From Selaginella moellendorffii (Eukaryota; Plantae; Lycopodiophyta), in the NCBI RefSeq assembly GCF_000143415.4, contig NW_003314286.1, forward strand, positions 511,766-575,765: DNA of 64,000 nucleotides, written 5' to 3'. The notes under the pieces are model-generated. The model searched no databases and was not told the origin of the DNA. It saw only the letters and a program-made list of their open reading frames with translations. Shown here piece after piece: positions 1 to 64,000 of this stretch. Positions within the stretch are counted from its first letter, which is position 1; every line of letters starts with the position of its first letter. A program made the translations under genes and the position numbers.

Positions 1-1260
1 GTGCTCCTCCCATATCCCCTCTAAGTGGATCAAGACGTCTTCAATGAAGTCAGTAGTCATCTCCAACATATCGCAAAGAACCTTATCCATCATCCACTGA
101 AAAGTTGCAAAAGCATTGTTCAAATCAAACGGCATCACCAATAACTTGTACAAACTAAACAGTGTACAAAAAGCAGTCTTAGGAATATCTTTCTCGGCCA
201 TCAGTACTTGCCAATAACCAGAAGCAAGATTTAACTTGGTGAACCAACGATTTCACCCTAGACGATCGAAGAGATCAGTTGTGTAAGGAAGAGGGTACAC
301 ATATGAGATTGTCACTTCGTTTAACGAACAATAGTCAATGCAAAAACAAATACTCCTATCAGACTTCATCACAAGATGAGGTTCACAAGCCCAAAGACTC
401 CGCAACATCCGAATAACACCCTTCTCCAACATCTTCTTGACATTTGCACGTAAAAATCTTGATCTCTTTGGGTGACCGACAACAAACAGGAACCTTGATT
501 GAACGAGCATCCCCAGTTGGAATTGGATGACATGTGGCAATCTTGGCCCTAGATAATAAGTCAAATTCAAAGAGATCAAAATACTCTTTCATGAGCCGGT
601 CAACTGCTGCAACATAAAAATTGTCAGAGGGATCAAAAAAGAGAAGAGCAAAACAAGATGGAAACATAGGAGGAAGTAGTGGGGGGACAAAAGAAATGGA
701 AGTAGAGGTAAAAGTAGAGAGACAAAGAGTATGAAAGTGAAATATAAAGAAATATGAAACAAAGGGGAGAAGCCTCAAAGTCACACTTGGCATGATTGCC
801 CTGCAACCAATCTATACCAAGGATGAAGTCAAAAGCTTGACTTGGCACCACTCGCAATGATTGCAACCCAAACTCGAGATCGCCCACACGCACAACTAGG
901 TTTGCCTCATCCCATGCACATGCATATGTACGACCGTTGCCATAAACAATGAAAACTGGCTCCACTAGATGGCAACATGTGGCAACAGGTCAAGCAATAG
1001 AAGATAAACTCGAACCTATATCAACTAACATAGAGAGAATAATAGAAGACATGGTGTGGAACCTGAGGTTCAGGGCCTTGGGCCCTGAACGAAGGAATGG
1101 TGCCAAACTCCCAAGCATGGAGCCAATGAGTGATAGAACCGATCCATGGAGCAACTCCCGAGCGTACAGCCCAAGGAGTGAAGGGACAGAAGCCTGGAAT
1201 GACTTGGAATAGTTCTAGAGCAACCAGCATCTCATTGCCAAGACCAGCACGCAAAACGGA
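1..1260 (-). pseudogene. Degenerate Ty3/Gypsy gag-pol remnant (protease and N-terminal reverse transcriptase), running off the left edge
   Basis: Minus-strand frames give the protease tail AFDFILGIDWL (633-965) and the RT segments MLEKGVIR...SICFCIDYCSLN...VYPLP..DLFDRLG (253-579), then WFTKLNLASGYWQ..KTAF..MPF below 250. Stops and frameshifts are present. Confidence 0.85.
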
Positions 1261-1980
1261 GCCAAATAGAGTCTGGCGCTATTTCGGTATACCGGTGGCC
1301 TAACGCGAGGACATCGGTACTCCACCAGCTAGCGTGGAATGGAACTTGGGCTTAGACCCAAGCCGGACGTAGAACAAGGACAAGCACACAAGCAGAAGCT
1401 AGACTATGCCTCAAGTTAATCAGCCATGCCCAACCTACCCACTATCCTTACTACACATTTGAAACCCTCCACAGCCCCCCCCCTGAGGAACATACACTTT
1501 GGGCTTTCACCCCAAGCCTCCTTTAGTACCAAGAGTTAGTCTCTAGGACAAGCTCGAAACTTACTAAATATGAAATGTCCCTAGATTGTGAATTTAGACA
1601 CGGGACGAACACCATTGTGTTCAGGCCAATCTTTACATTCCGTAAATATGCCAAATGAGTGAATCTAGACACTTTCCATAAATAGCATTTGAGACCGAAA
1701 TAATTCTAACACAAAGGGCATGATAGTGAGGGTGTTTGGCAGACATGGTAAACTATCATTTAGCGAGTATTGAGGGACCAAGCTAAATATCGCGGGGGTT
1801 CCCAACACTAACAAGTGCAAGTCAACGAATAAGTTTCTCTAACCAAGTTAAGTATACTTGACTAAATAGACACTTAGGAATTCCTTCCTTATGCTCATCT
1901 GGTCAAGTGCACACGTGAAAACCAGTTTCTCAACTAGCTTAGGCGAAGACTGATAATGGGTCCAACAATATTGATCTCTT

Positions 1981-2052
1981 GCCGTCGTGGCAGTAAAGAA
2001 AAAATATCCAAAAGGAGTAGCCGACAGGTAACTTTCGATACCTGAAGTCACA
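1981..2052 (-). repeat. Probable LTR terminus (minus strand starts TGTGACTTCAGGTATCG), second copy at 50212-50283
   Basis: Ungapped 72-bp similarity to 50212-50283 with core TAGCCGACAGGTAACTTTCGATACCT. Similarity ends just after ...AAGTCACA in both copies, a TG/CA-type end. It lies upstream of the minus-strand pol at 1-1260. Confidence 0.55.
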
Positions 2053-2242
2053 TTTGAGACACAAATACATCTCAGTGTCCAAACCTTCCACTGCAGCAGC
2101 ACTAACAAGATGTTGTTGACGCCAAATTGTACACTCAGGAAATGGTGGCCGCCAATTTGAAAAACACTGACAACGCTGATAAATGTGACCAACTTCATTA
2201 CACGCCCAACAACGAATATCACAGCCACAATGGGGATGGTCC
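2053..2242 (-). pseudogene. Gypsy gag remnant, 3' part with CCHC zinc knuckle (continuation of 13661-13960)
   Basis: CWACNEVGHIYQRC fits CX2CX4HX4C. It joins the GRG-rich gag sequence at 13661 across the duplicated ATGGTCC. Confidence 0.75.
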
Positions 2243-2248
2243 AAAGTT

Positions 2249-2263
2249 GAGTTGAGCTCAATT
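2249..2263 (+). repeat. Left (sub)terminal inverted repeat of the MULE
   Basis: Exact reverse complement of 13613-13627; TCAAC sub-repeats occur at both ends. Confidence 0.75.
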
Positions 2264-2574
2264 CAACACAAGTCAACTCAAGTCAACATAGTCAATAAGA
2301 AATATTACAAAGGAGATCTAAATTGAACAAATGAAGGTTCTAGCAAACTTTAAAATATTAAAATACGTAAATATCTAAGTTAAAAGTTTCTATAAGATTG
2401 AATTGTTTAAAAAAGACAAAGTTCATGAGAACCTATCTTTTATAAAACTATATTATTTTATTATGACAACTGTTACAGCTGTCATATTTGATTTGACTAC
2501 TTAATATTTTGAATACTTTTACAGCTATAGATACTATTCCTTCATTCAAAAGATTTTTTAGGGTTCTTGAGAAG

Positions 2575-2823
2575 ATGGGAAGCAAGGAAAATACAAGATC
2601 TATGAGTAAGAGTTGTAGTGCAAAGGAATGTGAAAATGTTAATTTTGTTTCACTACCACAATCTCCATATTACACTTCTGGTCCTTATTACCTATCTGGG
2701 AATGTGGAGACCACTATCACGATTGATAAAAATGCTCCTGTTACTTCTGAAACAACAGTCCAGAGCAAGAGAAATGAAGAAATGAACAGCACAGTGGAAA
2801 GCACCAAGAAATCTACTCCATAA
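2575..2823 (+). CDS. Small Ser/Thr/Glu-rich orphan ORF (82 aa), homologous to 49296-49553 and 63369-63626
   Basis: Shares SLPxSPYYT, NAPVTSETTxQSK and STVESTKK with the ORF in the Sola-like element. Confidence 0.6.
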   Translation: MGSKENTRSMSKSCSAKECENVNFVSLPQSPYYTSGPYYLSGNVETTITIDKNAPVTSETTVQSKRNEEMNSTVESTKKSTP

Positions 2824-3298
2824 AACTTTCCATGACATTTGTAATTTACATATTAATTCATATTAAAAACTCTATTGCTTGCCTATATCGCAATCCTCTC
2901 ATATGATAAGACCAAGGTATATTTTGCAGTGAATCCTCATTAAAAGTTTTTGGGAATTGTTTGTAAATAATGATAAAAGAAATAAAAATCTTTCGAAAGA
3001 CTCAAAAGTAATATCACATCAAAGAATCAACTTTATCTACATTTCCAAGACTAAAAGGCAATCTCACATGAGAGAATGGTAGCGTGCCAACGTGCTCTAC
3101 CACTATAATGTGGTCTATATTTCCTTGCAATTTATTTCCCTAGACATTTGGCATGTGTAGAAAAGAATATATGTGTAGCAAAGTAGGATTCATCATAATG
3201 ATAGAGCATGTGTATACACGATAATCTAAAATTCTAGAAGCTCTTATGTTTACAAGAAAGCTATGATTATGAAGCCCCATTTCCAAGACTGACATTTA

Positions 3299-3394
3299 AA
3301 GAATCTAAGTATTGTCAGTGTCATAATAAATAAACCTCATTCCCAAGAATCTGAGTATTGTCAGTGTCATAATAAATAAACCTCATTCCCAAGA
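3299..3394 (+). repeat. 46-bp tandem duplication upstream of ORF 3483
   Basis: AAGAATCTRAGTATTGTCAGTGTCATAATAAATAAACCTCATTCCC starts at 3299 and again at 3345. Confidence 0.9.
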
Positions 3395-3482
3395 CTAAAA
3401 CTCAGTATATAAACTATCTAGAAAAGTTATAGTCATTGTAGGTTTTTTGTTCTCCTTAAGCTCTTTAGAAGTTTATATTGAA

Positions 3483-4028
3483 ATGGCTCAAAGGAGACCT
3501 ATTGCTAATCGTACTTGGCCCCCCAGCATTTTATATCAATCTCCACCTCCATCCCCAAGTTCTACCAACATTCCACCTTCACCTCCACATAACAATCCTT
3601 TTTCTGCTGAGGGCTTTAGTGAAACTGAATTAGAGCTCCCTATATGTGAAATTCCGGATCTTGCTACTAGAGAGGGATTGCCTCTAGCGCTTCAAGAGCA
3701 ATGCCACATGTTTTTGCAAGATCTTGCTCCTGATATGGCAGGACTACTTGAAAGCACAGAACGCTATTACATTCGGTGTCCAATATGCTACTTTTTCTTG
3801 GACAAGACAAATGGCTCTATAGGTTTACAAACTTTTCTTGAGCACTCTAAGAATTGCCCAACGGCAAGTCTGGAAAATGTGCACGTGTGGATGTACAATA
3901 GATTCAAGAATGAGTTACAGACACATACCCACTATTGCTTCATGGTGAGGAACAACATCCCCTTGGGAAACACTGCATTGGCTAGTGCAAAATATAGGGT
4001 TTTTAGGCCACCCTATAGTGGAATGTAA
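3483..4028 (+). CDS. MULE cargo ORF, 181 aa, Pro/Ser-rich N-terminus and putative C2HC zinc finger
   Basis: Uninterrupted ORF in AT-rich context; CPICYFFL...LEHSKNC; TATAAA about 70 bp upstream of the ATG. Confidence 0.55.
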   Translation: MAQRRPIANRTWPPSILYQSPPPSPSSTNIPPSPPHNNPFSAEGFSETELELPICEIPDLATREGLPLALQEQCHMFLQDLAPDMAGLLESTERYYIRCPICYFFLDKTNGSIGLQTFLEHSKNCPTASLENVHVWMYNRFKNELQTHTHYCFMVRNNIPLGNTALASAKYRVFRPPYSGM

Positions 4029-5710
4029 GATCTAGAATAACTTTACTATACTATAGTATTGTCACTATTAAAAGAAAAAATATAATAAAATGATATTAGT
4101 TGTAGGTAACATACCTTGTTCTAGAAGGTGCTATCATATCACATACAATTGTTTACAAAATGTTGAAGGAGGAGATGGCAACACACAAGCGCTACAAAGT
4201 GATGGTGACAGGTGAGAATGATAATCTATAATTATGGTATCTGACACTAACACTGACATCTGACAATTTTACTGACATCTGACACTTTCACTAACATCTT
4301 ACATATAACAAGCTTTCCATTTTATGTAAGGATGCAATTAACTTTCTTCTGCCTCATCATCAACATAATGATTTCTTTTATACTTCCTCCTATATTGGTA
4401 TTGTGGGGAAGATTCACCTTGCATATGTTGAGCCATGGCTTCTGTATAGTCAGGGAGACTTCCAAAGCCTCAAATTCTAGAAACTCCAGGTGACTGTGAT
4501 CTATAAAATAGAATGAAATATATATTGAAATTTTAATAAACATAATTTACCTCCTTGATCTCTCTCCCCGCCGATCCACCACTTCTTTCACCCCTCCTCA
4601 GCTGGCGACCTCCAGAGATCAGCCAGCTCTCAGATCGAGTTCTAGCGGTAGCAGAATTCTCATCCGCCTCACATCAAACAGTTTTAGCTGCAAACAGTTT
4701 TATTAATCAGATATTTAAAATAAAATTAGTAATTTAAATAATATTTACATCTGTTTAACTTACCACCATCTAATCTTTGTGGCAGAGGTTTTGGGTTATC
4801 ACCTAATTTAGAGAGTAATTTGTTAATTTAATATTCATTAATTAGTATTTATACTAATTTTTTAAGTTATATATTCATATTAAGTTAATAAAATACCAAT
4901 ATCTATTTTTTTCACCTTATGTTCAAACATTATGATGAATCCAAAGTTTAACATTTAGATCCATAATATGCAAAGGATGAAAAACTTTCAAAGTTTAATG
5001 TTAAAAAAAGTATATGCAATTGTAACTTGGGAATTAGTTGATTATGATGTTGTGAAAATTCCCATTTACAATATCACTTTCTTAACTGAAAACTATATAC
5101 TTGTGATTATGGTATTGTTGATTGATGTTCGTATTTACTTTTTAACTATATTGCCTTTGAGTATATTGTCTTTGCTTCCTTTGACCAAGTATTTGTAATA
5201 TTCATATGTTTTTTTATTTCTCTTCTACTAATACAAAATCAGAAAAGATTTAAATAACTTGAATTTTAATTATGAAGTTTGTATATTTGTACAAGGCATT
5301 GTTGAAAGAAGAATATAACATCTAATCTACAACAAAACGTTGGAAAAATGTAAGTCCCAAGTTTTTATACCAGTTTAGTTATATAAGTTTGGGAAAAGAA
5401 ATCTATATATTAATGAGTACATAAGTTAATGAAATAGGTTTGTGAATAAGCTTGTGTATGTTTAAGTGAACAAACACCATAGATCTATAATTGGTTTGCT
5501 TAAGCGAACTTGAAGTGGTATTGAATAAACTTTGAATATGATTGGATATTCTACTATCTAATGGTTGTTGTTCATTTAGATTAATCTATTATTTATAATT
5601 TGTGAACATGTTTATAATTTATAAAATCTCGGAAAAAACTTTCTAGTATATTCTTTTCTATTCCACTATTATTATTAATCTTGGTTTATAAATTATAAAT
5701 ATATTTATCA

Positions 5711-8700
5711 TTATTTATTAATTAAATTATTACTACTATCAAATAAACCAAGCAAATTATTTACGAGATAGGTTGAAGGCAACTCACGAAATCCTCTGAG
5801 CCGGCGTTTGAAGAAATGATGTTCTTCAATAGCAAACACTAACCTACCAGAGTCACGTGCTGCCTCCACCATAGAACCGCTACCTGCTATGCAATCAATC
5901 ACAATACCATCTGGTGGGCAATAGAGCTCAAGCAAAACTTGCATTGCCGATGGAGTTCGGAATTGGTACCCTGGAAATGTGTTGTGGATCTGCTCATCCA
6001 CAAGGTTGGGTATGATGTTAGTGGAACTGTCGTATCCAGGCAAAACACGTGCTACACGTTTGCTATCACGAAACCCATCATGTGTGTTTCTGCAGAAGGC
6101 ATGATAGGTCCACATCATAACCTGGAAAATAAAAATGTTTAGAAATTATATAAAAATATAAAATACATACTCACCTTTTCAGGCTTCCCTTGGACGCCCC
6201 TCGTATCAACGCCAATAGGATCCATGATGCACCCGGAAGAGAATGACTTGAAATGAACTTTTGCTGCGCACATCATAAGCTCATACATTCAGTTGGGGTC
6301 GTTCGGTAGGATGAAGACGACATGGCCAACTTCGAGCATAAGTACTTCAGACAATAGGAATGCATCGCGCAAGTGGTCAGGTGTGAGAAAGTTCCAATCC
6401 TCAACTTTCCCATCGATATCTGAAAGACCATCTGGAAAGTCGAAGAGAATGAAGTCCACAACTAGGAGCACAGGCCTTTGTATCTTTCGGCACCAACGGT
6501 TGAACTGGCGGCATATATCCATGTTGATGTCGTCTTCCGTGAAAGATGTCAATAATCTACTGTAAAAGCCAATGAAGATACCCACAATGCCTTGTTGTGT
6601 TATTGGGGACACAGGATGGACCTATAAAAGAGCTAAGTGAATGAAAAAAGTAATAAATAGTATGATACCGTCATATCGCGTGTTGTCAATGAGAGTTCCT
6701 CCAACTCCTCTTCACGAGCATCTCGTCGAGCTGGAATGAAATTATTACCAACAGTCATTGCTGCAAAAAACATGTATTACCACCTTTAGTTTGTAAAATT
6801 CACTTTTGCTTACCTCGAGGTCGACGTGATATTCTGTGAACCATTTGATCATCGTTATTTACTGGTAGAACCTGATCCGGATCTTGGTTGTTTGATGGTT
6901 GAATTGGAGCCTATTCCTGACTGTCTGGTGGTGGAACATAAACTTGATCTAGAGCTTCCTCATCCTCGTCTCCATCGTCACTTGCATTGCCATCGTTGCT
7001 AGCATTGATAATTTCCTCGCGATCTAGTGTAGAGGTTTCCTTCCCTAGGAGCTCCAACTCCCAAGGGCATTCTATCTTCCGTGCCTTCGGAACTCTCGCA
7101 AACATTGTTGGATACATTCCTCCATCTCTTACACCCTTTGCAACAAGTCGAGTGCAAACTGGTGCCTCAAATGGCATGCCTCTATATTGAAGATACATGT
7201 AAACAATATATATTAAAAAACAGTCTTAGAAATCATATTATACCTATAAGCTGTACGTCGCATGAAATAAGGTTGACCATGTTGACAATCATAAGTTGTT
7301 GTGCTTGTAGACTTCTCTGGCAGCCACCCCTCTTCGATCCCTTCCAATGACGTGTTGATGTAAGTGTCGAAAGACATGAATGTGCCATCTGGATCGTCAC
7401 CAATGTGTGGTGCCAAGAACTTCTCACCTTCACTTATAGTTTGCGTGTTGTAGACAACCCTTCTCATCATGTTCTCAAATAGTTCTGGCAGTCCTTTCTC
7501 TCTGTTCATCAAGCAGACATTGAGGAACTCCAGAGTCTCTATCTGTTGCTTATATGGAAGCTTCGATTTTGCGATATTGTAAATCATGTCATCTGGAGTT
7601 TTGTTCACTGCAAAAGTAACATATGCATAATTAAGAAAAATGAAGTGTGATAAAAAACTTACATTCATGAGAAGAAATTTCAGCTATAGTCTCTAGCCAC
7701 TCCTTCGGCCTGTGATTGTCTGCAATGCATACTAATTTCTTCAACTTTGAGGACTTTGCATGCTGAATTTTATACTCAATTTGTACAAACTTAGCTGAAA
7801 GCTCTTCCCGACTCTTCTCCGGATATGCAAGTTTGTAAGCATCTTGCTTGACCTTCACCAAAGGCTAAAAACCAAAACAATTAAAAGAAGCTTTTATAAA
7901 ATAAAAGGGAAAGACATACCTTACACCACACAGCAAGCATAAAACTGATTGGGTTGTTGAACCAAGTTGTACCGTCATTTCGAGTGCATGAGTGCCAAAC
8001 AAGTGTTGCGAGATCATCACCATAATGTTAGCAAATGTCATTCTCACTCAAGTTTGCCAAAAATTGAAGTTGCTCGATGTCATGGACAAGATTTTGTTTT
8101 TGAACAGCGAACTGCCCAAGCCTACATTTAAACACAACAAAACAAGTTAAAGTGGAGTTAGAGGTAAAATTATAAAACTTACGCATTGATCTTTTGGCAG
8201 GCCAAGATAAGTCTGTTGACATCCAAAGGTCCCCTCGCATAGACATGGCCGACTGAAACACTGATATAGTAGACGGGATCATCGCGAAAATGATCATCGA
8301 TACACTTCATCCAAGCTCCATATCGGTGGTTACCGTCAATAATTTAGAACATTGTCCCCGCAAGCTGTCGAGTCTTAGGATGTCTGATAATTATGTCATC
8401 AAATTCTAGGGACTTCCTCCTCCAAATAGGATCCCAGCTATTCACAATCTTGGGTGTGACAGTAATGATCTCCGTTGTTCCTGGCTTGCAAAAAGAGATT
8501 AGAAACATACCGATATTTGTTGCAAGGCCATTCTGTTTGAACAAGCTGTATATATCCGAGTTGACATACTTGGATGCTGTGCGGACAAGGTTCGTCTGTT
8601 GCAAACGGCAAAGGGGGATTTCTTTGATCAAGTCACAAGGGCCTGGCCACTTGAGTGCCTCAAGTGTTTGGTGAACTGCTTTTTCCCTTGTCCGCATAAC

Positions 8701-9186
8701 AGTCTCTTGGAAGCGCTTGTCCACCACGTTGTCAGGAAGGTCTGCAACTCTTTCAGCTCCAGGCTGTTCCTCAGATTCCCTATCGTGAACACCACTAGAT
8801 TGCCCAACTTCAGGGATTTGCATTGGTGGTGGTGGCGGTGGTGGCGGGGGCAGAGGCAATAGTGGCAATGGTGGTGGTAATGGTGGTGGTGGCAGTGGCG
8901 GCGGGGGCAGAGGCAATAGTGGTAGTGGTGGTGGCAATGGTGGTGGTGGCAGTGGCGATGGAGGTGGTGGAGGTGGTGATGGAGGTGGTGGAGGTGGCGA
9001 TGGCGGTGGTGGAGGTGGTGATGGTGGAGGTGATGGTGGTGGAGGTGGTGAATCTCTAACTAAATGTGTCTCTGTTGTGCTAATAGACATATCGATTGTG
9101 ATGTCGTCGTCAATGCCAAATTGAACTTCTCGTGTCTTCTTGGCTCCAACAACCTTTTTATGTGTTACAATTTTCCTTTTCTGCAA
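5711..9186 (-). pseudogene. Multi-exon ParB/Srx-like + beta-class N6/N4 DNA methyltransferase-like gene; this copy has in-frame stops; 5' end may lie further right
   Basis: Reading through TAA at 8344-8346 gives IIDGNHRYGAW (ParB/Srx GxHR motif), preceded by IPLCRL...LVR. A downstream exon has VDFILFDFPDG (motif IV position). The last exon has RTPSAMQVLLELYCPPDGIVIDCIAGSGSMVEAARDSGRLVFAIE (motif X/I, SAM binding). Exons are joined by ~50-60 nt GT-AG introns. Stops at 8344, 8028 and 6289 fit C-to-T changes. Confidence 0.8.
8824..9050 (-). repeat. Poly-proline coding microsatellite (CCA/CCT/CCG)n in the N-terminus of the ParB-MTase gene
   Basis: (GGT/GGA/GGC)n on the + strand; PPPPPSPPPS... 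in ORF 8344-9186. Confidence 0.9.
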
Positions 9187-9813
9187 GAGAAAAAGTTTTG
9201 TTAGTCAAACTAAATAAAGATAATGAGAAATTCAAACAGTCAAAGAGAAAAAAAAATCAAGTGGGCCTAGACTCCACCTCGGGCACTTTGGCTGCCCAGG
9301 GGGCCGAGGTTATTCAAATAACCTCCGACCCCTAAAGTGCCTGAGGTTGAGCTCAGGCCAGCCACCTCAAGCACTTCGGTGGCCGCCGGGGTTGTATAAC
9401 ACCAGTATAGTTGCATACTCAGAGTTTCTTCTTTCTGGTGTGGGCGAGGGTGGACAACAATGGGATTTACAAAATTCCAAGTCGAAGGAGATTCGAGTGT
9501 TCGGATCTCCAATCAAAATGCCAAAATGCGCTCCAGCGAAAGTGAATGTGAAGCAAGAGTCAGTCGTTATGCTCTCGTCCTCTTTTAGTTCAAGTGGAGA
9601 TGTCATGCTAGTGTCGGCACCAAATCACCAGCTCCAACTCCAACTTCAGCAATATTCAAAGCCGTTAGCAATGCTTTCCAGTTTTCATGCCTCTCAATTG
9701 ACGTGCACTTGTTTTTGTATAGGCTTGTGAGTGAGCTTCCATCCTCCTACAACGGCAACATTTTCTTTGAGCTACCACCTCTTGTCAGCAGCACAAGTTC
9801 CAAATAGAAGGGG

Positions 9814-12552
9814 ATGGAAACCAAGCAAAATGTCCACAATTGGTGCAAGATCAAAACCACACACTTCCAACATTTTGAAGGCACAGTGTCTATAGTTTAT
9901 TATGGCGGGGATTTAGATTGTGTGGATGAAGCATGCAATCGAGACCGCTCTAGAAACTCTATATTTTTCGAAGGGTCTGCAGTCAATCCTCCAGCCTGTG
10001 ACACCATTGCTGTTGGATTCAAATGTCGATTCTGCAAAAATGCTCCTCTATGTCGTGCTATCTGCGAGGCCAAGATGTACTACTTTCTTCCACGGGATGG
10101 AGTGGCTGGAAGAGCTGCAGTGCATGTTGGCACACATATGCATCCAATGCAGGAAGGGATACAAAGGAGTTCTCTCAACCGTTTCAAAGATGCTGTACAG
10201 GAAGAGATTATGAGAAACTCATCTGCAACTCCGAAGCATGTTCAGAAGACCGTCCTCAAGGATTTTATCGCAAATACCTTACTCAATCCAGGTTGCCAAA
10301 AGACTCAACTAAACGAGGCTAGCTTGCGGGACTTACTATGAGGAGTACAACCTACTACTAGCCTAAGGAGGTACATCCGTTATTTTTCATACAGTATAAT
10401 AATAATTTTTTCTTACATTATATTGTTTAGGATAAAATCTTGGATGTGTGAATCTCGAGAGGGGAAGTTGCAATCAAAAATTGACTCCATCCTTGAATTG
10501 AAACGGACCTGTCCATACAAGTTCATCCACGGAAGTTTGTTTTCAGACCAAGTTGTGAATGAGCAAGAGTGCCCCTTCGTCTTCAAAATGTCTACCATGG
10601 GCCCTGCCTCTAGCGTAGATCTTGTCTCCCGAATGGACATGTTTGGGTCCAGTGACCTTGCAAATGCATGGGTACATTTTGACCATATGGAGCGTGTATC
10701 CAGTTGGACAATCATGGGAGCTCATGTGTATGATCCAAGGTAATTTTAATTCTCATTATATTGAAATTGTTATAATATTTATGTTTTCATAGGCTACGTT
10801 GTAACTTAACAATTGCGACAGCAGAGTTTAAAGTACAAGACCAGACAGCACAGGAAATATTTTGGAAGTCCCTCTCTGATATTGTCCTAAAGCGGACTAG
10901 TAAGCCTGCAAACTTTCGTGGTTTCATGGCAGATGGGGCTGATGCAAACTGGAATGGTATCCGAGCAGTTTTTGGGAATGGTCAACCATTGGAAGGTCGT
11001 GAGAGGACTTGTGAGTTCCATTGGGCTCAAAGCCTAAACCAGCACTGCCACCTTATCAAGCCAGAGTTTCAATCAATATTTAAGGAGTTGTGCAAACAAT
11101 GGCAGGTTGTACCTTCTGAAGAAGAGCATGAGGCAAAAGCAAACAAGATTTGAATGTGGTGGCGTGAAGATGGCCATACAGACATAAGTTGCCTACCACA
11201 ACTTGAGTCATGGTTAGGATGGTGGGAAGTTAGGATGTTCCAATGGGGACATCACTCTTTTCAGGTTGGTTTATATTTTTTCTTCTCCTTTTATTTCCTT
11301 TTAATATTGCCTTTTCCATTAGGATCAACCACTTGAGGACCTCACATACACCCCAACTGTGAATCTCTCCGAAAGTAAGCATTGGAGTTGGCGTTCCTCT
11401 GAGGCAGGGAAAGGGAAGATGAGTCTATACGAAGCCTATCTATCAGATTTGATACGTGCTATAAAGCAATCTTCAAAAGCACTAGCATTTGAGGAAGGAA
11501 GATACATGGGAACAGGGCCTTCTGTTGAAATGTTACATGATAGGATGAAGAGAAAATTAACTCCACCCGCCCGAACAGTGGCAACTGCAGTTGAGGAAGT
11601 GGTCCGTAGCACATCTATGGAGTACACTCCCCGAGCTTCTATTGGTGATATGAAGACTGTCCGCTCAAAGCGTCGTTTTTCCTTTGCTAGGGAAGATGTT
11701 GGTACGGACCTTGGAGCAAAAAGCTTTCACAGGCTTAATGTCGAGTACCATTCTGCTCCAAGACACCACTCTCGGACCGAGCCACCTCAAGTGGCTGATG
11801 AAGAGAGTGCATCGCAACAGGTTGAAATTGCTTACCGTAGCGTGGAGCTGAAGCAATGGGCAATCCGACGCGTGCCAGCAAAATCGAATGTAAGGTGTGT
11901 GGGGATGCTTCTGAGGGGCAAGTGTTGGGCCTAGATTCGTGGTGAAAAGTCTGCTTTTGTTCCAGCCCCATGTTTCTATGGGGAACGAAAGCAAGCAGGA
12001 TTTTCAAGATCGTGCTAGCTATAGTGTTGCAACATCGACGCCAACCATACGAAATGGCTTGAAGACACTATAGTGACTAAACTTGATGCATTACCTAAAG
12101 AATGGCTAGTTGCTAATAGGGTTGCGCTCACCTCGGATGAGATTGAAAACCTTGAGAAATCTGGTTTTAATCTTGAGAGGAGAGTTGGAGACATGAGTGA
12201 CAGGAGCAGGACTATTCCTACAGAGATGCACAGAAAGTCAGCACGAAAAGGTAAGGTAGTTAAATTTATTGGTACCATCTCCAAACAGAAGCAAGGTAAA
12301 ATAAACTTGGCTCAAACACTTGAGTGTAAGATTCTCTCCACGAAGTACATCACTGCGCTTGCAAAAGAGTACACAGTCAAAACAGAAGGTGGAGAGTACA
12401 CAATTGCCATTCACGACTTTCCTTCTTGCACATGTCCAAACTTTACGAAGCGCGAGGAACATGGGAAGGCATATGCTCCTTGCAAGCATATGTACTACAT
12501 CTTCATCAACATCTTGCACCAGGATCCTAAAGTGGATATTCATATACACTAA
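9814..12552 (+). pseudogene. MULE (MuDRA-like) transposase with N-terminal GCM/WRKY-like Zn finger, DDE core and SWIM finger; introns and premature stops
   Basis: CRFC...CEAK...HVGTHMH; HFDHM (D1); FMADGADAN (D2); CEFHW (CxxH); TVNLSESKH (E); CTCPNF...CKHM (SWIM). Introns near 10372-10430, 10740-10792 and 11265-11321. Stops at 10339, 11151 and 11932. Confidence 0.88.
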
Positions 12553-12691
12553 GCAAGCCTTACTATTGCTGAGTTGCAGAAAACTTTTGGAGCTAATTAG
12601 ATTTCTCCAACACTATCGATGTTTATTCTCTATCAATAAAACTTATTATACTTTATATAATTAATACAAATGTGCTTTTTCATTTCACTTT

Positions 12692-13131
12692 TCATTTTAT
12701 ATACTTCCGAGTGTTCTTCTCGCAATATTGCCCATAGTACTCGTGTGTCTCCATTTCTGTCTTTACCATCTCAAAAAAGATTTCATGGTAGTCTTTCGGG
12801 TGCGTGATGTTGCAGTGTGTCACAAGAGCATATATACCAGCATACTGATCATTGCCATTGTTTCCACCAGACGCTAGAAAACATATGGGGCACCTCTTGA
12901 AAGTGGCAGAATTGCACTTTTCTAAAACAAGAGGGCATTCTTTTTCACCCAATTTGTTACACCCTCTGTCAGTGCATTTATTTCCAACTCATGATCACTA
13001 TCCTCTCTTTCATTCTCTTGTGTGATTTGGTTATGCTGTGCAATGGGATAGTTATTGCATCTCCTAGCCCTTGAGCCCTGGGAAGAAAGATTGTAAGAGT
13101 TAAAATTACCAACACTAGAACCCATAGACAT
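12692..13131 (-). pseudogene. MULE cargo ORF with putative C2H2-type zinc finger, apparently frameshifted (12922-13131 plus 12692-12952)
   Basis: CPICFLASG...LVTHCNITH; two overlapping minus-strand frames. Confidence 0.45.
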
Positions 13132-13612
13132 TTGTGGGTGTATTTCCCTTTTTTCGAATGAGAGTGTGAATGAAGATCTATAAATTCTAGACAGTATGCT
13201 ATGACAAACCCCTCAAGAATGTATTCTATAAAGAACCAAGTCTTTCTTTTATATGTAATAAGCTTACATCAACGGTTATTTTTTTTCCTTTCAAACGGTT
13301 ATATGGCTTTACATAGAATCTTATTTCAAATTTAATAATTTTTTAATTCTGACAAACCTAACATTTACAAGCCAGAAAGCATAGAGTACAAATTTAAAGA
13401 AGTGACAAGAATACTCTTTTTGCAAACATTTTATTTTATGTTCTAACAAATGTCCCTATCATTGCATGTAGTAAATATTTAAATTATTAGAACAAAAAGT
13501 GTTCTTTAGAAATTTTTTATCTATATAATATATAAAGAGTTATTAAATTATTAGGTTCGCCATAACCTTAAAATTTTAAAATTTATAATATTTGTACTAA
13601 ATTACAATTGAA

Positions 13613-13660
13613 AATTGAGCTCAACTCGTGTGCTCAACTCTTCAACTCGTGAGCTCAAGT
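13613..13660 (-). repeat. Right terminal region of the MULE (inverted repeat plus CTCAAC sub-repeats)
   Basis: AATTGAGCTCAACTC followed by GCTCAACTC, TCAACTC and GAGCTCAAGT, then ATGGTCC. Confidence 0.75.
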
Positions 13661-13960
13661 ATGGTCCGCGCCCGCCACAACCATAGCCTCGCCCTTATCC
13701 TTGGGCTTGAGTAGTAGCAGCATCAACTTCCATTAGAATAGGACCATCACCCACAAAAACTAGAGCTGAAGGACCAATGGTACACATCATCCTCAGGATT
13801 TCCGTGAAAGAACTCCGGCTGAACACAAGGATTGGCACTAAGAACAGGAGGAGTTGTACTATGTGCCATGAATGCTGCCATCAACTGAGTTTGGCTGTTC
13901 AATTGCAATCGCATAGCATCAAGCAATTGTACCAACTGCTACTCCAGAGTCAAAAGAGGA
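13661..13960 (-). pseudogene. Gypsy gag remnant, 5' part (internally deleted)
   Basis: PEFFHGNPEDDVYHW is a typical gag N-terminal motif, followed by GRGYG(R)GGRG. It lies downstream of a PBS. Confidence 0.7.
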
Positions 13961-14177
13961 AGAGATTGCTAATTTACTATGAAGATGAACGAAAAGGAAA
14001 AAACAATAGAAGAGAGATGAAAAAAGGCTAAAAGGAAAAGAAGATCTAAACAATGCAAAAAGCTAGATCTTGAAAGGAAAGAACAAAAGAAAGGAAATGG
14101 AAAAAGTTAGATCTAGACAATGTAAAAGTTATATCTAAACCAAAAATCCCAAATTTGAGCACTCCTTAGGTGCCCCT

Positions 14178-14188
14178 CATCTCCACCA
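14178..14188 (-). promoter_or_regulatory. Primer-binding site complementary to the tRNA-Ala 3' end
   Basis: Minus strand TGGTGGAGATG is the complement of CATCTCCA+CCA, the 3' end of the tRNA-Ala at 15251-15323. It lies next to a candidate LTR end. Confidence 0.65.
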
Positions 14189-14191
14189 ATT

Positions 14192-14364
14192 TGAGTGCAT
14201 GAAATATAAAAAGGGAATAGAGAAAATGTGCATATTAATTAGCCCAAAAACCCTAATTTATATACAAGAGCAAGTGGTCTGATTGAAACCAATATGACGG
14301 CTACCAAAATCCCACTATGCTAATATTAGTATATGGCATCATAGCCGTACACTTGGACCTCACA
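14192..14364 (-). repeat. Candidate short 5' LTR of the split Gypsy element
   Basis: TGAG...CTCACA ends, directly adjacent to the PBS; no second copy in the window. Confidence 0.4.
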
Positions 14365-15250
14365 AGATCTAGATATTATTTAAATTACTATTTTGTTTAA
14401 AATACTTATTTGCCACTAAAACATTAAGAAAATATTCTTTAGTGTACCAAAATATTTTTAAAATATTCTTAATGACTCCTTTTGTTGACTTGGCTTTCTT
14501 TATTAGCAGATCCACTTGAAAGTACATTAAGTTGTACATTCTTGAGGTCAATAGGAAGGCATTGATTTTCTTGTTACAACTTACAAGTTCTAAAAGCATT
14601 AGTTTGGTTTTTATACAAGATCCAAGTAGGACAACATGCTTAGAATACAAGGAATGGAGAGAGGCCACCTTGAAACAAAATCCATCACCTAGTAAGCTTT
14701 TAATAATTAGTTTTTTTGAATTGATCAAGTGTGCCCAATATCTCTATTTGTTTGTTCAAAGGCTATGAGAGACCAAAAGCAAATGCATTTAAACTTTGAA
14801 AGAATGTAAAGGTGACGTTTCCAATTTTGAAATTTTGTAAGAAAAAAAAGTTACTCATTTTAAAAGACTTTTAGCTATACAATTATGTAGCTAAATATGT
14901 TTACTAGCAAACCAAAATACCAAATAATATTAGTGTTTATACAATTTGATTGTTACTGAAGATCATACAATTGATTTATATTGTGTTGGTTTTACCAATT
15001 GCTTTAGAATAACACTCTCTTTTCGTCCTCCTCTTGTGAATACTATTATTATTATTATAAGCATTAGAAACATTCTTCATGGTTGCCTACAGATGCAGAT
15101 GCTTGCCTATAGAAACTTGCTGGAGATGGTGGTCTTTCCAAAGCTCATCACTCAAAAGGCTCTTGAAATGCAACAAAAGATGCCAGAATCTCCAAGGATG
15201 AGTATTAGAATGGTGAAGAGAAAAGATTAGCATTTTTGTTTTTTTGCTAA

Positions 15251-15323
15251 GGGGATGTAGCTCAGATGGTAGAGTGCTCGCTTAGCATGAGAGAGGCAGC
15301 GGGATCGATTCCCAGCATCTCCA
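15251..15323 (+). tRNA. tRNA-Ala(AGC), possibly a pseudogene
   Basis: GGGGATGTAGCTCAGATGGTAGAG...CTTAGCAT...GGGATCGATTCCCAGCATCTCCA, anticodon AGC at 15284-15286. Acceptor stem is intact; anticodon and T stems have mismatches. Confidence 0.85.
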
Positions 15324-15779
15324 AATATGTTCGATTATTGGATTGTTCCAAGTGTTTTGAGCGATTTTACTGGTGTTGACCTTTGGGGGAGCTATGGATG
15401 GATGTTGCACTGTGAGACCATCAAAACAGCAATGGATAGACATTTATCTTGTGTTTCTTTTTCCCACTTTTTTGCAAAAGGAAGTAGTTTGTGCACGCTG
15501 ATAGCTTGTGTCTCCATGAGCTCCATAACTTGCATTCAATGAGTGCCAAGTTTCCAGAGGTTTGAAAAACGAGTGATTGTGAGATTAAATCGCTGTTCAC
15601 ATCTAGGTTTGGGCTTTTTGGCATGCTCAAGCCCGATAGCACCCTTGCTGACAATCCACAGTCCACTCGTTTTTTTTTTCACAAAGCCAAAAGTACCTCT
15701 TTATTTTTTCGAAGTCAAGGGTTAGGTTATAATCTCTCGCTTGGATTTTTCTATTGTCGAAGCTCTTGTCAGGTAAGCT

Positions 15780-16741
15780 ATGGTCTCTCGCGCTCACGCT
15801 GCCCCAATGCTTGCCCGCCGAGCTCAAGCGCCCTGGCATGGCGGCCATCACCGAGCTTCACACCCGCGAGCTCCAGCTCTAGCTCCAGCACATCCAGCAC
15901 ACCACCATGGACACCAAGGCCACGAGCCAGTGCCAGCTTTAGCTCCAGTTCTTCAAGGTGACGCTCCAGATCGAGCCCCAGCGCCAGCTGCTTTCACATG
16001 GCCACCCTGCTCATCTAGCTCCAGCGCCTGCTATCCTCGATCATGCTCGCCACCACCATCCAGCTCCAGCAGCAGCAGTGTACCATCATCATAACGGTGA
16101 TGGAGCTCCTCTGGTTGTTCACCACCATCACCATGGTCACCACCATGGTCACCACCATGGAGGACGCCACAACCACCACCACCACCATCGTCGCGACGGT
16201 CACAATGCAGCAGTGGCCACACCAACACCCGCAGCAGTAGTTACAGTGGTTCGGAGGACGCCGTGGTCGCTGCTCCAGCTTCTTCTCTGGGTTTTGGTTG
16301 CGATCTTGGTGCTGCTCGCGTGCTTTTTGCTTGTGCGATGGATGTTATCTCGAAGGGAGCAGTGCAGTAATGTGATCTTTCAGGATCCCGGGTGGCAGAT
16401 TGAAGTTGTGGTGGACGATCCTCCGACTGAGAAGAAACAGCTGGAAGCTCACACTCGTGGTTTGCACAGCAATGGCACTCTAGGATTCTCCTCAAAGTGT
16501 CCTGCCAACACTGGCAGTGACGCATAAGTCAGCACAGTGCATGCGTTGTCACATGGAAGATTGTGTACAAACAATCTTCAAGGAGATGAAGTTGCAGAGC
16601 AAGAAGACAGCAGGCTCTTGCTCATGGACAGTGAAGATCACATACAAGGGTCAACTACCAGACTTGGAAGTTATTGCACAGCTGGCTCGGAACATGGACT
16701 GGAAAATAGAGCAAGAACCTACCACGTTTCGATTTGACTGA
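15780..16741 (+). pseudogene. His/Pro/Ala-rich protein with one transmembrane helix and a downstream HMA-like segment; frameshifted or spliced
   Basis: ORFs 15780-16094 and 15958-16527 (poly-His; TM WSLLQLLLWVLVAILVLLACFLLV) and 16517-16741 (MRCHMEDCVQTI, resembling a heavy-metal-associated domain). Confidence 0.5.
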
Positions 16742-16978
16742 GCTATCCTCTAGAGTGACGGGGGAGCAGACGTTAGTGCACCTCCAAAGGCCAGAGAAGT
16801 TGCTTGAGACGAAAGGTTTGAGAAAAGGTAACGTACTACTTTTGCTCTCTGTTCTTGCAGGCGCTCAAATCTCAATTTCGATGAGAAGAAGCAGTGCAGG
16901 GCATAGCAGCCAGATAAGTTTCTCCAGAGTCAAGCCGGGAATCAAGCAAGTGCAATTGTGAAAGTATGGTTGAAGTCT

Positions 16979-17420
16979 ACACTGCGGCTTGCAACACAGG
17001 TTGTTCAACAGGATGGGACGAAGAACAGGATAGGTTGGTCTACCTCGCAAATTGTGAATACAAAGCGGATGCATTCGTCACAAGCACCCTCGTGGACATG
17101 TGGAAGCATCAGAAGTGTTCAGGAGGACAAATAAACATGACGTTGGTTGCCTGGAACACGATCATCATGGGACAGCACGTCTTCTATCAGATGCAACGAG
17201 AAGCTGGCCTGCCTCCAAACACTGAGACTTTGCATGGAGTAGCAAAACATCGTTTCCTGGGATATGCTGAGAACAACATTTGCTCTTGAGTGCTATGAGC
17301 AAGCCAGCAGCCAAACGCTCAGACTTTCATGGTGGCGCTCAAGGCACACAGCGACTTAGCAGAGAAGAGGCTCCACTCACAGATCTGGGAGAGAAATCTG
17401 GATGGAATCCACTACTCAGC
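16979..17420 (+). pseudogene. Degenerate PLS-class PPR gene fragment
   Basis: DAFVTSTLVDM, LVAWNTII, VFYQMQREAGLPPN, PNAQTFMVALKA, RLHSQI. Confidence 0.65.
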
Positions 17421-17799
17421 ATGCTTGCTCAATGAGAGAAAAGCTTTTCTTGGGAGGTTGGTAAACTTTGCAAGGAATGCAAGGTTGATGGAGCCGTCCA
17501 TGAAATTCAAACAAAGGTGGTACCTGAAAAGACGCAAAAGGGTCTTAGCTGGCACACCATGGTGAAGGATAAAAAATATGAGAGACAATACTTAGTATCA
17601 TTCATTGAGTATTTTAATTGATCAATGGTTATAAACATATTTATAATTTATGAGTCAAGATTAATATTATTCCATATCAATAGTAGAATAAACAAGAATA
17701 TACTAGAAAGTGTTTAGGAAAGATTATAAATTATAAATAAAAAGATTAAATATCCTAGAATCTATATTTGAATACAAGTACTTCCCCAGCAAATGCTAG

Positions 17800-18273
17800 G
17801 TGGTTTACAAAGAGGTGGATGCACGGAGAGTTTTCGACCGGATGGAGAGGCACGATGTTGTCTTGTGGACAACGCTGATGCTCAGATACATCCAGGCGGA
17901 GCAAGCACCGGCTGCACTAGATCTCCTCTCGCAGATGCAGCAAGTCCAAGGCCTAGTACCCGACGCTCCAACTTACACTTCTGCGCTCCAGGCCTGTGGG
18001 AGCTCCAAGGCTTTGGAGACTGGAAGCGCCATCCACCAGCAGATCTGTCATGCCGAGATGGAAGCCGAGGTGGTCGTCGTGAACTCTCTTCTGGGCTTCT
18101 ACAGACAGTGTGGCTGCATGGCAGAAGCTTGTGAAGTTTTCAACTCAGTGGCCACAGCCAGCGTGGGACGCGACGCTGTAACTTGGAACGCAATCATCTC
18201 CAGCTACTCCCACCAGGGAGATGTAGCCTTGGCTCTCAGGCTCTTTAAGCGGATGCTGGAGGATCACTGGTAG
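17800..18273 (+). pseudogene. PLS-class pentatricopeptide repeat gene fragment (about 4 repeats)
   Basis: ARRVFDRMERHDVVLWTTLM; PDAPTYTSALQACG; VVVNSLLGFYRQCG; RDAVTWNAIISSYSHQG. Truncated on both sides. Confidence 0.9.
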
Positions 18274-18488
18274 TGTACTTCAGCTTCCCCTCCTTTGACA
18301 GCTCAAAGAACTCCTTTTACGCCTTCATGTTGCACACACCATCTGGTCACTCACATACCTTGCATCACCCACACCCACTGCCATGGTGCGAGTCAGCTCC
18401 AGGATTCAAGCATAGCCCAGCTCTTCATTTCTGGTGCACTCCCTCACCAGCCCTGCCTGTGGTGCTGCTCATGCACTACTCGCAAGCG

Positions 18489-18660
18489 AGTTGATCCCGA
18501 AAGGAGCCTAGATTGTGTGCCCAACTACCATTCTACTTGCCCCTATTATCCCTGTGAGCACCTCCTCTAGGAGCTTACAGATGCACAGACTCTCACGGGA
18601 ATGCCCATACAACTATGTCTAAGCAGAGCAGCCATGGAGCCCTAGGAGTGCATGGTGTAA
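18489..18660 (+). repeat. Dispersed direct repeat, second copy at ~20807-21027
   Basis: Shared GAGTTGATCCC, ACTACCATTCTACTTGCCCCTATTA and AGCCATGGAGCCCTAGGAGTGCATGG. Confidence 0.8.
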
Positions 18661-18956
18661 CACCTGTCACCACGCCCTCTTCCCTTCACTTGGACAAAAG
18701 AGTTCTAAGTGGTGCTGGCCTTGGAGGTGGCAGTGGTAATGCCAACTCATGTCTTGAGACATAATCACACATGGGTTTTCTGTGTCAATCTACAAAAATA
18801 GGTGACAGTAGGAAAGTAGAAAAGTTTAAAATACAATCTTAGCTTACACTAAAATGGTCGATCACATCGCATAAATCTTGCTTGTTTGAAGAAAGTGCAT
18901 ACACCTGGAATACACAATACAAAAGACGTGAATCCCTCGCACGATAGAAACCAATC

Positions 18957-19089
18957 TCGGTGATTTTTCAAGACAATAGTGTTGCTTCCAGCAGTGATTC
19001 TCTGCTTAATAACTATCATCTTGCCATATAGATTTGGCTTATAAGCATTTGACCCTTCATTTTTGAACTCTACCACTACCAAAGCAGAC
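18957..19089 (-). pseudogene. SMC6: Isolated exon of an SMC6-like gene (N-terminal head domain)
   Basis: SALVVVEFKNEGSNAYKPNLYGKMIVIKQRITAGSNTIVLKN resembles the plant SMC6 pattern VExKNEGxDAFKPExYGxxIxIERRI; preceded by a TTCCAG acceptor. Confidence 0.7.
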
Positions 19090-19409
19090 CTGGAACGGAA
19101 ACAATGCTTGAAGAAAGTGCGGACAAATCAATTAAATCTTGACACAAACTGTACCAGAACGTGCATTGACACAAGATTTCAGATTTGGATTGCAAATTGG
19201 CAGCAGTGGCAGGGGCTCTCTCGCCATTTCATAAACCCTAGAAAAACATTACAAAATAAAACCAATTTGCTTGATAAACTGCAAATGCAGTTATGGTCAA
19301 CACATTTACATGCAACATGTGTCGCAGCGCTTTCTTCTTTCGCCCCATGCAGCTTGGCTGCCTCCCATTGGCCAGAAACAAACATCAGCACGACCTTCAG
19401 AAGGATGTG

Positions 19410-19535
19410 TTGATACAATATTATGATATATTTGACCATGGATTTTAAAGTTATAAGGACCATGATCTTTTACAATATCAATATTAGAAGACATAGATGC
19501 AAAAGCAAGAGCACTATTGTAGTGTTTAATATCAA
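19410..19535 (-). mobile_element. Helitron RepHel N-terminal fragment
   Basis: DIKHYNSALAFASMSSNID...HGPYNFKIHGQIYHNI matches the conserved Helitron motif YNSxxAFxS...GPYxFxIHGQxYH. Confidence 0.85.
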
Positions 19536-19714
19536 ATGGTAAAGGTGATCATGATAATGATTATATACACCAATCAGTTGGACAGTCAGAAGCATCTAGA
19601 ACCTTACATGCATGTCATTATGATGATTACATATATCAAGCAATATTAAATCCACCACTCCCACCCATGAATACCACACTAGCAAGCCATAGCATTTATA
19701 ATGACTTTAACATT

Positions 19715-19830
19715 ATAAATTTTAATATCGGTAGTTTATCATTTGTTTGTACTTTTTGTAATGCATTGCATTTTAAAGATGAAAACTCAATGTGTTGCCA
19801 GAATAACCAAGTTATATTACCTCCAATTTT
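19715..19830 (+). mobile_element. Helitron RepHel zinc-binding fragment, opposite orientation to 19410-19535
   Basis: IGSLSFVCTFCNALHFKDENSMCCQNNQVILPP matches the CxxCxAxxFxxE...CCxxxxVxLP Helitron motif. Confidence 0.8.
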
Positions 19831-21959
19831 AATATTTTGGTGTATAGAATCATTATCATGATTATTTTGAACAGCTATAGTATGTGTATCATGATCAATC
19901 ATAGTTTCAGAGGCATCTAAATCTCCATTAGATTGTTTACTATGTCATATAGCTCTCAAAAGATGGCGGAGGCGAGGCATTTTCAGTCAGTTTGATTATA
20001 AATTTGAAGCTTATATATATATATTTTTAATCGAGTTTGTATAGAAGTTTATGCAGAATAGAAATGCAGAGTACAGTTGGATATATATAAAATTCACAAC
20101 TATGTAATGATCTGAAAGGAAAATATTAGACTTTTGTGAAGCACACTCAAGAATAACGGAATAACTCCAATGTTGTGTTTACCAATCTCTGCCTCATAAT
20201 CCACAACTTTGCAATTTTGAGCTGCAGCCCCAAGTGTTGCTCCTACGCCAGCATCAGGTTACCTTGCACAGCATCCCAAACACCTAAGAAAGCCTATAAG
20301 CACGCATTGTTGAAACCAGCCCTCAAAATCTCGGAAACTGGAACTAAATTTTAGATTTGACGGAAGTAGTATCGGACGGAAAAAAAATCTCATCATAGAA
20401 TACAAAGATATCCAAACTTACAACTTACCTTGATCTAAAAACGAAGCTAAACCAGGCAATGCTTGCGGTGGCACCTCCTCTTTTGAGAGAACCTGGACAT
20501 TAGTGCCATGTCGGATTTCCAAAACTTCAGGAGTAGTGTTGGCTGGCGCAGTAACTCGACAGCCCTACGTCAACTCAAAACATCTGATTCATACAAATAG
20601 AGTTGATCCCGAGCATGTGCTGAAACAACAATCCCTCACCAGGCCCAGCAGCAAGGGATTCCTCGGGAGAATCCGGGGATGAAGAGGGTGTGTCCTTGAT
20701 AATTGCTTTCCTATAGGCCAAAGCTATAGAGCTCTTGAGGCAGTGGCGAACAGGGATTAAAGCTTTGCTAAGTTGGAGATGAGCCAATTTGCCTCTCACA
20801 GTCCTGAGTTGATCCCAAGAGGAACTTGGATTGTGTGCCTGACTACCATTCTACTTGCCCCTATTACTTCCTCTAGGAGTTAGCTTGATCCACTCCGACA
20901 TATTTGGCTCCACACAAAGCAAGAGGTTTCGAAAATGAACACTAAATCGCATACACACAGACTCTCACAAGAATGCCCACACAACCTTGTCCGAGCAGAG
21001 TAGCCATGGAGCCCTAGGAGTGCATGGACTTTAAATCTGTACAAGCCTATTCACAAATGTATTTACATTAGTATATAGAATGTTTTTCATTAGTATATAT
21101 GGGACTTAATTTTCTCCAAGATTTTATTGTAGATTAGATGTTATATTCTTCTTTCAACCATGCCCTGTACATATATACAAACTTTATAATTACAATTCAA
21201 GTTTTTTAAATCTTTCTTGATTTCATATTAGTAGATGAGAAACAACAAATATATGAAGATTACAAGTATTTGGTCAAAGGAAGCAAAAATAACATACTCA
21301 AAGGCATTATAGTTAAAAGTAAAAGATCAACATCAAGCAACAATACCATCATCATGAGTATATAATTCTTAGTTATGGAAGTGACACTGTAAATAGAAAG
21401 CTTTACAACAAAGTTGCAATTACACATAATTCTTTAAATGTTAAAATTTTAAATTAAATTAAAATTAAATATTAGAATTAGAAATTAAAATTTAAATGTT
21501 AGAAATGTCATTTTAAGTTCTATTTTGAACAACACATACCAAGTTGAAATAAAATTTTCAACACCACAAATGCTTTATAGTTTCATGAGTAATGAAGCAC
21601 AAAAACATTAAGGAGGTATTAGAATTATCTATAATGATGGCATAAATAAAGTTTAAATCATCTGAGAGAGGAGTTGCCTTCTCCGTTAAGAGTAAAGTTA
21701 CATGAACACATAGAAAAATGCATTTAAGTTGAATACCATAATAAGCACAATTGGTTGTGCTAGAGTTTAAAATGTACAAACACTTTAAAAAATTTAAACA
21801 AGTAATACCAGTTCATACATTTTAGTGGGTTGAAAGTAATGTTTACATGGAATATAAGTTTAGAACTACAGACTTAGTTACCATGGTGGTTTAGTCATTT
21901 TCTACATTTAAAGACTTTAATTATTTCTCAGATTAAGAACTACTAGCATTATGACTCAC

Positions 21960-23890
21960 ATTCAATGAATGCCAAGTTTTCAGAGGTTTGAAAAAGCAAG
22001 TAAAAACATTTGTTCACATCTAGGTTTGGGCTCTTTGGCATGCTCAGTTCAAGTCCAACAATCCACAACGTCACAAGCTCTTGACTCTACTCTTTTTTTT
22101 TCCTCTTTCTCGCTTGGATTTTTCTACTGTCAAAGAGGTAAGCTATGGTCTCTCACGCTCATGCTGCCCCAACGCTTGCCCGCCGAGCTCAAGTGCCCTG
22201 GCATGGCAGCCATCACCGAGCTTCACACTCGCGAGCTCCAGCTCTAGCTCCAGCACATCCAGCACACCACCATGGACACCAAGGCCACGAGCCAGTGCCA
22301 ACTTTAGCTCCAGTTCTTCAATGTGACACTCCAGTTTGAGCCCCAGCGCTAGCTGCTTTCGTTCACCCTGCTCGTGGCAACCCTCCTCATCTAGCTCCAG
22401 CGCCTGCTATCCTTGATCATGCTCGCCACTACCATCCAGCTCCAGCAGCAGCAGTGTACCATCATCATCACGGTGATGGAGCTCCTCTGGTTGTTCACCA
22501 CCACCACCATGGTCACCACCATGGAGGACGCCACAACCACCACCACCACCACCACCATCGTCGCGACGGTCACAATGCAGCAGTGGCCACACCAACACCT
22601 GCAGCAGTAGTTACAGCGGTTCAGAGGACGCCGTGGTCGCTGCTCCAGCTTCTTCTCTGGGTTTTGGTTGCGATCTTGGTGCTGCTCACGTGCTTTTTGC
22701 TCGTGCAATGGATGTTATCTCGAAGGAAGCAGCGCAGTAATGTGATCTTTACACTGCGGCTTGCAACACAGGTTGTTCAACAGGATGGGACTAAGAACAG
22801 GATAGGTTGGTCTACCTCGCAAATTGTGAATACAAAGCCGTATGCATTCGTCACAAGCAGCCTCGTGGACTGTGGAACCATCAGAAGTGTTCAGGAAGAC
22901 AAAGAAACGCGACGTTGGTTGCCTGGAACACGAACATGCAAGTCTTCTATCAGACGCAACGAGAAGCTGGCCTGCCTCCAAACGCTGAGACTTTGCATGG
23001 AGCAGCAAGACATCATTTCCTGGGATATGCCAAGAACAACCTTTGCTCTTTAGTGCTACGAGCAAACCGGCAGCCAAACGCTCAGACTTTCATGGTGGTG
23101 CTCAAGGCACGTGGCGACTTAGCAGAGAAGAGGCTCCACTCGCAGATCCGGGAGAGAAATCTGGACGGAATCCACTACTCACGTGCTCGCTCAGAGTGGA
23201 GACATGCCTGCCACTCAAGAAGTTTTCTACCCCAAGTTCAGAAGTACTCTGGCATCACTGTCACGATGACACTTCTTCTTGCACTACTCATTTGGAGTAA
23301 CTGGAGAGTGCCTTACGAAGCATGATGGTCATAGGTACTATAGTGTTTTCACTAGTTCATAGCTTTTTTATTTCGTCTTATAGCCTTCACAAGGTACTTC
23401 GTTTACGCAATTCTGTCAAGCTAGTTTAAAATCCTTATCTTCAAGCTGTTTTGAGGAAACTGAAACTTGGTAATGAAAAAATGCTTATCTCCTTACACAT
23501 GGTAAGTATCTTCTTCTTTGACTTTTTCATCAATGACATGGATGGGAATGGACATACAATTTTATTGTGGAGAGGGTAGTAGTAGGTGTTACTCATGTTG
23601 CCTTGGAAGGTTATTTTTCATTTAGGTGCTTGGGAGTTGCCTGAGAACTAGGAGTGCTATGTCAGAATGAGGGAACTCCATCATATCACTGAAGGCATAT
23701 GCTTTAATCTCATGGATCCAAAGAACTTAATCAAAATGAGAGAAAAGCTTTTCTCAGGAGCTTGTTAGTAAGCTTTGTGAGGAAAGAGTGTGATGCAAGG
23801 TTGATGGAGCGATCAATGAAACCCAAACCAATATGGTACCTGAAAACAAGCAAAAGGATCTTATGGTGAAGAGATAAAAATATTTGAGAA
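21960..23890 (+). repeat. Diverged direct duplicate of ~15533-17580 (His-rich + PPR chimera), lacking ~16381-16978 and with ~550 bp of extra sequence
   Basis: Colinear matches 21960-22750 to 15533-16380, 22749-23180 to 16979-17418, and 23735-23890 to 17430-17580. Confidence 0.88.
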
Positions 23891-24044
23891 AATACTCTCA
23901 AGTCAAAGATAATGCAAATAGGGGTGCGATTCAGGAGTCTTGAAGTACAATGGAATGGGAAAGCAGATGGGGAACCCTCGCTGCGCTGGGGTCTTTCAAA
24001 ACCACTCTCCTGTTGGCGGTTCTAACGCACCGGTTCTGGCCATT

Positions 24045-24061
24045 TGGCGACCACGGTGGGA
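24045..24061 (+). promoter_or_regulatory. Primer-binding site, tRNA-Arg type
   Basis: TGGCGACCACGGTGGGA, 2 nt after ...GGCCA; complementary to a plant tRNA-Arg 3' end (TCCCACYGTGGTCG-CCA). Confidence 0.75.
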
Positions 24062-26322
24062 TGGATCGCTGAGAGAGATCAAGGAACAAGAACCCGGTAA
24101 CCATTTGCAGAGATTCAAGAACTTCAAGAACCACTCTTTCTCTCCACATCGAGCATGCCACCACCAACATGGGTACCCAGAACATGCCTCACTGCAGCGA
24201 CCACTAGAGGAAGAAAGCTACACCAGCAAATTTTTGAAGAAATTAAAGATCTTTCAACGAGACCTCCTAGCGCTCTATCCGAAGGAGAAGAAGACCTTTG
24301 CAACCAACCCCAACATCAGCACCGAACTCTTCACCGGCCAGCACCGAGGAACCGACAGCAAGCCCGAGCATCTCCTCCGAGATCTTCTCCAACCAGCAAT
24401 CTGAGAGCCCAACTCCGAATTTGAGCAGAAGAACACCGACTGCAAGCCAGAGAACTCGCCGGCAGAGCCTCCGAACTCTTCTCTGACAACAGCTCTACTT
24501 TACCAACCAGACAGAAGAACAACAAGAATTCCGGCAACAGATCTTCCTGACCAACGCTTCTTCCACACATCAGCCGCACGTTCTCCTACGACAAGCCTCC
24601 GACACTCTATCCCGGCATTGGCCAAGTCACCGAAGGAAAGCTCCCGAACGCATCGACAATCTTCCGACAGACTCTCCGACTGAGCGCCCAAACCAGCACC
24701 AAGGACATCATCCAACGACGACACAACGCTAATCTCCACGTTGCCAAGACTCTGTTCGACCACGCCATCGAGTACGCCGGCCTAGAGACCATTGACGACG
24801 AAATTGGGTCTGATCACCCCAACCAGTCCGACTATCCGAAACTCTTCATCGAGCTTCATCTCGGCACCGACACCTGGAAGACCAGCCTGCACTCAGCACC
24901 TCATCTCGACAAATCGATTGGAGACTCCACCGACAAGCCCAAGCCGAAGAAAGAAACGAAGAAGAAACTCCTGGAGTACAACTGCTACCCACTTCCGGAC
25001 GAGTTTTCCTCTGAGCGCCCAAACACCAGCCCAGACGACATCCCGACAACTTCTTCGACTGACCTGCATGACCGCTCTCCAATCACTGCTACACTGAATC
25101 AGTCAACTCCCCGATGAGCTCCAAGAAATCATCCGGCAGAAGATTCGCGACCTTCTTCCGGCACACACTTTGTTCAATTGACTGACGGCATCCTCCTACT
25201 AGCGACCACTTTTTGGATCAGCATCGAGTTCGTCTGTCAGCAAGAGTTTGACGACCGACACCTCGACCAGCCACTCTACCCAACTCGGATCTACACCAGC
25301 ATACCAGCTAAACATCTCTGACACATCTTCCGCCGACACATCTTTCACCACATCTTTCATCTTTGCATAGTAACCCTTAGAAGATTATACAATAACTACT
25401 ACCGAAGACTAGCTTCGAAGCTACAGGCCCGAAGATATTTCCGGAGCCTTGAGATTATCGTCGACACCGATTCGACATTCAGCCAGATACCCGACAACAT
25501 CACCGACAACCAAGTCAAGAGTTTGATGAAGACCTTCATCCCCGAGATACCAACACCCAAGATAGTTTTAGTGTACAAGAACCCACGGCCGAAGAGAGCC
25601 GCATGAACAAGCCGAGGAAAGCAGCCAGCAAACAACAAGAAGACACCGAAAGACTTTAACGACACCTCCAGCGAGAGTTGAAGAGACTAGAGAAAGAGAG
25701 AAAAGAAAAAGCCACCCAGTGGTCCCACTTTGTACAAGTTTCTGAAAGAGAAAGGTACATTACTGATGAATTGTTTCCCAAAATTGCAGCCGGCGAAGAT
25801 GCCGGAAGGATTTTAGAAGGCTACCAGAATTTTAGGACACCGCCTGCTTTTCCGACTACAGCACCGGAGAACCCGCCAGAGACCCAGCCAGAAGTTCAGC
25901 ACACTCCCCAGCACAGCTTCCACAACCCACTCTTCCGAGGACAGACCGACCCAAGAACTTATTTCTCCTGGACTGTACCGACAGCTTCACCAGCAGTCCT
26001 CGGCACACTGTTTTCGACACCAGTATCAGCTTCTACCTCGACCACACCGTTCGCCTCCGTACCGGACTTCTACAACTTCCAGCAACAACCAGACTCCCCG
26101 AAGCTCAACTCAGTCGAATACGGCCTCCGACCGATATACATTGTCGACTCAGATGATCGACCAGCATATCACCAGCAATACGAGTTTGGCCAATCCTCCG
26201 AATACACACTTGACCAACTTTTCGACTAGGCATTCAGCAGACCCCACCAACAACCAGAACCAGACATCGATCTTCAGCAACCGGACTTACAGGTAATACT
26301 CCGACAATCCTCTCCGGAGACC

Positions 26323-27723
26323 TTGCTGAAGCCTCCCAGAGAACCTCTGCCACCATCAACATCAACACTGCCACCACAGAACACTCCACCAACTGCTCCA
26401 TCAAATGTCCCGCCAAACGCTCCACCGAACACTCTGCCACACAGTCTACCAGACATTCCCCCAGACATCGTCACCATGACAATGGTACTCCCCAACACGG
26501 TCATCGGCAAGCTTGTCACCTACCCACAATTCAAAGGGAAGAAGACCGAAGACCCAGAAAAGCACGTCATTCGCTTCAAGGAGGCCGCCCGAGTCAACGG
26601 CCAGCAAGACAACCTCGCATTCCTCTTCGGCTGCACCCTCAAAGGACGTGCCGGAGAATGGCTCCAGACGACCGACCCAAAACTCACCTTCGACGAGCTC
26701 ACCAAAGCCTTCACCGACCACTTCAAGTCAGCACTCAGCCAGTCAGAGAAGCTTCAGAAGATACAGAACATCAAGATGCGTACTGGCGAAACTCTCGAAG
26801 AATACACCGAACGCTTCACCAAACACGCCAACCGCTGCAAGAGCTCTTCTACTGACATACTTTTATACCAGTGGTACATGCAGGGACTAGCTTCACACTT
26901 GAAGAAAGCCGCCACCAAAATCGACACCAGCGATTACAAGACTCTTTCCAAAGACTTGAAAGAAGTTCAAATCCGCCGACAAACTGCCAGAGTTGATGAA
27001 CCGGAAGACTTCGACTCCGAGGAAGATGAGGACAACCTCCTCGACAGCCTCACTGGCAAGTCCAAGGACAAAGTCGGCATCCGAAAGATCCAGAAGCTCC
27101 TCACCAAATTCACTGCATCCGGCGACAAATCCGACGTCCGAACCGGCGTCTGGTGCACAAAATGCAAGAATGAAGGACACTCAGCCACTGACTGCAAACT
27201 CCAGATCGTCAAGTGCCAAATCTGCGGGAAAGACAACCATGACGCCAAGACATGCAGATTCCGCAGCCAACCTAAAGTCCAACAAATCTCCAACTTCCCC
27301 CGGAGACCTCCCCGACAGCCTGAGTATACGACCCAATATCTGGCCGCACCTCCGAACAACTGGCGACCGCCCCGGAACAACTACCTGCCGCGACAATGGA
27401 ACACACCACCGAGATTCAACAACAACCACAACAACCGACCCTACTTCAATGACCGATACCGACAACCTGACAACCGGCCATACCAACAATACTGACAAAA
27501 TCAGATGGACTACAACAACAGCCAAGCCTATCCACGCTACCAGAATCAAGGGTATCAAGGCTACAACAGATATCAAGGCTATCAAGACCAAAGATATCAA
27601 GGCAACTACAACAGCCGCCCATGGCAACCCGAATCCAAGACCAGCCCAGCCCTCCGAAACTCGGACCGCTCCCGCCCAGACAGCCAGACCAACAGCAACA
27701 GCAACCACCGGCAACCAAAGTGA
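26323..27723 (+). pseudogene. gag: Gypsy gag with two zinc knuckles; in-frame TGA at 27493-27495
   Basis: YPQFKGKKTEDPEKHV, LKGRAGEW, GETLEEYTERF, CTKCKNEGHSATDC, CQICGKDNHDAKTC. ORF 27505-27723 is in the same frame. Confidence 0.9.
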
Positions 27724-30700
27724 TCGAAGCCGACGAACTCCCATTTCCCGAAGAAGACCTAGAACCCCAAGTTCTGGCAGTCCAGACTCGAGCAGAACTT
27801 CGAGCACAGCATCGACAACGACCGGACAAAGACTCAGACACCGAAGATGACACGGGCTCAGAGCGCCCGAAACAAACCCCGGAGTGGAGGAAACGCCGAC
27901 AGCTAGCTGCCAAAGTACAAAAGCACCTTACTCAACAGCCACGCAAACTGGTCATCCTCGACTCCGAAGACAAAGAACAGCCCGAGTCAAGCACACAGCA
28001 ACTGAGAAACCAGCCGACAGCTTCACCGGCACAACTCTTGGCCAACTCGATTGGAGATACAACTGTCGCCGAAGCCATCCTCACCCAGAACATCCAGATC
28101 ACTGTCAGCCAGCTTCTGAAGATCGCTCCATATCTCGTCAACCAATTGGTTAGTCTGACTAACCCTCTGGACACACCTCCAACGGACGCCCCAACACTGA
28201 ATACCAGCAAGGACACTGTCGACGCCTTTCGAGCTGAGATACAACCCGGAGACTGCGACAATGAAGTTCCAACCATCGACCTCCGAATCGGCCGACACCA
28301 AGTCCGAGGAGCCATGCTTGACGGCGGCTCTGGCGTCAACATCATCGAAGAGAGTCTCGTCTGACAAATCAACCTCGGTCTAGTTGAGCTAGCACCGTTT
28401 AACGTCTGAATGGCCGACCACCGATCAGTCCGACCCCAAGGAATCATCCGGAACGTCATCACCAATATCAGAGGCATCAGAGTTCCAGTCAACTACGTCA
28501 TCCTCAATCTTCCGAAGGACTCCAATGGCTACGCAGTCCTCCTCGGACGCCCGTGGCTCAAACACGCTCGAGCAATGCACAACTGGTCGACCAACCAGAT
28601 CATCCTCCAAAGCCCGCAAGGTCCAGTAACAGTCTCGACAAACTTGTCAAAACACCTTCTGACGAACATCCGACTGGTCGACCTCGAAGACTATGACCTC
28701 GAAACCAGCCTTGACGACTATGAAGAACAGCAAATACTCTGAGCCTACCCTGATCTCGAACCGGTCGCCGAAATCGACATCTTCAGAGTAGCACCCGACT
28801 TCAGCCGAGAGCGACCCCAGCTTACCGAAGCATTGAAGAACCCGACAACCAGAGACACCACCATCGCCACTCAGCCAGCTTTCATTGTCGACTCCGACCA
28901 GAAAGTCGCCTATGTCCCGACAATACCGACCAACCAACCTCTCGAGAAGATCAACCTTGCCACCGACCAGAATCAGCATCACATCATCCTCGCCAAAGAC
29001 ATCTCTGAGAGTTTCCGGAACAAAGGCCTGAGACTCCTCCAGAAGAAAAAGCACTTATTTGCTTGGAGCTACAAAGACCTGAAAGGAGTCTCGCTGGACT
29101 TATGTCTGCTCACCATCACCCTCCTTCCGGATGCCTGGCCGAAGCGACAGGCACCTTACCAGATGAACCCAAACCTCATGGAGCAAGTCAAGAAGGAGCT
29201 TGACAAACTCCTCGAAGTCAAATACATCTACCCGATCCAGAATCCGATCTGGTTGTCTCCTCTGGTCATTGTGCCGAAGAAAAATGGCAAGCTCCGAATC
29301 TGCGTCAACTACAAGCAGCTCAACAACGTCACTGAGAAAGATATCTTCCTGATACCCTTTACCGACAAAGTTCTCGACACAGTCGCCGGACACGAAATGT
29401 ACTCCTTCCTCGACGGATTGTTCGGCTACAACCAGATCACCATCACCCCCAAAGACCAGCACAAGACAGCGTTCATCAGCCCATGGGGAGCATACGCCTA
29501 CCGAAGAATGCCTTTCGGCCTCTGCAATGCACCCTTCACTTTCCAGCGACTCGTCACCAACACCTTCCGAGACTACCTCACCGACTTCATGCGAGTCTTC
29601 ATGGATGACTTCAGTGTCTTCAGCTCCAAAGACCGCCATCTCGAGTGCCTCGAGAAATGCCTCGAGAAGTGCGAAGAAAACAACATCGCCCTCAACCCTG
29701 AGAAATGCGCCTTCTTCGTCAAGTCCAGAGTACTTCTCGGCCACATTGTCTGCAAACACGGTATACTCATCGACAAGGACAAAGTCAAAGTCATATTTCA
29801 GCTCGACCCGCCAAAGAACCAGAAGGCCCTCCGAAGATTTCTCGGCAAGATCAGATACCACCGAAGATTCATCCACAAGTACGCCGACATTGCCAAACCT
29901 CTCACCGACAGCCTCCGGCTCGACGCCCAGTGGATCTGGTCGGACACTCAGCAGACAGCATTTGACAACCTCAAGCTCAAGCTCACTACCGCACCAATAC
30001 TTGCCAAACTAGACTGGACCAAAGAGTTCCATATCCACGTCGACACCTCTGACATCGGCACCGGCACAGTGCTTAGCCAAGCCCAGAGGGACAACCGAGA
30101 CCAGCCGATCTACTACGCAAGCAGACTACTCACCTTGACCGAACGCAACTACACCACCACCGAGAAAGAAGCCCTTGGCATGGTTTATGCCCTCCAGAAG
30201 TTTCGGCACTACATTCTTTCGAGCAAAGTCGTCATTTTCATTGACCACAAGGCCCTCCTTTACCTCATCAACAAGCCCATACTCTCCGGCCAAATTTCCA
30301 GATGGTTCCTTCTACTCCAAGAGTACAACTTCGAAATCGTCCACAAGCCCGCCTGACAGCATGAACAGGCCGACTTCCTCAGCCGCATCACCACCAGAGA
30401 ATCGCCCAATCGACTCGCCGACGATTTGCCCAACTCCAACATTTTCCGAATTTCAGTACCAGCAACATGGCTCGACGACATCTTCGCCTACCTCAGCTCA
30501 GCAAAAGTCCCAGCTCAGCATACAACACCAAACCAGAGAAAGACTTTTGTCTCGAAAACCCGCCGGTACTCCATCATCGGCGGCAGCCTCTACAAACTCG
30601 ACATCGACAACATACTTCGAAGATGCATCAAAGTTCCAGAGACCCTCCAGATTATAAACAAAGCACATTCTGGACTGTCTGGCGGCCACTTCACCTCCGA

Positions 30701-32165
30701 CACGACCGTCCGGAAGATTCTCCAGTCAGGACTCTGGTGGCCGACAATCTGGTGAGACACCGAAGACTTCTGCCGGAAATGTGACACCTGCCAGAGGAAT
30801 CGACTTCCGCCGAAAACTCAGAGTCAACCGCTCAACCCAACCGTCCCAGTCGCGCCTTTCCAGAGATGGGAACTCGACTTCGTTGGACCCCAAATCACCA
30901 CAGCCCGGAAGAACCAGTACATCATTGTCGCCACCGACTAGGCCACCAAATGGGCCGAAGCAGCTCCACTCAAGCAAGCAACCGCCAAGGCAACAGCCAA
31001 GTTCATCTACGAGAACATCATCACCCGCTTTGGAACACCACTCGAACTCGTCACCGACCGCGGCAGCCACTTCATCAACGAAACCATCACACACCTTACC
31101 GAAGAGTTCCAGATCCGACACAAGACATCAACGCCCTACTACCTGCAAGGCGACGGCCAAGCTGAAGCCACCAACAAGAACCCTCAAGACAATCTCAAGA
31201 AAGTCATCAGCGATTCCGGCAAAGATTGGGACGAGAAACTCGGAGACGTTCTCTGGGCCTACCGGACAGCATACAAGATCACCACCGACGTGACACCGTT
31301 CAAGCTCGCCTTCGGAATAGAAGCCATAACACCAATCAAGTTCATCATTCCCAGCATGCGTGTCGCGGTGAAGTACGACCTAGATCCCCGGCACATCTTC
31401 CAGCAACGACTGCTCGAACTCGAGAAACTTGACAAGCTCCGCTTCACCACCTTGTGGACCCTCCACACCATCCAGAAGCAAAGAAAAGCCCGGCACGACC
31501 GAAGACTCGCTCAAAACAAGCCTCCAAAGTACTCTCCCAGCGATCATGTACTCTGGTATCGAGGACCAATCACTCAGCTCGGCAACAAGCTCAAAACCAA
31601 GTGGCAAGGACCTTTCATCATCACCGAACTCTACCCCAACTCGACAGCGAAAGTCACCACCCTTGCTGGAGACTTCACCGAAACTGTCAACCTCAACAAG
31701 CTCCGACCATACTACATCAACCTCTGCAACATCCAGACCACCTTTCAGCAACACTTCCGACCGCAACTCGTTACCGGAAAAAAGAGATTCCCCGAACACT
31801 CTCCCGGCCACTCGAACCGAACACTCGACACCAGCCGTCCGTACCGAGAAGCAACACTAGATGATACCACAATGAGCATCATCGACAATCAGCAAGCCTC
31901 ATGGCATCAACAACGGCCAACACGCTACTCAGAAACCATCACCGGCAACTTCTCCTGGACAACCCTCCAGTCGCCACTCTCAACTCGGCACAAAACGCTA
32001 AGTCCCAAGCTACCATCCGATCAACTCCACGAGATACTGTCCAACAACGCTCAATCTCAGCCACCAGATCATCATCTCCACAACATATCACAGCCCTCAG
32101 ATCTTGGCACGCAATCGCCACCGTTCAAACTAAACCCCACCAAGTTTCACGGGACACAAACCTAA
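27621..32165 (+). pseudogene. pol: Gypsy pol (protease, RT, RNase H, integrase) with several premature stops
   Basis: LDGGSGVNII (PR); KLRICV, MPFGL, FMDDF (RT); VDTS, EKEALG, IDHKAL (RH); HSGLSGGH..CDTC and WQGPF (INT). Stops are mostly CGA-to-TGA type. Confidence 0.93.
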
Positions 32166-32221
32166 GTCGCCAACAGCAGCTCGCCAGCACCCTTTCCAGC
32201 GCGCCACCAGCTCCAGCAAAG

Positions 32222-32847
32222 ATGCCATCCCCCCAAGACGCCTCAGGTATGTCCGCCACAGCTTGCCCAAGCTTCCGACCAAGGCAGTCACGGCATGGCT
32301 GGTCGAGCAGGGGTTCGGCCAGCTCCTCGAGATCTTCAAAACCCCATTCGATCACCACCTCGCCTGCAAGCTCGCCAAGAAGTATGACGAGAGCCACAAC
32401 ATGATCTCAGACGACGTCAACACCATCGCCATCACGCCGGCCCTGCTCATCAAAGTTTTCAAGGTCCCTCGAAAAGGACTCGACAAGTTCCCCAAAGAGG
32501 TTCCCAACGTCATCCTCAAGCCAGGTGCATCCCCAAGCACAGAAGGGCCCAACTGGGAGGATGTGCTCTCTGAACACCAGGAGAAGCTGCGTGCCCTGCT
32601 CCTCCTCTACGACCTCCGGCCCACTGACAAATCTATCAGCAAGTTTACCACCCAAGCCTATCACGCCATGGACCGAGAAGAGCGAGTCAACGTCGCCAGC
32701 CAGCTGAACACTATGCTGACGAAGCAACTGAAGAAAATCAACGAGAAACCTACATGAGGCCAAACCATCTCCACGGTGATCGTCCCGATGCTCATTGCTT
32801 TGCACGCCGCCCACCCCGGACAAGCAGCCCTGGTCTACCAGCTCCTC
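32222..32847 (+). pseudogene. Extra ORF downstream of pol, truncated at the fold-back junction
   Basis: ORF 32263-32757 is nearly identical to the N-terminus of 33527-34636 (-). Confidence 0.6.
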
Positions 32848-34636
32848 TGCTGGCCAGTGGGGTTGTTGTTGGTGCGAGAGCTGGCGGCCGTTGTCTTGAT
32901 GCTCTGGATGTCGCCCTGGAGGTGGTGAATGGTGTTGTGGAGGTTGCCGATCTCCGCGACGAGCGGCTCGTAGAACTCGGCGCGGACTGCGTTCCTGGTG
33001 TTGATGAAGGCGCCGTCGCGGGAGAGGTGCTGGGCGATGTCCTGAGCCTGGGGAACGTGGCCTTGGATGGCCTGGCTGATGTCATGACTGGTGCGGCACT
33101 CCAAAGCCTCGAAGAGCTTGTGATGGAGGTATCCGGGATCTTGCATCTTGTCTTCGTGTTCTTGGCAGATTTTGTGGTCGGAGGAGGCTCTGTCTTTGCA
33201 TACCTGGGACTGGAGTGGAGGCATGGTGGATTGTTGGTGCGGCTGAGATGCTTGGGCTGGTGGAGAAGGCGCTGAAGGCGAGCCGTAGGGCGCTGAAACC
33301 AAGTCGGGAGCTGGGTTCTTGATGGGGTCGGCCGGCATGATTTGGGGCGTTGATTGCTGCTGAGGTGGCTGATGCTGAGCGGATGCAGATGGACTGCGCT
33401 GATCTGTTGAGTTGGTTAAGATCTGACGGTGCTGAGTTGGCACGAGTTTAATTATGGTCGTTGAAGATGGACGGTCGAGATGAGGCACTGTAATATTTGA
33501 TGAAGAGCTCAGATTTTTGCTGAAGTTCAACGGGGCATCTGCTGTGGTGTTGAGAGTCGGAGGTGCTGCTGGTGGATGGAGAGGTTTGACGTTGCCGGAG
33601 TTGACGTGCCTGCTGGAGACCTTGCTGTTGCTGGCGGTGATATTGTCTGGGTGATGGGAATCGTTGTTGTCGTGGTGCTGGTCGCCAGTGAAAGCTTCTG
33701 AGTTGTTGAAGATTGGTGTTGGAGAAGGTGAACGAGCTTGGGGTCGGCTTGGGGGTGATTGATGCTGGTGCTGGCGGGGTCTGTGGTGTTCGTGGTGTCC
33801 CCGTCGGTGAGGACGACATACTCCGTGCTGCAGCGGTAGTTCTTACGTTGAGGAGTTTGACGAAGCTTGTGGCGGCGAGGTGGTGGAGATTCTTCGTCGG
33901 AGGAGGTGTCTTCGCTGCTGGTCTTGCTGGGGGTGGGGCTGGGTGGCGGATTATGCTTCGAGGAGGAGGTTTGGGCTTTCTTCTTGTGCGGTGGTGAGGG
34001 CAGGGTCTCGGTCGATGCTGAGTCTTCGTCCTCAGCCTGGCTGTTTTCAGTCGAGGAGCTGGTAGACCAGGGCTGCTTGTCGGGGTGGGCGGCGTGCAAA
34101 GCAATGAGCATCGGGACGATCACGGTGGAGATGGTTTGGCCTATTGTAGGTTTCTCGTTGATTTTCTTCAGTTGCTTCACCAGCATAGTGTTCAGGTAGC
34201 TGGCGACGTTGACTTGCTCTCCTCGGTCCATGGCGTGATAGGCTTGGGTGGTAAGCTTGCTGATAGATTTGTCAGTGGGGCGGAGGTCGTAGAGGAGGAG
34301 CAGGGCGCACAGCTTCTCCTGGTGTTCAGAGAGAACATCCTCCCACTTGGGCCCTTCTGTGGTTGGGGATGCACCTGGCTTGAGGATGACCTTGGGAACC
34401 TCTTTGGGGAACTTGTCAAGTCCTTTTCGAGGGACCTTGAAAAATTTGCTGAGCAGGGCCGGTGTGATGGCGATGGTGTTGACGTCATCCGAGATCGTGT
34501 TGCGGCTCTTGTCATACTTCTTGGCGAGCTTGTGGGCGAGGTGGTGATTGAATGGGGTTTCGAAGATCTTGAGGAGCTGGCCGAACCCCTGCTCGACCAG
34601 CCATGCCGTGACTGCCTTGGTCGGAAGCTTGGGCAA
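32835..34636 (-). pseudogene. Gypsy extra 3' ORF (globular N-terminus, TM-like segment, S/T/P-rich linker, coiled coil), one frameshift near 33530
   Basis: ORFs 33527-34636 and 32835-33530 abut; ISTVIVPMLIALHA hydrophobic stretch; LVAEIGNLHNTIHHLQGDIQSI heptads. Confidence 0.55.
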
Positions 34637-37270
34637 GCTGTGGCGGACATACCTGAGGCGTCTTGGGGGGATGGCATCTTTGCTGGAGCTGGTGGCGCGC
34701 TGGAAAGGGTGCTGGCGAGCTGCTGTTGGCGACTTAGGTTTGTGTCCCGTGAAACTTGGTGGGGTTTAGTTTGAACGGTGGCGATTGCGTGCCAAGATCT
34801 GAGGGCTGTGATATGTTGTGGAGATGATGATCTGGTGGCTGAGATTGAGCGTTGTTGGACAGTATCTCGTGGAGTTGATCGGATGGTAGCTTGGGACTTA
34901 GCGTTTTGTGCCGAGTTGAGAGTGGCGACTGGAGGGTTGTCCAGGAGAAGTTGCCGGTGATGGTTTCTGAGTAGCGTGTTGGCCGTTGTTGATGCCATGA
35001 GGCTTGCTGATTGTCGATGATGCTCATTGTGGTATCATCTGGTGTTGCTTCTCGGTACGGACGGCTGGTGTTGAGTGTTCGGTTCGAGTGGCCGGGAGAG
35101 TGTTTGGGGAATCTCTCGGTTCCGGTAACGAGTTGCGGTCGGAAGTGTTGCTGAAAGGTGGTCTGGATGTTGCAGAGGTTGATGTAGTATGGTCGGAGCT
35201 TGTTGAGGTTGACAGTTTCGGTGAAGTCTCCGGCGAGGGTGGTGACTTTCGCTGTCGAGTTGGGGTAGAGTTCGGTGATGATGAAAGGTCCTTGCCACTT
35301 GGTTTTGAGCTTGTTGCCGAGCTGAGTGATTGGTCCTCGATACCAGAGTACATGATCGCTGGGAGAGTACTTTGGAGGCTTGTTTTGAGCGAGTCTTCGG
35401 TCGTGCCGGGCTTTTCTTTGCTTCTGGATGGTGTGGAGGGTCCACAAGGTGGTGAAGCGGAGCTTGTCAAGTTTCTCGAGTTCGAGCAGTCGTTGCCGGA
35501 AGATGTGCCGGGGATCTAGGTCGTACTTCACCGCGACACGCATGCTGGGAATGATGAACTCGATTGGTGTTATGGCTTCTATTCCGAAGGCGAGCTTGAA
35601 CGGTGTCATGTCGGTGGTGATCTTGTATGCTGTCCGGTAGGCCCAGAGAACGTCTCCGAGTTTCTCGTCCCAATCTTTGCCGGAATCGCTGATGACTTTC
35701 TTGAGAATTGTCTTGAGGGTCTTGTTGGTGGCTTCAGCTTGGCCGTTGCCTTGCGGGTAGTAGGGCGTTGATGTCTTGTGTCGGATCTGGAACTCTTTGG
35801 TAAGGTGTGTGATGGTTTTGTTGATGAAGTGGCTGCCGCGGTCGGTGACGAGTTCGAGTGGTGTTCCAAAGCAGGTGATGATGTTCTCGTAGATGAACTT
35901 GGCTGTTGCCTTGGCGGTTGCTTGCTTGAGTGGAGCTGCTTCGGCCCATTTGGTGGCCTAGTCGGTGGCGACAATGATGTACTGGTTCTTCCGGGCTGTG
36001 GTGATTTGAGGTCCGACGAAGTCGAGTTCCCATCTCTGGAAAGGCGCGACCGGGAAGGTTGGGTTGAGCGGTTGACTCTGAGTTTTCGGCAGAAGTCGAT
36101 TCCTCTGGCAGGTGTCGCATTTCCGGCAGAAGTCTTTGGTATCTCGCCAGATTGTCAGCCACCAGAGTCCTGACTGGAGAATCTTCCGGACGGTCGTGTC
36201 GGAGGTGAAGTGGCCGCCAGACAGTCCAGAATGTGCTTTGTTTATAATCTGGAGGGTCTCTGGAACTTTGATGCATCTTCTAAGTATGTTGTCGATGCCG
36301 AGTTTGTAGAGGCTGCCGCCGATGATGGAGTACTGGCGGGTTTTCGAGACAAAAGTCTTTCTCTGGTTTGGCATTGTATGCTGAGCTGGGACTTTTGCTG
36401 AGCTGAGGTAGGCGAAGATGTCGTCGAGCCATGTTGCTGGTACTGAAATTCGAAAAAGGTTGGAGTCGGGCAAATCGTCGGCGAGTCGATTGGGCGATTC
36501 TCTGGTGGTGACGCGGCTGAGGAAGTCGGCCTGTTCATGCTGTCGGCCGGGCTTGTGGATGATTTCAAAGTTGTACTCTTGGAGTAGAAGGAACCATCTG
36601 GAAATTCGGCCGGAGAGTATGGGCTTGTTGATGAGGTAAAGGAGGGCCTTGTGGTCAACGAAAATGACGACTTTGCTTGAAAGAATGTAGTGCCGAAACT
36701 TCTGGAGGGCGTAAACCATGCCAAGGGCTTCTTTCTCGGTGGTGGTGTAGTTGCGTTCGGTCAAGGTGAGTAGTCTGCTTGCGTAGTAGATCGGCTGGTC
36801 TCGGTTGTCCCTCTGGGCTTGGCTAAGCACTGTGCCGGTGCTGATATCAGAGTTGTCGACGTGGATATGGAACTCTTTGGTCCAGTCTGGTTTGGCAAGT
36901 ATTGGTGCGGTAGTGAGCTTGAGCTTGAGGTTGTCAAATGCTGTCTGCTGAGTGTCCGACCAGATCCACTGGGCGTTGAGCCGGAGGCCGTCGGTGAGAG
37001 GTTTGGCGATGTCGGCATACTTGTGGATGAATCTTCGGTGGTATCTGATCTTGCCGAGAAATCTTCGGATGTCCTTCTGGTTCTTTGGCGGGTCGAGCTG
37101 AAGTATGACTTCAACTTTGTCCTTGTCGATGAGTATACCGTGTTTGCAGACAATGTGGCCGAGAAGTACTCCGGACTTGACAAAGAAGGTGCATTTCTCG
37201 GGGTTGAGGGCGATGTTGTTTTCTTCGCACTTCTCGAGGCATTTCTTGAAGCACTCGAGATGGCAGTCTT
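32848..37270 (-). mobile_element. Inverted partial copy of the same Gypsy element (RT end, RH, INT, longer 3' ORF)
   Basis: 34053-37270 is the reverse complement of 29629-32847 with scattered substitutions; 32848-34052 continues the minus-strand 3' ORF. Confidence 0.95.
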
Positions 37271-40200
37271 GACCTAGCAGTCCGGTTCATCACTACAGCC
37301 TCTGGCTTGACGAAGATGAGCTTGCTACCCCTCACATGGACCATAGTCAAGCAATCCTCCTGCGTTAGGAGAAAGTCAAATGGTAATATTACTCGCGTCT
37401 GATCGTGCATCATCTGTAGCAACGTTAATGCATTGTGGCGCATCATGGATGTCCAAACTCCCAATTGCAAATTGAACCCGGCCCTCTGTTTTAAATGTCG
37501 CATGGTCATTATTAGATCCCGCAGTTTCTCCCGTGTGATTAATGTGAATTTGTCTCTTTTGACCAACTTGCGACCGCAGGCTTTGGAGGGTGCAGTGACA
37601 TTCGAGGACGAGCCACGCTCATGGGAGAAAAGGACACCGTTCAGATCAAAAACGATACAGTACTTTCGCCGTGACTCTGAAATGAAATGCGTCAGCATAA
37701 AAAATGGTACAAGTCAATTTTACCATCTACAATATTAGCGAATGGTGCTCCCGATGGTTGTTGAGAGGGTTTTGGTCGAGGAAACGTGAAGGGCGGAAAT
37801 ACTCTCCTCTGCAATGTGGGGTCAATCGCATTCGATGGCGTGTGGGCACATGCCATTTCAGCTGTAGACTCTGGTACAACTGGCTCAACAGTGGCATGGG
37901 GTGGTTCCGATGGCGTGTGATCACACGCCATTTCAGCTGGTGCCTCCGTTGGCAAAGTGGACATGACCGAACAGGCAGCAGGGGCGGTGTAGGGAGGTTC
38001 CAACGGCGCGTAGTCAGACGATTGGGCACACGTTGAGTCCGTTGGAAATGAGGATACGACCGGCTCGGCGGCTGGGGCGGCCTCATGCGGGTCCAATGGC
38101 GCCTAGTCACCGTCAGTTGGATACGTGGACAAGATTGACTCAGTGGTATGGGCAGCATCAAGTGGAGCGTGGTCAGCTTGCTTGGCGTTGATATAGATAG
38201 TAGCCTCCACCAGCTCTGATGACTCTTGCAGGCAAGTAGAGTCCACTGGCGGATCCATATGCATGTCCAAATATCTCCCTTCGATTGAGATGGTATCCTC
38301 CCTACTGGCTACTAAAAACAAACTCATTAGCACATTGAATCGACTATACTGTATTTACCATCAACTGCTATTGAGGAACTAGGACCGATATCACTTGGGC
38401 GCACTGCTGATTCTGAAGGATTGGACATACGTTTCGACCATTGCTTGGCACTATCCTTCCTCGACACTAAAGGCTAGAGTTTGTATCTTAATTCAACTGA
38501 ATAATCTCTACTTACCATTTGCTTTGCAACCTACATAGACAATGTTAGAAATGGTAAAAGGTTAGGAATGGATGTACTATTATTTACTTGATGGTTTGTC
38601 TTGTATGACCTTCCTCCGCTGCTCTTTGGCCACCTCAGGCTGGCCATCGTCGTTATCATCGTCGTCGTCGTTATTGTGATCGTCACCATTATGAGGACCA
38701 TCCAAGTCCTCTTCGTCCTCCTCTTCTTCGTCCTCCTCTTCTTTGTCCTCCTCTTCGTCCTTCTGCTCTTCCTGCTCATTATCTTTCTCTGGCTCCTCAT
38801 CCCCCTCCTGCATTTCTTCCATAGGCTGCTCAGGCTAGATGGCTTGTTCTTCCAGGACCATCTTGGGAAAATCATCTGGCCGAGTCTCCATCTCAAAATA
38901 CAAGACATCCATAGCCTGTTTTAGTGTGTGACCTAGGACCGTATCCTCACCCGACTGTCTTAACATGGTTTCTGCACGTTCTTGCACCCTTCGAAGACGA
39001 CGAGATGAGAAAAACGTGGCCCTGACTTGAAAAGCATCCCTCATCCATTGTACCTCTCCATTGAGATTGGGGAAGGGGAGTCCGCCATAAGAATCTGAGT
39101 CAGGAGGTGGTGACCGCGAGGCATTACCTATCATCTTTTCGTTGCCCTTCTTCCTTTTCGAATCAAACGCCTCTGATCCCGACGGCTGTCCAACGTGCTT
39201 TCGCTTTTTATGACCACTGTCAGTTTGAGCTTGGCTGGTGCTTGCCTGTTTTGCCTTTGAAGAAGTGTCTCCTGCAAGGAATGGCATGAGACCACACGCC
39301 ATTGCAAATATAATTTGTACCTCCTTTTTTCCTATTGCTTGTCTGTTTGTCCTTCTTCGACGCGCCACCAGTGCACTTTTCAGTCCTCGTGTCTGAATAT
39401 TCACAACGATCTATAATCAAAATGGCGTGAGGCCTCACGTGACCTTACCTTGTGTAGGTTGTGAGCTCGGCCCAACATGGGTATCTTCAACAGTAGCTGT
39501 TAACGCCGTTTCAGCATCTGGGGGTGGCCACGCTCCTGCATACAGAGCTTGTGAGATAACATTTAAACTTAAAGTGCGTACTCACCAGGTTTGCAGAGAA
39601 GATACTGTTTTTCTTTGGCAACTGTAATTATATGCTGCATTGAAGTCACCTCTTCAATGGAGTTTGTCACCGCAACACACGGGACACCCTTGAGTAGTGT
39701 GGCTCGAAAGAATAGTCCGCCGCAGTTGTACTCGACAACGCATTTGCCCTTGGAGTCGGAAGCAGGTGCTATTGCGTTGAAGACCCAGCTGAGCATTTCC
39801 CATGCTGCACCTGGAGCTTTCTCTGGATTCGAAAGCTCCATAGCCGTCTTCAGTTCCTCAGGCACGGGTAAATTGACCTCCCTCAGATCAATTCGATCGG
39901 CCTTGTCGAACGAAGCTAGGAAGTCACTCCAGTCCCACTCTGCTGCAGGACCAATAACAAGGGCGAGTGTGAAGATGCGAACATTCGTCGGTATCTTCTT
40001 CTTAGCCATTATCCCATGGATCTCCTGCATCTCCTTGCCTTTCAACCGACCCTTCACCTCGTTCAAGGCCTTCCAGAACTTGTGATAGGATTCGGAGTCG
40101 TAGATCATATAGTGGACTGAAGATTCCACCTCCGCAAGTCCCACCATTAAGTCAATGATGGAGCTGACTTCGTCTGCATGAGTGATCTCCTCATTTGTGA

Positions 40201-42152
40201 AGTCCATCACACAAAAGATGTTCTTGACCTACTCATCTCCGCGGGAAACGATGCTCCTCCACCTTTGATCCTCATCCGAATTCACGTATACCTGGTAAGG
40301 TTCTCGATAGGCCTCTGCTGCGGGGTCGAGCTGTTTCTGAAGCCGGCGGTCGACATCCCTCTTAATGAAATTTGGATACTGATCCAACTTCTTAGCTTTA
40401 CTTTTCGTGGCATCCCGCAGCAGATCGATGAACTTGGGGGCCCCCTTCACATAGTCGTCGATGTCTTCATTTGACAACTCCAGCTCTTCCATCATCTCTT
40501 GCGTGGTGTCGATGCTCACCCTCTCCACGGCCACTTGCTCGAAGATCCAATCCTTCAATAGCGCACGAGCTCTCAGAGTCGTGCACAAGTCCTCGTATGT
40601 CACAATATGGCCGGGAGCCATTTTGGTCTTGTTGAAGACTACCTCACCACGTAGAAGAGCATTAGCCACTGTCAAAAGGTCGTCGTCGTCTAGAGACCGC
40701 GAGAAACGCAAGGCGTTGAGCTTCAAATCATTAGGCTTCCGGCCGTCCTCCACACCCATTGAGTTTAGCAACTCCCCGTCATGGTACCTCCTTAGCACAT
40801 CTACCCATTTGTCAAAAACAACTTTTGTCGCGAGTAGAATGTTATGGATGCTGAGTGTGTCATTGACCCCCAGTGTTTTCGAGAGAAGACTCGAGAATTC
40901 CTGCAATGGAAATAGCGTGAGGCCACATGCTATGCCACATGCAACGAGGCTTACCTGCCAGGCGCTAGTTGCTAGTGCACGTCCTTGTCCTGGTTTTTGT
41001 GGCTTCTTCAGTTGAACCCAGAGCTTCCGTGTTCGTGCCAATGTCTCGTGCAAACCCGATTTGTAGCACGTTTCTTGCTTGACATTCTGCGCGTGGGAGA
41101 TGGATATGATAGATCGGAGGGGTGAGTTGCCTTTTATCAGGCGGACAACTCTTGTCTTGAAGACTTTCTTCACCTCCTCGCCCACCATAATATCCACAAC
41201 TATCTCTTGCATCGCCAAGCTAGAATGCTGCTCGGAGACGGCATAGAACCGGATGTTCTATGCCAACACCTTCCTATTGATCAAGTCTGGAAACCTCGTC
41301 TTGCCCTTCATTGTTCGGTAGTAGGGGATCACGTCTGCGATGTCGGGTGTTATTGGACTTGCCAGCATCTTTTGCTTCAGTTTCTCCACCCACTCATCAG
41401 ATACTAGCCTGTGGTTGTATTTGTTTTGGATGTCGATACGGCTCACGTCGATTGTATATACTTTGTTGGAATAGTAACAAGTACTATTATCTGCGACGAT
41501 TTTTGCTGCCTCTTTTTGCTCTTTCTGCTCTTTGCGGCTCTTCTTTTTTGGTGGGTGTAGTGTTCGAACCCGAGGCAATGGCATCACCGAGTAGCTTCTT
41601 TTTTGGAGCAAGAGAGTCGGACGTCGGCTTGAGCTTGACCACCCTTTTCTGCTTCGGGGTAGTTTCCAGATCGACCCCCTTCCCCTTCGCTTCGCGAACT
41701 GGAGGCACTCTCAACGGCTCAATGTTGGAATATAGTTTTTGAACATCGCTGTAGGTGAGGTCCATGGATTCCATATGATCTTCATAGACCCGCAGCGTCT
41801 TTGAAATTGTGGGCCTCCTGGACAACCTCTCCCTAGCTCCCTCTAGGAATTCCTCATAGCCGCTACCCCCCTCCAGGAAGCCGCTAGGATGTGCAAGGTG
41901 GATCTTGAAGGCGGACGCTGTCTCTACCACAAGTGCCAGTCCATATTCTTGCATGGAACTGCATGGAGTGTCTGTCACTTGGATGAGGATCCCCATGCAT
42001 TCTTTTCTCCCACCATCTGTGTTGTACAGCCTCAGATGCTCGCCTTCCATCCCGAAAGTCCAACTGGTGAGCTCCTCCCCCTTCTCTGCATCCACATTGA
42101 CAGTGGCTGGAAGAAGAACGCAATTCCTCGCCTGTTCAGAAATGCACAACAA
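37271..42152 (-). pseudogene. Disrupted copy of the ParB-MTase-like-NIF fusion gene
   Basis: Homologous to 51515-56869. Frameshifts near 41545 and 41258, TAG at 40229, a deletion near 39114 removing a splice acceptor, and the NIF domain cut at 37271. Confidence 0.85.
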
Positions 42153-43961
42153 TTAGAGCTGACAGATGAAAAGCTAGTAGCTGGAAATAACGTGAGGCCA
42201 CACGCCATTCACCACTGCATCAGATGTCTTGAGGCTGCATCCTAAGATGGCGTGAGGCTACACGCCATTTGTAACCGGACTGCACTCGAGAGCCCAATCG
42301 GTGCATGCCAATGTTGCTACTGAATGGCATTTGGCCTCATGCCATTTTCTACTTGGCCTAAAAGACTTACCATTTGAAGCCGAATGGAGGCGTGACAATC
42401 GAGGCCAGACTCGCTGGCGAATGTGCACTGTGTGTGCAGCAGATCGTAGCAGCAAGGCTACTCTGCCACTTAACAGTTGGAGAGTGGCGCTGAAATCTCC
42501 CGGGACACCAAGTGGGCTGCGTGTGGGTGGCGGAGTGGGCGGCGGAGTTGGCGGCGAAGTTACAAACTGGGTGTGTCTTGAAGTGGACGCCGATGCACAC
42601 GAGCGCGATGCGAGTGCGAGTGTGATGCAAGCGCGAGTGGATGCCGATGCACACAAGAAACCTGTAGAGAAGGTAGATGAGTGCGAATGTGAGCGTGATC
42701 GCGAGTGGGAGCGCGATGCGAGTGCGAGTGTGATGCGAGCGCGAGTATGAAGCAAAATGCAAAACCTAACCTCACACACGCGAAATGTCACAACGGTTGG
42801 TAATCCTGCCACATCATCATTCCTCGGACTTGGGCGCCACCATTAATTTCTGGATTGCCGCACGCATGCAAGCACGCAAAATCCAAAAGAAATCCGCAAC
42901 GTCATCATTCCTCGGACTGCATGCACGCGAAATCCAAAAGAAAGATCATGATTGGGATATCATTTAATACCCTCGCTATATTTATACCATGCATGATTGG
43001 ATATTCCAAAGCATCTTGTATTTCCAAAAATGGCAGATGTTCAGCTGAATAAAGAAATTCTATCTGTTTCTATTTTTCTCTCAAATCAATATTATAGCGT
43101 GTGGGCTCATGCAATTTTGAATTAAAGAAACCCAAAAAACGTTGGACCCAAAATATTTTGAAAAAACCCAAAAAACCCTAAACATTTTAAACCTAAAAAT
43201 CCAGGCGTTCTGTGGCGTTATTCCTTGAATGGCGTGTGGGCGCATGCCATTTTCAGGGCCAAATGCTGAATGGAGAAAAATTCCCTTTCAGTGCAAATGC
43301 TGCAAGAGGCAGATGCCAAGCACAAAAGACTGTAACTACCTCACATGACACAGATAAACTTTTCTCTATTTGGCAAAGATAAACTTTATAGCGTGTGGGC
43401 TCATGCAATTTTGAACCCAAAAAATGCACCAAAAAATTCTCGGCGTCATCTGGCATTATCTCTTGAATGGCGTGGGGCCGCATGCCATTTTCAGGGGCAC
43501 ATAGGAGTATATTCCGAGGATATTCTGACACGCGCGAGATTTTTTTGAGTTTTCTGGAGATCCAACCGTTAGATCGCAACTAGATTTTACAGAATGGTAT
43601 ACAATGTCTTTCTTGATGACCCTGCAAAGAAGCATCTCGATCGGACACCACATGAGACCACACGAGCCTTGCAATGTTTCAGGGGCATTTGCCATAGATC
43701 CGACCGTTATTTTGCTCTAAGATTTTACAGTTTGGTGTGCATTGACCTTTCCATCGACACTGCAAAGGGACATCACAATCAGATGCGGGATCACAAGAAA
43801 CTAACTTCACTAACTCTGGTTTCACCAAGATCTACGTAAGGAGTTATGAAATGAAAGGACCCTCTCTATTGAAATGTGTTTATGGTCTTAGGGGCATTGT
43901 GACATATCAAAGGATTTTGCATCAAGTTCTGTATTTGCATGTTTATCAAGCTACTGAATTG

Positions 43962-43988
43962 CTAAACCCTAAACCCTAAACCCTAAAC
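43962..43988 (+). repeat. Short plant telomere-type repeat (CCCTAAA)3; (CCCTAAA)4 at 58648-58681 in copy 2
   Basis: CTAAACCCTAAACCCTAAACCCTAAAC read directly. Confidence 0.85.
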
Positions 43989-45133
43989 ATGTGGTAAATG
44001 CTGCATGAAGAAAGATGCCCTTTCTGGGCAAATGCTGTAAGAGGCAGATGCCGAGCAGATGTATCTCAGGCTAGCGAAGGGGACAAACGAAAGCTAGCTA
44101 TAGACGAGATGCAAATAGATTACTAGGCTGGTCCTGCGAAAATCAAAAACCATAATTGAAAACATTGAAAATGGAAAAAGAAAGGTTTATAATATTTTTG
44201 AATTTTAAGCAACCAAAGGAATGTAAGTAGGGCATGTTTTTGTAAGTTTAAAAATGCCTCAACCACTTAAATTCCCAAGTAAATAAAGCTGTTTCTATTT
44301 TTGGTACAGGTAAACTTTATAGCGTGTGGGCTCATGCAATTTTGAACCCAAAAATGCACCAAAAAGTGCTCGACTAGCATTATTCTTTGAATGGCGTGTG
44401 GCCTTATATTGCCATAAATGGACATACACACACAGCATAATTATTCCTTTACACAGTGAATAATCTTGGCGCGGATCGCTGACATGGCATGGCAAAGTTC
44501 GAATCACTGACATGGCATGGCAAAGTTCGAATCACTGACATGGCACAGCTGGATCGAGGCAAGGACATGATGTGACAAAGTTCAACCTCCGACAGCAAAG
44601 TCTAGAAGCTACTCAGTTTGAAATTTGTCAGAGGAGTCATAAGATCTGGTTTGTCAGAGGATTTGATGTGACGTTCAAGCGTGTGTTATTTTTGAATTCT
44701 CGAACTCATTCCTAGGTCTATCATTTTTGTGCGCCGTGTTCTTGGTTCCGCTGAGCGCAGTGAGCGCTGCTTGTGTAAGCGGCGTTGTGAGCTGTGGTTT
44801 ATGCGTCTACGAGCGGTTGCGGCATTGCGAGCGCCATTGCGAGCGGCAGTTTATGCAAGTGGCAGTTTGTGCGAGCGGCGCTACGAGCAGTTGCGGTGTT
44901 GCGAGTGGCGCTACGAGTAGTTGCAGTGTTGCGAGCGGCATTGTCTTTGGTGTGGCTACCGCTTCCTCTTGATATTCGGCACTTGTGCTTCCTGGTATGT
45001 TCACCATGGAATGGCTTAGGACCACATTTAGAAATGGCATGAGGCCACATGCCATCTTGGGCCCTTGCAATTTCATGGCTAGCGTATTGTCATGTATGTT
45101 TTTACTTGCCTGCAGCTGTGTGTATATCAAGAT

Positions 45134-45322
45134 GGCATGAGGCCTCATGCTATCTTTGGCCCCTGCTAGCCTATTGCCATATTCCTTTTGCCTTGCTGCA
45201 ACTGTATATATTTTTGTATGGGTGACTAGTCACGCACACAAAAATATATATAGTTGCAGCAAGGCAAAAGGAATATAGCAACAGGCTAGCAGGGGCCAAA
45301 GATAGCTGTGAGGCCTCATGCC
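45134..45322. repeat. ~190-bp near-perfect loopless palindrome, present only in copy 1
   Basis: Centre GTGACTAGTCAC (45222-45233); arms GCTATCTTTGGCCCCTGCTAGCCT...TATTCCTTTTGCCTTGCTGCAACT and its reverse complement. Confidence 0.92.
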
Positions 45323-45513
45323 CATTAGTGGTACCACTAATGGCATGAAGGCTCATGCCAATTTTGTGAATGCGAAATTTCACGTGGGTGTCAATAGCAT
45401 GTTTGAATAATGGCATGTGGCCGCATGCTATTGAGGTTGTTTGGTATGTTATGATTTAGGCCATTCTCCAATCATTTTTTGTATGGTCTTAACTTTTTTT
45501 CTGCACTTTCAGA

Positions 45514-48500
45514 ATGGCCTTCAGGGTTGGGGAAAAGGTTTACATTTTAAATGGTGGGAAGAGAGTTGCAAAAGGGACCCTTGTGTCTATGGATCGGAAC
45601 TTTGTTATACACTGTTAAAGGCTTGGGGAAGGCAATGCTGCTGTATCAGTAGAGACTGTCTTCAATGGGAATGTGGTCGCTATTGAACAAGGAGAGATGG
45701 TCGTCGGGGTAAATGTTGTTGTTGCCTTGAAAAATCTTCAGAAGAAAGCAGATGTTGGGGACAGCGCAAGTGCGACGCATGTTCCCTCCGTGGATCTTAA
45801 GAACCGTGCTACATGGATTCAGGCGAAGGTGTTTCTAAACAACCCCGAGGGGGAGGTGGTAGCTGAGGGCTTAGCCACAGTTGTCGATCCAAGAGATGCG
45901 GTTGCTAATCAAGAATTGGGCTGGGATGATATTGGAGTTGCGATTTTAGAGGTTGTTGACACAGAAGAAAACAGTCTGACTATTGGAAGCATTGTGCGGT
46001 GGAAATTGAGGCACTTAGTGTTTGAGAATGTGAAGGATTCACAATCAAACACCACTAAAACTGATGACAGAACATCTCTTCATGGGAAAAGAAAGTACAC
46101 CTTCCTAAAGCGCAACCAAAGGGATCTGAGTAACGAATCGAAAAGGCAGAAAATGGCGATGGAGGTTCGAATGGTCTCGACAGTTGCTTGTTGCAAGAGG
46201 AGGTGCTGTCAACATGCTGATTGGGATGCTATTGAAGAGGAGAGAGCAAGATACAAGACATTGTCCTGGAAGGCAGCTCGCAATTTTGTGTATGAGGCAT
46301 TACGGTCATCTGTTGATGCTTCAGAACATCAGGTGGGGGGCATGGTCTTCCAAAGGGGTTTGGTCTGCATGAAGGCATGGAGAATCATTTATGGAGTCCC
46401 TCGAACCACATTCTACAGAATCAAAACTGAGTTCGAGGAACAAAGGGTTCAACAGGTAGTCCATGGGAACGACGGTACGCACAAAACCAGGGGTCATGTT
46501 GTATATGGAGAGGCAATCTTCAAGAGGTTTGTCGAGACATGTAGCGAGCAGCAACCACATAAAACCCGCCTCTTGGAAGATGGAACACGAGACACCCAAC
46601 AAGTTCTCCCTTCCATGTATACCAAGGGGGCCATATTGGAAGATGTGAATCGGGAATTCCAGAGTAATGGCTACAGGAAGCTGAGCCAATCTAGATTTAG
46701 TAGATTGTGGAGCAACAGGTTCAGGGATGTGAGTATAGGAAAGTACTCCAGCTTTTCAAAGTGTGACGAGTGCACTACTATCAAAATGGCTTTGTCGAAG
46801 AATTCTTGCAGCGCTCAAGAGCGAGAGACATTGGTTAGAAGGCGGCTCGACCACAACATCGAGCAGAGAAGCTGCAGGACTGCATATTATCATAACAGGA
46901 TTCTCTCCATGGAGAGACCTGACTCTTACCTCTGCATCATCCACGACAAAATGGACCAGAAAAAGACGTGCTTACCTCGACTCAATCCTGCCCCCAAGGC
47001 AATCTCTTCATCCATGCAGCTGCCTGTGTCTCTGTTTGGCATAATCGCTCATGGGCATGGTGCCCAGAACTATGGGAACTTCTTTGTACCTCTATGGGGT
47101 GGCGGGGGTGCAAACATGATGATTGCGTCCCTAGCAAAACACTTAAGGTCTCTGCAAAGTGCGCAGACTGAGTTGAACGGCCAACCCTTGCACAAGGCCC
47201 TTGTCGATCGAACCCCATACAGGGTTCAGCTGGAGGAGGAGCAAAGGCTTGCAGTATCGCATGGGGCCCCATGCCATCCCAGTGAATATGTTGGCCGTCA
47301 GATTGTAGGGTTATCACGTGAGGCCTCATGCCATTCCGACGAGGCTGGTCGCCCGGTGAATGCACAGCCTCATCCAAACGAAGCAGAATCTCAAGGAAGT
47401 TCTTGCGGCCGATGTGGCCTTCCACCCCATCTTCTGCTCCAAACAGACAATGCTGGCAGTGAGAACAAAAACATGTACGTCTTCGCGTACTTGGCGATGC
47501 TTGTTGCCAAAGGCATATTTGAAACGGTTACACTTGGCTTTCTCATGGTTGGGCACACTCATGAAGACGTCGATGCCATGTTCAGTCACCTGGCAGAGTC
47601 CCTCCGGCGATCTAATGTCCTCACCCTCCCACAACTCTATGATGAATTCCAAAATTGCATCAAAGGCACTGTTGAAGCTGCACTTTTGACAGAGGTTCCA
47701 GACTTTAAGGGGTTTGTAAGAGGCTACATCAGGGACGGATCCGAAACGCTGATTGGCCACTCCAAGCCTCTTCAGTTTCATTTCAGCATGCGTGACGGTG
47801 CTCCAGTGATGAGGTACAAGATGAGAGAATGGGACACAGTGTGGCTGCCAGTGGACGGCATTGAACTCTTCAAGAGAGATCCCATAACTGGGGAACCTAT
47901 GATTCCTCAGGGTTCCCCACGGCCGATGCACCCGGATGGACTCAAAGACCAGGAAAGTATAGTGGCCAGGATTAGACAGCATATTGCCTTCTGGAAGAGG
48001 GGGTTGGTGTTTGGTGGAGAATCCTATTTTCAGAGGTGCAAGCCTTTGCTCGAATACTGGGAGAAGATTATATCTGCTATCCAAAATGGGCTGGTTGTAT
48101 ATGAAGAATTGGAAGAGTCCTTTTGGCCAGAACCCAGAGCACCAGATAGTAGCGGAACAATGTCCTTTGGAAATGCAGTGACAGATAACGATGTTGAGGA
48201 TCACTATTGTGGGCCGAGGAACAAGAAGCTGGATTCAGCATTCAATCTAGTACAGGTCTGCAAAGGAATGGTCGTGCTTGTCAAACCCAGTAATAAAAAA
48301 CAAATGATATGGGTGGGGCACTGCATCACTGATGCAGAGGAGGACGTGGAAACTAACTCCTTCAATGTAACTGTGGAGTGGTTCAAGCCAAGTTCCGGAT
48401 ATACGAAGGATTGCCTAGAAAAGAGATGGGTGCTGAATCCAAGGGATCCTAGCATGAGCATATCGGTGGATAATGTTGTGCATGGTTGGATGCGGAAGCA

Positions 48501-48582
48501 GAGTGCCACCATCACCTTGCCAGACCATGCAAGAGATGCAGCAAGAGCATTCATAACCCGGGTTCAAGGTGAGATTCATTAA
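45514..48582 (+). pseudogene. Sola-like transposase, copy 1, premature TAA at 45616-45618
   Basis: Near-identical to 60012-63080; GAA-to-TAA at codon 35; the remaining 969 codons are open. Confidence 0.85.
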
Positions 48583-49295
48583 TATTCCTTTACTAAGTTT
48601 CTAATGTATTTTATTTTAAGGTGAACAATCCGAATCTGAATCAGAGGAGGCGTGATGGCATGTGGCCTTACGCCATTCCTAGGTGAGATGATACAAATAA
48701 CAAGTATAAATTCTTAGTTGTTCTAGCAAATCTTACTTAAAGTTTAAGGTGAACAAGCCGAATATGAATTCATCGGATTGTTATAACAAATTGCGAGGTG
48801 ATGGCATGAGGCGATACGCCATTTGAGAGTGGTAGCCATTCTTATATAAGGTGAGTGAAATATTTATTAGAAATACCTCATTCAATTGTGCACTTCTAAG
48901 TCTTGGTCCACTCAGTACTGTTTGCATGTTTTTATTTTAATTCTTTCTCTAAAATGTTATTTAGCATGTGGCTTCATGCCATTGCTCTCCATAATCATGC
49001 ATTGAATTTTTCTATCCTTGCATAATACTTCTCCATATATATAGCATGTGCGCACATGTGATATGGTTCATTAGGTTTGATGTAATGTGTGAGGTAAAAC
49101 AAAGATGATGTGACATATGCATTTACCAATCACACGTGCATAAATCTAATAATATGGTGTGTGGCCCATATTAATAGCACATAAACCCATATTGTGGGCT
49201 TACGTGCTTTATATACCATCATTCCCTTGCAGCGTGTGTGTTGGTTTCCTTTTATAACACAACGAACTCTATATTTTAGGGTGAAGAGCGTTCTC

Positions 49296-49553
49296 ATGGC
49301 AAGCACAAAATCTGTAAGTGAGGCAGAAAAGGAGACGGAGAAGGAGATAGGTGAAGATGTAGAATATATAAGTCTTCCAAACTCCCCGTACTATACTTCA
49401 AGTGATCATTTTTTTGAACAAACGGCAACATTAACAACTATCGAGAACGCCCCAGTAACGTCAGAGACAACAATCCAAAGCAAAACAACTGACCCGGAGA
49501 AGGATGATAGTACTGTTGAGAGTACCAAAAAGGAGGTGTCCACTAGCGCTTAG
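49296..49553 (+). CDS. Small orphan ORF (85 aa) of the SLPxSPYYT family
   Basis: Open in both copies; homologous to 2575-2823. Confidence 0.6.
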   Translation: MASTKSVSEAEKETEKEIGEDVEYISLPNSPYYTSSDHFFEQTATLTTIENAPVTSETTIQSKTTDPEKDDSTVESTKKEVSTSA

Positions 49554-50189
49554 GCTTATAATGGCGTGTGCCCTCATGTCATTTACTTGATCACCAAATA
49601 CCTTTTTCCCTTTGCACTAGTATATCTTAATACCGGTTTGAGAAATAGAATGGCATGTGCCCTTAGGCCTTTTACTAAATCACCTTTGAAAGAAATGCAA
49701 GCCTCTATGTCGTAAAAAAAAGGTACTAGAGAAATTCCTTAATAATATGAATGTTATTTAGTTTCATGAAAATACACTAAGGGTCAAATGAGTTAAATGA
49801 CTTCTCCAGACTAGCAATGCCTCTTGCTACACCTTCACAATTAGATTCGTTAGAAAAAGATAACATTGAATAATATCTAAATGTTCTCACCATTAAGTTA
49901 TATGTCTGGCTAATAGGAATGACGTTCATCTTGGAAAGCTCACCACACGCTCAATGAACAAACAAATAGTGTGTGCGCGCATGCCATCGCTCTTTTTTAG
50001 CTTCAGATTCGGCTTGTTCACCTTGACAATGAGATTTATTATACAACCAGATGGACTCAGTCTGGACATAAAGTCACCGCGCTAGTCACCATGCCCCAGA
50101 TATGTCTAGCCCCTGGACAAAAAACATATAATTTCACGTCATTTTCAAATACTTGAAAATTTGTACCTAGTCCCATTTTACTGAATAAA

Positions 50190-50211
50190 TCCCACTTTAA
50201 TGAAATAGAGC
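50190..50211 (-). repeat. Right TIR of Sola-like copy 1
   Basis: TCCCACTTTAATGAAATAGAGC is a 21/22 reverse-complement match to 51086-51107; LTR similarity starts at the next base. Confidence 0.75.
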
Positions 50212-50283
50212 ATCATTGTGGTAGTAAGGTAAATGTGTCCATAAGGACTAGCCGACAGGTAACTTTCGATACCTAAAGTCACA
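50212..50283 (-). repeat. LTR-terminus fragment abutting the transposon end
   Basis: Homologous to 1981-2052. Confidence 0.6.
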
Positions 50284-51085
50284 TTCGCAACAATATTGTC
50301 ACTATGGATCCTTGAAACCTTAAGGGATAAAATAGCCACTAAAGGCTCTTTCACCAAACAATTACTCCTTTTTCAGTTGGTTTAAAGAGAGAGAGATAAA
50401 GTGTGCTACATATTACATGTGGTACCAAAGAATAAGTCTCAATGAATACTATCCAATGAGATTGGGCAACTAATCTCATTATATATATAAAGATGAAAAT
50501 AATGATCCAAGTGGGTACATGTTTAAGTTGTTTGGGTGTTATGACTTTACATTCATTCTTTGAGTGTGGATTTTGGTTACGTTTTTGTACTATATTGTGT
50601 GAGCTTGCACGTGGGTTTATAGGGTGGATTGAGATGTACCATATGTATGAGTTTGCACTTGAGCTCGTGTGTGAGATACATTAGCAACTTAAGGTTATAC
50701 TTTGTGTTAATAGGATTAATGTTAGCTTATTGGTGGTTACCATAAGTTGAACCATGTACTGTGGGTAAAAGAAAACCTTCCTTAGGTTTGTTATAAATAG
50801 TGAATAGGTTGATTTGTAACTTTTTAGCATGATACTAGTGAATCCTTCATAGACATGATTATAAATAGATCAATCAAAATTGTAAGGATTGGTTCAAGTA
50901 GTTATTGTTGTACTCTCTCATAAACATTTTTTGGATTGGACTAAAGGCAATGCAAATACAAACTTGAGGTTTGGTCAAAGATAAGACCAAAAAGAAAGTT
51001 ATTAGGGATAAAGGATCAAACATATAAATCATTTTCTTTACTTAGAGAGGTGATTTCTAATGAAGTGTTAAATCATTGCTCATAA

Positions 51086-51107
51086 GCTCTATTTCGTTAA
51101 AGTGGGA
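51086..51107 (+). repeat. Left TIR of Sola-like copy 2
   Basis: GCTCTATTTCGTTAAAGTGGGA, inverse of 50190-50211. Confidence 0.75.
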
Positions 51108-51514
51108 ATTGTCATTATCCCACTTGTAAAATAAGGTTTCCAAACCTTTATATAGTATATAAATATAACAAAATTCAACTGCATTGAGGCACATGCCATT
51201 TTATTTTAAACAAGGAAATGTCTACTCAATCACTTCTCACTGCTTCACCTCTCTCTTCTCCTTGTCATTGTCGTCCAATTTCTTTCCATCCTTTTAATAT
51301 TGGCTCAGTTGCTCCGAGTCTAGGTGGAGCCCAAGTCCCCATTCAATCTTTACTTTCCCCTTATTAATAAAACAACTTCGTAGACTTCCAATAACATGCT
51401 GTAACACTTCTAGTATAATGCAAATCCTCTCAAAGAATTGTCTTTTAATATTAATACAATGGCATGGAACCCCATGCCATAATAAGTTACATTTTTAAAT
51501 AAATACATGCCATC

Positions 51515-54500
51515 TCAGACTGTTATTTTTTGCCTCCAACGCCTATACAATAATCTTGGAATTTCATCACTCTCCACACTATCAGGATTTAAACCCAATA
51601 GTAATGCCATCTCTTCTCTAATACGTCCACGCTCATGTTCAGTGGTCGAAGAACCCATCCGGTTGAGCAGATTATGGAGATGCGGATAGTGCTTGGCTAG
51701 ACAATATACATGCCATAAATGATGACTGGTGTCTGTCCGATCAAATGGCTTCTGATATACCGTTCCATCTGCCATTTGGTTGATTTCTGCAGCCACCTCC
51801 TGGACTGGCCGGTTCTCTATCACCATCGCTTCAAGCCGTTTTGCAAGGTCCCCCAGAACATACGGTTTCTTCTCCCTAGTTTCTATACTGCAAGAGATGG
51901 GGTGCACTGCATATGTGTGCGTGTTCGCTGCAGTTTTAATCGGCGAGTCATCGATGATGAGGATTTCACTTGACCTAGCAGTCCGGTTTATCACTACAGC
52001 CTCTGCCTTGACGAAGATGGGCTTGCTACCCCTCACATGGACCATAGTCAAGCAATCCTCCTGCGTTAGGAGAAAGTCAAATGGTAATATTACTCGCGTC
52101 TGATCGTGCATCATCTGTAGCAACGTTAATGCATTGTGGCGCATCATGGATGTCCAAACTCCCAATTGCAAATTGAACCCTGCCCTCTGTTTTAAGTGTC
52201 GCATGGTCATTATTAGATCCCGCAGTTTCTCCCGTGTGATTAATGTGAATCTGTCTCTTTTGACCAACTTGCGACCGCAGGCTTTGGAGGGTGCAGTGAC
52301 ATTCGAGGACGAGCCACGCTCATGGGAGAAAAGGACACCGTTCAGATCAAAAACGATACAGTACTTTCGCCGTGACTCTGAAATGAAATGCGTCAGCATA
52401 AAAAATGGTACAAGTCAATTTTACCATCTACAATATTAGCGAATGGTGCTCCCGATGGTCGTTCAGAGGGTTTTGGTCGAGGAAACGTGAAGGGCGGAAA
52501 TACTCTCCTCTGCAATGTGGGGTCAATCGCATCCGATGGCGTGTGGGCACATGCCATTTCAGCTGTAGACTCTGGTACAACTGGCTCAACAGTGGCATGG
52601 GGTGGTTCCGATGGCGTGTGATCACACGCCATTTCAGCTGGTGCCTCCGTTGGCAAAGTGGACATGACCAAACAGGCAGCAGGGGCGGTGTAGGGAGGTT
52701 CCAACGGCGCGTAGTCAGACGATTGGGCACACGTTGGAAATGAGGATACGACCGGCTCGGCGGCTGGGGCGGCCTCATGCGGGTCCAATGGCGCCTGGTC
52801 ACCGTCAGTTGGATACGTGGACAAGATTGACTCAGTGGTATGGGCAGCATCAAGTGGAGCGTGGTCAGCTTGCTTGGCGTTGATATGGATAGTAGCCTCC
52901 ACCAGCTCTGATGACTCTTGCATGCAAGTAGAGTCCACTGGCGGATCCATATGCATGTCCAAATATCTCCCTTCGATTGAGATGGTATCCTCCCGTGCTA
53001 CTAAAAACAAACTCATTAGCACATTGAATCGACTATACTGTATTTACCATCAACTGCTATTGAGGAACTAGGACCGATATCACTTGGGCGCACTGCTGAT
53101 TCTGAAGGATTGGACATACGTTTCGACCCTTGCTTGGCACTATCCTTCCTCGACACTAAAGGCTAGAGTTTGTATCTTAATTCAACTGAATAATCTCTAC
53201 TTACCATTTCTTCTGCGACCTACATGGACAATGTTAGAAATGGTAAAAGGTTAGGAATGGATGTACTATTATTTACCTGATGGTTTGTCTTGTATGACCT
53301 TCCTCCGCTGCTCTTTGGCCACCTCAGGCTGGCCATCATCGTCATCATCGTCATCGTCGTTATTGTGATCGTCACCATTGTGAGGACCATCCAAGTCCTC
53401 TTCGTCCTCCTCTTCTTCGTCCTCCTCTTCGTCCTTCTGGTCTTCCTGCTCATTATCTTTCTCTGGCTCCTCATCCCCCTCTTGCATTTCTTCCATAGGC
53501 TGCTCAGGCTGGATTGCTTGTTTTTCCAGGACCATCTTGGAAAAATCATCTGGCCGAGTCTCCATCTCAAAATACAAGACATCCATAGCCTGTTTTAGTG
53601 CGTGACCTAGGACCGTATTCTCACCCGACTGTCTTAACATGGTTTCTGCACGTTCTTGCACCCTTCGAAGACGACGAGATGAGAAAAATGTGGCCCTGAC
53701 TTGAAAAGCATCCCTCATCCATTGTACCTCTCCATTGAGATTGGGGAAGGGGAGTCCGCCATAGGAATCTGAGTCAGAAGGTGGTGACTGGCTCCTTTCA
53801 CTCAGCCCTTGATCTGCAATGAATGGCATGAGCACACACGCTATAACCGCGAGGCATTACCTATCATCTTTTCGTTGCCCTTCTTCCTTTTCGAATCAAA
53901 CGCCTCTGATCCCGACGACTGTCCAACGTGCTTTCGCTTTTTATGACCACTGTCAGTTTGAGCTTGGCTGGTGCTTGCCTGTTTTGCCTTTGAAGAAGTG
54001 TCTCCTGCAAGGAATGGCATGAGACCACACGCCATTGCAAATATAATTTGTACCTCCTTTTTTCCTATTGCTTGTCTGTTTGTCCTTCTTCGACGCGCCA
54101 CCAGTGCGCTTTTCAGTCCTCGTGTCTGAATATTCACAACGATCTATAATCAAAATGGCGTGAGGCCTCATGTGACCTTACCTTGTGCAGGTTGTGACCT
54201 CGGCCTAACATCAGTAGCTGTTAACGCCGTTTCAGCATCTGGGGGTGGCCACGCTCCTGCATACAGAGCTTGTGAGATAACATTTAAACTTAAAGTGCGT
54301 ACTCACCAGGTTCGTAGAGAAAATACTGTTTTTCTTTGGCAACTGTAATTATATGCTCCATTGAAGTCACCTCTTCAATGGAGTTTGTCACCGCAACACA
54401 CGGGACACCCTTGAGTAGTGCGGCTCGAAAGAATAGTCCGCCGCAGTTGTACTCGACAACGCATTTGCCCTTGGAGTCACCCGCTATTGCGTTGAAGACC

Positions 54501-56869
54501 CAGCTGAGCATTTCCCATGCTGCACCTGGAGCTTTCTTTGGATTCGAAAGCTCCATAGCCGTCTTCAGTTCCTCAGGCACGGGTAAATTGACCTCCCTCA
54601 GATCAATTCGATCGGCTTTGTTGAACGAAGCTGGGAAGTCACTCCAGTCCCACTCTGCTGCAAGACCAATAACAAGGGCGACTGTGAAGATGCGGACATT
54701 CGTCGGTATCTTCTTCTTAGCCATTATCCCATGGATCTCCCGCATCTCCTTGCCTTTCAACCGAGCCTTCACCTCGTTCAAGGCCTTCCAGAACTTGTGA
54801 TAGGATTCGGAGTCGTAGATCATATAGTGGACTGAAGATTCCACCTCCGCAAGTCCCACCATTAAGTCAATGATGGAGCTGACTTCGTCTGCATGAGTGA
54901 TCTCCTCGTTTGTGAAGTCCATCACACAAAAGATGTTCTTGACCTGCTCATCTCCGCGGGAAACGATGCTCCTCCACCTTTGATCCTCATCCGAATTCAC
55001 GTATACCCGGTAAGGTTCTCGATAGGCCTCTGCTGCGGGGTCGAGCTGTTTCTGAAGCCGGCGGTCGACATCCCTCTTAATGAAATTTGGATACTGATCC
55101 AACTTCTCAGCTTTACTTTTCGTGGCATCCCGCAGCAGATCGATGAACTTGGGGGCCCCCTTCACGTACTCGTCGATGTCTTCATTTGACAAGTCCAGCT
55201 CTTCCATCATCTCTTGCGTGGTGTCGATGCTCACCCTTGCCACGGCCACTTGCTCGAAGATCCAATCCTTCAATAGCGCACGAGCTCTCAGAGTCGTGCA
55301 CAAGTCCTCGTATGTCACAATATGGCCGGGAGTCATTTTGGTCTTGTTGAAGACTACCTCACCAAGTAGAAGAGCATTAGCCACTGTCAGAAGGTCGTCG
55401 TCGTCTAGAGACCGCGAGAAACGCAAGGCGTTGAGCTTCAAATCATTGGGCTTCCGGCCGTCCTCCACACCCATTGAGTTTAGCAACTCCCCGTCATGGT
55501 ACCTCCTTAGCACATCTACCCATTTGTCAAAAACAACTTTTGTCGCGAGTAGAATGTTATGGATGCTGAGTGTGTCATTGACCCCCAGTGTTTTCGAGAG
55601 AAGACTCGAGAATTCCTGCAATGGAAATGGCGTGAGGCCACATGCTATGCCACATGCAACGAGGCTTACCTGCCAGGCGCTAGTTGCTAGTGCACGTCCT
55701 TGTCCTGGTTTTTGTGGCTTCTTCAGTTGAACCCAGAGCTTCCGTGTTCGTGCCAATGTCTCGTGCAGACCCGATTTGTAGCACGTTTCTTGCTTGACAT
55801 TCTGCGCGTGGGAGATGTATATGATAGATCGGAGGGGCGAGTTGCCTTTTATCAGGCGGACAACTCTTGTCTTGAAGACTTTCTTCACCTCCTCGCCCAC
55901 CATAATATCCACAACTATCTGTTGCATCGCCAAGCTAGAATGCTGCCCGGAGACGGCATAGAACCGGATGTTCTGATCGTCCAACACCTTCCTATTGATC
56001 AAGTCTGGAAACCTCGTCTCGCCCTTCATTGTTCGGTAGTAGGGGATCACGTCTGCGATGTCGGGTGTTACTGGACTTGCCAGCATCTTCTGCTTCAGTT
56101 TCTCCACCCACTCATCAGATACTAGCCTGTGGTTGTATTTGCTTTGGATCTCGATACGGCTCACGTCGATTGTATATACTTTGTTGGAATAGTAACAAGT
56201 ACTATTATCTGCGACGATTTTTGCTGCCTCTTCTTGCTCTTTCTGCTCTTTGCGGCTCTTCTTTTTGGTGGGTGTAGTGTTCGAACCCGAGGCAATGGCA
56301 TCACCGAGTAGCTTCTTTTTTGGAGCAGCAGAGTCGGACGTCGGCTTGAGCTTGACCACCCTTTTCTGCTTCGGGGTAGTTTCCAGATCGACCCCCTTCC
56401 CCTTCGCTTCGCAAACTGGAGGCACTCTCAACGGCTCAATGTTGGAATATAGTTTTTGAACATCGCCGTAGGTGAGGTCCGTGGATTCCATGTGATCTTC
56501 ATAGACCCGCAGCGTCTTTGAAATTGTGGGCCTCCTGGACAACCTCTCCCTAGCTCCCTCTAGGAATTCCTCATAGCCGCTGCCCCCCTCCGGGAAGCCG
56601 CTAGGATGTGCAAGGTGGATCTTGAAGGCGGACGCTGTCTCTACCACAAGTGCCAGTCCATATTCTTGCATGGAACTGCATGGAGTGTCTGTCACTTGGA
56701 TGAGGATCCCCATGCATTCTTTTCTCCCACCATCTGTGTTGTACAGCATCAGATCCTCGCCTTCCATCCCGAAAGTCCAACTGGTGAGCTCCTCCCCCTT
56801 CTCTGCATCCACATTGACAGTGGCTGGAAGAAGAACGCAATTCCTCGCCTGTTCAAAAATGCACAACAA
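51515..56869 (-). CDS. Spliced ~1,600-aa fusion: ParB/Srx-like domain, degenerate N6/N4 MTase-like domain, acidic disordered linker, FCP1/NIF-like HAD domain; 5' exons probably extend to ~57500
   Basis: ParB-like: YTIDVSRIEI..NHRLVSDEWVEKLKQKM...FYAVSGQHSSLA...HAQN. MTase-like: FCVMDFT and MLSWVF...KCVVEYNCGGLFFRAALLKGVPCVAV. NIF: IVFDLNGVL, VWTS, LIIDDSPIK. Eight phase-1 GT-AG introns between 54306 and 52378 join the track ORFs with no stop; a further 54-nt in-frame intron lies at 55616-55669. Confidence 0.75.
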
Positions 56870-59800
56870 TTAGAGTTGACAGATGAAAAGCTAGCAGCTG
56901 GAAATAACGTGAGGCCACACGCCATTCACCACTGCATCAGATGTCTTGAGGCTGCATCCTAAGATGGCGTGAGGCTACACGCCATCTGTAACCGGACTGC
57001 ACTCGAGAGCCCAATCGGTGCATGCCAATGTTGCTACTGAATGGCATGTGGCCTCATGCCATTTTCTACTTCGTCTAAAAGACTTACCATTTGAAGCCGA
57101 ATGGAGGCCGTGACAATCGAGGCCGGACTCGCTGGCGAATGTGCACTGTGTGTGCAGCGGATCGTAGCAGCAAGGCTACTCTGCCACTTACAGTTGGAGA
57201 GTGGTGCTGAAATCTCCCGGGACGCCAAGTGGGCTGCGTGTGGGTGGTGGAGTGGGCGGCGGAGTTGGCGGCGAAGTTACAAACTGGGTGTGTCTTGAAG
57301 TGGACGCCGATGCACACGAGCGCGATGCGAGCGCGAGTGGACGCCGATGCACACGAGAAACCTGTAGAGAAGTGAGCGTGATCGCGAGTGGGAGCGCGAT
57401 GCGAGCGGGAGCGCGAGTGTGCGAGCGCGAGTACAAAGCAAAATGCAAAACCTAACCTCACACGCGCGAAATGTCACAACGGTTGGTAATCCCGCCACGT
57501 CATCATTCCTCGGACTTGGGCGCCACCATTAATTTCTGGATTGCCGCGCGCATGCAAGCATGCAAAATCCAAAAGAAATCCGCAACGTCATCATTCCTCG
57601 GACTGCATGCACGCGAAATCCAAAAGAAAGATCATGATTGGGATATCATTTAATACCCTCGCTATATTTATACCATGCATGATTGGATATTCCAAAGCAT
57701 CTTGTATTTCCAAAAATGGCAGATGTTCAGCTAAATAAAGAAATTCTATCTGTTTCTATTTTTCTCTCAAATCAATATTATAGCGTGTGGGCTCATGCAA
57801 TTTTGAACCAAAGAAACCCAAAAAACGTTGGACCCAAAATATTTTGAAAAAACCCAAAAAACCCTAAACATTTTAAACCCAAAAATCCAGGCGTCCTGTG
57901 GCGTTATTCCTTGAATGGCGTGTGGGCGCATGCCATTTTCAGGGCCAAATGCTGAATGGAGAAAAATTCCCTTTCAGTGCAAATGCTGCAAGAGGCAGAT
58001 GCCGAGCACAAAGGACTGTAACTACCTCACATGACACAGATAAACTTTTCTCTATTTGGCAAAGATAAACTTTATAGCGTGTGGGCTCATGCAATTTTGA
58101 ACCCAAAAAATGCACCAAAAAATTCTCGGCGTCATCTGGCATTATCTCTTGAATGGCGTGGGGCCGCATGCCATTTTCAGGGGCACATAGGAGTATATTC
58201 CTAGGATATTCTGACACGCGCGAGATTTTTTTGAGTTTTCTAGAGATCCAACCGTTAGATCGCAACTAGATTTTACAGAATGGTATACAATGTCTTTCTT
58301 GATGACCCTGCAAAGAAGCATCTCAATCGGACAACACATGAGACCACACGAGCCTTACAATGTTTCAGGGGCATTTGCCATAGATCCGACCGTTATTTTG
58401 CTCCAAGATTTCACAGTTTGGTGTGCATTGACCTTTCCATCGAAACTGCAAAGGGACATCACAATCAGATGCGGGATCACAAGAAACTAACTTCACTAAC
58501 TCTGGTTTCACCAAGATCTACGTAAGGAGTTATGAAATGAAAGGACCCTCTCTATTGAAATGTGTTTATGGTCCTAGGGGCATTGTGACATATCAAAGGA
58601 TTTTGCATCAAGTTCTGTATTTGCATGTTTATCAAGCTACTGAATTGCTAAACCCTAAACCCTAAACCCTAAACCCTAAACATGTGGCAAATGCTGCGTG
58701 AAGAAAGATGCCCTTTCTGGGCAAATGCTGTAAGAGGCAGATGCCGAGCAGATGTATCTCAGGCTAGCGAAGGGGACGAACGAAAGCTAGCTATAAACAT
58801 GACGGGATGCAAATAGATTACTAGGCTGGTCCTACGAAAATCAAAAACCATAATTGAAAACATTGAAAATGCAAAAAGAAAGGTTTATAATATTTTTGAA
58901 TTTTAGGCAACCAAAGGAATGTAAGTAGGGCATGTGTTTGTAAGTTTAAAAATGCCTCAACCACTTAAATTCCCAAGTAAATAAAGCTGTTTTTATTTTT
59001 GGTACAGGTAAACTTTATAGCGTGTGGGTTCATGCAATTTTGAACCCAAAAATGCACCAAAAAATGCTCGACTAGCATTATTCTTTGAATGGCGTGTGGC
59101 CTTATGTCGAGCATTATTCTTTGAATGGCGTGTGGCCTTATATTGCCATAAATGGACGTACACACACAGCGTAATTATTCCTTTACACGGCGAATAATCT
59201 TGGCGCGGATTGCTGACATGGCATGGCAAAGTTCGAATCACTGACATGGCACAGCTGGATCGAGGCAAGGACATGATGTGACAAAGTTCAACCTCCGACA
59301 GCAAAGTCTAGAAGCTACTCAGTTTGAAATTTGTCAGAGGAATCATAAGATCTGGTTTGTCAGAGGATTTGATGTGACGTTCAAGCGTGTGTTATTTTTG
59401 AATTCTCGAACTCATTCCTAGGTCTATCATTTTTGTGCGCCGTGTTCTTGGTTCCGCTGAGCGCAGTGAGCGCTGCTTGTGTAAGCGGCGTTGTGGGCTG
59501 TGGTTTATGCGTCTACGAGCGGTTGCGGCATTGCGAGCGCCATTGCGAGCGGCAGTTTATGCGAGTGGCAGTTTGTGCGAGCGGCGCTACGAGCAGTTGC
59601 GGTGTTGCGAGCGGCGCTACGAGTAGTTGCGGTGTTGCGAGCGGCACTGTCTTTGGTGTGGCTACCGCTTCCTCTTGATATTCGGCACTTGTGCTTCCTG
59701 GTATGTTCACCATGGAATGGCTTAGGACCACATTTAGAAATGGCATGAGGCCACATGCCATCTTGGGCCCTTGCAATTTCATGGCTAGCGTATTGTCATG

Positions 59801-60011
59801 TATGTTTTTACTTGCCTGCAGCTGTGTGTATATCAAGATGGCATGAGGCCTCATGCCAATTTTGTGAATGCGAAATTTCACGTGGGTGTCAATAGCATGT
59901 TTGAATAATGGCATGTGGCCTCATGCTATTGAGGTTGTTTGGTATGTTATGATTTAGGCCATTCTCCAATCATTTTTTGTATGGTCTTAACTTCTTTTCT
60001 ACACTTTCAGA

Positions 60012-63000
60012 ATGGCCTTCAGGGTTGGGGAAAAGGTTTACATTTTGAATGGTGGGAAGAGAGTTGCAAAAGGGACCCTTGTGTCTATGGATCGGAACTT
60101 TGTTATACACTGTGAAAGGCTTGGGGAAGGCAATGCTGCTGTATCAGTAGAGACTGTCTTCGATGGGAATGTGGTCGCTATTGAACGAGGAGAGATGGTC
60201 GTCGGGGTAAATGTTGTTGTTGCCTTGAAAAATCTTCAGAAGAAAGCAGATGTTGGGGACAGCGCAAGTGCGACGCATGTTCCCTCCGTGGATCTTAAGA
60301 ACCGTGCTACATGGATTCAGGCAAAAGTGTTTCTAAACAACCCCGAGGGGGAGGTGGTAGCTGAGGGCTTAGCCACAGTTGTCGATCCAAGAGATGCGGT
60401 TGCTAATCAAGAATTGGGCTGGGATGATATTGGAGTTGCGATTTTAGAGGTTGTTGACACAGAAGAAAACAGTCTGACTATTGGAAGCATTGTGCGGTGG
60501 AAATTGAGGCACTTAGTGTTTGAGAATGTGAAGGATTCACAATCAAACACCACTACAACTGATGACAGAACATCTCTTCATGGGAAAAGAAAGTACACCT
60601 TCCTAAAGCGCAGCCAAAGGGATCTGAGCAACGAACCGAAAAGGCAGAAAATGGCGATGGAGGTTCGAATGGTCTCGACAGTTGCTTGTTGCAAGAGGAG
60701 GTGCTGTCAACATGCTGATTGGGATGCTATTGAAGAGGAGAGAGCAAGATACAAGACATTGTCCTGGAAGGCAGCTCGCAATTTTGTGTATGAGGCATTA
60801 CGGTCATCTGTTGATGCTTCAGAACATCAGGTGGGGGGCATGGTCTTCCAGAGGGGTTTGGTCTGCATGAAGGCATGGAAAATCATTTATGGAGTCCCTC
60901 GAAGCACATTCTACAGAATCAAAACTGAGTTCGAGGAACAAAGGGTTCAACAGGCAGTCCATGGGAACGACGGTACGCACAAAACCAGGGGTCATGTTGT
61001 ATATGGAGAGGCAATCTTCAAGAGGTTTGTCGAGACATGTAGCGAGCAGCAACCACATAAAACCCGCCTCTTGGAAGATGGAACACGAGACACCCAACGA
61101 GTTCTCCCTTCCATGTATACCAAGGGGGCCATAATGGAAGATGTGAATCGGGAACTCCAGAGTAATGGCTACAGGAAGCTGAGCCAATCTAGATTTAGTA
61201 GATTGTGGAGCAACAGGTTCAGGGATGTGAGTATAGGAAAGTACTCCAGCTTTTCAAAGTGTGACGAGTGCACTGCTATCAAAATGGCTTTGTCGAAGAA
61301 TTCTTGCAGCGCTCAAGAGCGAGAGACGTTGGTTAGAAGGCGGCTCGACCACAACATCGAGCAGAGAAGCTGCAGGACTGCATATTATCATAACAGGATT
61401 CTCTCCATGGAGAGACCTGACTCTTACCTCTGCATCATCCACGACAAAATGGACCAGAAAAAGACGTGCTTACCTCGACTCAATCCTGCCCCCAAGGCAA
61501 TCTCTTCATCCATGCAGCTGCCTGTGTCTCTGTTTGGCATAATCGCTCATGGGCATGGTGCCCAGAACTATGGGAACTTCTTTGTACCTCTATGGGGTGG
61601 CGGGGGTGCAAACATGATGATTGCGTCCCTAGCAAAACACTTAAGGTCTCTGCAAAGTGCGCAGACTGAGCTGAACGGCCAACCCTTGCATAAGGCCCTT
61701 GTCGATCGAACCCCATACAGGGTTCAGCTGGAGGAGGAGCAAAGGCTTGCAGTATCGCGTGGGGCCCCATGCCATCCCAGTGAATATGTTGGCCGTCAGA
61801 TTGTAGGGTTATCACGTGAGGCCTCATGCCATTCCGACGAGGCTGGTCGCCCGGTGAATGCACAGCCTCATCCAAACGAAGCAGAATCTCAAGGAAGTTC
61901 TTGCGGCCGATGTGGCCTTCCACCCCATCTTCTGCTCCAAACAGACAATGCTGGCAGTGAGAACAAAAACATGTACGTCTTCGCGTACTTGGCGATGCTT
62001 GTTGCCAAAGGCATATTTGAAACGGTTACACTTGGCTTTCTCATGGTTGGGCACACTCATGAAGACGTCGATGCCATGTTCAGTCACCTGGCAGAGTCCC
62101 TCCGGCGATCCAATGTCCTCACCCTCCCACAACTCTACGATGAATTCCAAAATTGCATCAAAGGCACTGTTGAAGCTGCACTTCTGACAGAGGTTCCAGA
62201 CTTTAAGGGGTTTGTAAGAGGCTACATCAGGGATGGATCCGAAACGCTGATTGGCCACTCCAAGCCTCTTCAGTTTCATTTCAGCATGTGTGACGGTGCT
62301 CCAGTGATGAGGTACAAGATGAGAGAATGGGACACAGTGTGGCTGCCAGTGGACGGCATTGAACTCTTCAAGAGAGATCCCATAACTGGGGAACCTATGA
62401 TTCCTCAGGGTTCCCCACGGCCGATGCACCCGGATGGACTCAAAGACCAGGAAAGTATAGTGGCCGGGATTAGACAGCATATTGCCTTCTGGAAGAGGGG
62501 GTTGGTGTTTGGTGGAGAATCCTATTTTCAGAGGTGCAAGCCTTTGCTCGAATACTGGGAGAAGATTATATCTGCTATCCAAAATGGGCCGGTTGTATAT
62601 GAAGAATTGGAAGAGTCCTTTTGGCCAGAACCCAGAGCACCAGATAGTAGCGGAACAATGTCCTCTGGAAATGCAGTGACAGATAACGATGTTGAGGATC
62701 ACTATTGTGGGCCGAGGAACAAGAAGCCGGATTCAGCATTCAATCCAGTACAGGTCTGCAAAGGAATGGTCGTGCTTGTCAGACCCAGTAATAAAAAACA
62801 AATGATATGGGTGGGGCGCTGCATCACTGATGCAGAGGAGGACGCGGAAACTAACTCCTTCAATGTAACTGTGGAGTGGTTCAAGCCAAGTTCCGGATAT
62901 ACGAAGGATTGCCTAGAAAAGAGATGGGTGCTGAATCCAAGGGATCCCAGCATGAGCATATCGGTGGATAATGTTGTGCATGGTTGGATGCGGAAGCAGA

Positions 63001-63080
63001 GTGCCACCATCACCTTGCCAGACCATGCAAGAGATGCAGCAAGAGCATTCATAACTCGGGTTCAAGGTGAGATTCATTAA
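60012..63080 (+). CDS. Sola-like (DUF7869-type) DDD transposase, 1022 aa, with accessory N- and C-terminal domains
   Basis: HGN; FSKCDEC; IIHDKMDQ (D1); LQTDNAGSENKN (D2); FLMVGHTHEDVDAMFS (D3). Uninterrupted ORF within TIRs. The superfamily call rests on motif resemblance. Confidence 0.85.
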   Translation: MAFRVGEKVYILNGGKRVAKGTLVSMDRNFVIHCERLGEGNAAVSVETVFDGNVVAIERGEMVVGVNVVVALKNLQKKADVGDSASATHVPSVDLKNRATWIQAKVFLNNPEGEVVAEGLATVVDPRDAVANQELGWDDIGVAILEVVDTEENSLTIGSIVRWKLRHLVFENVKDSQSNTTTTDDRTSLHGKRKYTFLKRSQRDLSNEPKRQKMAMEVRMVSTVACCKRRCCQHADWDAIEEERARYKTLSWKAARNFVYEALRSSVDASEHQVGGMVFQRGLVCMKAWKIIYGVPRSTFYRIKTEFEEQRVQQAVHGNDGTHKTRGHVVYGEAIFKRFVETCSEQQPHKTRLLEDGTRDTQRVLPSMYTKGAIMEDVNRELQSNGYRKLSQSRFSRLWSNRFRDVSIGKYSSFSKCDECTAIKMALSKNSCSAQERETLVRRRLDHNIEQRSCRTAYYHNRILSMERPDSYLCIIHDKMDQKKTCLPRLNPAPKAISSSMQLPVSLFGIIAHGHGAQNYGNFFVPLWGGGGANMMIASLAKHLRSLQSAQTELNGQPLHKALVDRTPYRVQLEEEQRLAVSRGAPCHPSEYVGRQIVGLSREASCHSDEAGRPVNAQPHPNEAESQGSSCGRCGLPPHLLLQTDNAGSENKNMYVFAYLAMLVAKGIFETVTLGFLMVGHTHEDVDAMFSHLAESLRRSNVLTLPQLYDEFQNCIKGTVEAALLTEVPDFKGFVRGYIRDGSETLIGHSKPLQFHFSMCDGAPVMRYKMREWDTVWLPVDGIELFKRDPITGEPMIPQGSPRPMHPDGLKDQESIVAGIRQHIAFWKRGLVFGGESYFQRCKPLLEYWEKIISAIQNGPVVYEELEESFWPEPRAPDSSGTMSSGNAVTDNDVEDHYCGPRNKKPDSAFNPVQVCKGMVVLVRPSNKKQMIWVGRCITDAEEDAETNSFNVTVEWFKPSSGYTKDCLEKRWVLNPRDPSMSISVDNVVHGWMRKQSATITLPDHARDAARAFITRVQGEIH

Positions 63081-63368
63081 TATTCCTTTACAAAGTTTCT
63101 AATGTATTTTATTTCAAGGTGAACAATCCGAATCTGAATCACAGGAGGCTTGATATAGTGTGTGAGGTAAAACAAAGATGATGTGACATATGCATTTACC
63201 AATCACACGTGCATAAATCTAATAATATGGCGTGTGGCCCATATTAATGGCACATAAACCCATATTGTGGGCTTACGTGCTTTATGTACCATCATTCCCT
63301 TGCAGCGTGTGTGTTGGTTTCCTTTTATAACACAACGAACTCCATATTTTAGGGTGAAGAGCGTTCTC

Positions 63369-63626
63369 ATGGCAAGCACAAAATCTGTAAGTGAGGCAGA
63401 AAAGGAGACGGAGAAGGAGATAGGTGAAGATGTAGAATATATAAGTCTTCCAAACTCCCCGTACTATACTCCAGGTGATCATTTTTCTGAACAAACGGCA
63501 ACATTAACAACTATCGAGAACGCCCCAGTAACGTCAGAGACAACAATCCAAAGCAAAACAACTGACCCGGAGAAGGATGATAGTACCGCTGAGAGTACCA
63601 AAAAGGAGGTGTCCACTAGCGCTTAG
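63369..63626 (+). CDS. Small orphan ORF (85 aa) of the SLPxSPYYT family
   Basis: Copy of 49296-49553; homologous to 2575-2823. Confidence 0.6.
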   Translation: MASTKSVSEAEKETEKEIGEDVEYISLPNSPYYTPGDHFSEQTATLTTIENAPVTSETTIQSKTTDPEKDDSTAESTKKEVSTSA

Positions 63627-64000
63627 GCTTATAATGGCGTGTGCCCTCATGTCATTTACTTGATCACCAAATACCTTTTTCCCTTTGCACTAGTATATCT
63701 TAATACCGGTCTGAGAAATAGAATGGCATGTGCCCTCAGGCCTTTTACTAAATCACCTTTAAAAGAAATGCAAGCCTCTATGTCGTAAAAAAAAGGTACT
63801 AGAGAAATTCCTTAATAATATGAATGTTATTTAGTTTCATGAAAATACACTAAGGGTCAAATGAGTTAAATGACTTCTCCAGACTAGCAATGCCTCTTGC
63901 TACACCTTCACAATTAGATTCGTTAGAAAAAGATAACATTGAATAATATCTAAATGTTCTCACCATTAAGTTATATGTCTGGCTAATAGGAATGATGTTC

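What the first reader, a model, noticed from the sequence alone, without database searches (positions are those of the whole stretch)
51515..56869. Separate track ORFs splice into one ParB-MTase-like-FCP1/NIF fusion protein
Seen: from donor 54306 (acceptor 54257) to the acceptor at 52378, eight ~45-60 nt GT-AG introns, all phase 1, connect ...YEPG|AWPPP...|DTRTEK...|GDTSSK...|DQGLSE...|GRRRN|VSRKD...|VAREDT...|ESRRKYCIVFDLNG with no stop. Established: FCP1/SCP (NIF) HAD domains act on the RNA polymerase II CTD and other phosphoproteins; DLNG replaces the canonical DxDx(T/V). Inference: a DNA-clamp or reader module tethering a phosphatase-like domain could alter Pol II or chromatin state on the element. 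I do not know this architecture from any host gene.
Basis: partly seen in the sequence, partly recalled or inferred. Interest (0 to 1): 0.85.

Follow-up and report, generated by a model that had tools for sequence, protein, structure and literature searches.

The report
Plant transposon carries ParB clamp-like fusion
A likely DNA transposon of a short-intron plant carries a gene predicted to splice into one 1,626-residue protein that joins a predicted bacterial-type ParB DNA-binding fold, a likely dead DNA methyltransferase and a degenerate phosphatase domain; the element is studded with a 22-base palindrome that this protein would likely bind, perhaps to shield its own element from silencing.

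Summary
Observation confirmed and extended. The eight phase-1 GT-AG introns (47-57 nt) are where stated and open one frame; 0 of 300 shuffles allow such a chain. No junction reads were found. Four Riccia sorocarpa gene models carry the ParB-like part and a NIF domain in one chain, which supports the fusion. Structure prediction gives ParB/Noc/KorB (Z 9-11) and a beta-class methyltransferase fold (Z about 8) whose catalytic motif is lost; NIF lacks its second aspartate. The gene lies back to back with a DUF7869 (likely DDE transposase) gene in a roughly 13-kb unit present twice. New here: a 22-bp palindrome occurs 48 times in the two copies and once elsewhere, mostly in non-coding DNA. Best reading (0.4): a transposon accessory protein that recognises its own palindromes, working like Arabidopsis VANC or plasmid KorB. 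Binding and anti-silencing are untested; a Pol II CTD link has no support.

The parts
57088..57090 (-). Exon 1, likely ATG micro-exon (start inferred)
   Evidence: ATG followed by a GTAAGT donor; 239-nt phase-0 intron 57087-56849 joins it in frame. Start site not shown by reads.
55670..56848 (-). Exon 2 (aa 2-394): N-terminal region of unknown fold, basic linker, ParB/Srx-fold domain (about aa 219-356, 56197-55784, SGQHS motif at 55951)
55616..55669 (-).
   Evidence: GTAAGC...TTGCAG with branch-like word at -18; Selaginella XP_024528744 reads WQ-EF across the same point; several homologous ORFs end at the matching W-x-V
54307..55615 (-). Exon 3 (aa 395-830): helical domain that overlays the ParB/KorB DNA-binding region (about aa 395-512) and beta-class methyltransferase fold without catalytic motif (about aa 594-826, 55018-54320)
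54182..54256 (-). Exon 4 (75 nt), linker
   Evidence: 12-nt in-frame indel between copies
54054..54125 (-). Exon 5 (72 nt), basic linker
53861..54004 (-). Exon 6 (144 nt), basic linker
53277..53813 (-). Exon 7 (537 nt), with acidic run
   Evidence: 15-nt indel between copies
53205..53219 (-). Exon 8 (15-nt micro-exon)
   Evidence: both flanking introns are in all 96 open chains
53048..53155 (-). Exon 9 (108 nt)
52425..53000 (-). Exon 10 (576 nt), Pro/Ser/Glu-rich linker with two coding palindromes (52536, 52611)
   Evidence: 3-nt and 9-nt indels between copies
51515..52377 (-). Exon 11 (aa 1340-1626): NIF/FCP1-like HAD domain (52363-51917) with DLNG, WTS, K and IIDDSP motifs, then a helical tail; stop 51517-51515
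   Evidence: Pfam PF03031, E 5e-06, 26.7 bits against cut-off 21.8; motifs located
59991..63080 (+). DUF7869 ORF, 1,029 aa, likely DDE-type transposase, transcribed away from the fusion gene
   Evidence: Pfam PF25273 E 5.8e-42; translation; transposase role recalled from its D..D..D motifs, not given by a tool
51086..64000 (.). Element copy 2 (runs off the window); 22 copies of the 22-bp palindrome ATGGCRTGWGSSCWCAYGCCAT, 18 in non-coding DNA
51086..51110 (.). Candidate left terminal inverted repeat of copy 2
   Evidence: 25-bp arm, 92% inverted match to 50187-50211; assignment inferred
37268..50211 (.). Element copy 1, 96-99% identical, decayed: three stops, a 59-nt deletion and a 1-nt frameshift in the fusion gene, NIF cut at 37268 by Gypsy-type sequence; 26 palindromes; candidate right terminal repeat 50187-50211
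57155..57194 (-). 40-nt piece that matches host large-subunit rRNA, about 65 nt upstream of the ATG
   Evidence: Rfam RF02543 positions 3338-3373, E 0.19, below gathering score; over 100 RNA reads per run match it and run off on both sides

Best explanation
This is likely the accessory gene of a roughly 13-kb DNA transposon, predicted to splice into one protein whose ParB-like part would bind the 22-bp palindromes that stud the element and so mark the element as its own, likely to counter host silencing. Shown: the open spliced frame, the repeated unit, the DUF7869 neighbour, the palindromes and their non-coding bias, the lost catalytic motifs. Predicted: ParB and beta-class methyltransferase folds. 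Inferred: (1) the transcript is spliced through to NIF (0.88); (2) the unit is a cut-and-paste transposon (0.85); (3) a dimer of the ParB-like domains reads the two-fold symmetric site, as ParB, Noc and KorB read parS, NBS and O_B (0.45); (4) the dead methyltransferase acts as a DNA-gripping or methyl-reading module and the NIF domain, on a 500-residue flexible tether, as a weak phosphatase or phospho-protein trap that reaches host chromatin factors (0.3); (5) the outcome is local anti-silencing, as for VANC (0.3).
For: Splice chain beats 300 of 300 shuffles. Five indels where copy 2 is shorter are 9, 3, 15, 12 and 6 nt, four of them in the linker exons. Riccia models KAL3676202, KAL3684434 and KAL3694944 hold the ParB-like part, a weak N6_N4_Mtase hit and a NIF hit in that order; KAL3675584 is named FCP1-homology and gives a weak HAD-IIID hit. 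Profile match of exon 3 to KAL3676202: probability 99.1, 433 columns. The seven Riccia models seen lie on five contigs, as mobile cargo would. Fold: ParB Z 11.3; Caulobacter ParB Z 10.9, rmsd 2.3 over 98 residues; KorB Z 9.3, 201 of 208 residues, rmsd 5.2, reaching into the DNA-binding region. Palindrome: 48 of 49 hits lie in the two copies, 0 in 20 shuffles; 18 of 22 in copy 2 lie in the non-coding 38% (binomial 4e-5). VANC21 binds a short motif gathered in introns, intergenic and terminal regions of its own element (PMC5735166, passages). Copy-1-private changes are 24 of 30 C>T or G>A, 20 of them at CG or CHG: the element is under methylation, so there is silencing to counter.
Against: No junction read; in two RNA runs (about 12 in 100 of each read) the gene body was almost uncovered, 4 and 3 of 30 bins. 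Nothing ties the protein, rather than the transposase, to the palindrome. The ParB GxxR arginine is Ser/Thr in all 14 aligned rows, so CTP-gated clamping may be lost. The helical domain is modelled at pLDDT 40-75, and the model included the 18 intron-encoded residues. The window NIF and the Riccia NIF are not alike pairwise (score 35, shuffles 33.2 +/- 4.7, 175 of 500 reach it), so the shared fusion rests on domain order. Selaginella moellendorffii models end just after the methyltransferase fold with no NIF. Substitutions between the copies look neutral (23 synonymous, 68 replacement, 3 stops in 1,475 codons). One in-frame indel lies in a triplet repeat, which favours multiples of three. The palindrome pattern was read off the element, and the two copies are not independent. 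No DNA of relatives was obtained, so co-occurrence of gene, transposase and palindromes rests on one window.
Confidence: 0.4

Rival explanations
1. The fusion gene is real, but the palindromes are transposase-binding sites or by-products of local duplication, and the fusion protein is a transposition helper or target-site reader with no sequence-specific site.
For: The transposase has a Cys-rich, helix-rich N-terminal part that could bind DNA (reading by eye). Palindromes also gather near the candidate ends and between the genes. A 79-bp fold-back in copy 1 sits between palindromes, so the motif can seed rearrangement. In three introns the motif supplies the branch-like word 16-18 nt from the acceptor, so splicing may help keep it.
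Against: Transposase sites are normally subterminal (recalled); here 7 copies lie in 5 of 10 introns of the accessory gene, several kilobases from either end. The best structural matches are palindrome-binding proteins.
Confidence: 0.3
2. One reading: the DNA-binding front tethers an active FCP1/SCP-type phosphatase that dephosphorylates RNA polymerase II CTD on the element.
For: Pfam NIF hit above cut-off; first Asp, the motif II Thr/Ser, motif III Lys and motif IV DD are present (motif numbering recalled).
Against: Second Asp is Asn here and Glu in Riccia, where motif IV is also altered; PMC7281111 (passages) gives DXDXT/V as the conserved catalytic site with both aspartates in catalysis. 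No NCBIfam FCP1/SCP hit for the window domain. Nearest Atlas clusters are 91-100% viral. CTD dephosphorylation would tend to damp the element's own transcription (inference).
Confidence: 0.1
3. Two genes: a ParB-methyltransferase gene that ends at TAA 54290 or soon after, and a separate NIF gene.
For: No junction reads. Selaginella moellendorffii models stop after the methyltransferase fold. Riccia KAL3682700 lacks NIF.
Against: Strong GTGAGT donor before the TAA and an unbroken chain of symmetric exons; in-frame indels in linker exons; fused Riccia models.
Confidence: 0.1
4. Passive cargo: captured domains ride in the element with no present function, and the open frame only reflects recent copying.
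For: All three catalytic motifs are degenerate; substitution pattern between copies is neutral; little RNA.
Against: The ParB-helical-methyltransferase part is conserved as a unit at about 25% identity in lycophyte and liverwort records, which needs long selection; R, P, GQH and N positions are invariant or nearly so.
Confidence: 0.1

Closest known systems
VANC anti-silencing proteins of Arabidopsis VANDAL (Mutator-like) transposons (PMC5735166, passages)
   Same: Second gene of a plant DNA transposon; a short motif gathered in introns, intergenic and terminal non-coding parts of the same element.
   Different: No sequence or domain link found; the motif here is a dispersed 22-bp palindrome, not an 8-9-nt word in tandem repeats; transposase is DUF7869; binding and demethylation untested.
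Bacterial ParB/Spo0J, Noc and plasmid RK2 KorB (structures 7bnk, 7bm8, 7ol9, 8qa9)
   Same: Predicted ParB N-terminal fold followed by a helical region that overlays their DNA-binding domain; many palindromic sites on the same DNA.
   Different: GQHS in place of GxxR; 10-17% identity; intron-split nuclear gene; fused to a methyltransferase fold and NIF; no ParA partner seen.
Beta-class N6A/N4C DNA methyltransferases (M.MboIIA, CcrM, M.PvuII, bdelloid N4CMT, Marchantia DN4MT1) and phage ParB-terminase-locus methyltransferases (PMC4738411 section 8; bioRxiv 2021.02.12.428880 passages)
   Same: Permuted fold order; ParB and methyltransferase are linked in phage loci, a likely distant source of the pairing.
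   Different: No (D/N/S)PP(Y/F/W) motif and a degraded SAM-binding loop, so likely inactive; DN4MT1 keeps TSPPY and is an active host gene; the clades listed in that section include none with this architecture.
FCP1/SCP/NIF HAD phosphatases (PF03031), including giant-virus FCP1-like proteins
   Same: Family hit above the Pfam cut-off; first Asp and later motifs kept.
   Different: DLNG instead of DxDx(T/V); no BRCT or other FCP1 parts found; fold not confirmed.
DUF3723 auxiliary genes of fungal Starship elements (bioRxiv 2021.12.13.472469, passages)
   Same: Top Atlas look-alike of the ParB-helical region (0.97, 198 of 256 features); also conserved cargo of a mobile element.
   Different: No Pfam PF12520 hit for the window protein or its relatives; Starships move by a tyrosine recombinase.
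Riccia sorocarpa hypothetical proteins R1sor_026150, 002456, 008595, 025532
   Same: ParB-like, helical, methyltransferase-like, low-complexity linker, NIF, in that order.
   Different: About 25% identity in the front part; NIF not alike pairwise; annotated only as FCP1-homology proteins; genomic context not seen.

Membership tests
ParB/Srx superfamily | ParB/Srx N-terminal fold | tested here: met
   Z 10.9, rmsd 2.3, 98 residues to Caulobacter ParB; PadC Z 9.8 tops a 48,161-chain search
Canonical ParB CTPase clamps (ParB, Noc, KorB) | GxxR CTP-binding motif (recalled) | tested here: not met
   G-Q-H then S or T in 14 of 14 rows; the upstream Arg/Lys and downstream Asn are kept
Canonical ParB CTPase clamps (ParB, Noc, KorB) | Helix-turn-helix DNA-binding domain after the N-terminal domain | tested here: inconclusive
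   Alignments extend to model residue 327-336 at rmsd 5-12; pLDDT 40-75 there
Canonical ParB CTPase clamps (ParB, Noc, KorB) | Binds a palindromic site, loads and slides | not testable with these tools
   Palindromes present; binding needs experiment
Canonical ParB CTPase clamps (ParB, Noc, KorB) | ParA partner gene | tested here: inconclusive
   None among the 18 of 166 listed ORFs scanned against Pfam
Beta-class N6A/N4C DNA methyltransferases | Circularly permuted Rossmann fold | tested here: met
   M.MboIIA Z 8.3, M1.HpyAVI Z 8.6, CcrM Z 8.2, rmsd 4.3-4.9, 160-184 residues; Z is near the tool's caution level; weak PF01555 hits in 4 of 4 long Riccia proteins scanned, all below cut-off
Beta-class N6A/N4C DNA methyltransferases | Catalytic (D/N/S)PP(Y/F/W) motif | tested here: not met
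   DFTN in the window; the six aligned rows keep only the Asp
Beta-class N6A/N4C DNA methyltransferases | SAM-binding FxGxG loop (recalled) | tested here: not met
   YNCGG in the window, FFSGG in Riccia
FCP1/SCP (NIF) phosphatases | PF03031 above gathering score | tested here: met
   26.7 bits against 21.8; Atlas 0.96, 209 of 256 features
FCP1/SCP (NIF) phosphatases | DxDx(T/V) catalytic motif | tested here: not met
   DLNGV here, DVEGL in Riccia; motif as given in PMC7281111
FCP1/SCP (NIF) phosphatases | HAD fold | tested here: inconclusive
   Model pLDDT 37.9 from 3 sequences
FCP1/SCP (NIF) phosphatases | Acts on Pol II CTD | not testable with these tools
   Needs assay
VANC/VANDAL anti-silencing systems | Element-specific motif gathered in non-coding parts | tested here: met
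   18 of 22 in the non-coding 38% of copy 2
VANC/VANDAL anti-silencing systems | VANC homology and a Mutator-type transposase | tested here: not met
   Pfam gave only NIF and DUF7869 for the element's large ORFs; linker exons were not scanned
VANC/VANDAL anti-silencing systems | Protein binds the motif and lowers DNA methylation | not testable with these tools
   Needs EMSA/ChIP and methylomes
Sola DNA transposons | Sola-type DDD transposase | tested here: inconclusive
   DUF7869 hit; the link of its DNxxxxNKN and GHTHxxxD words to Sola is recalled; no Sola profile available; the defining paper was not held
Sola DNA transposons | Terminal inverted repeats and 4-bp target duplication (recalled) | tested here: inconclusive
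   25-bp inverted arms at 50187-50211 and 51086-51110 could be facing ends of two copies or the ends of a separate 920-bp insert; neither copy has both ends in the window
DUF3723 (PF12520) | Pfam family hit | tested here: inconclusive
   Atlas feature match only; no HMM hit

The most novel reading that the evidence does not exclude
A family of land-plant DNA transposons has turned a bacterial/phage ParB-methyltransferase module into a parS-like self-recognition system: a nucleotide-gated clamp that loads on dozens of 22-bp palindromes along its own element, spreads over it, and uses a dead methyltransferase and a tethered pseudo-phosphatase to keep host silencing off. It would be a ParB/KorB-type sliding clamp acting on eukaryotic nuclear chromatin, and a second, independently evolved anti-silencing system beside VANC.
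Probability: 0.15. Interest if true: 0.9.

Novelty: new variant of a known kind. Interest (0 to 1): 0.68.

Why it matters
If the protein binds the palindrome, this is a compact protein-plus-site pair that can be tested at once, and it would show ParB-type DNA recognition working in a plant nucleus. It would widen transposon anti-silencing beyond VANC and offer a sequence-specific chromatin tool. Even without that, it names an undescribed transposon-borne family in lycophyte and liverwort genomes and shows that unnamed Riccia 'FCP1 homology' genes are likely mobile cargo, and it records another entry of a beta-class methyltransferase fold into early land plants.

Tried and rejected
No whole genome was held, so copy number, element ends and target duplications stay open. 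Run search: 23 runs listed, no RNA holder listed. Of the 4 laid, the contigs of X1 keep introns and so are DNA or unspliced; no joints in any. A second laying over the whole unit gave no result, so ends and family variation in DNA runs were not seen. Word-index protein searches: NIF ORF against longer proteins, 0 of 1,921 candidates; front ORF near length, 0 of 7,989. Representative search: 17 hits, of which P0002, P0005 and P0016 are repeat-driven and were dropped. Locus searches found no relative in JGI metagenomes (66 pattern matches, 0 confirmed) or viral contigs (11 matches, 0 confirmed; transposase none); the prokaryote scan could not be built from the alignment. Palindrome scan of JGI: 3 single hits, no protein match, taken as chance. 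No tblastn hit in phages; nothing useful in PHROGs or PDB sequences. NIF model too poor; its viral fold search is meaningless. N-terminal 175 aa: similarity to relatives above shuffles in 1 of 5 pairs only, fold not predicted. A dimer prediction could not be queued, so dimerisation is untested. Two early palindrome scans used a pattern one letter short and found nothing; corrected. One search held mistyped intron coordinates; corrected. Exact searches for the rRNA-like piece in prokaryote and viral contigs found nothing. Literature: DUF7869 0 papers; ParB/methyltransferase/Selaginella/transposon terms 1 paper; searches listed nothing describing this architecture; the library lacks most subscription journals, Bao et al. 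2009 was not held, and no supplements were read (those of PMC4738411 may list such proteins). Rejected: chance splicing; an active methyltransferase; membership in VANC; a host single-copy gene.

Full report
Observation. The minus strand of 50500-58000 was read and the splice model built from the window file. Seven of the eight would shift the frame if kept and the eighth holds a stop. Two more introns complete the gene: an in-frame, stop-free 54-nt intron at 55669-55616 and a 239-nt intron after a likely ATG micro-exon at 57090-57088. The result is 11 exons and 1,626 aa.

Is it chance? With a fixed rule for candidate introns, the real 2.1-kb stretch allows 96 open chains; 0 of 300 block shuffles and 0 of 9 opposite-strand frame combinations allow one. 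Six of the eight introns are needed in every chain; the first and seventh have alternatives. A second copy of the unit in the window gives an independent check: the five indels where copy 2 is shorter are 9, 3, 15, 12 and 6 nt, four in linker exons, while the two frame-breaking indels (59 and 1 nt) are lesions of copy 1, which also has three stops. Point changes between the copies look neutral (23 synonymous, 68 replacement in 1,475 codons). RNA gives no test: 4 of 23 listed runs were laid, with no joints; the two raw RNA runs, about 12 in 100 of each read, covered 4 and 3 of 30 bins.

Relatives. A search of 1.84 billion representatives gave 17 hits, 14 kept. Those with names are from Selaginella moellendorffii, Calypogeia fissa and Riccia sorocarpa. 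A profile of 14 ParB-region sequences found 4 long proteins among 5,542 candidates, all Riccia. Three of the four carry a NIF hit at the C-terminus (two above cut-off, one truncated and below) and all four a weak N6_N4_Mtase hit before it; a fifth, KAL3675584, is named FCP1-homology. Exon 3 matches KAL3676202 over 433 columns at probability 99.1. These are gene models, not shown transcripts. Against: the two NIF domains are not alike pairwise, and Selaginella models end after the methyltransferase fold. Selaginella XP_024528744 reads WQ-EF at the point of the missed intron.

Domains. A model of the 659-residue ParB-to-methyltransferase part (mean pLDDT 66, 25 sequences, including the 18 intron-encoded residues) matches Noc, ParB and KorB by Foldseek, phage ParB-like proteins, and by VIA-align ParB Z 11.3, Caulobacter ParB Z 10.9 at rmsd 2.3, KorB Z 9.3 over 201 of 208 residues; PadC, KorB and pNOB8 ParB lead a search of 48,161 chains. 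Residues 418-650 match beta-class methyltransferases at Z about 8. Motifs are degenerate: GQHS for GxxR, DFTN for DPPY and YNCGG for FxGxG (canonical motifs partly recalled, the N6A motif as in PMC4738411). The NIF domain passes the Pfam cut-off, keeps the first Asp and later motifs, but has Asn at the second Asp; PMC7281111 (passages) gives both aspartates a catalytic role. Its Atlas neighbours are giant-virus FCP1-like clusters, which the tool says is no sign of transfer. The ParB-helical part is nearest DUF3723 clusters in the Atlas, a conserved Starship cargo (bioRxiv 2021.12.13.472469, passages); Pfam does not confirm this. The linker, aa 831-1339, is low in hydrophobic residues (0.19 against 0.34-0.37), so likely disordered.

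Surroundings. 51969-64000 repeats at 37268-49927 at 96-99%. Each copy has the fusion gene on the minus strand and a DUF7869 ORF on the plus strand, pointing away from each other. That DUF7869 is a Sola-like DDE transposase is recalled from its motifs; no call shows it, and a DUF7869 paper search gave 0. Sola1 is listed for Physcomitrella in PMC9033089 (passages). A 25-bp inverted pair at 50187-50211 and 51086-51110, with partial repeats on the element side, may be the facing ends of the two copies; a separate 920-bp insert with a 3-bp duplication fits as well. Copy-1-private changes against run X1 are 24 of 30 C>T or G>A, 20 at CG or CHG, the mark of a methylated element.

The palindrome. A 22-bp two-fold symmetric word, ATGGCRTGWGSSCWCAYGCCAT, has 49 hits at up to 3 mismatches: 48 in the two copies (26 and 22), 1 in the other 37 kb, 0 in each of 20 shuffles. 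The pattern was read off the element and the copies are not independent, but exact half-sites show the same split: 4 in 37,267 bp, 31 and 35 in the copies, 0 in the 873-bp spacer. In copy 2, 18 of 22 lie in the non-coding 38%, seven of them in 5 of the 10 introns.

Mechanism. The simplest joint reading is an accessory transposon protein that recognises its own element. A two-fold site suits a dimer, and the closest folds are palindrome-binding ParB, Noc and KorB. The layout copies that of VANDAL elements, whose VANC protein binds a motif gathered in introns, intergenic and terminal regions and lowers DNA methylation (PMC5735166, passages). The dead methyltransferase would grip or read DNA and the tethered NIF would engage a phosphorylated host factor. 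Binding, clamping and anti-silencing are all inferred. The main rival is that the transposase owns the palindromes (0.3). An earlier unchecked note of this scan (e1-9728884) reports a NIF-type domain ending the second gene of a moss CACTA element; if right, NIF cargo recurs in non-seed-plant transposons. It is a lead only.

Known or new. It works like VANC or KorB but is a member of neither. PMC4738411 (passages and section 8) links ParB and methyltransferases in phage loci and lists eukaryotic clades, none with this architecture; Marchantia DN4MT1 is an active TSPPY enzyme (bioRxiv 2021.02.12.428880, passages). PMC5751038 and PMC4455052 (passages) gave only background on Sola. Ten searches (listings and abstract starts) showed no description of the fusion or the motif; supplements were not read and most subscription papers are not held. 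Verdict: a real, apparently undescribed variant of cargo-bearing plant DNA transposon; interest 0.68.

Noticed in passing
window 57155-57194 (also in copy 1 near 42440-42475): A 40-nt sense piece of large-subunit rRNA just upstream of the fusion gene's ATG; it opens with a perfect GTAAGT donor word, so it may also start a 5' UTR intron.
   Followed up: partly
window 55627, 54014, 53823: In three introns the right half of the palindrome supplies the branch-like CTCAY word 16-18 nt from the acceptor; in RNA the motif would form a hairpin over the branch site.
   Followed up: partly
window 45149-45306: 79-bp perfect fold-back (94%) between palindromes, present in copy 1 only.
   Followed up: no
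window 48657-49072: 416 bp downstream of the transposase ORF, with apparent small exons and two palindromes, present in copy 1 and missing from copy 2; the transposase C-terminus may be spliced.
   Followed up: no
window 29629-32847 and 34053-37270: Two Gypsy-type pol regions, 97% identical, in inverted orientation; the second abuts the cut NIF of copy 1.
   Followed up: partly
window, intergenic region between the two element genes (57.2-60.0 kb): A short run of plant-telomere-type repeats and several 70-90-bp repeats built round the palindrome.
   Followed up: no
window 56690-57082: Run X12 holds a diverged contig of this stretch that continues into other sequence, and X8 has a few sense reads with the same variants: a fragment of another copy may be transcribed elsewhere.
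   Followed up: no
window 8344-9204: Gly-rich tandem repeat ORF region; ARAGORN also calls a doubtful tRNA at 9433-9519.
   Followed up: no
window 56848-56400 (aa 2-150): N-terminal region with a possible small beta-rich domain; several relatives have one at the same place, but similarity is marginal.
   Followed up: partly
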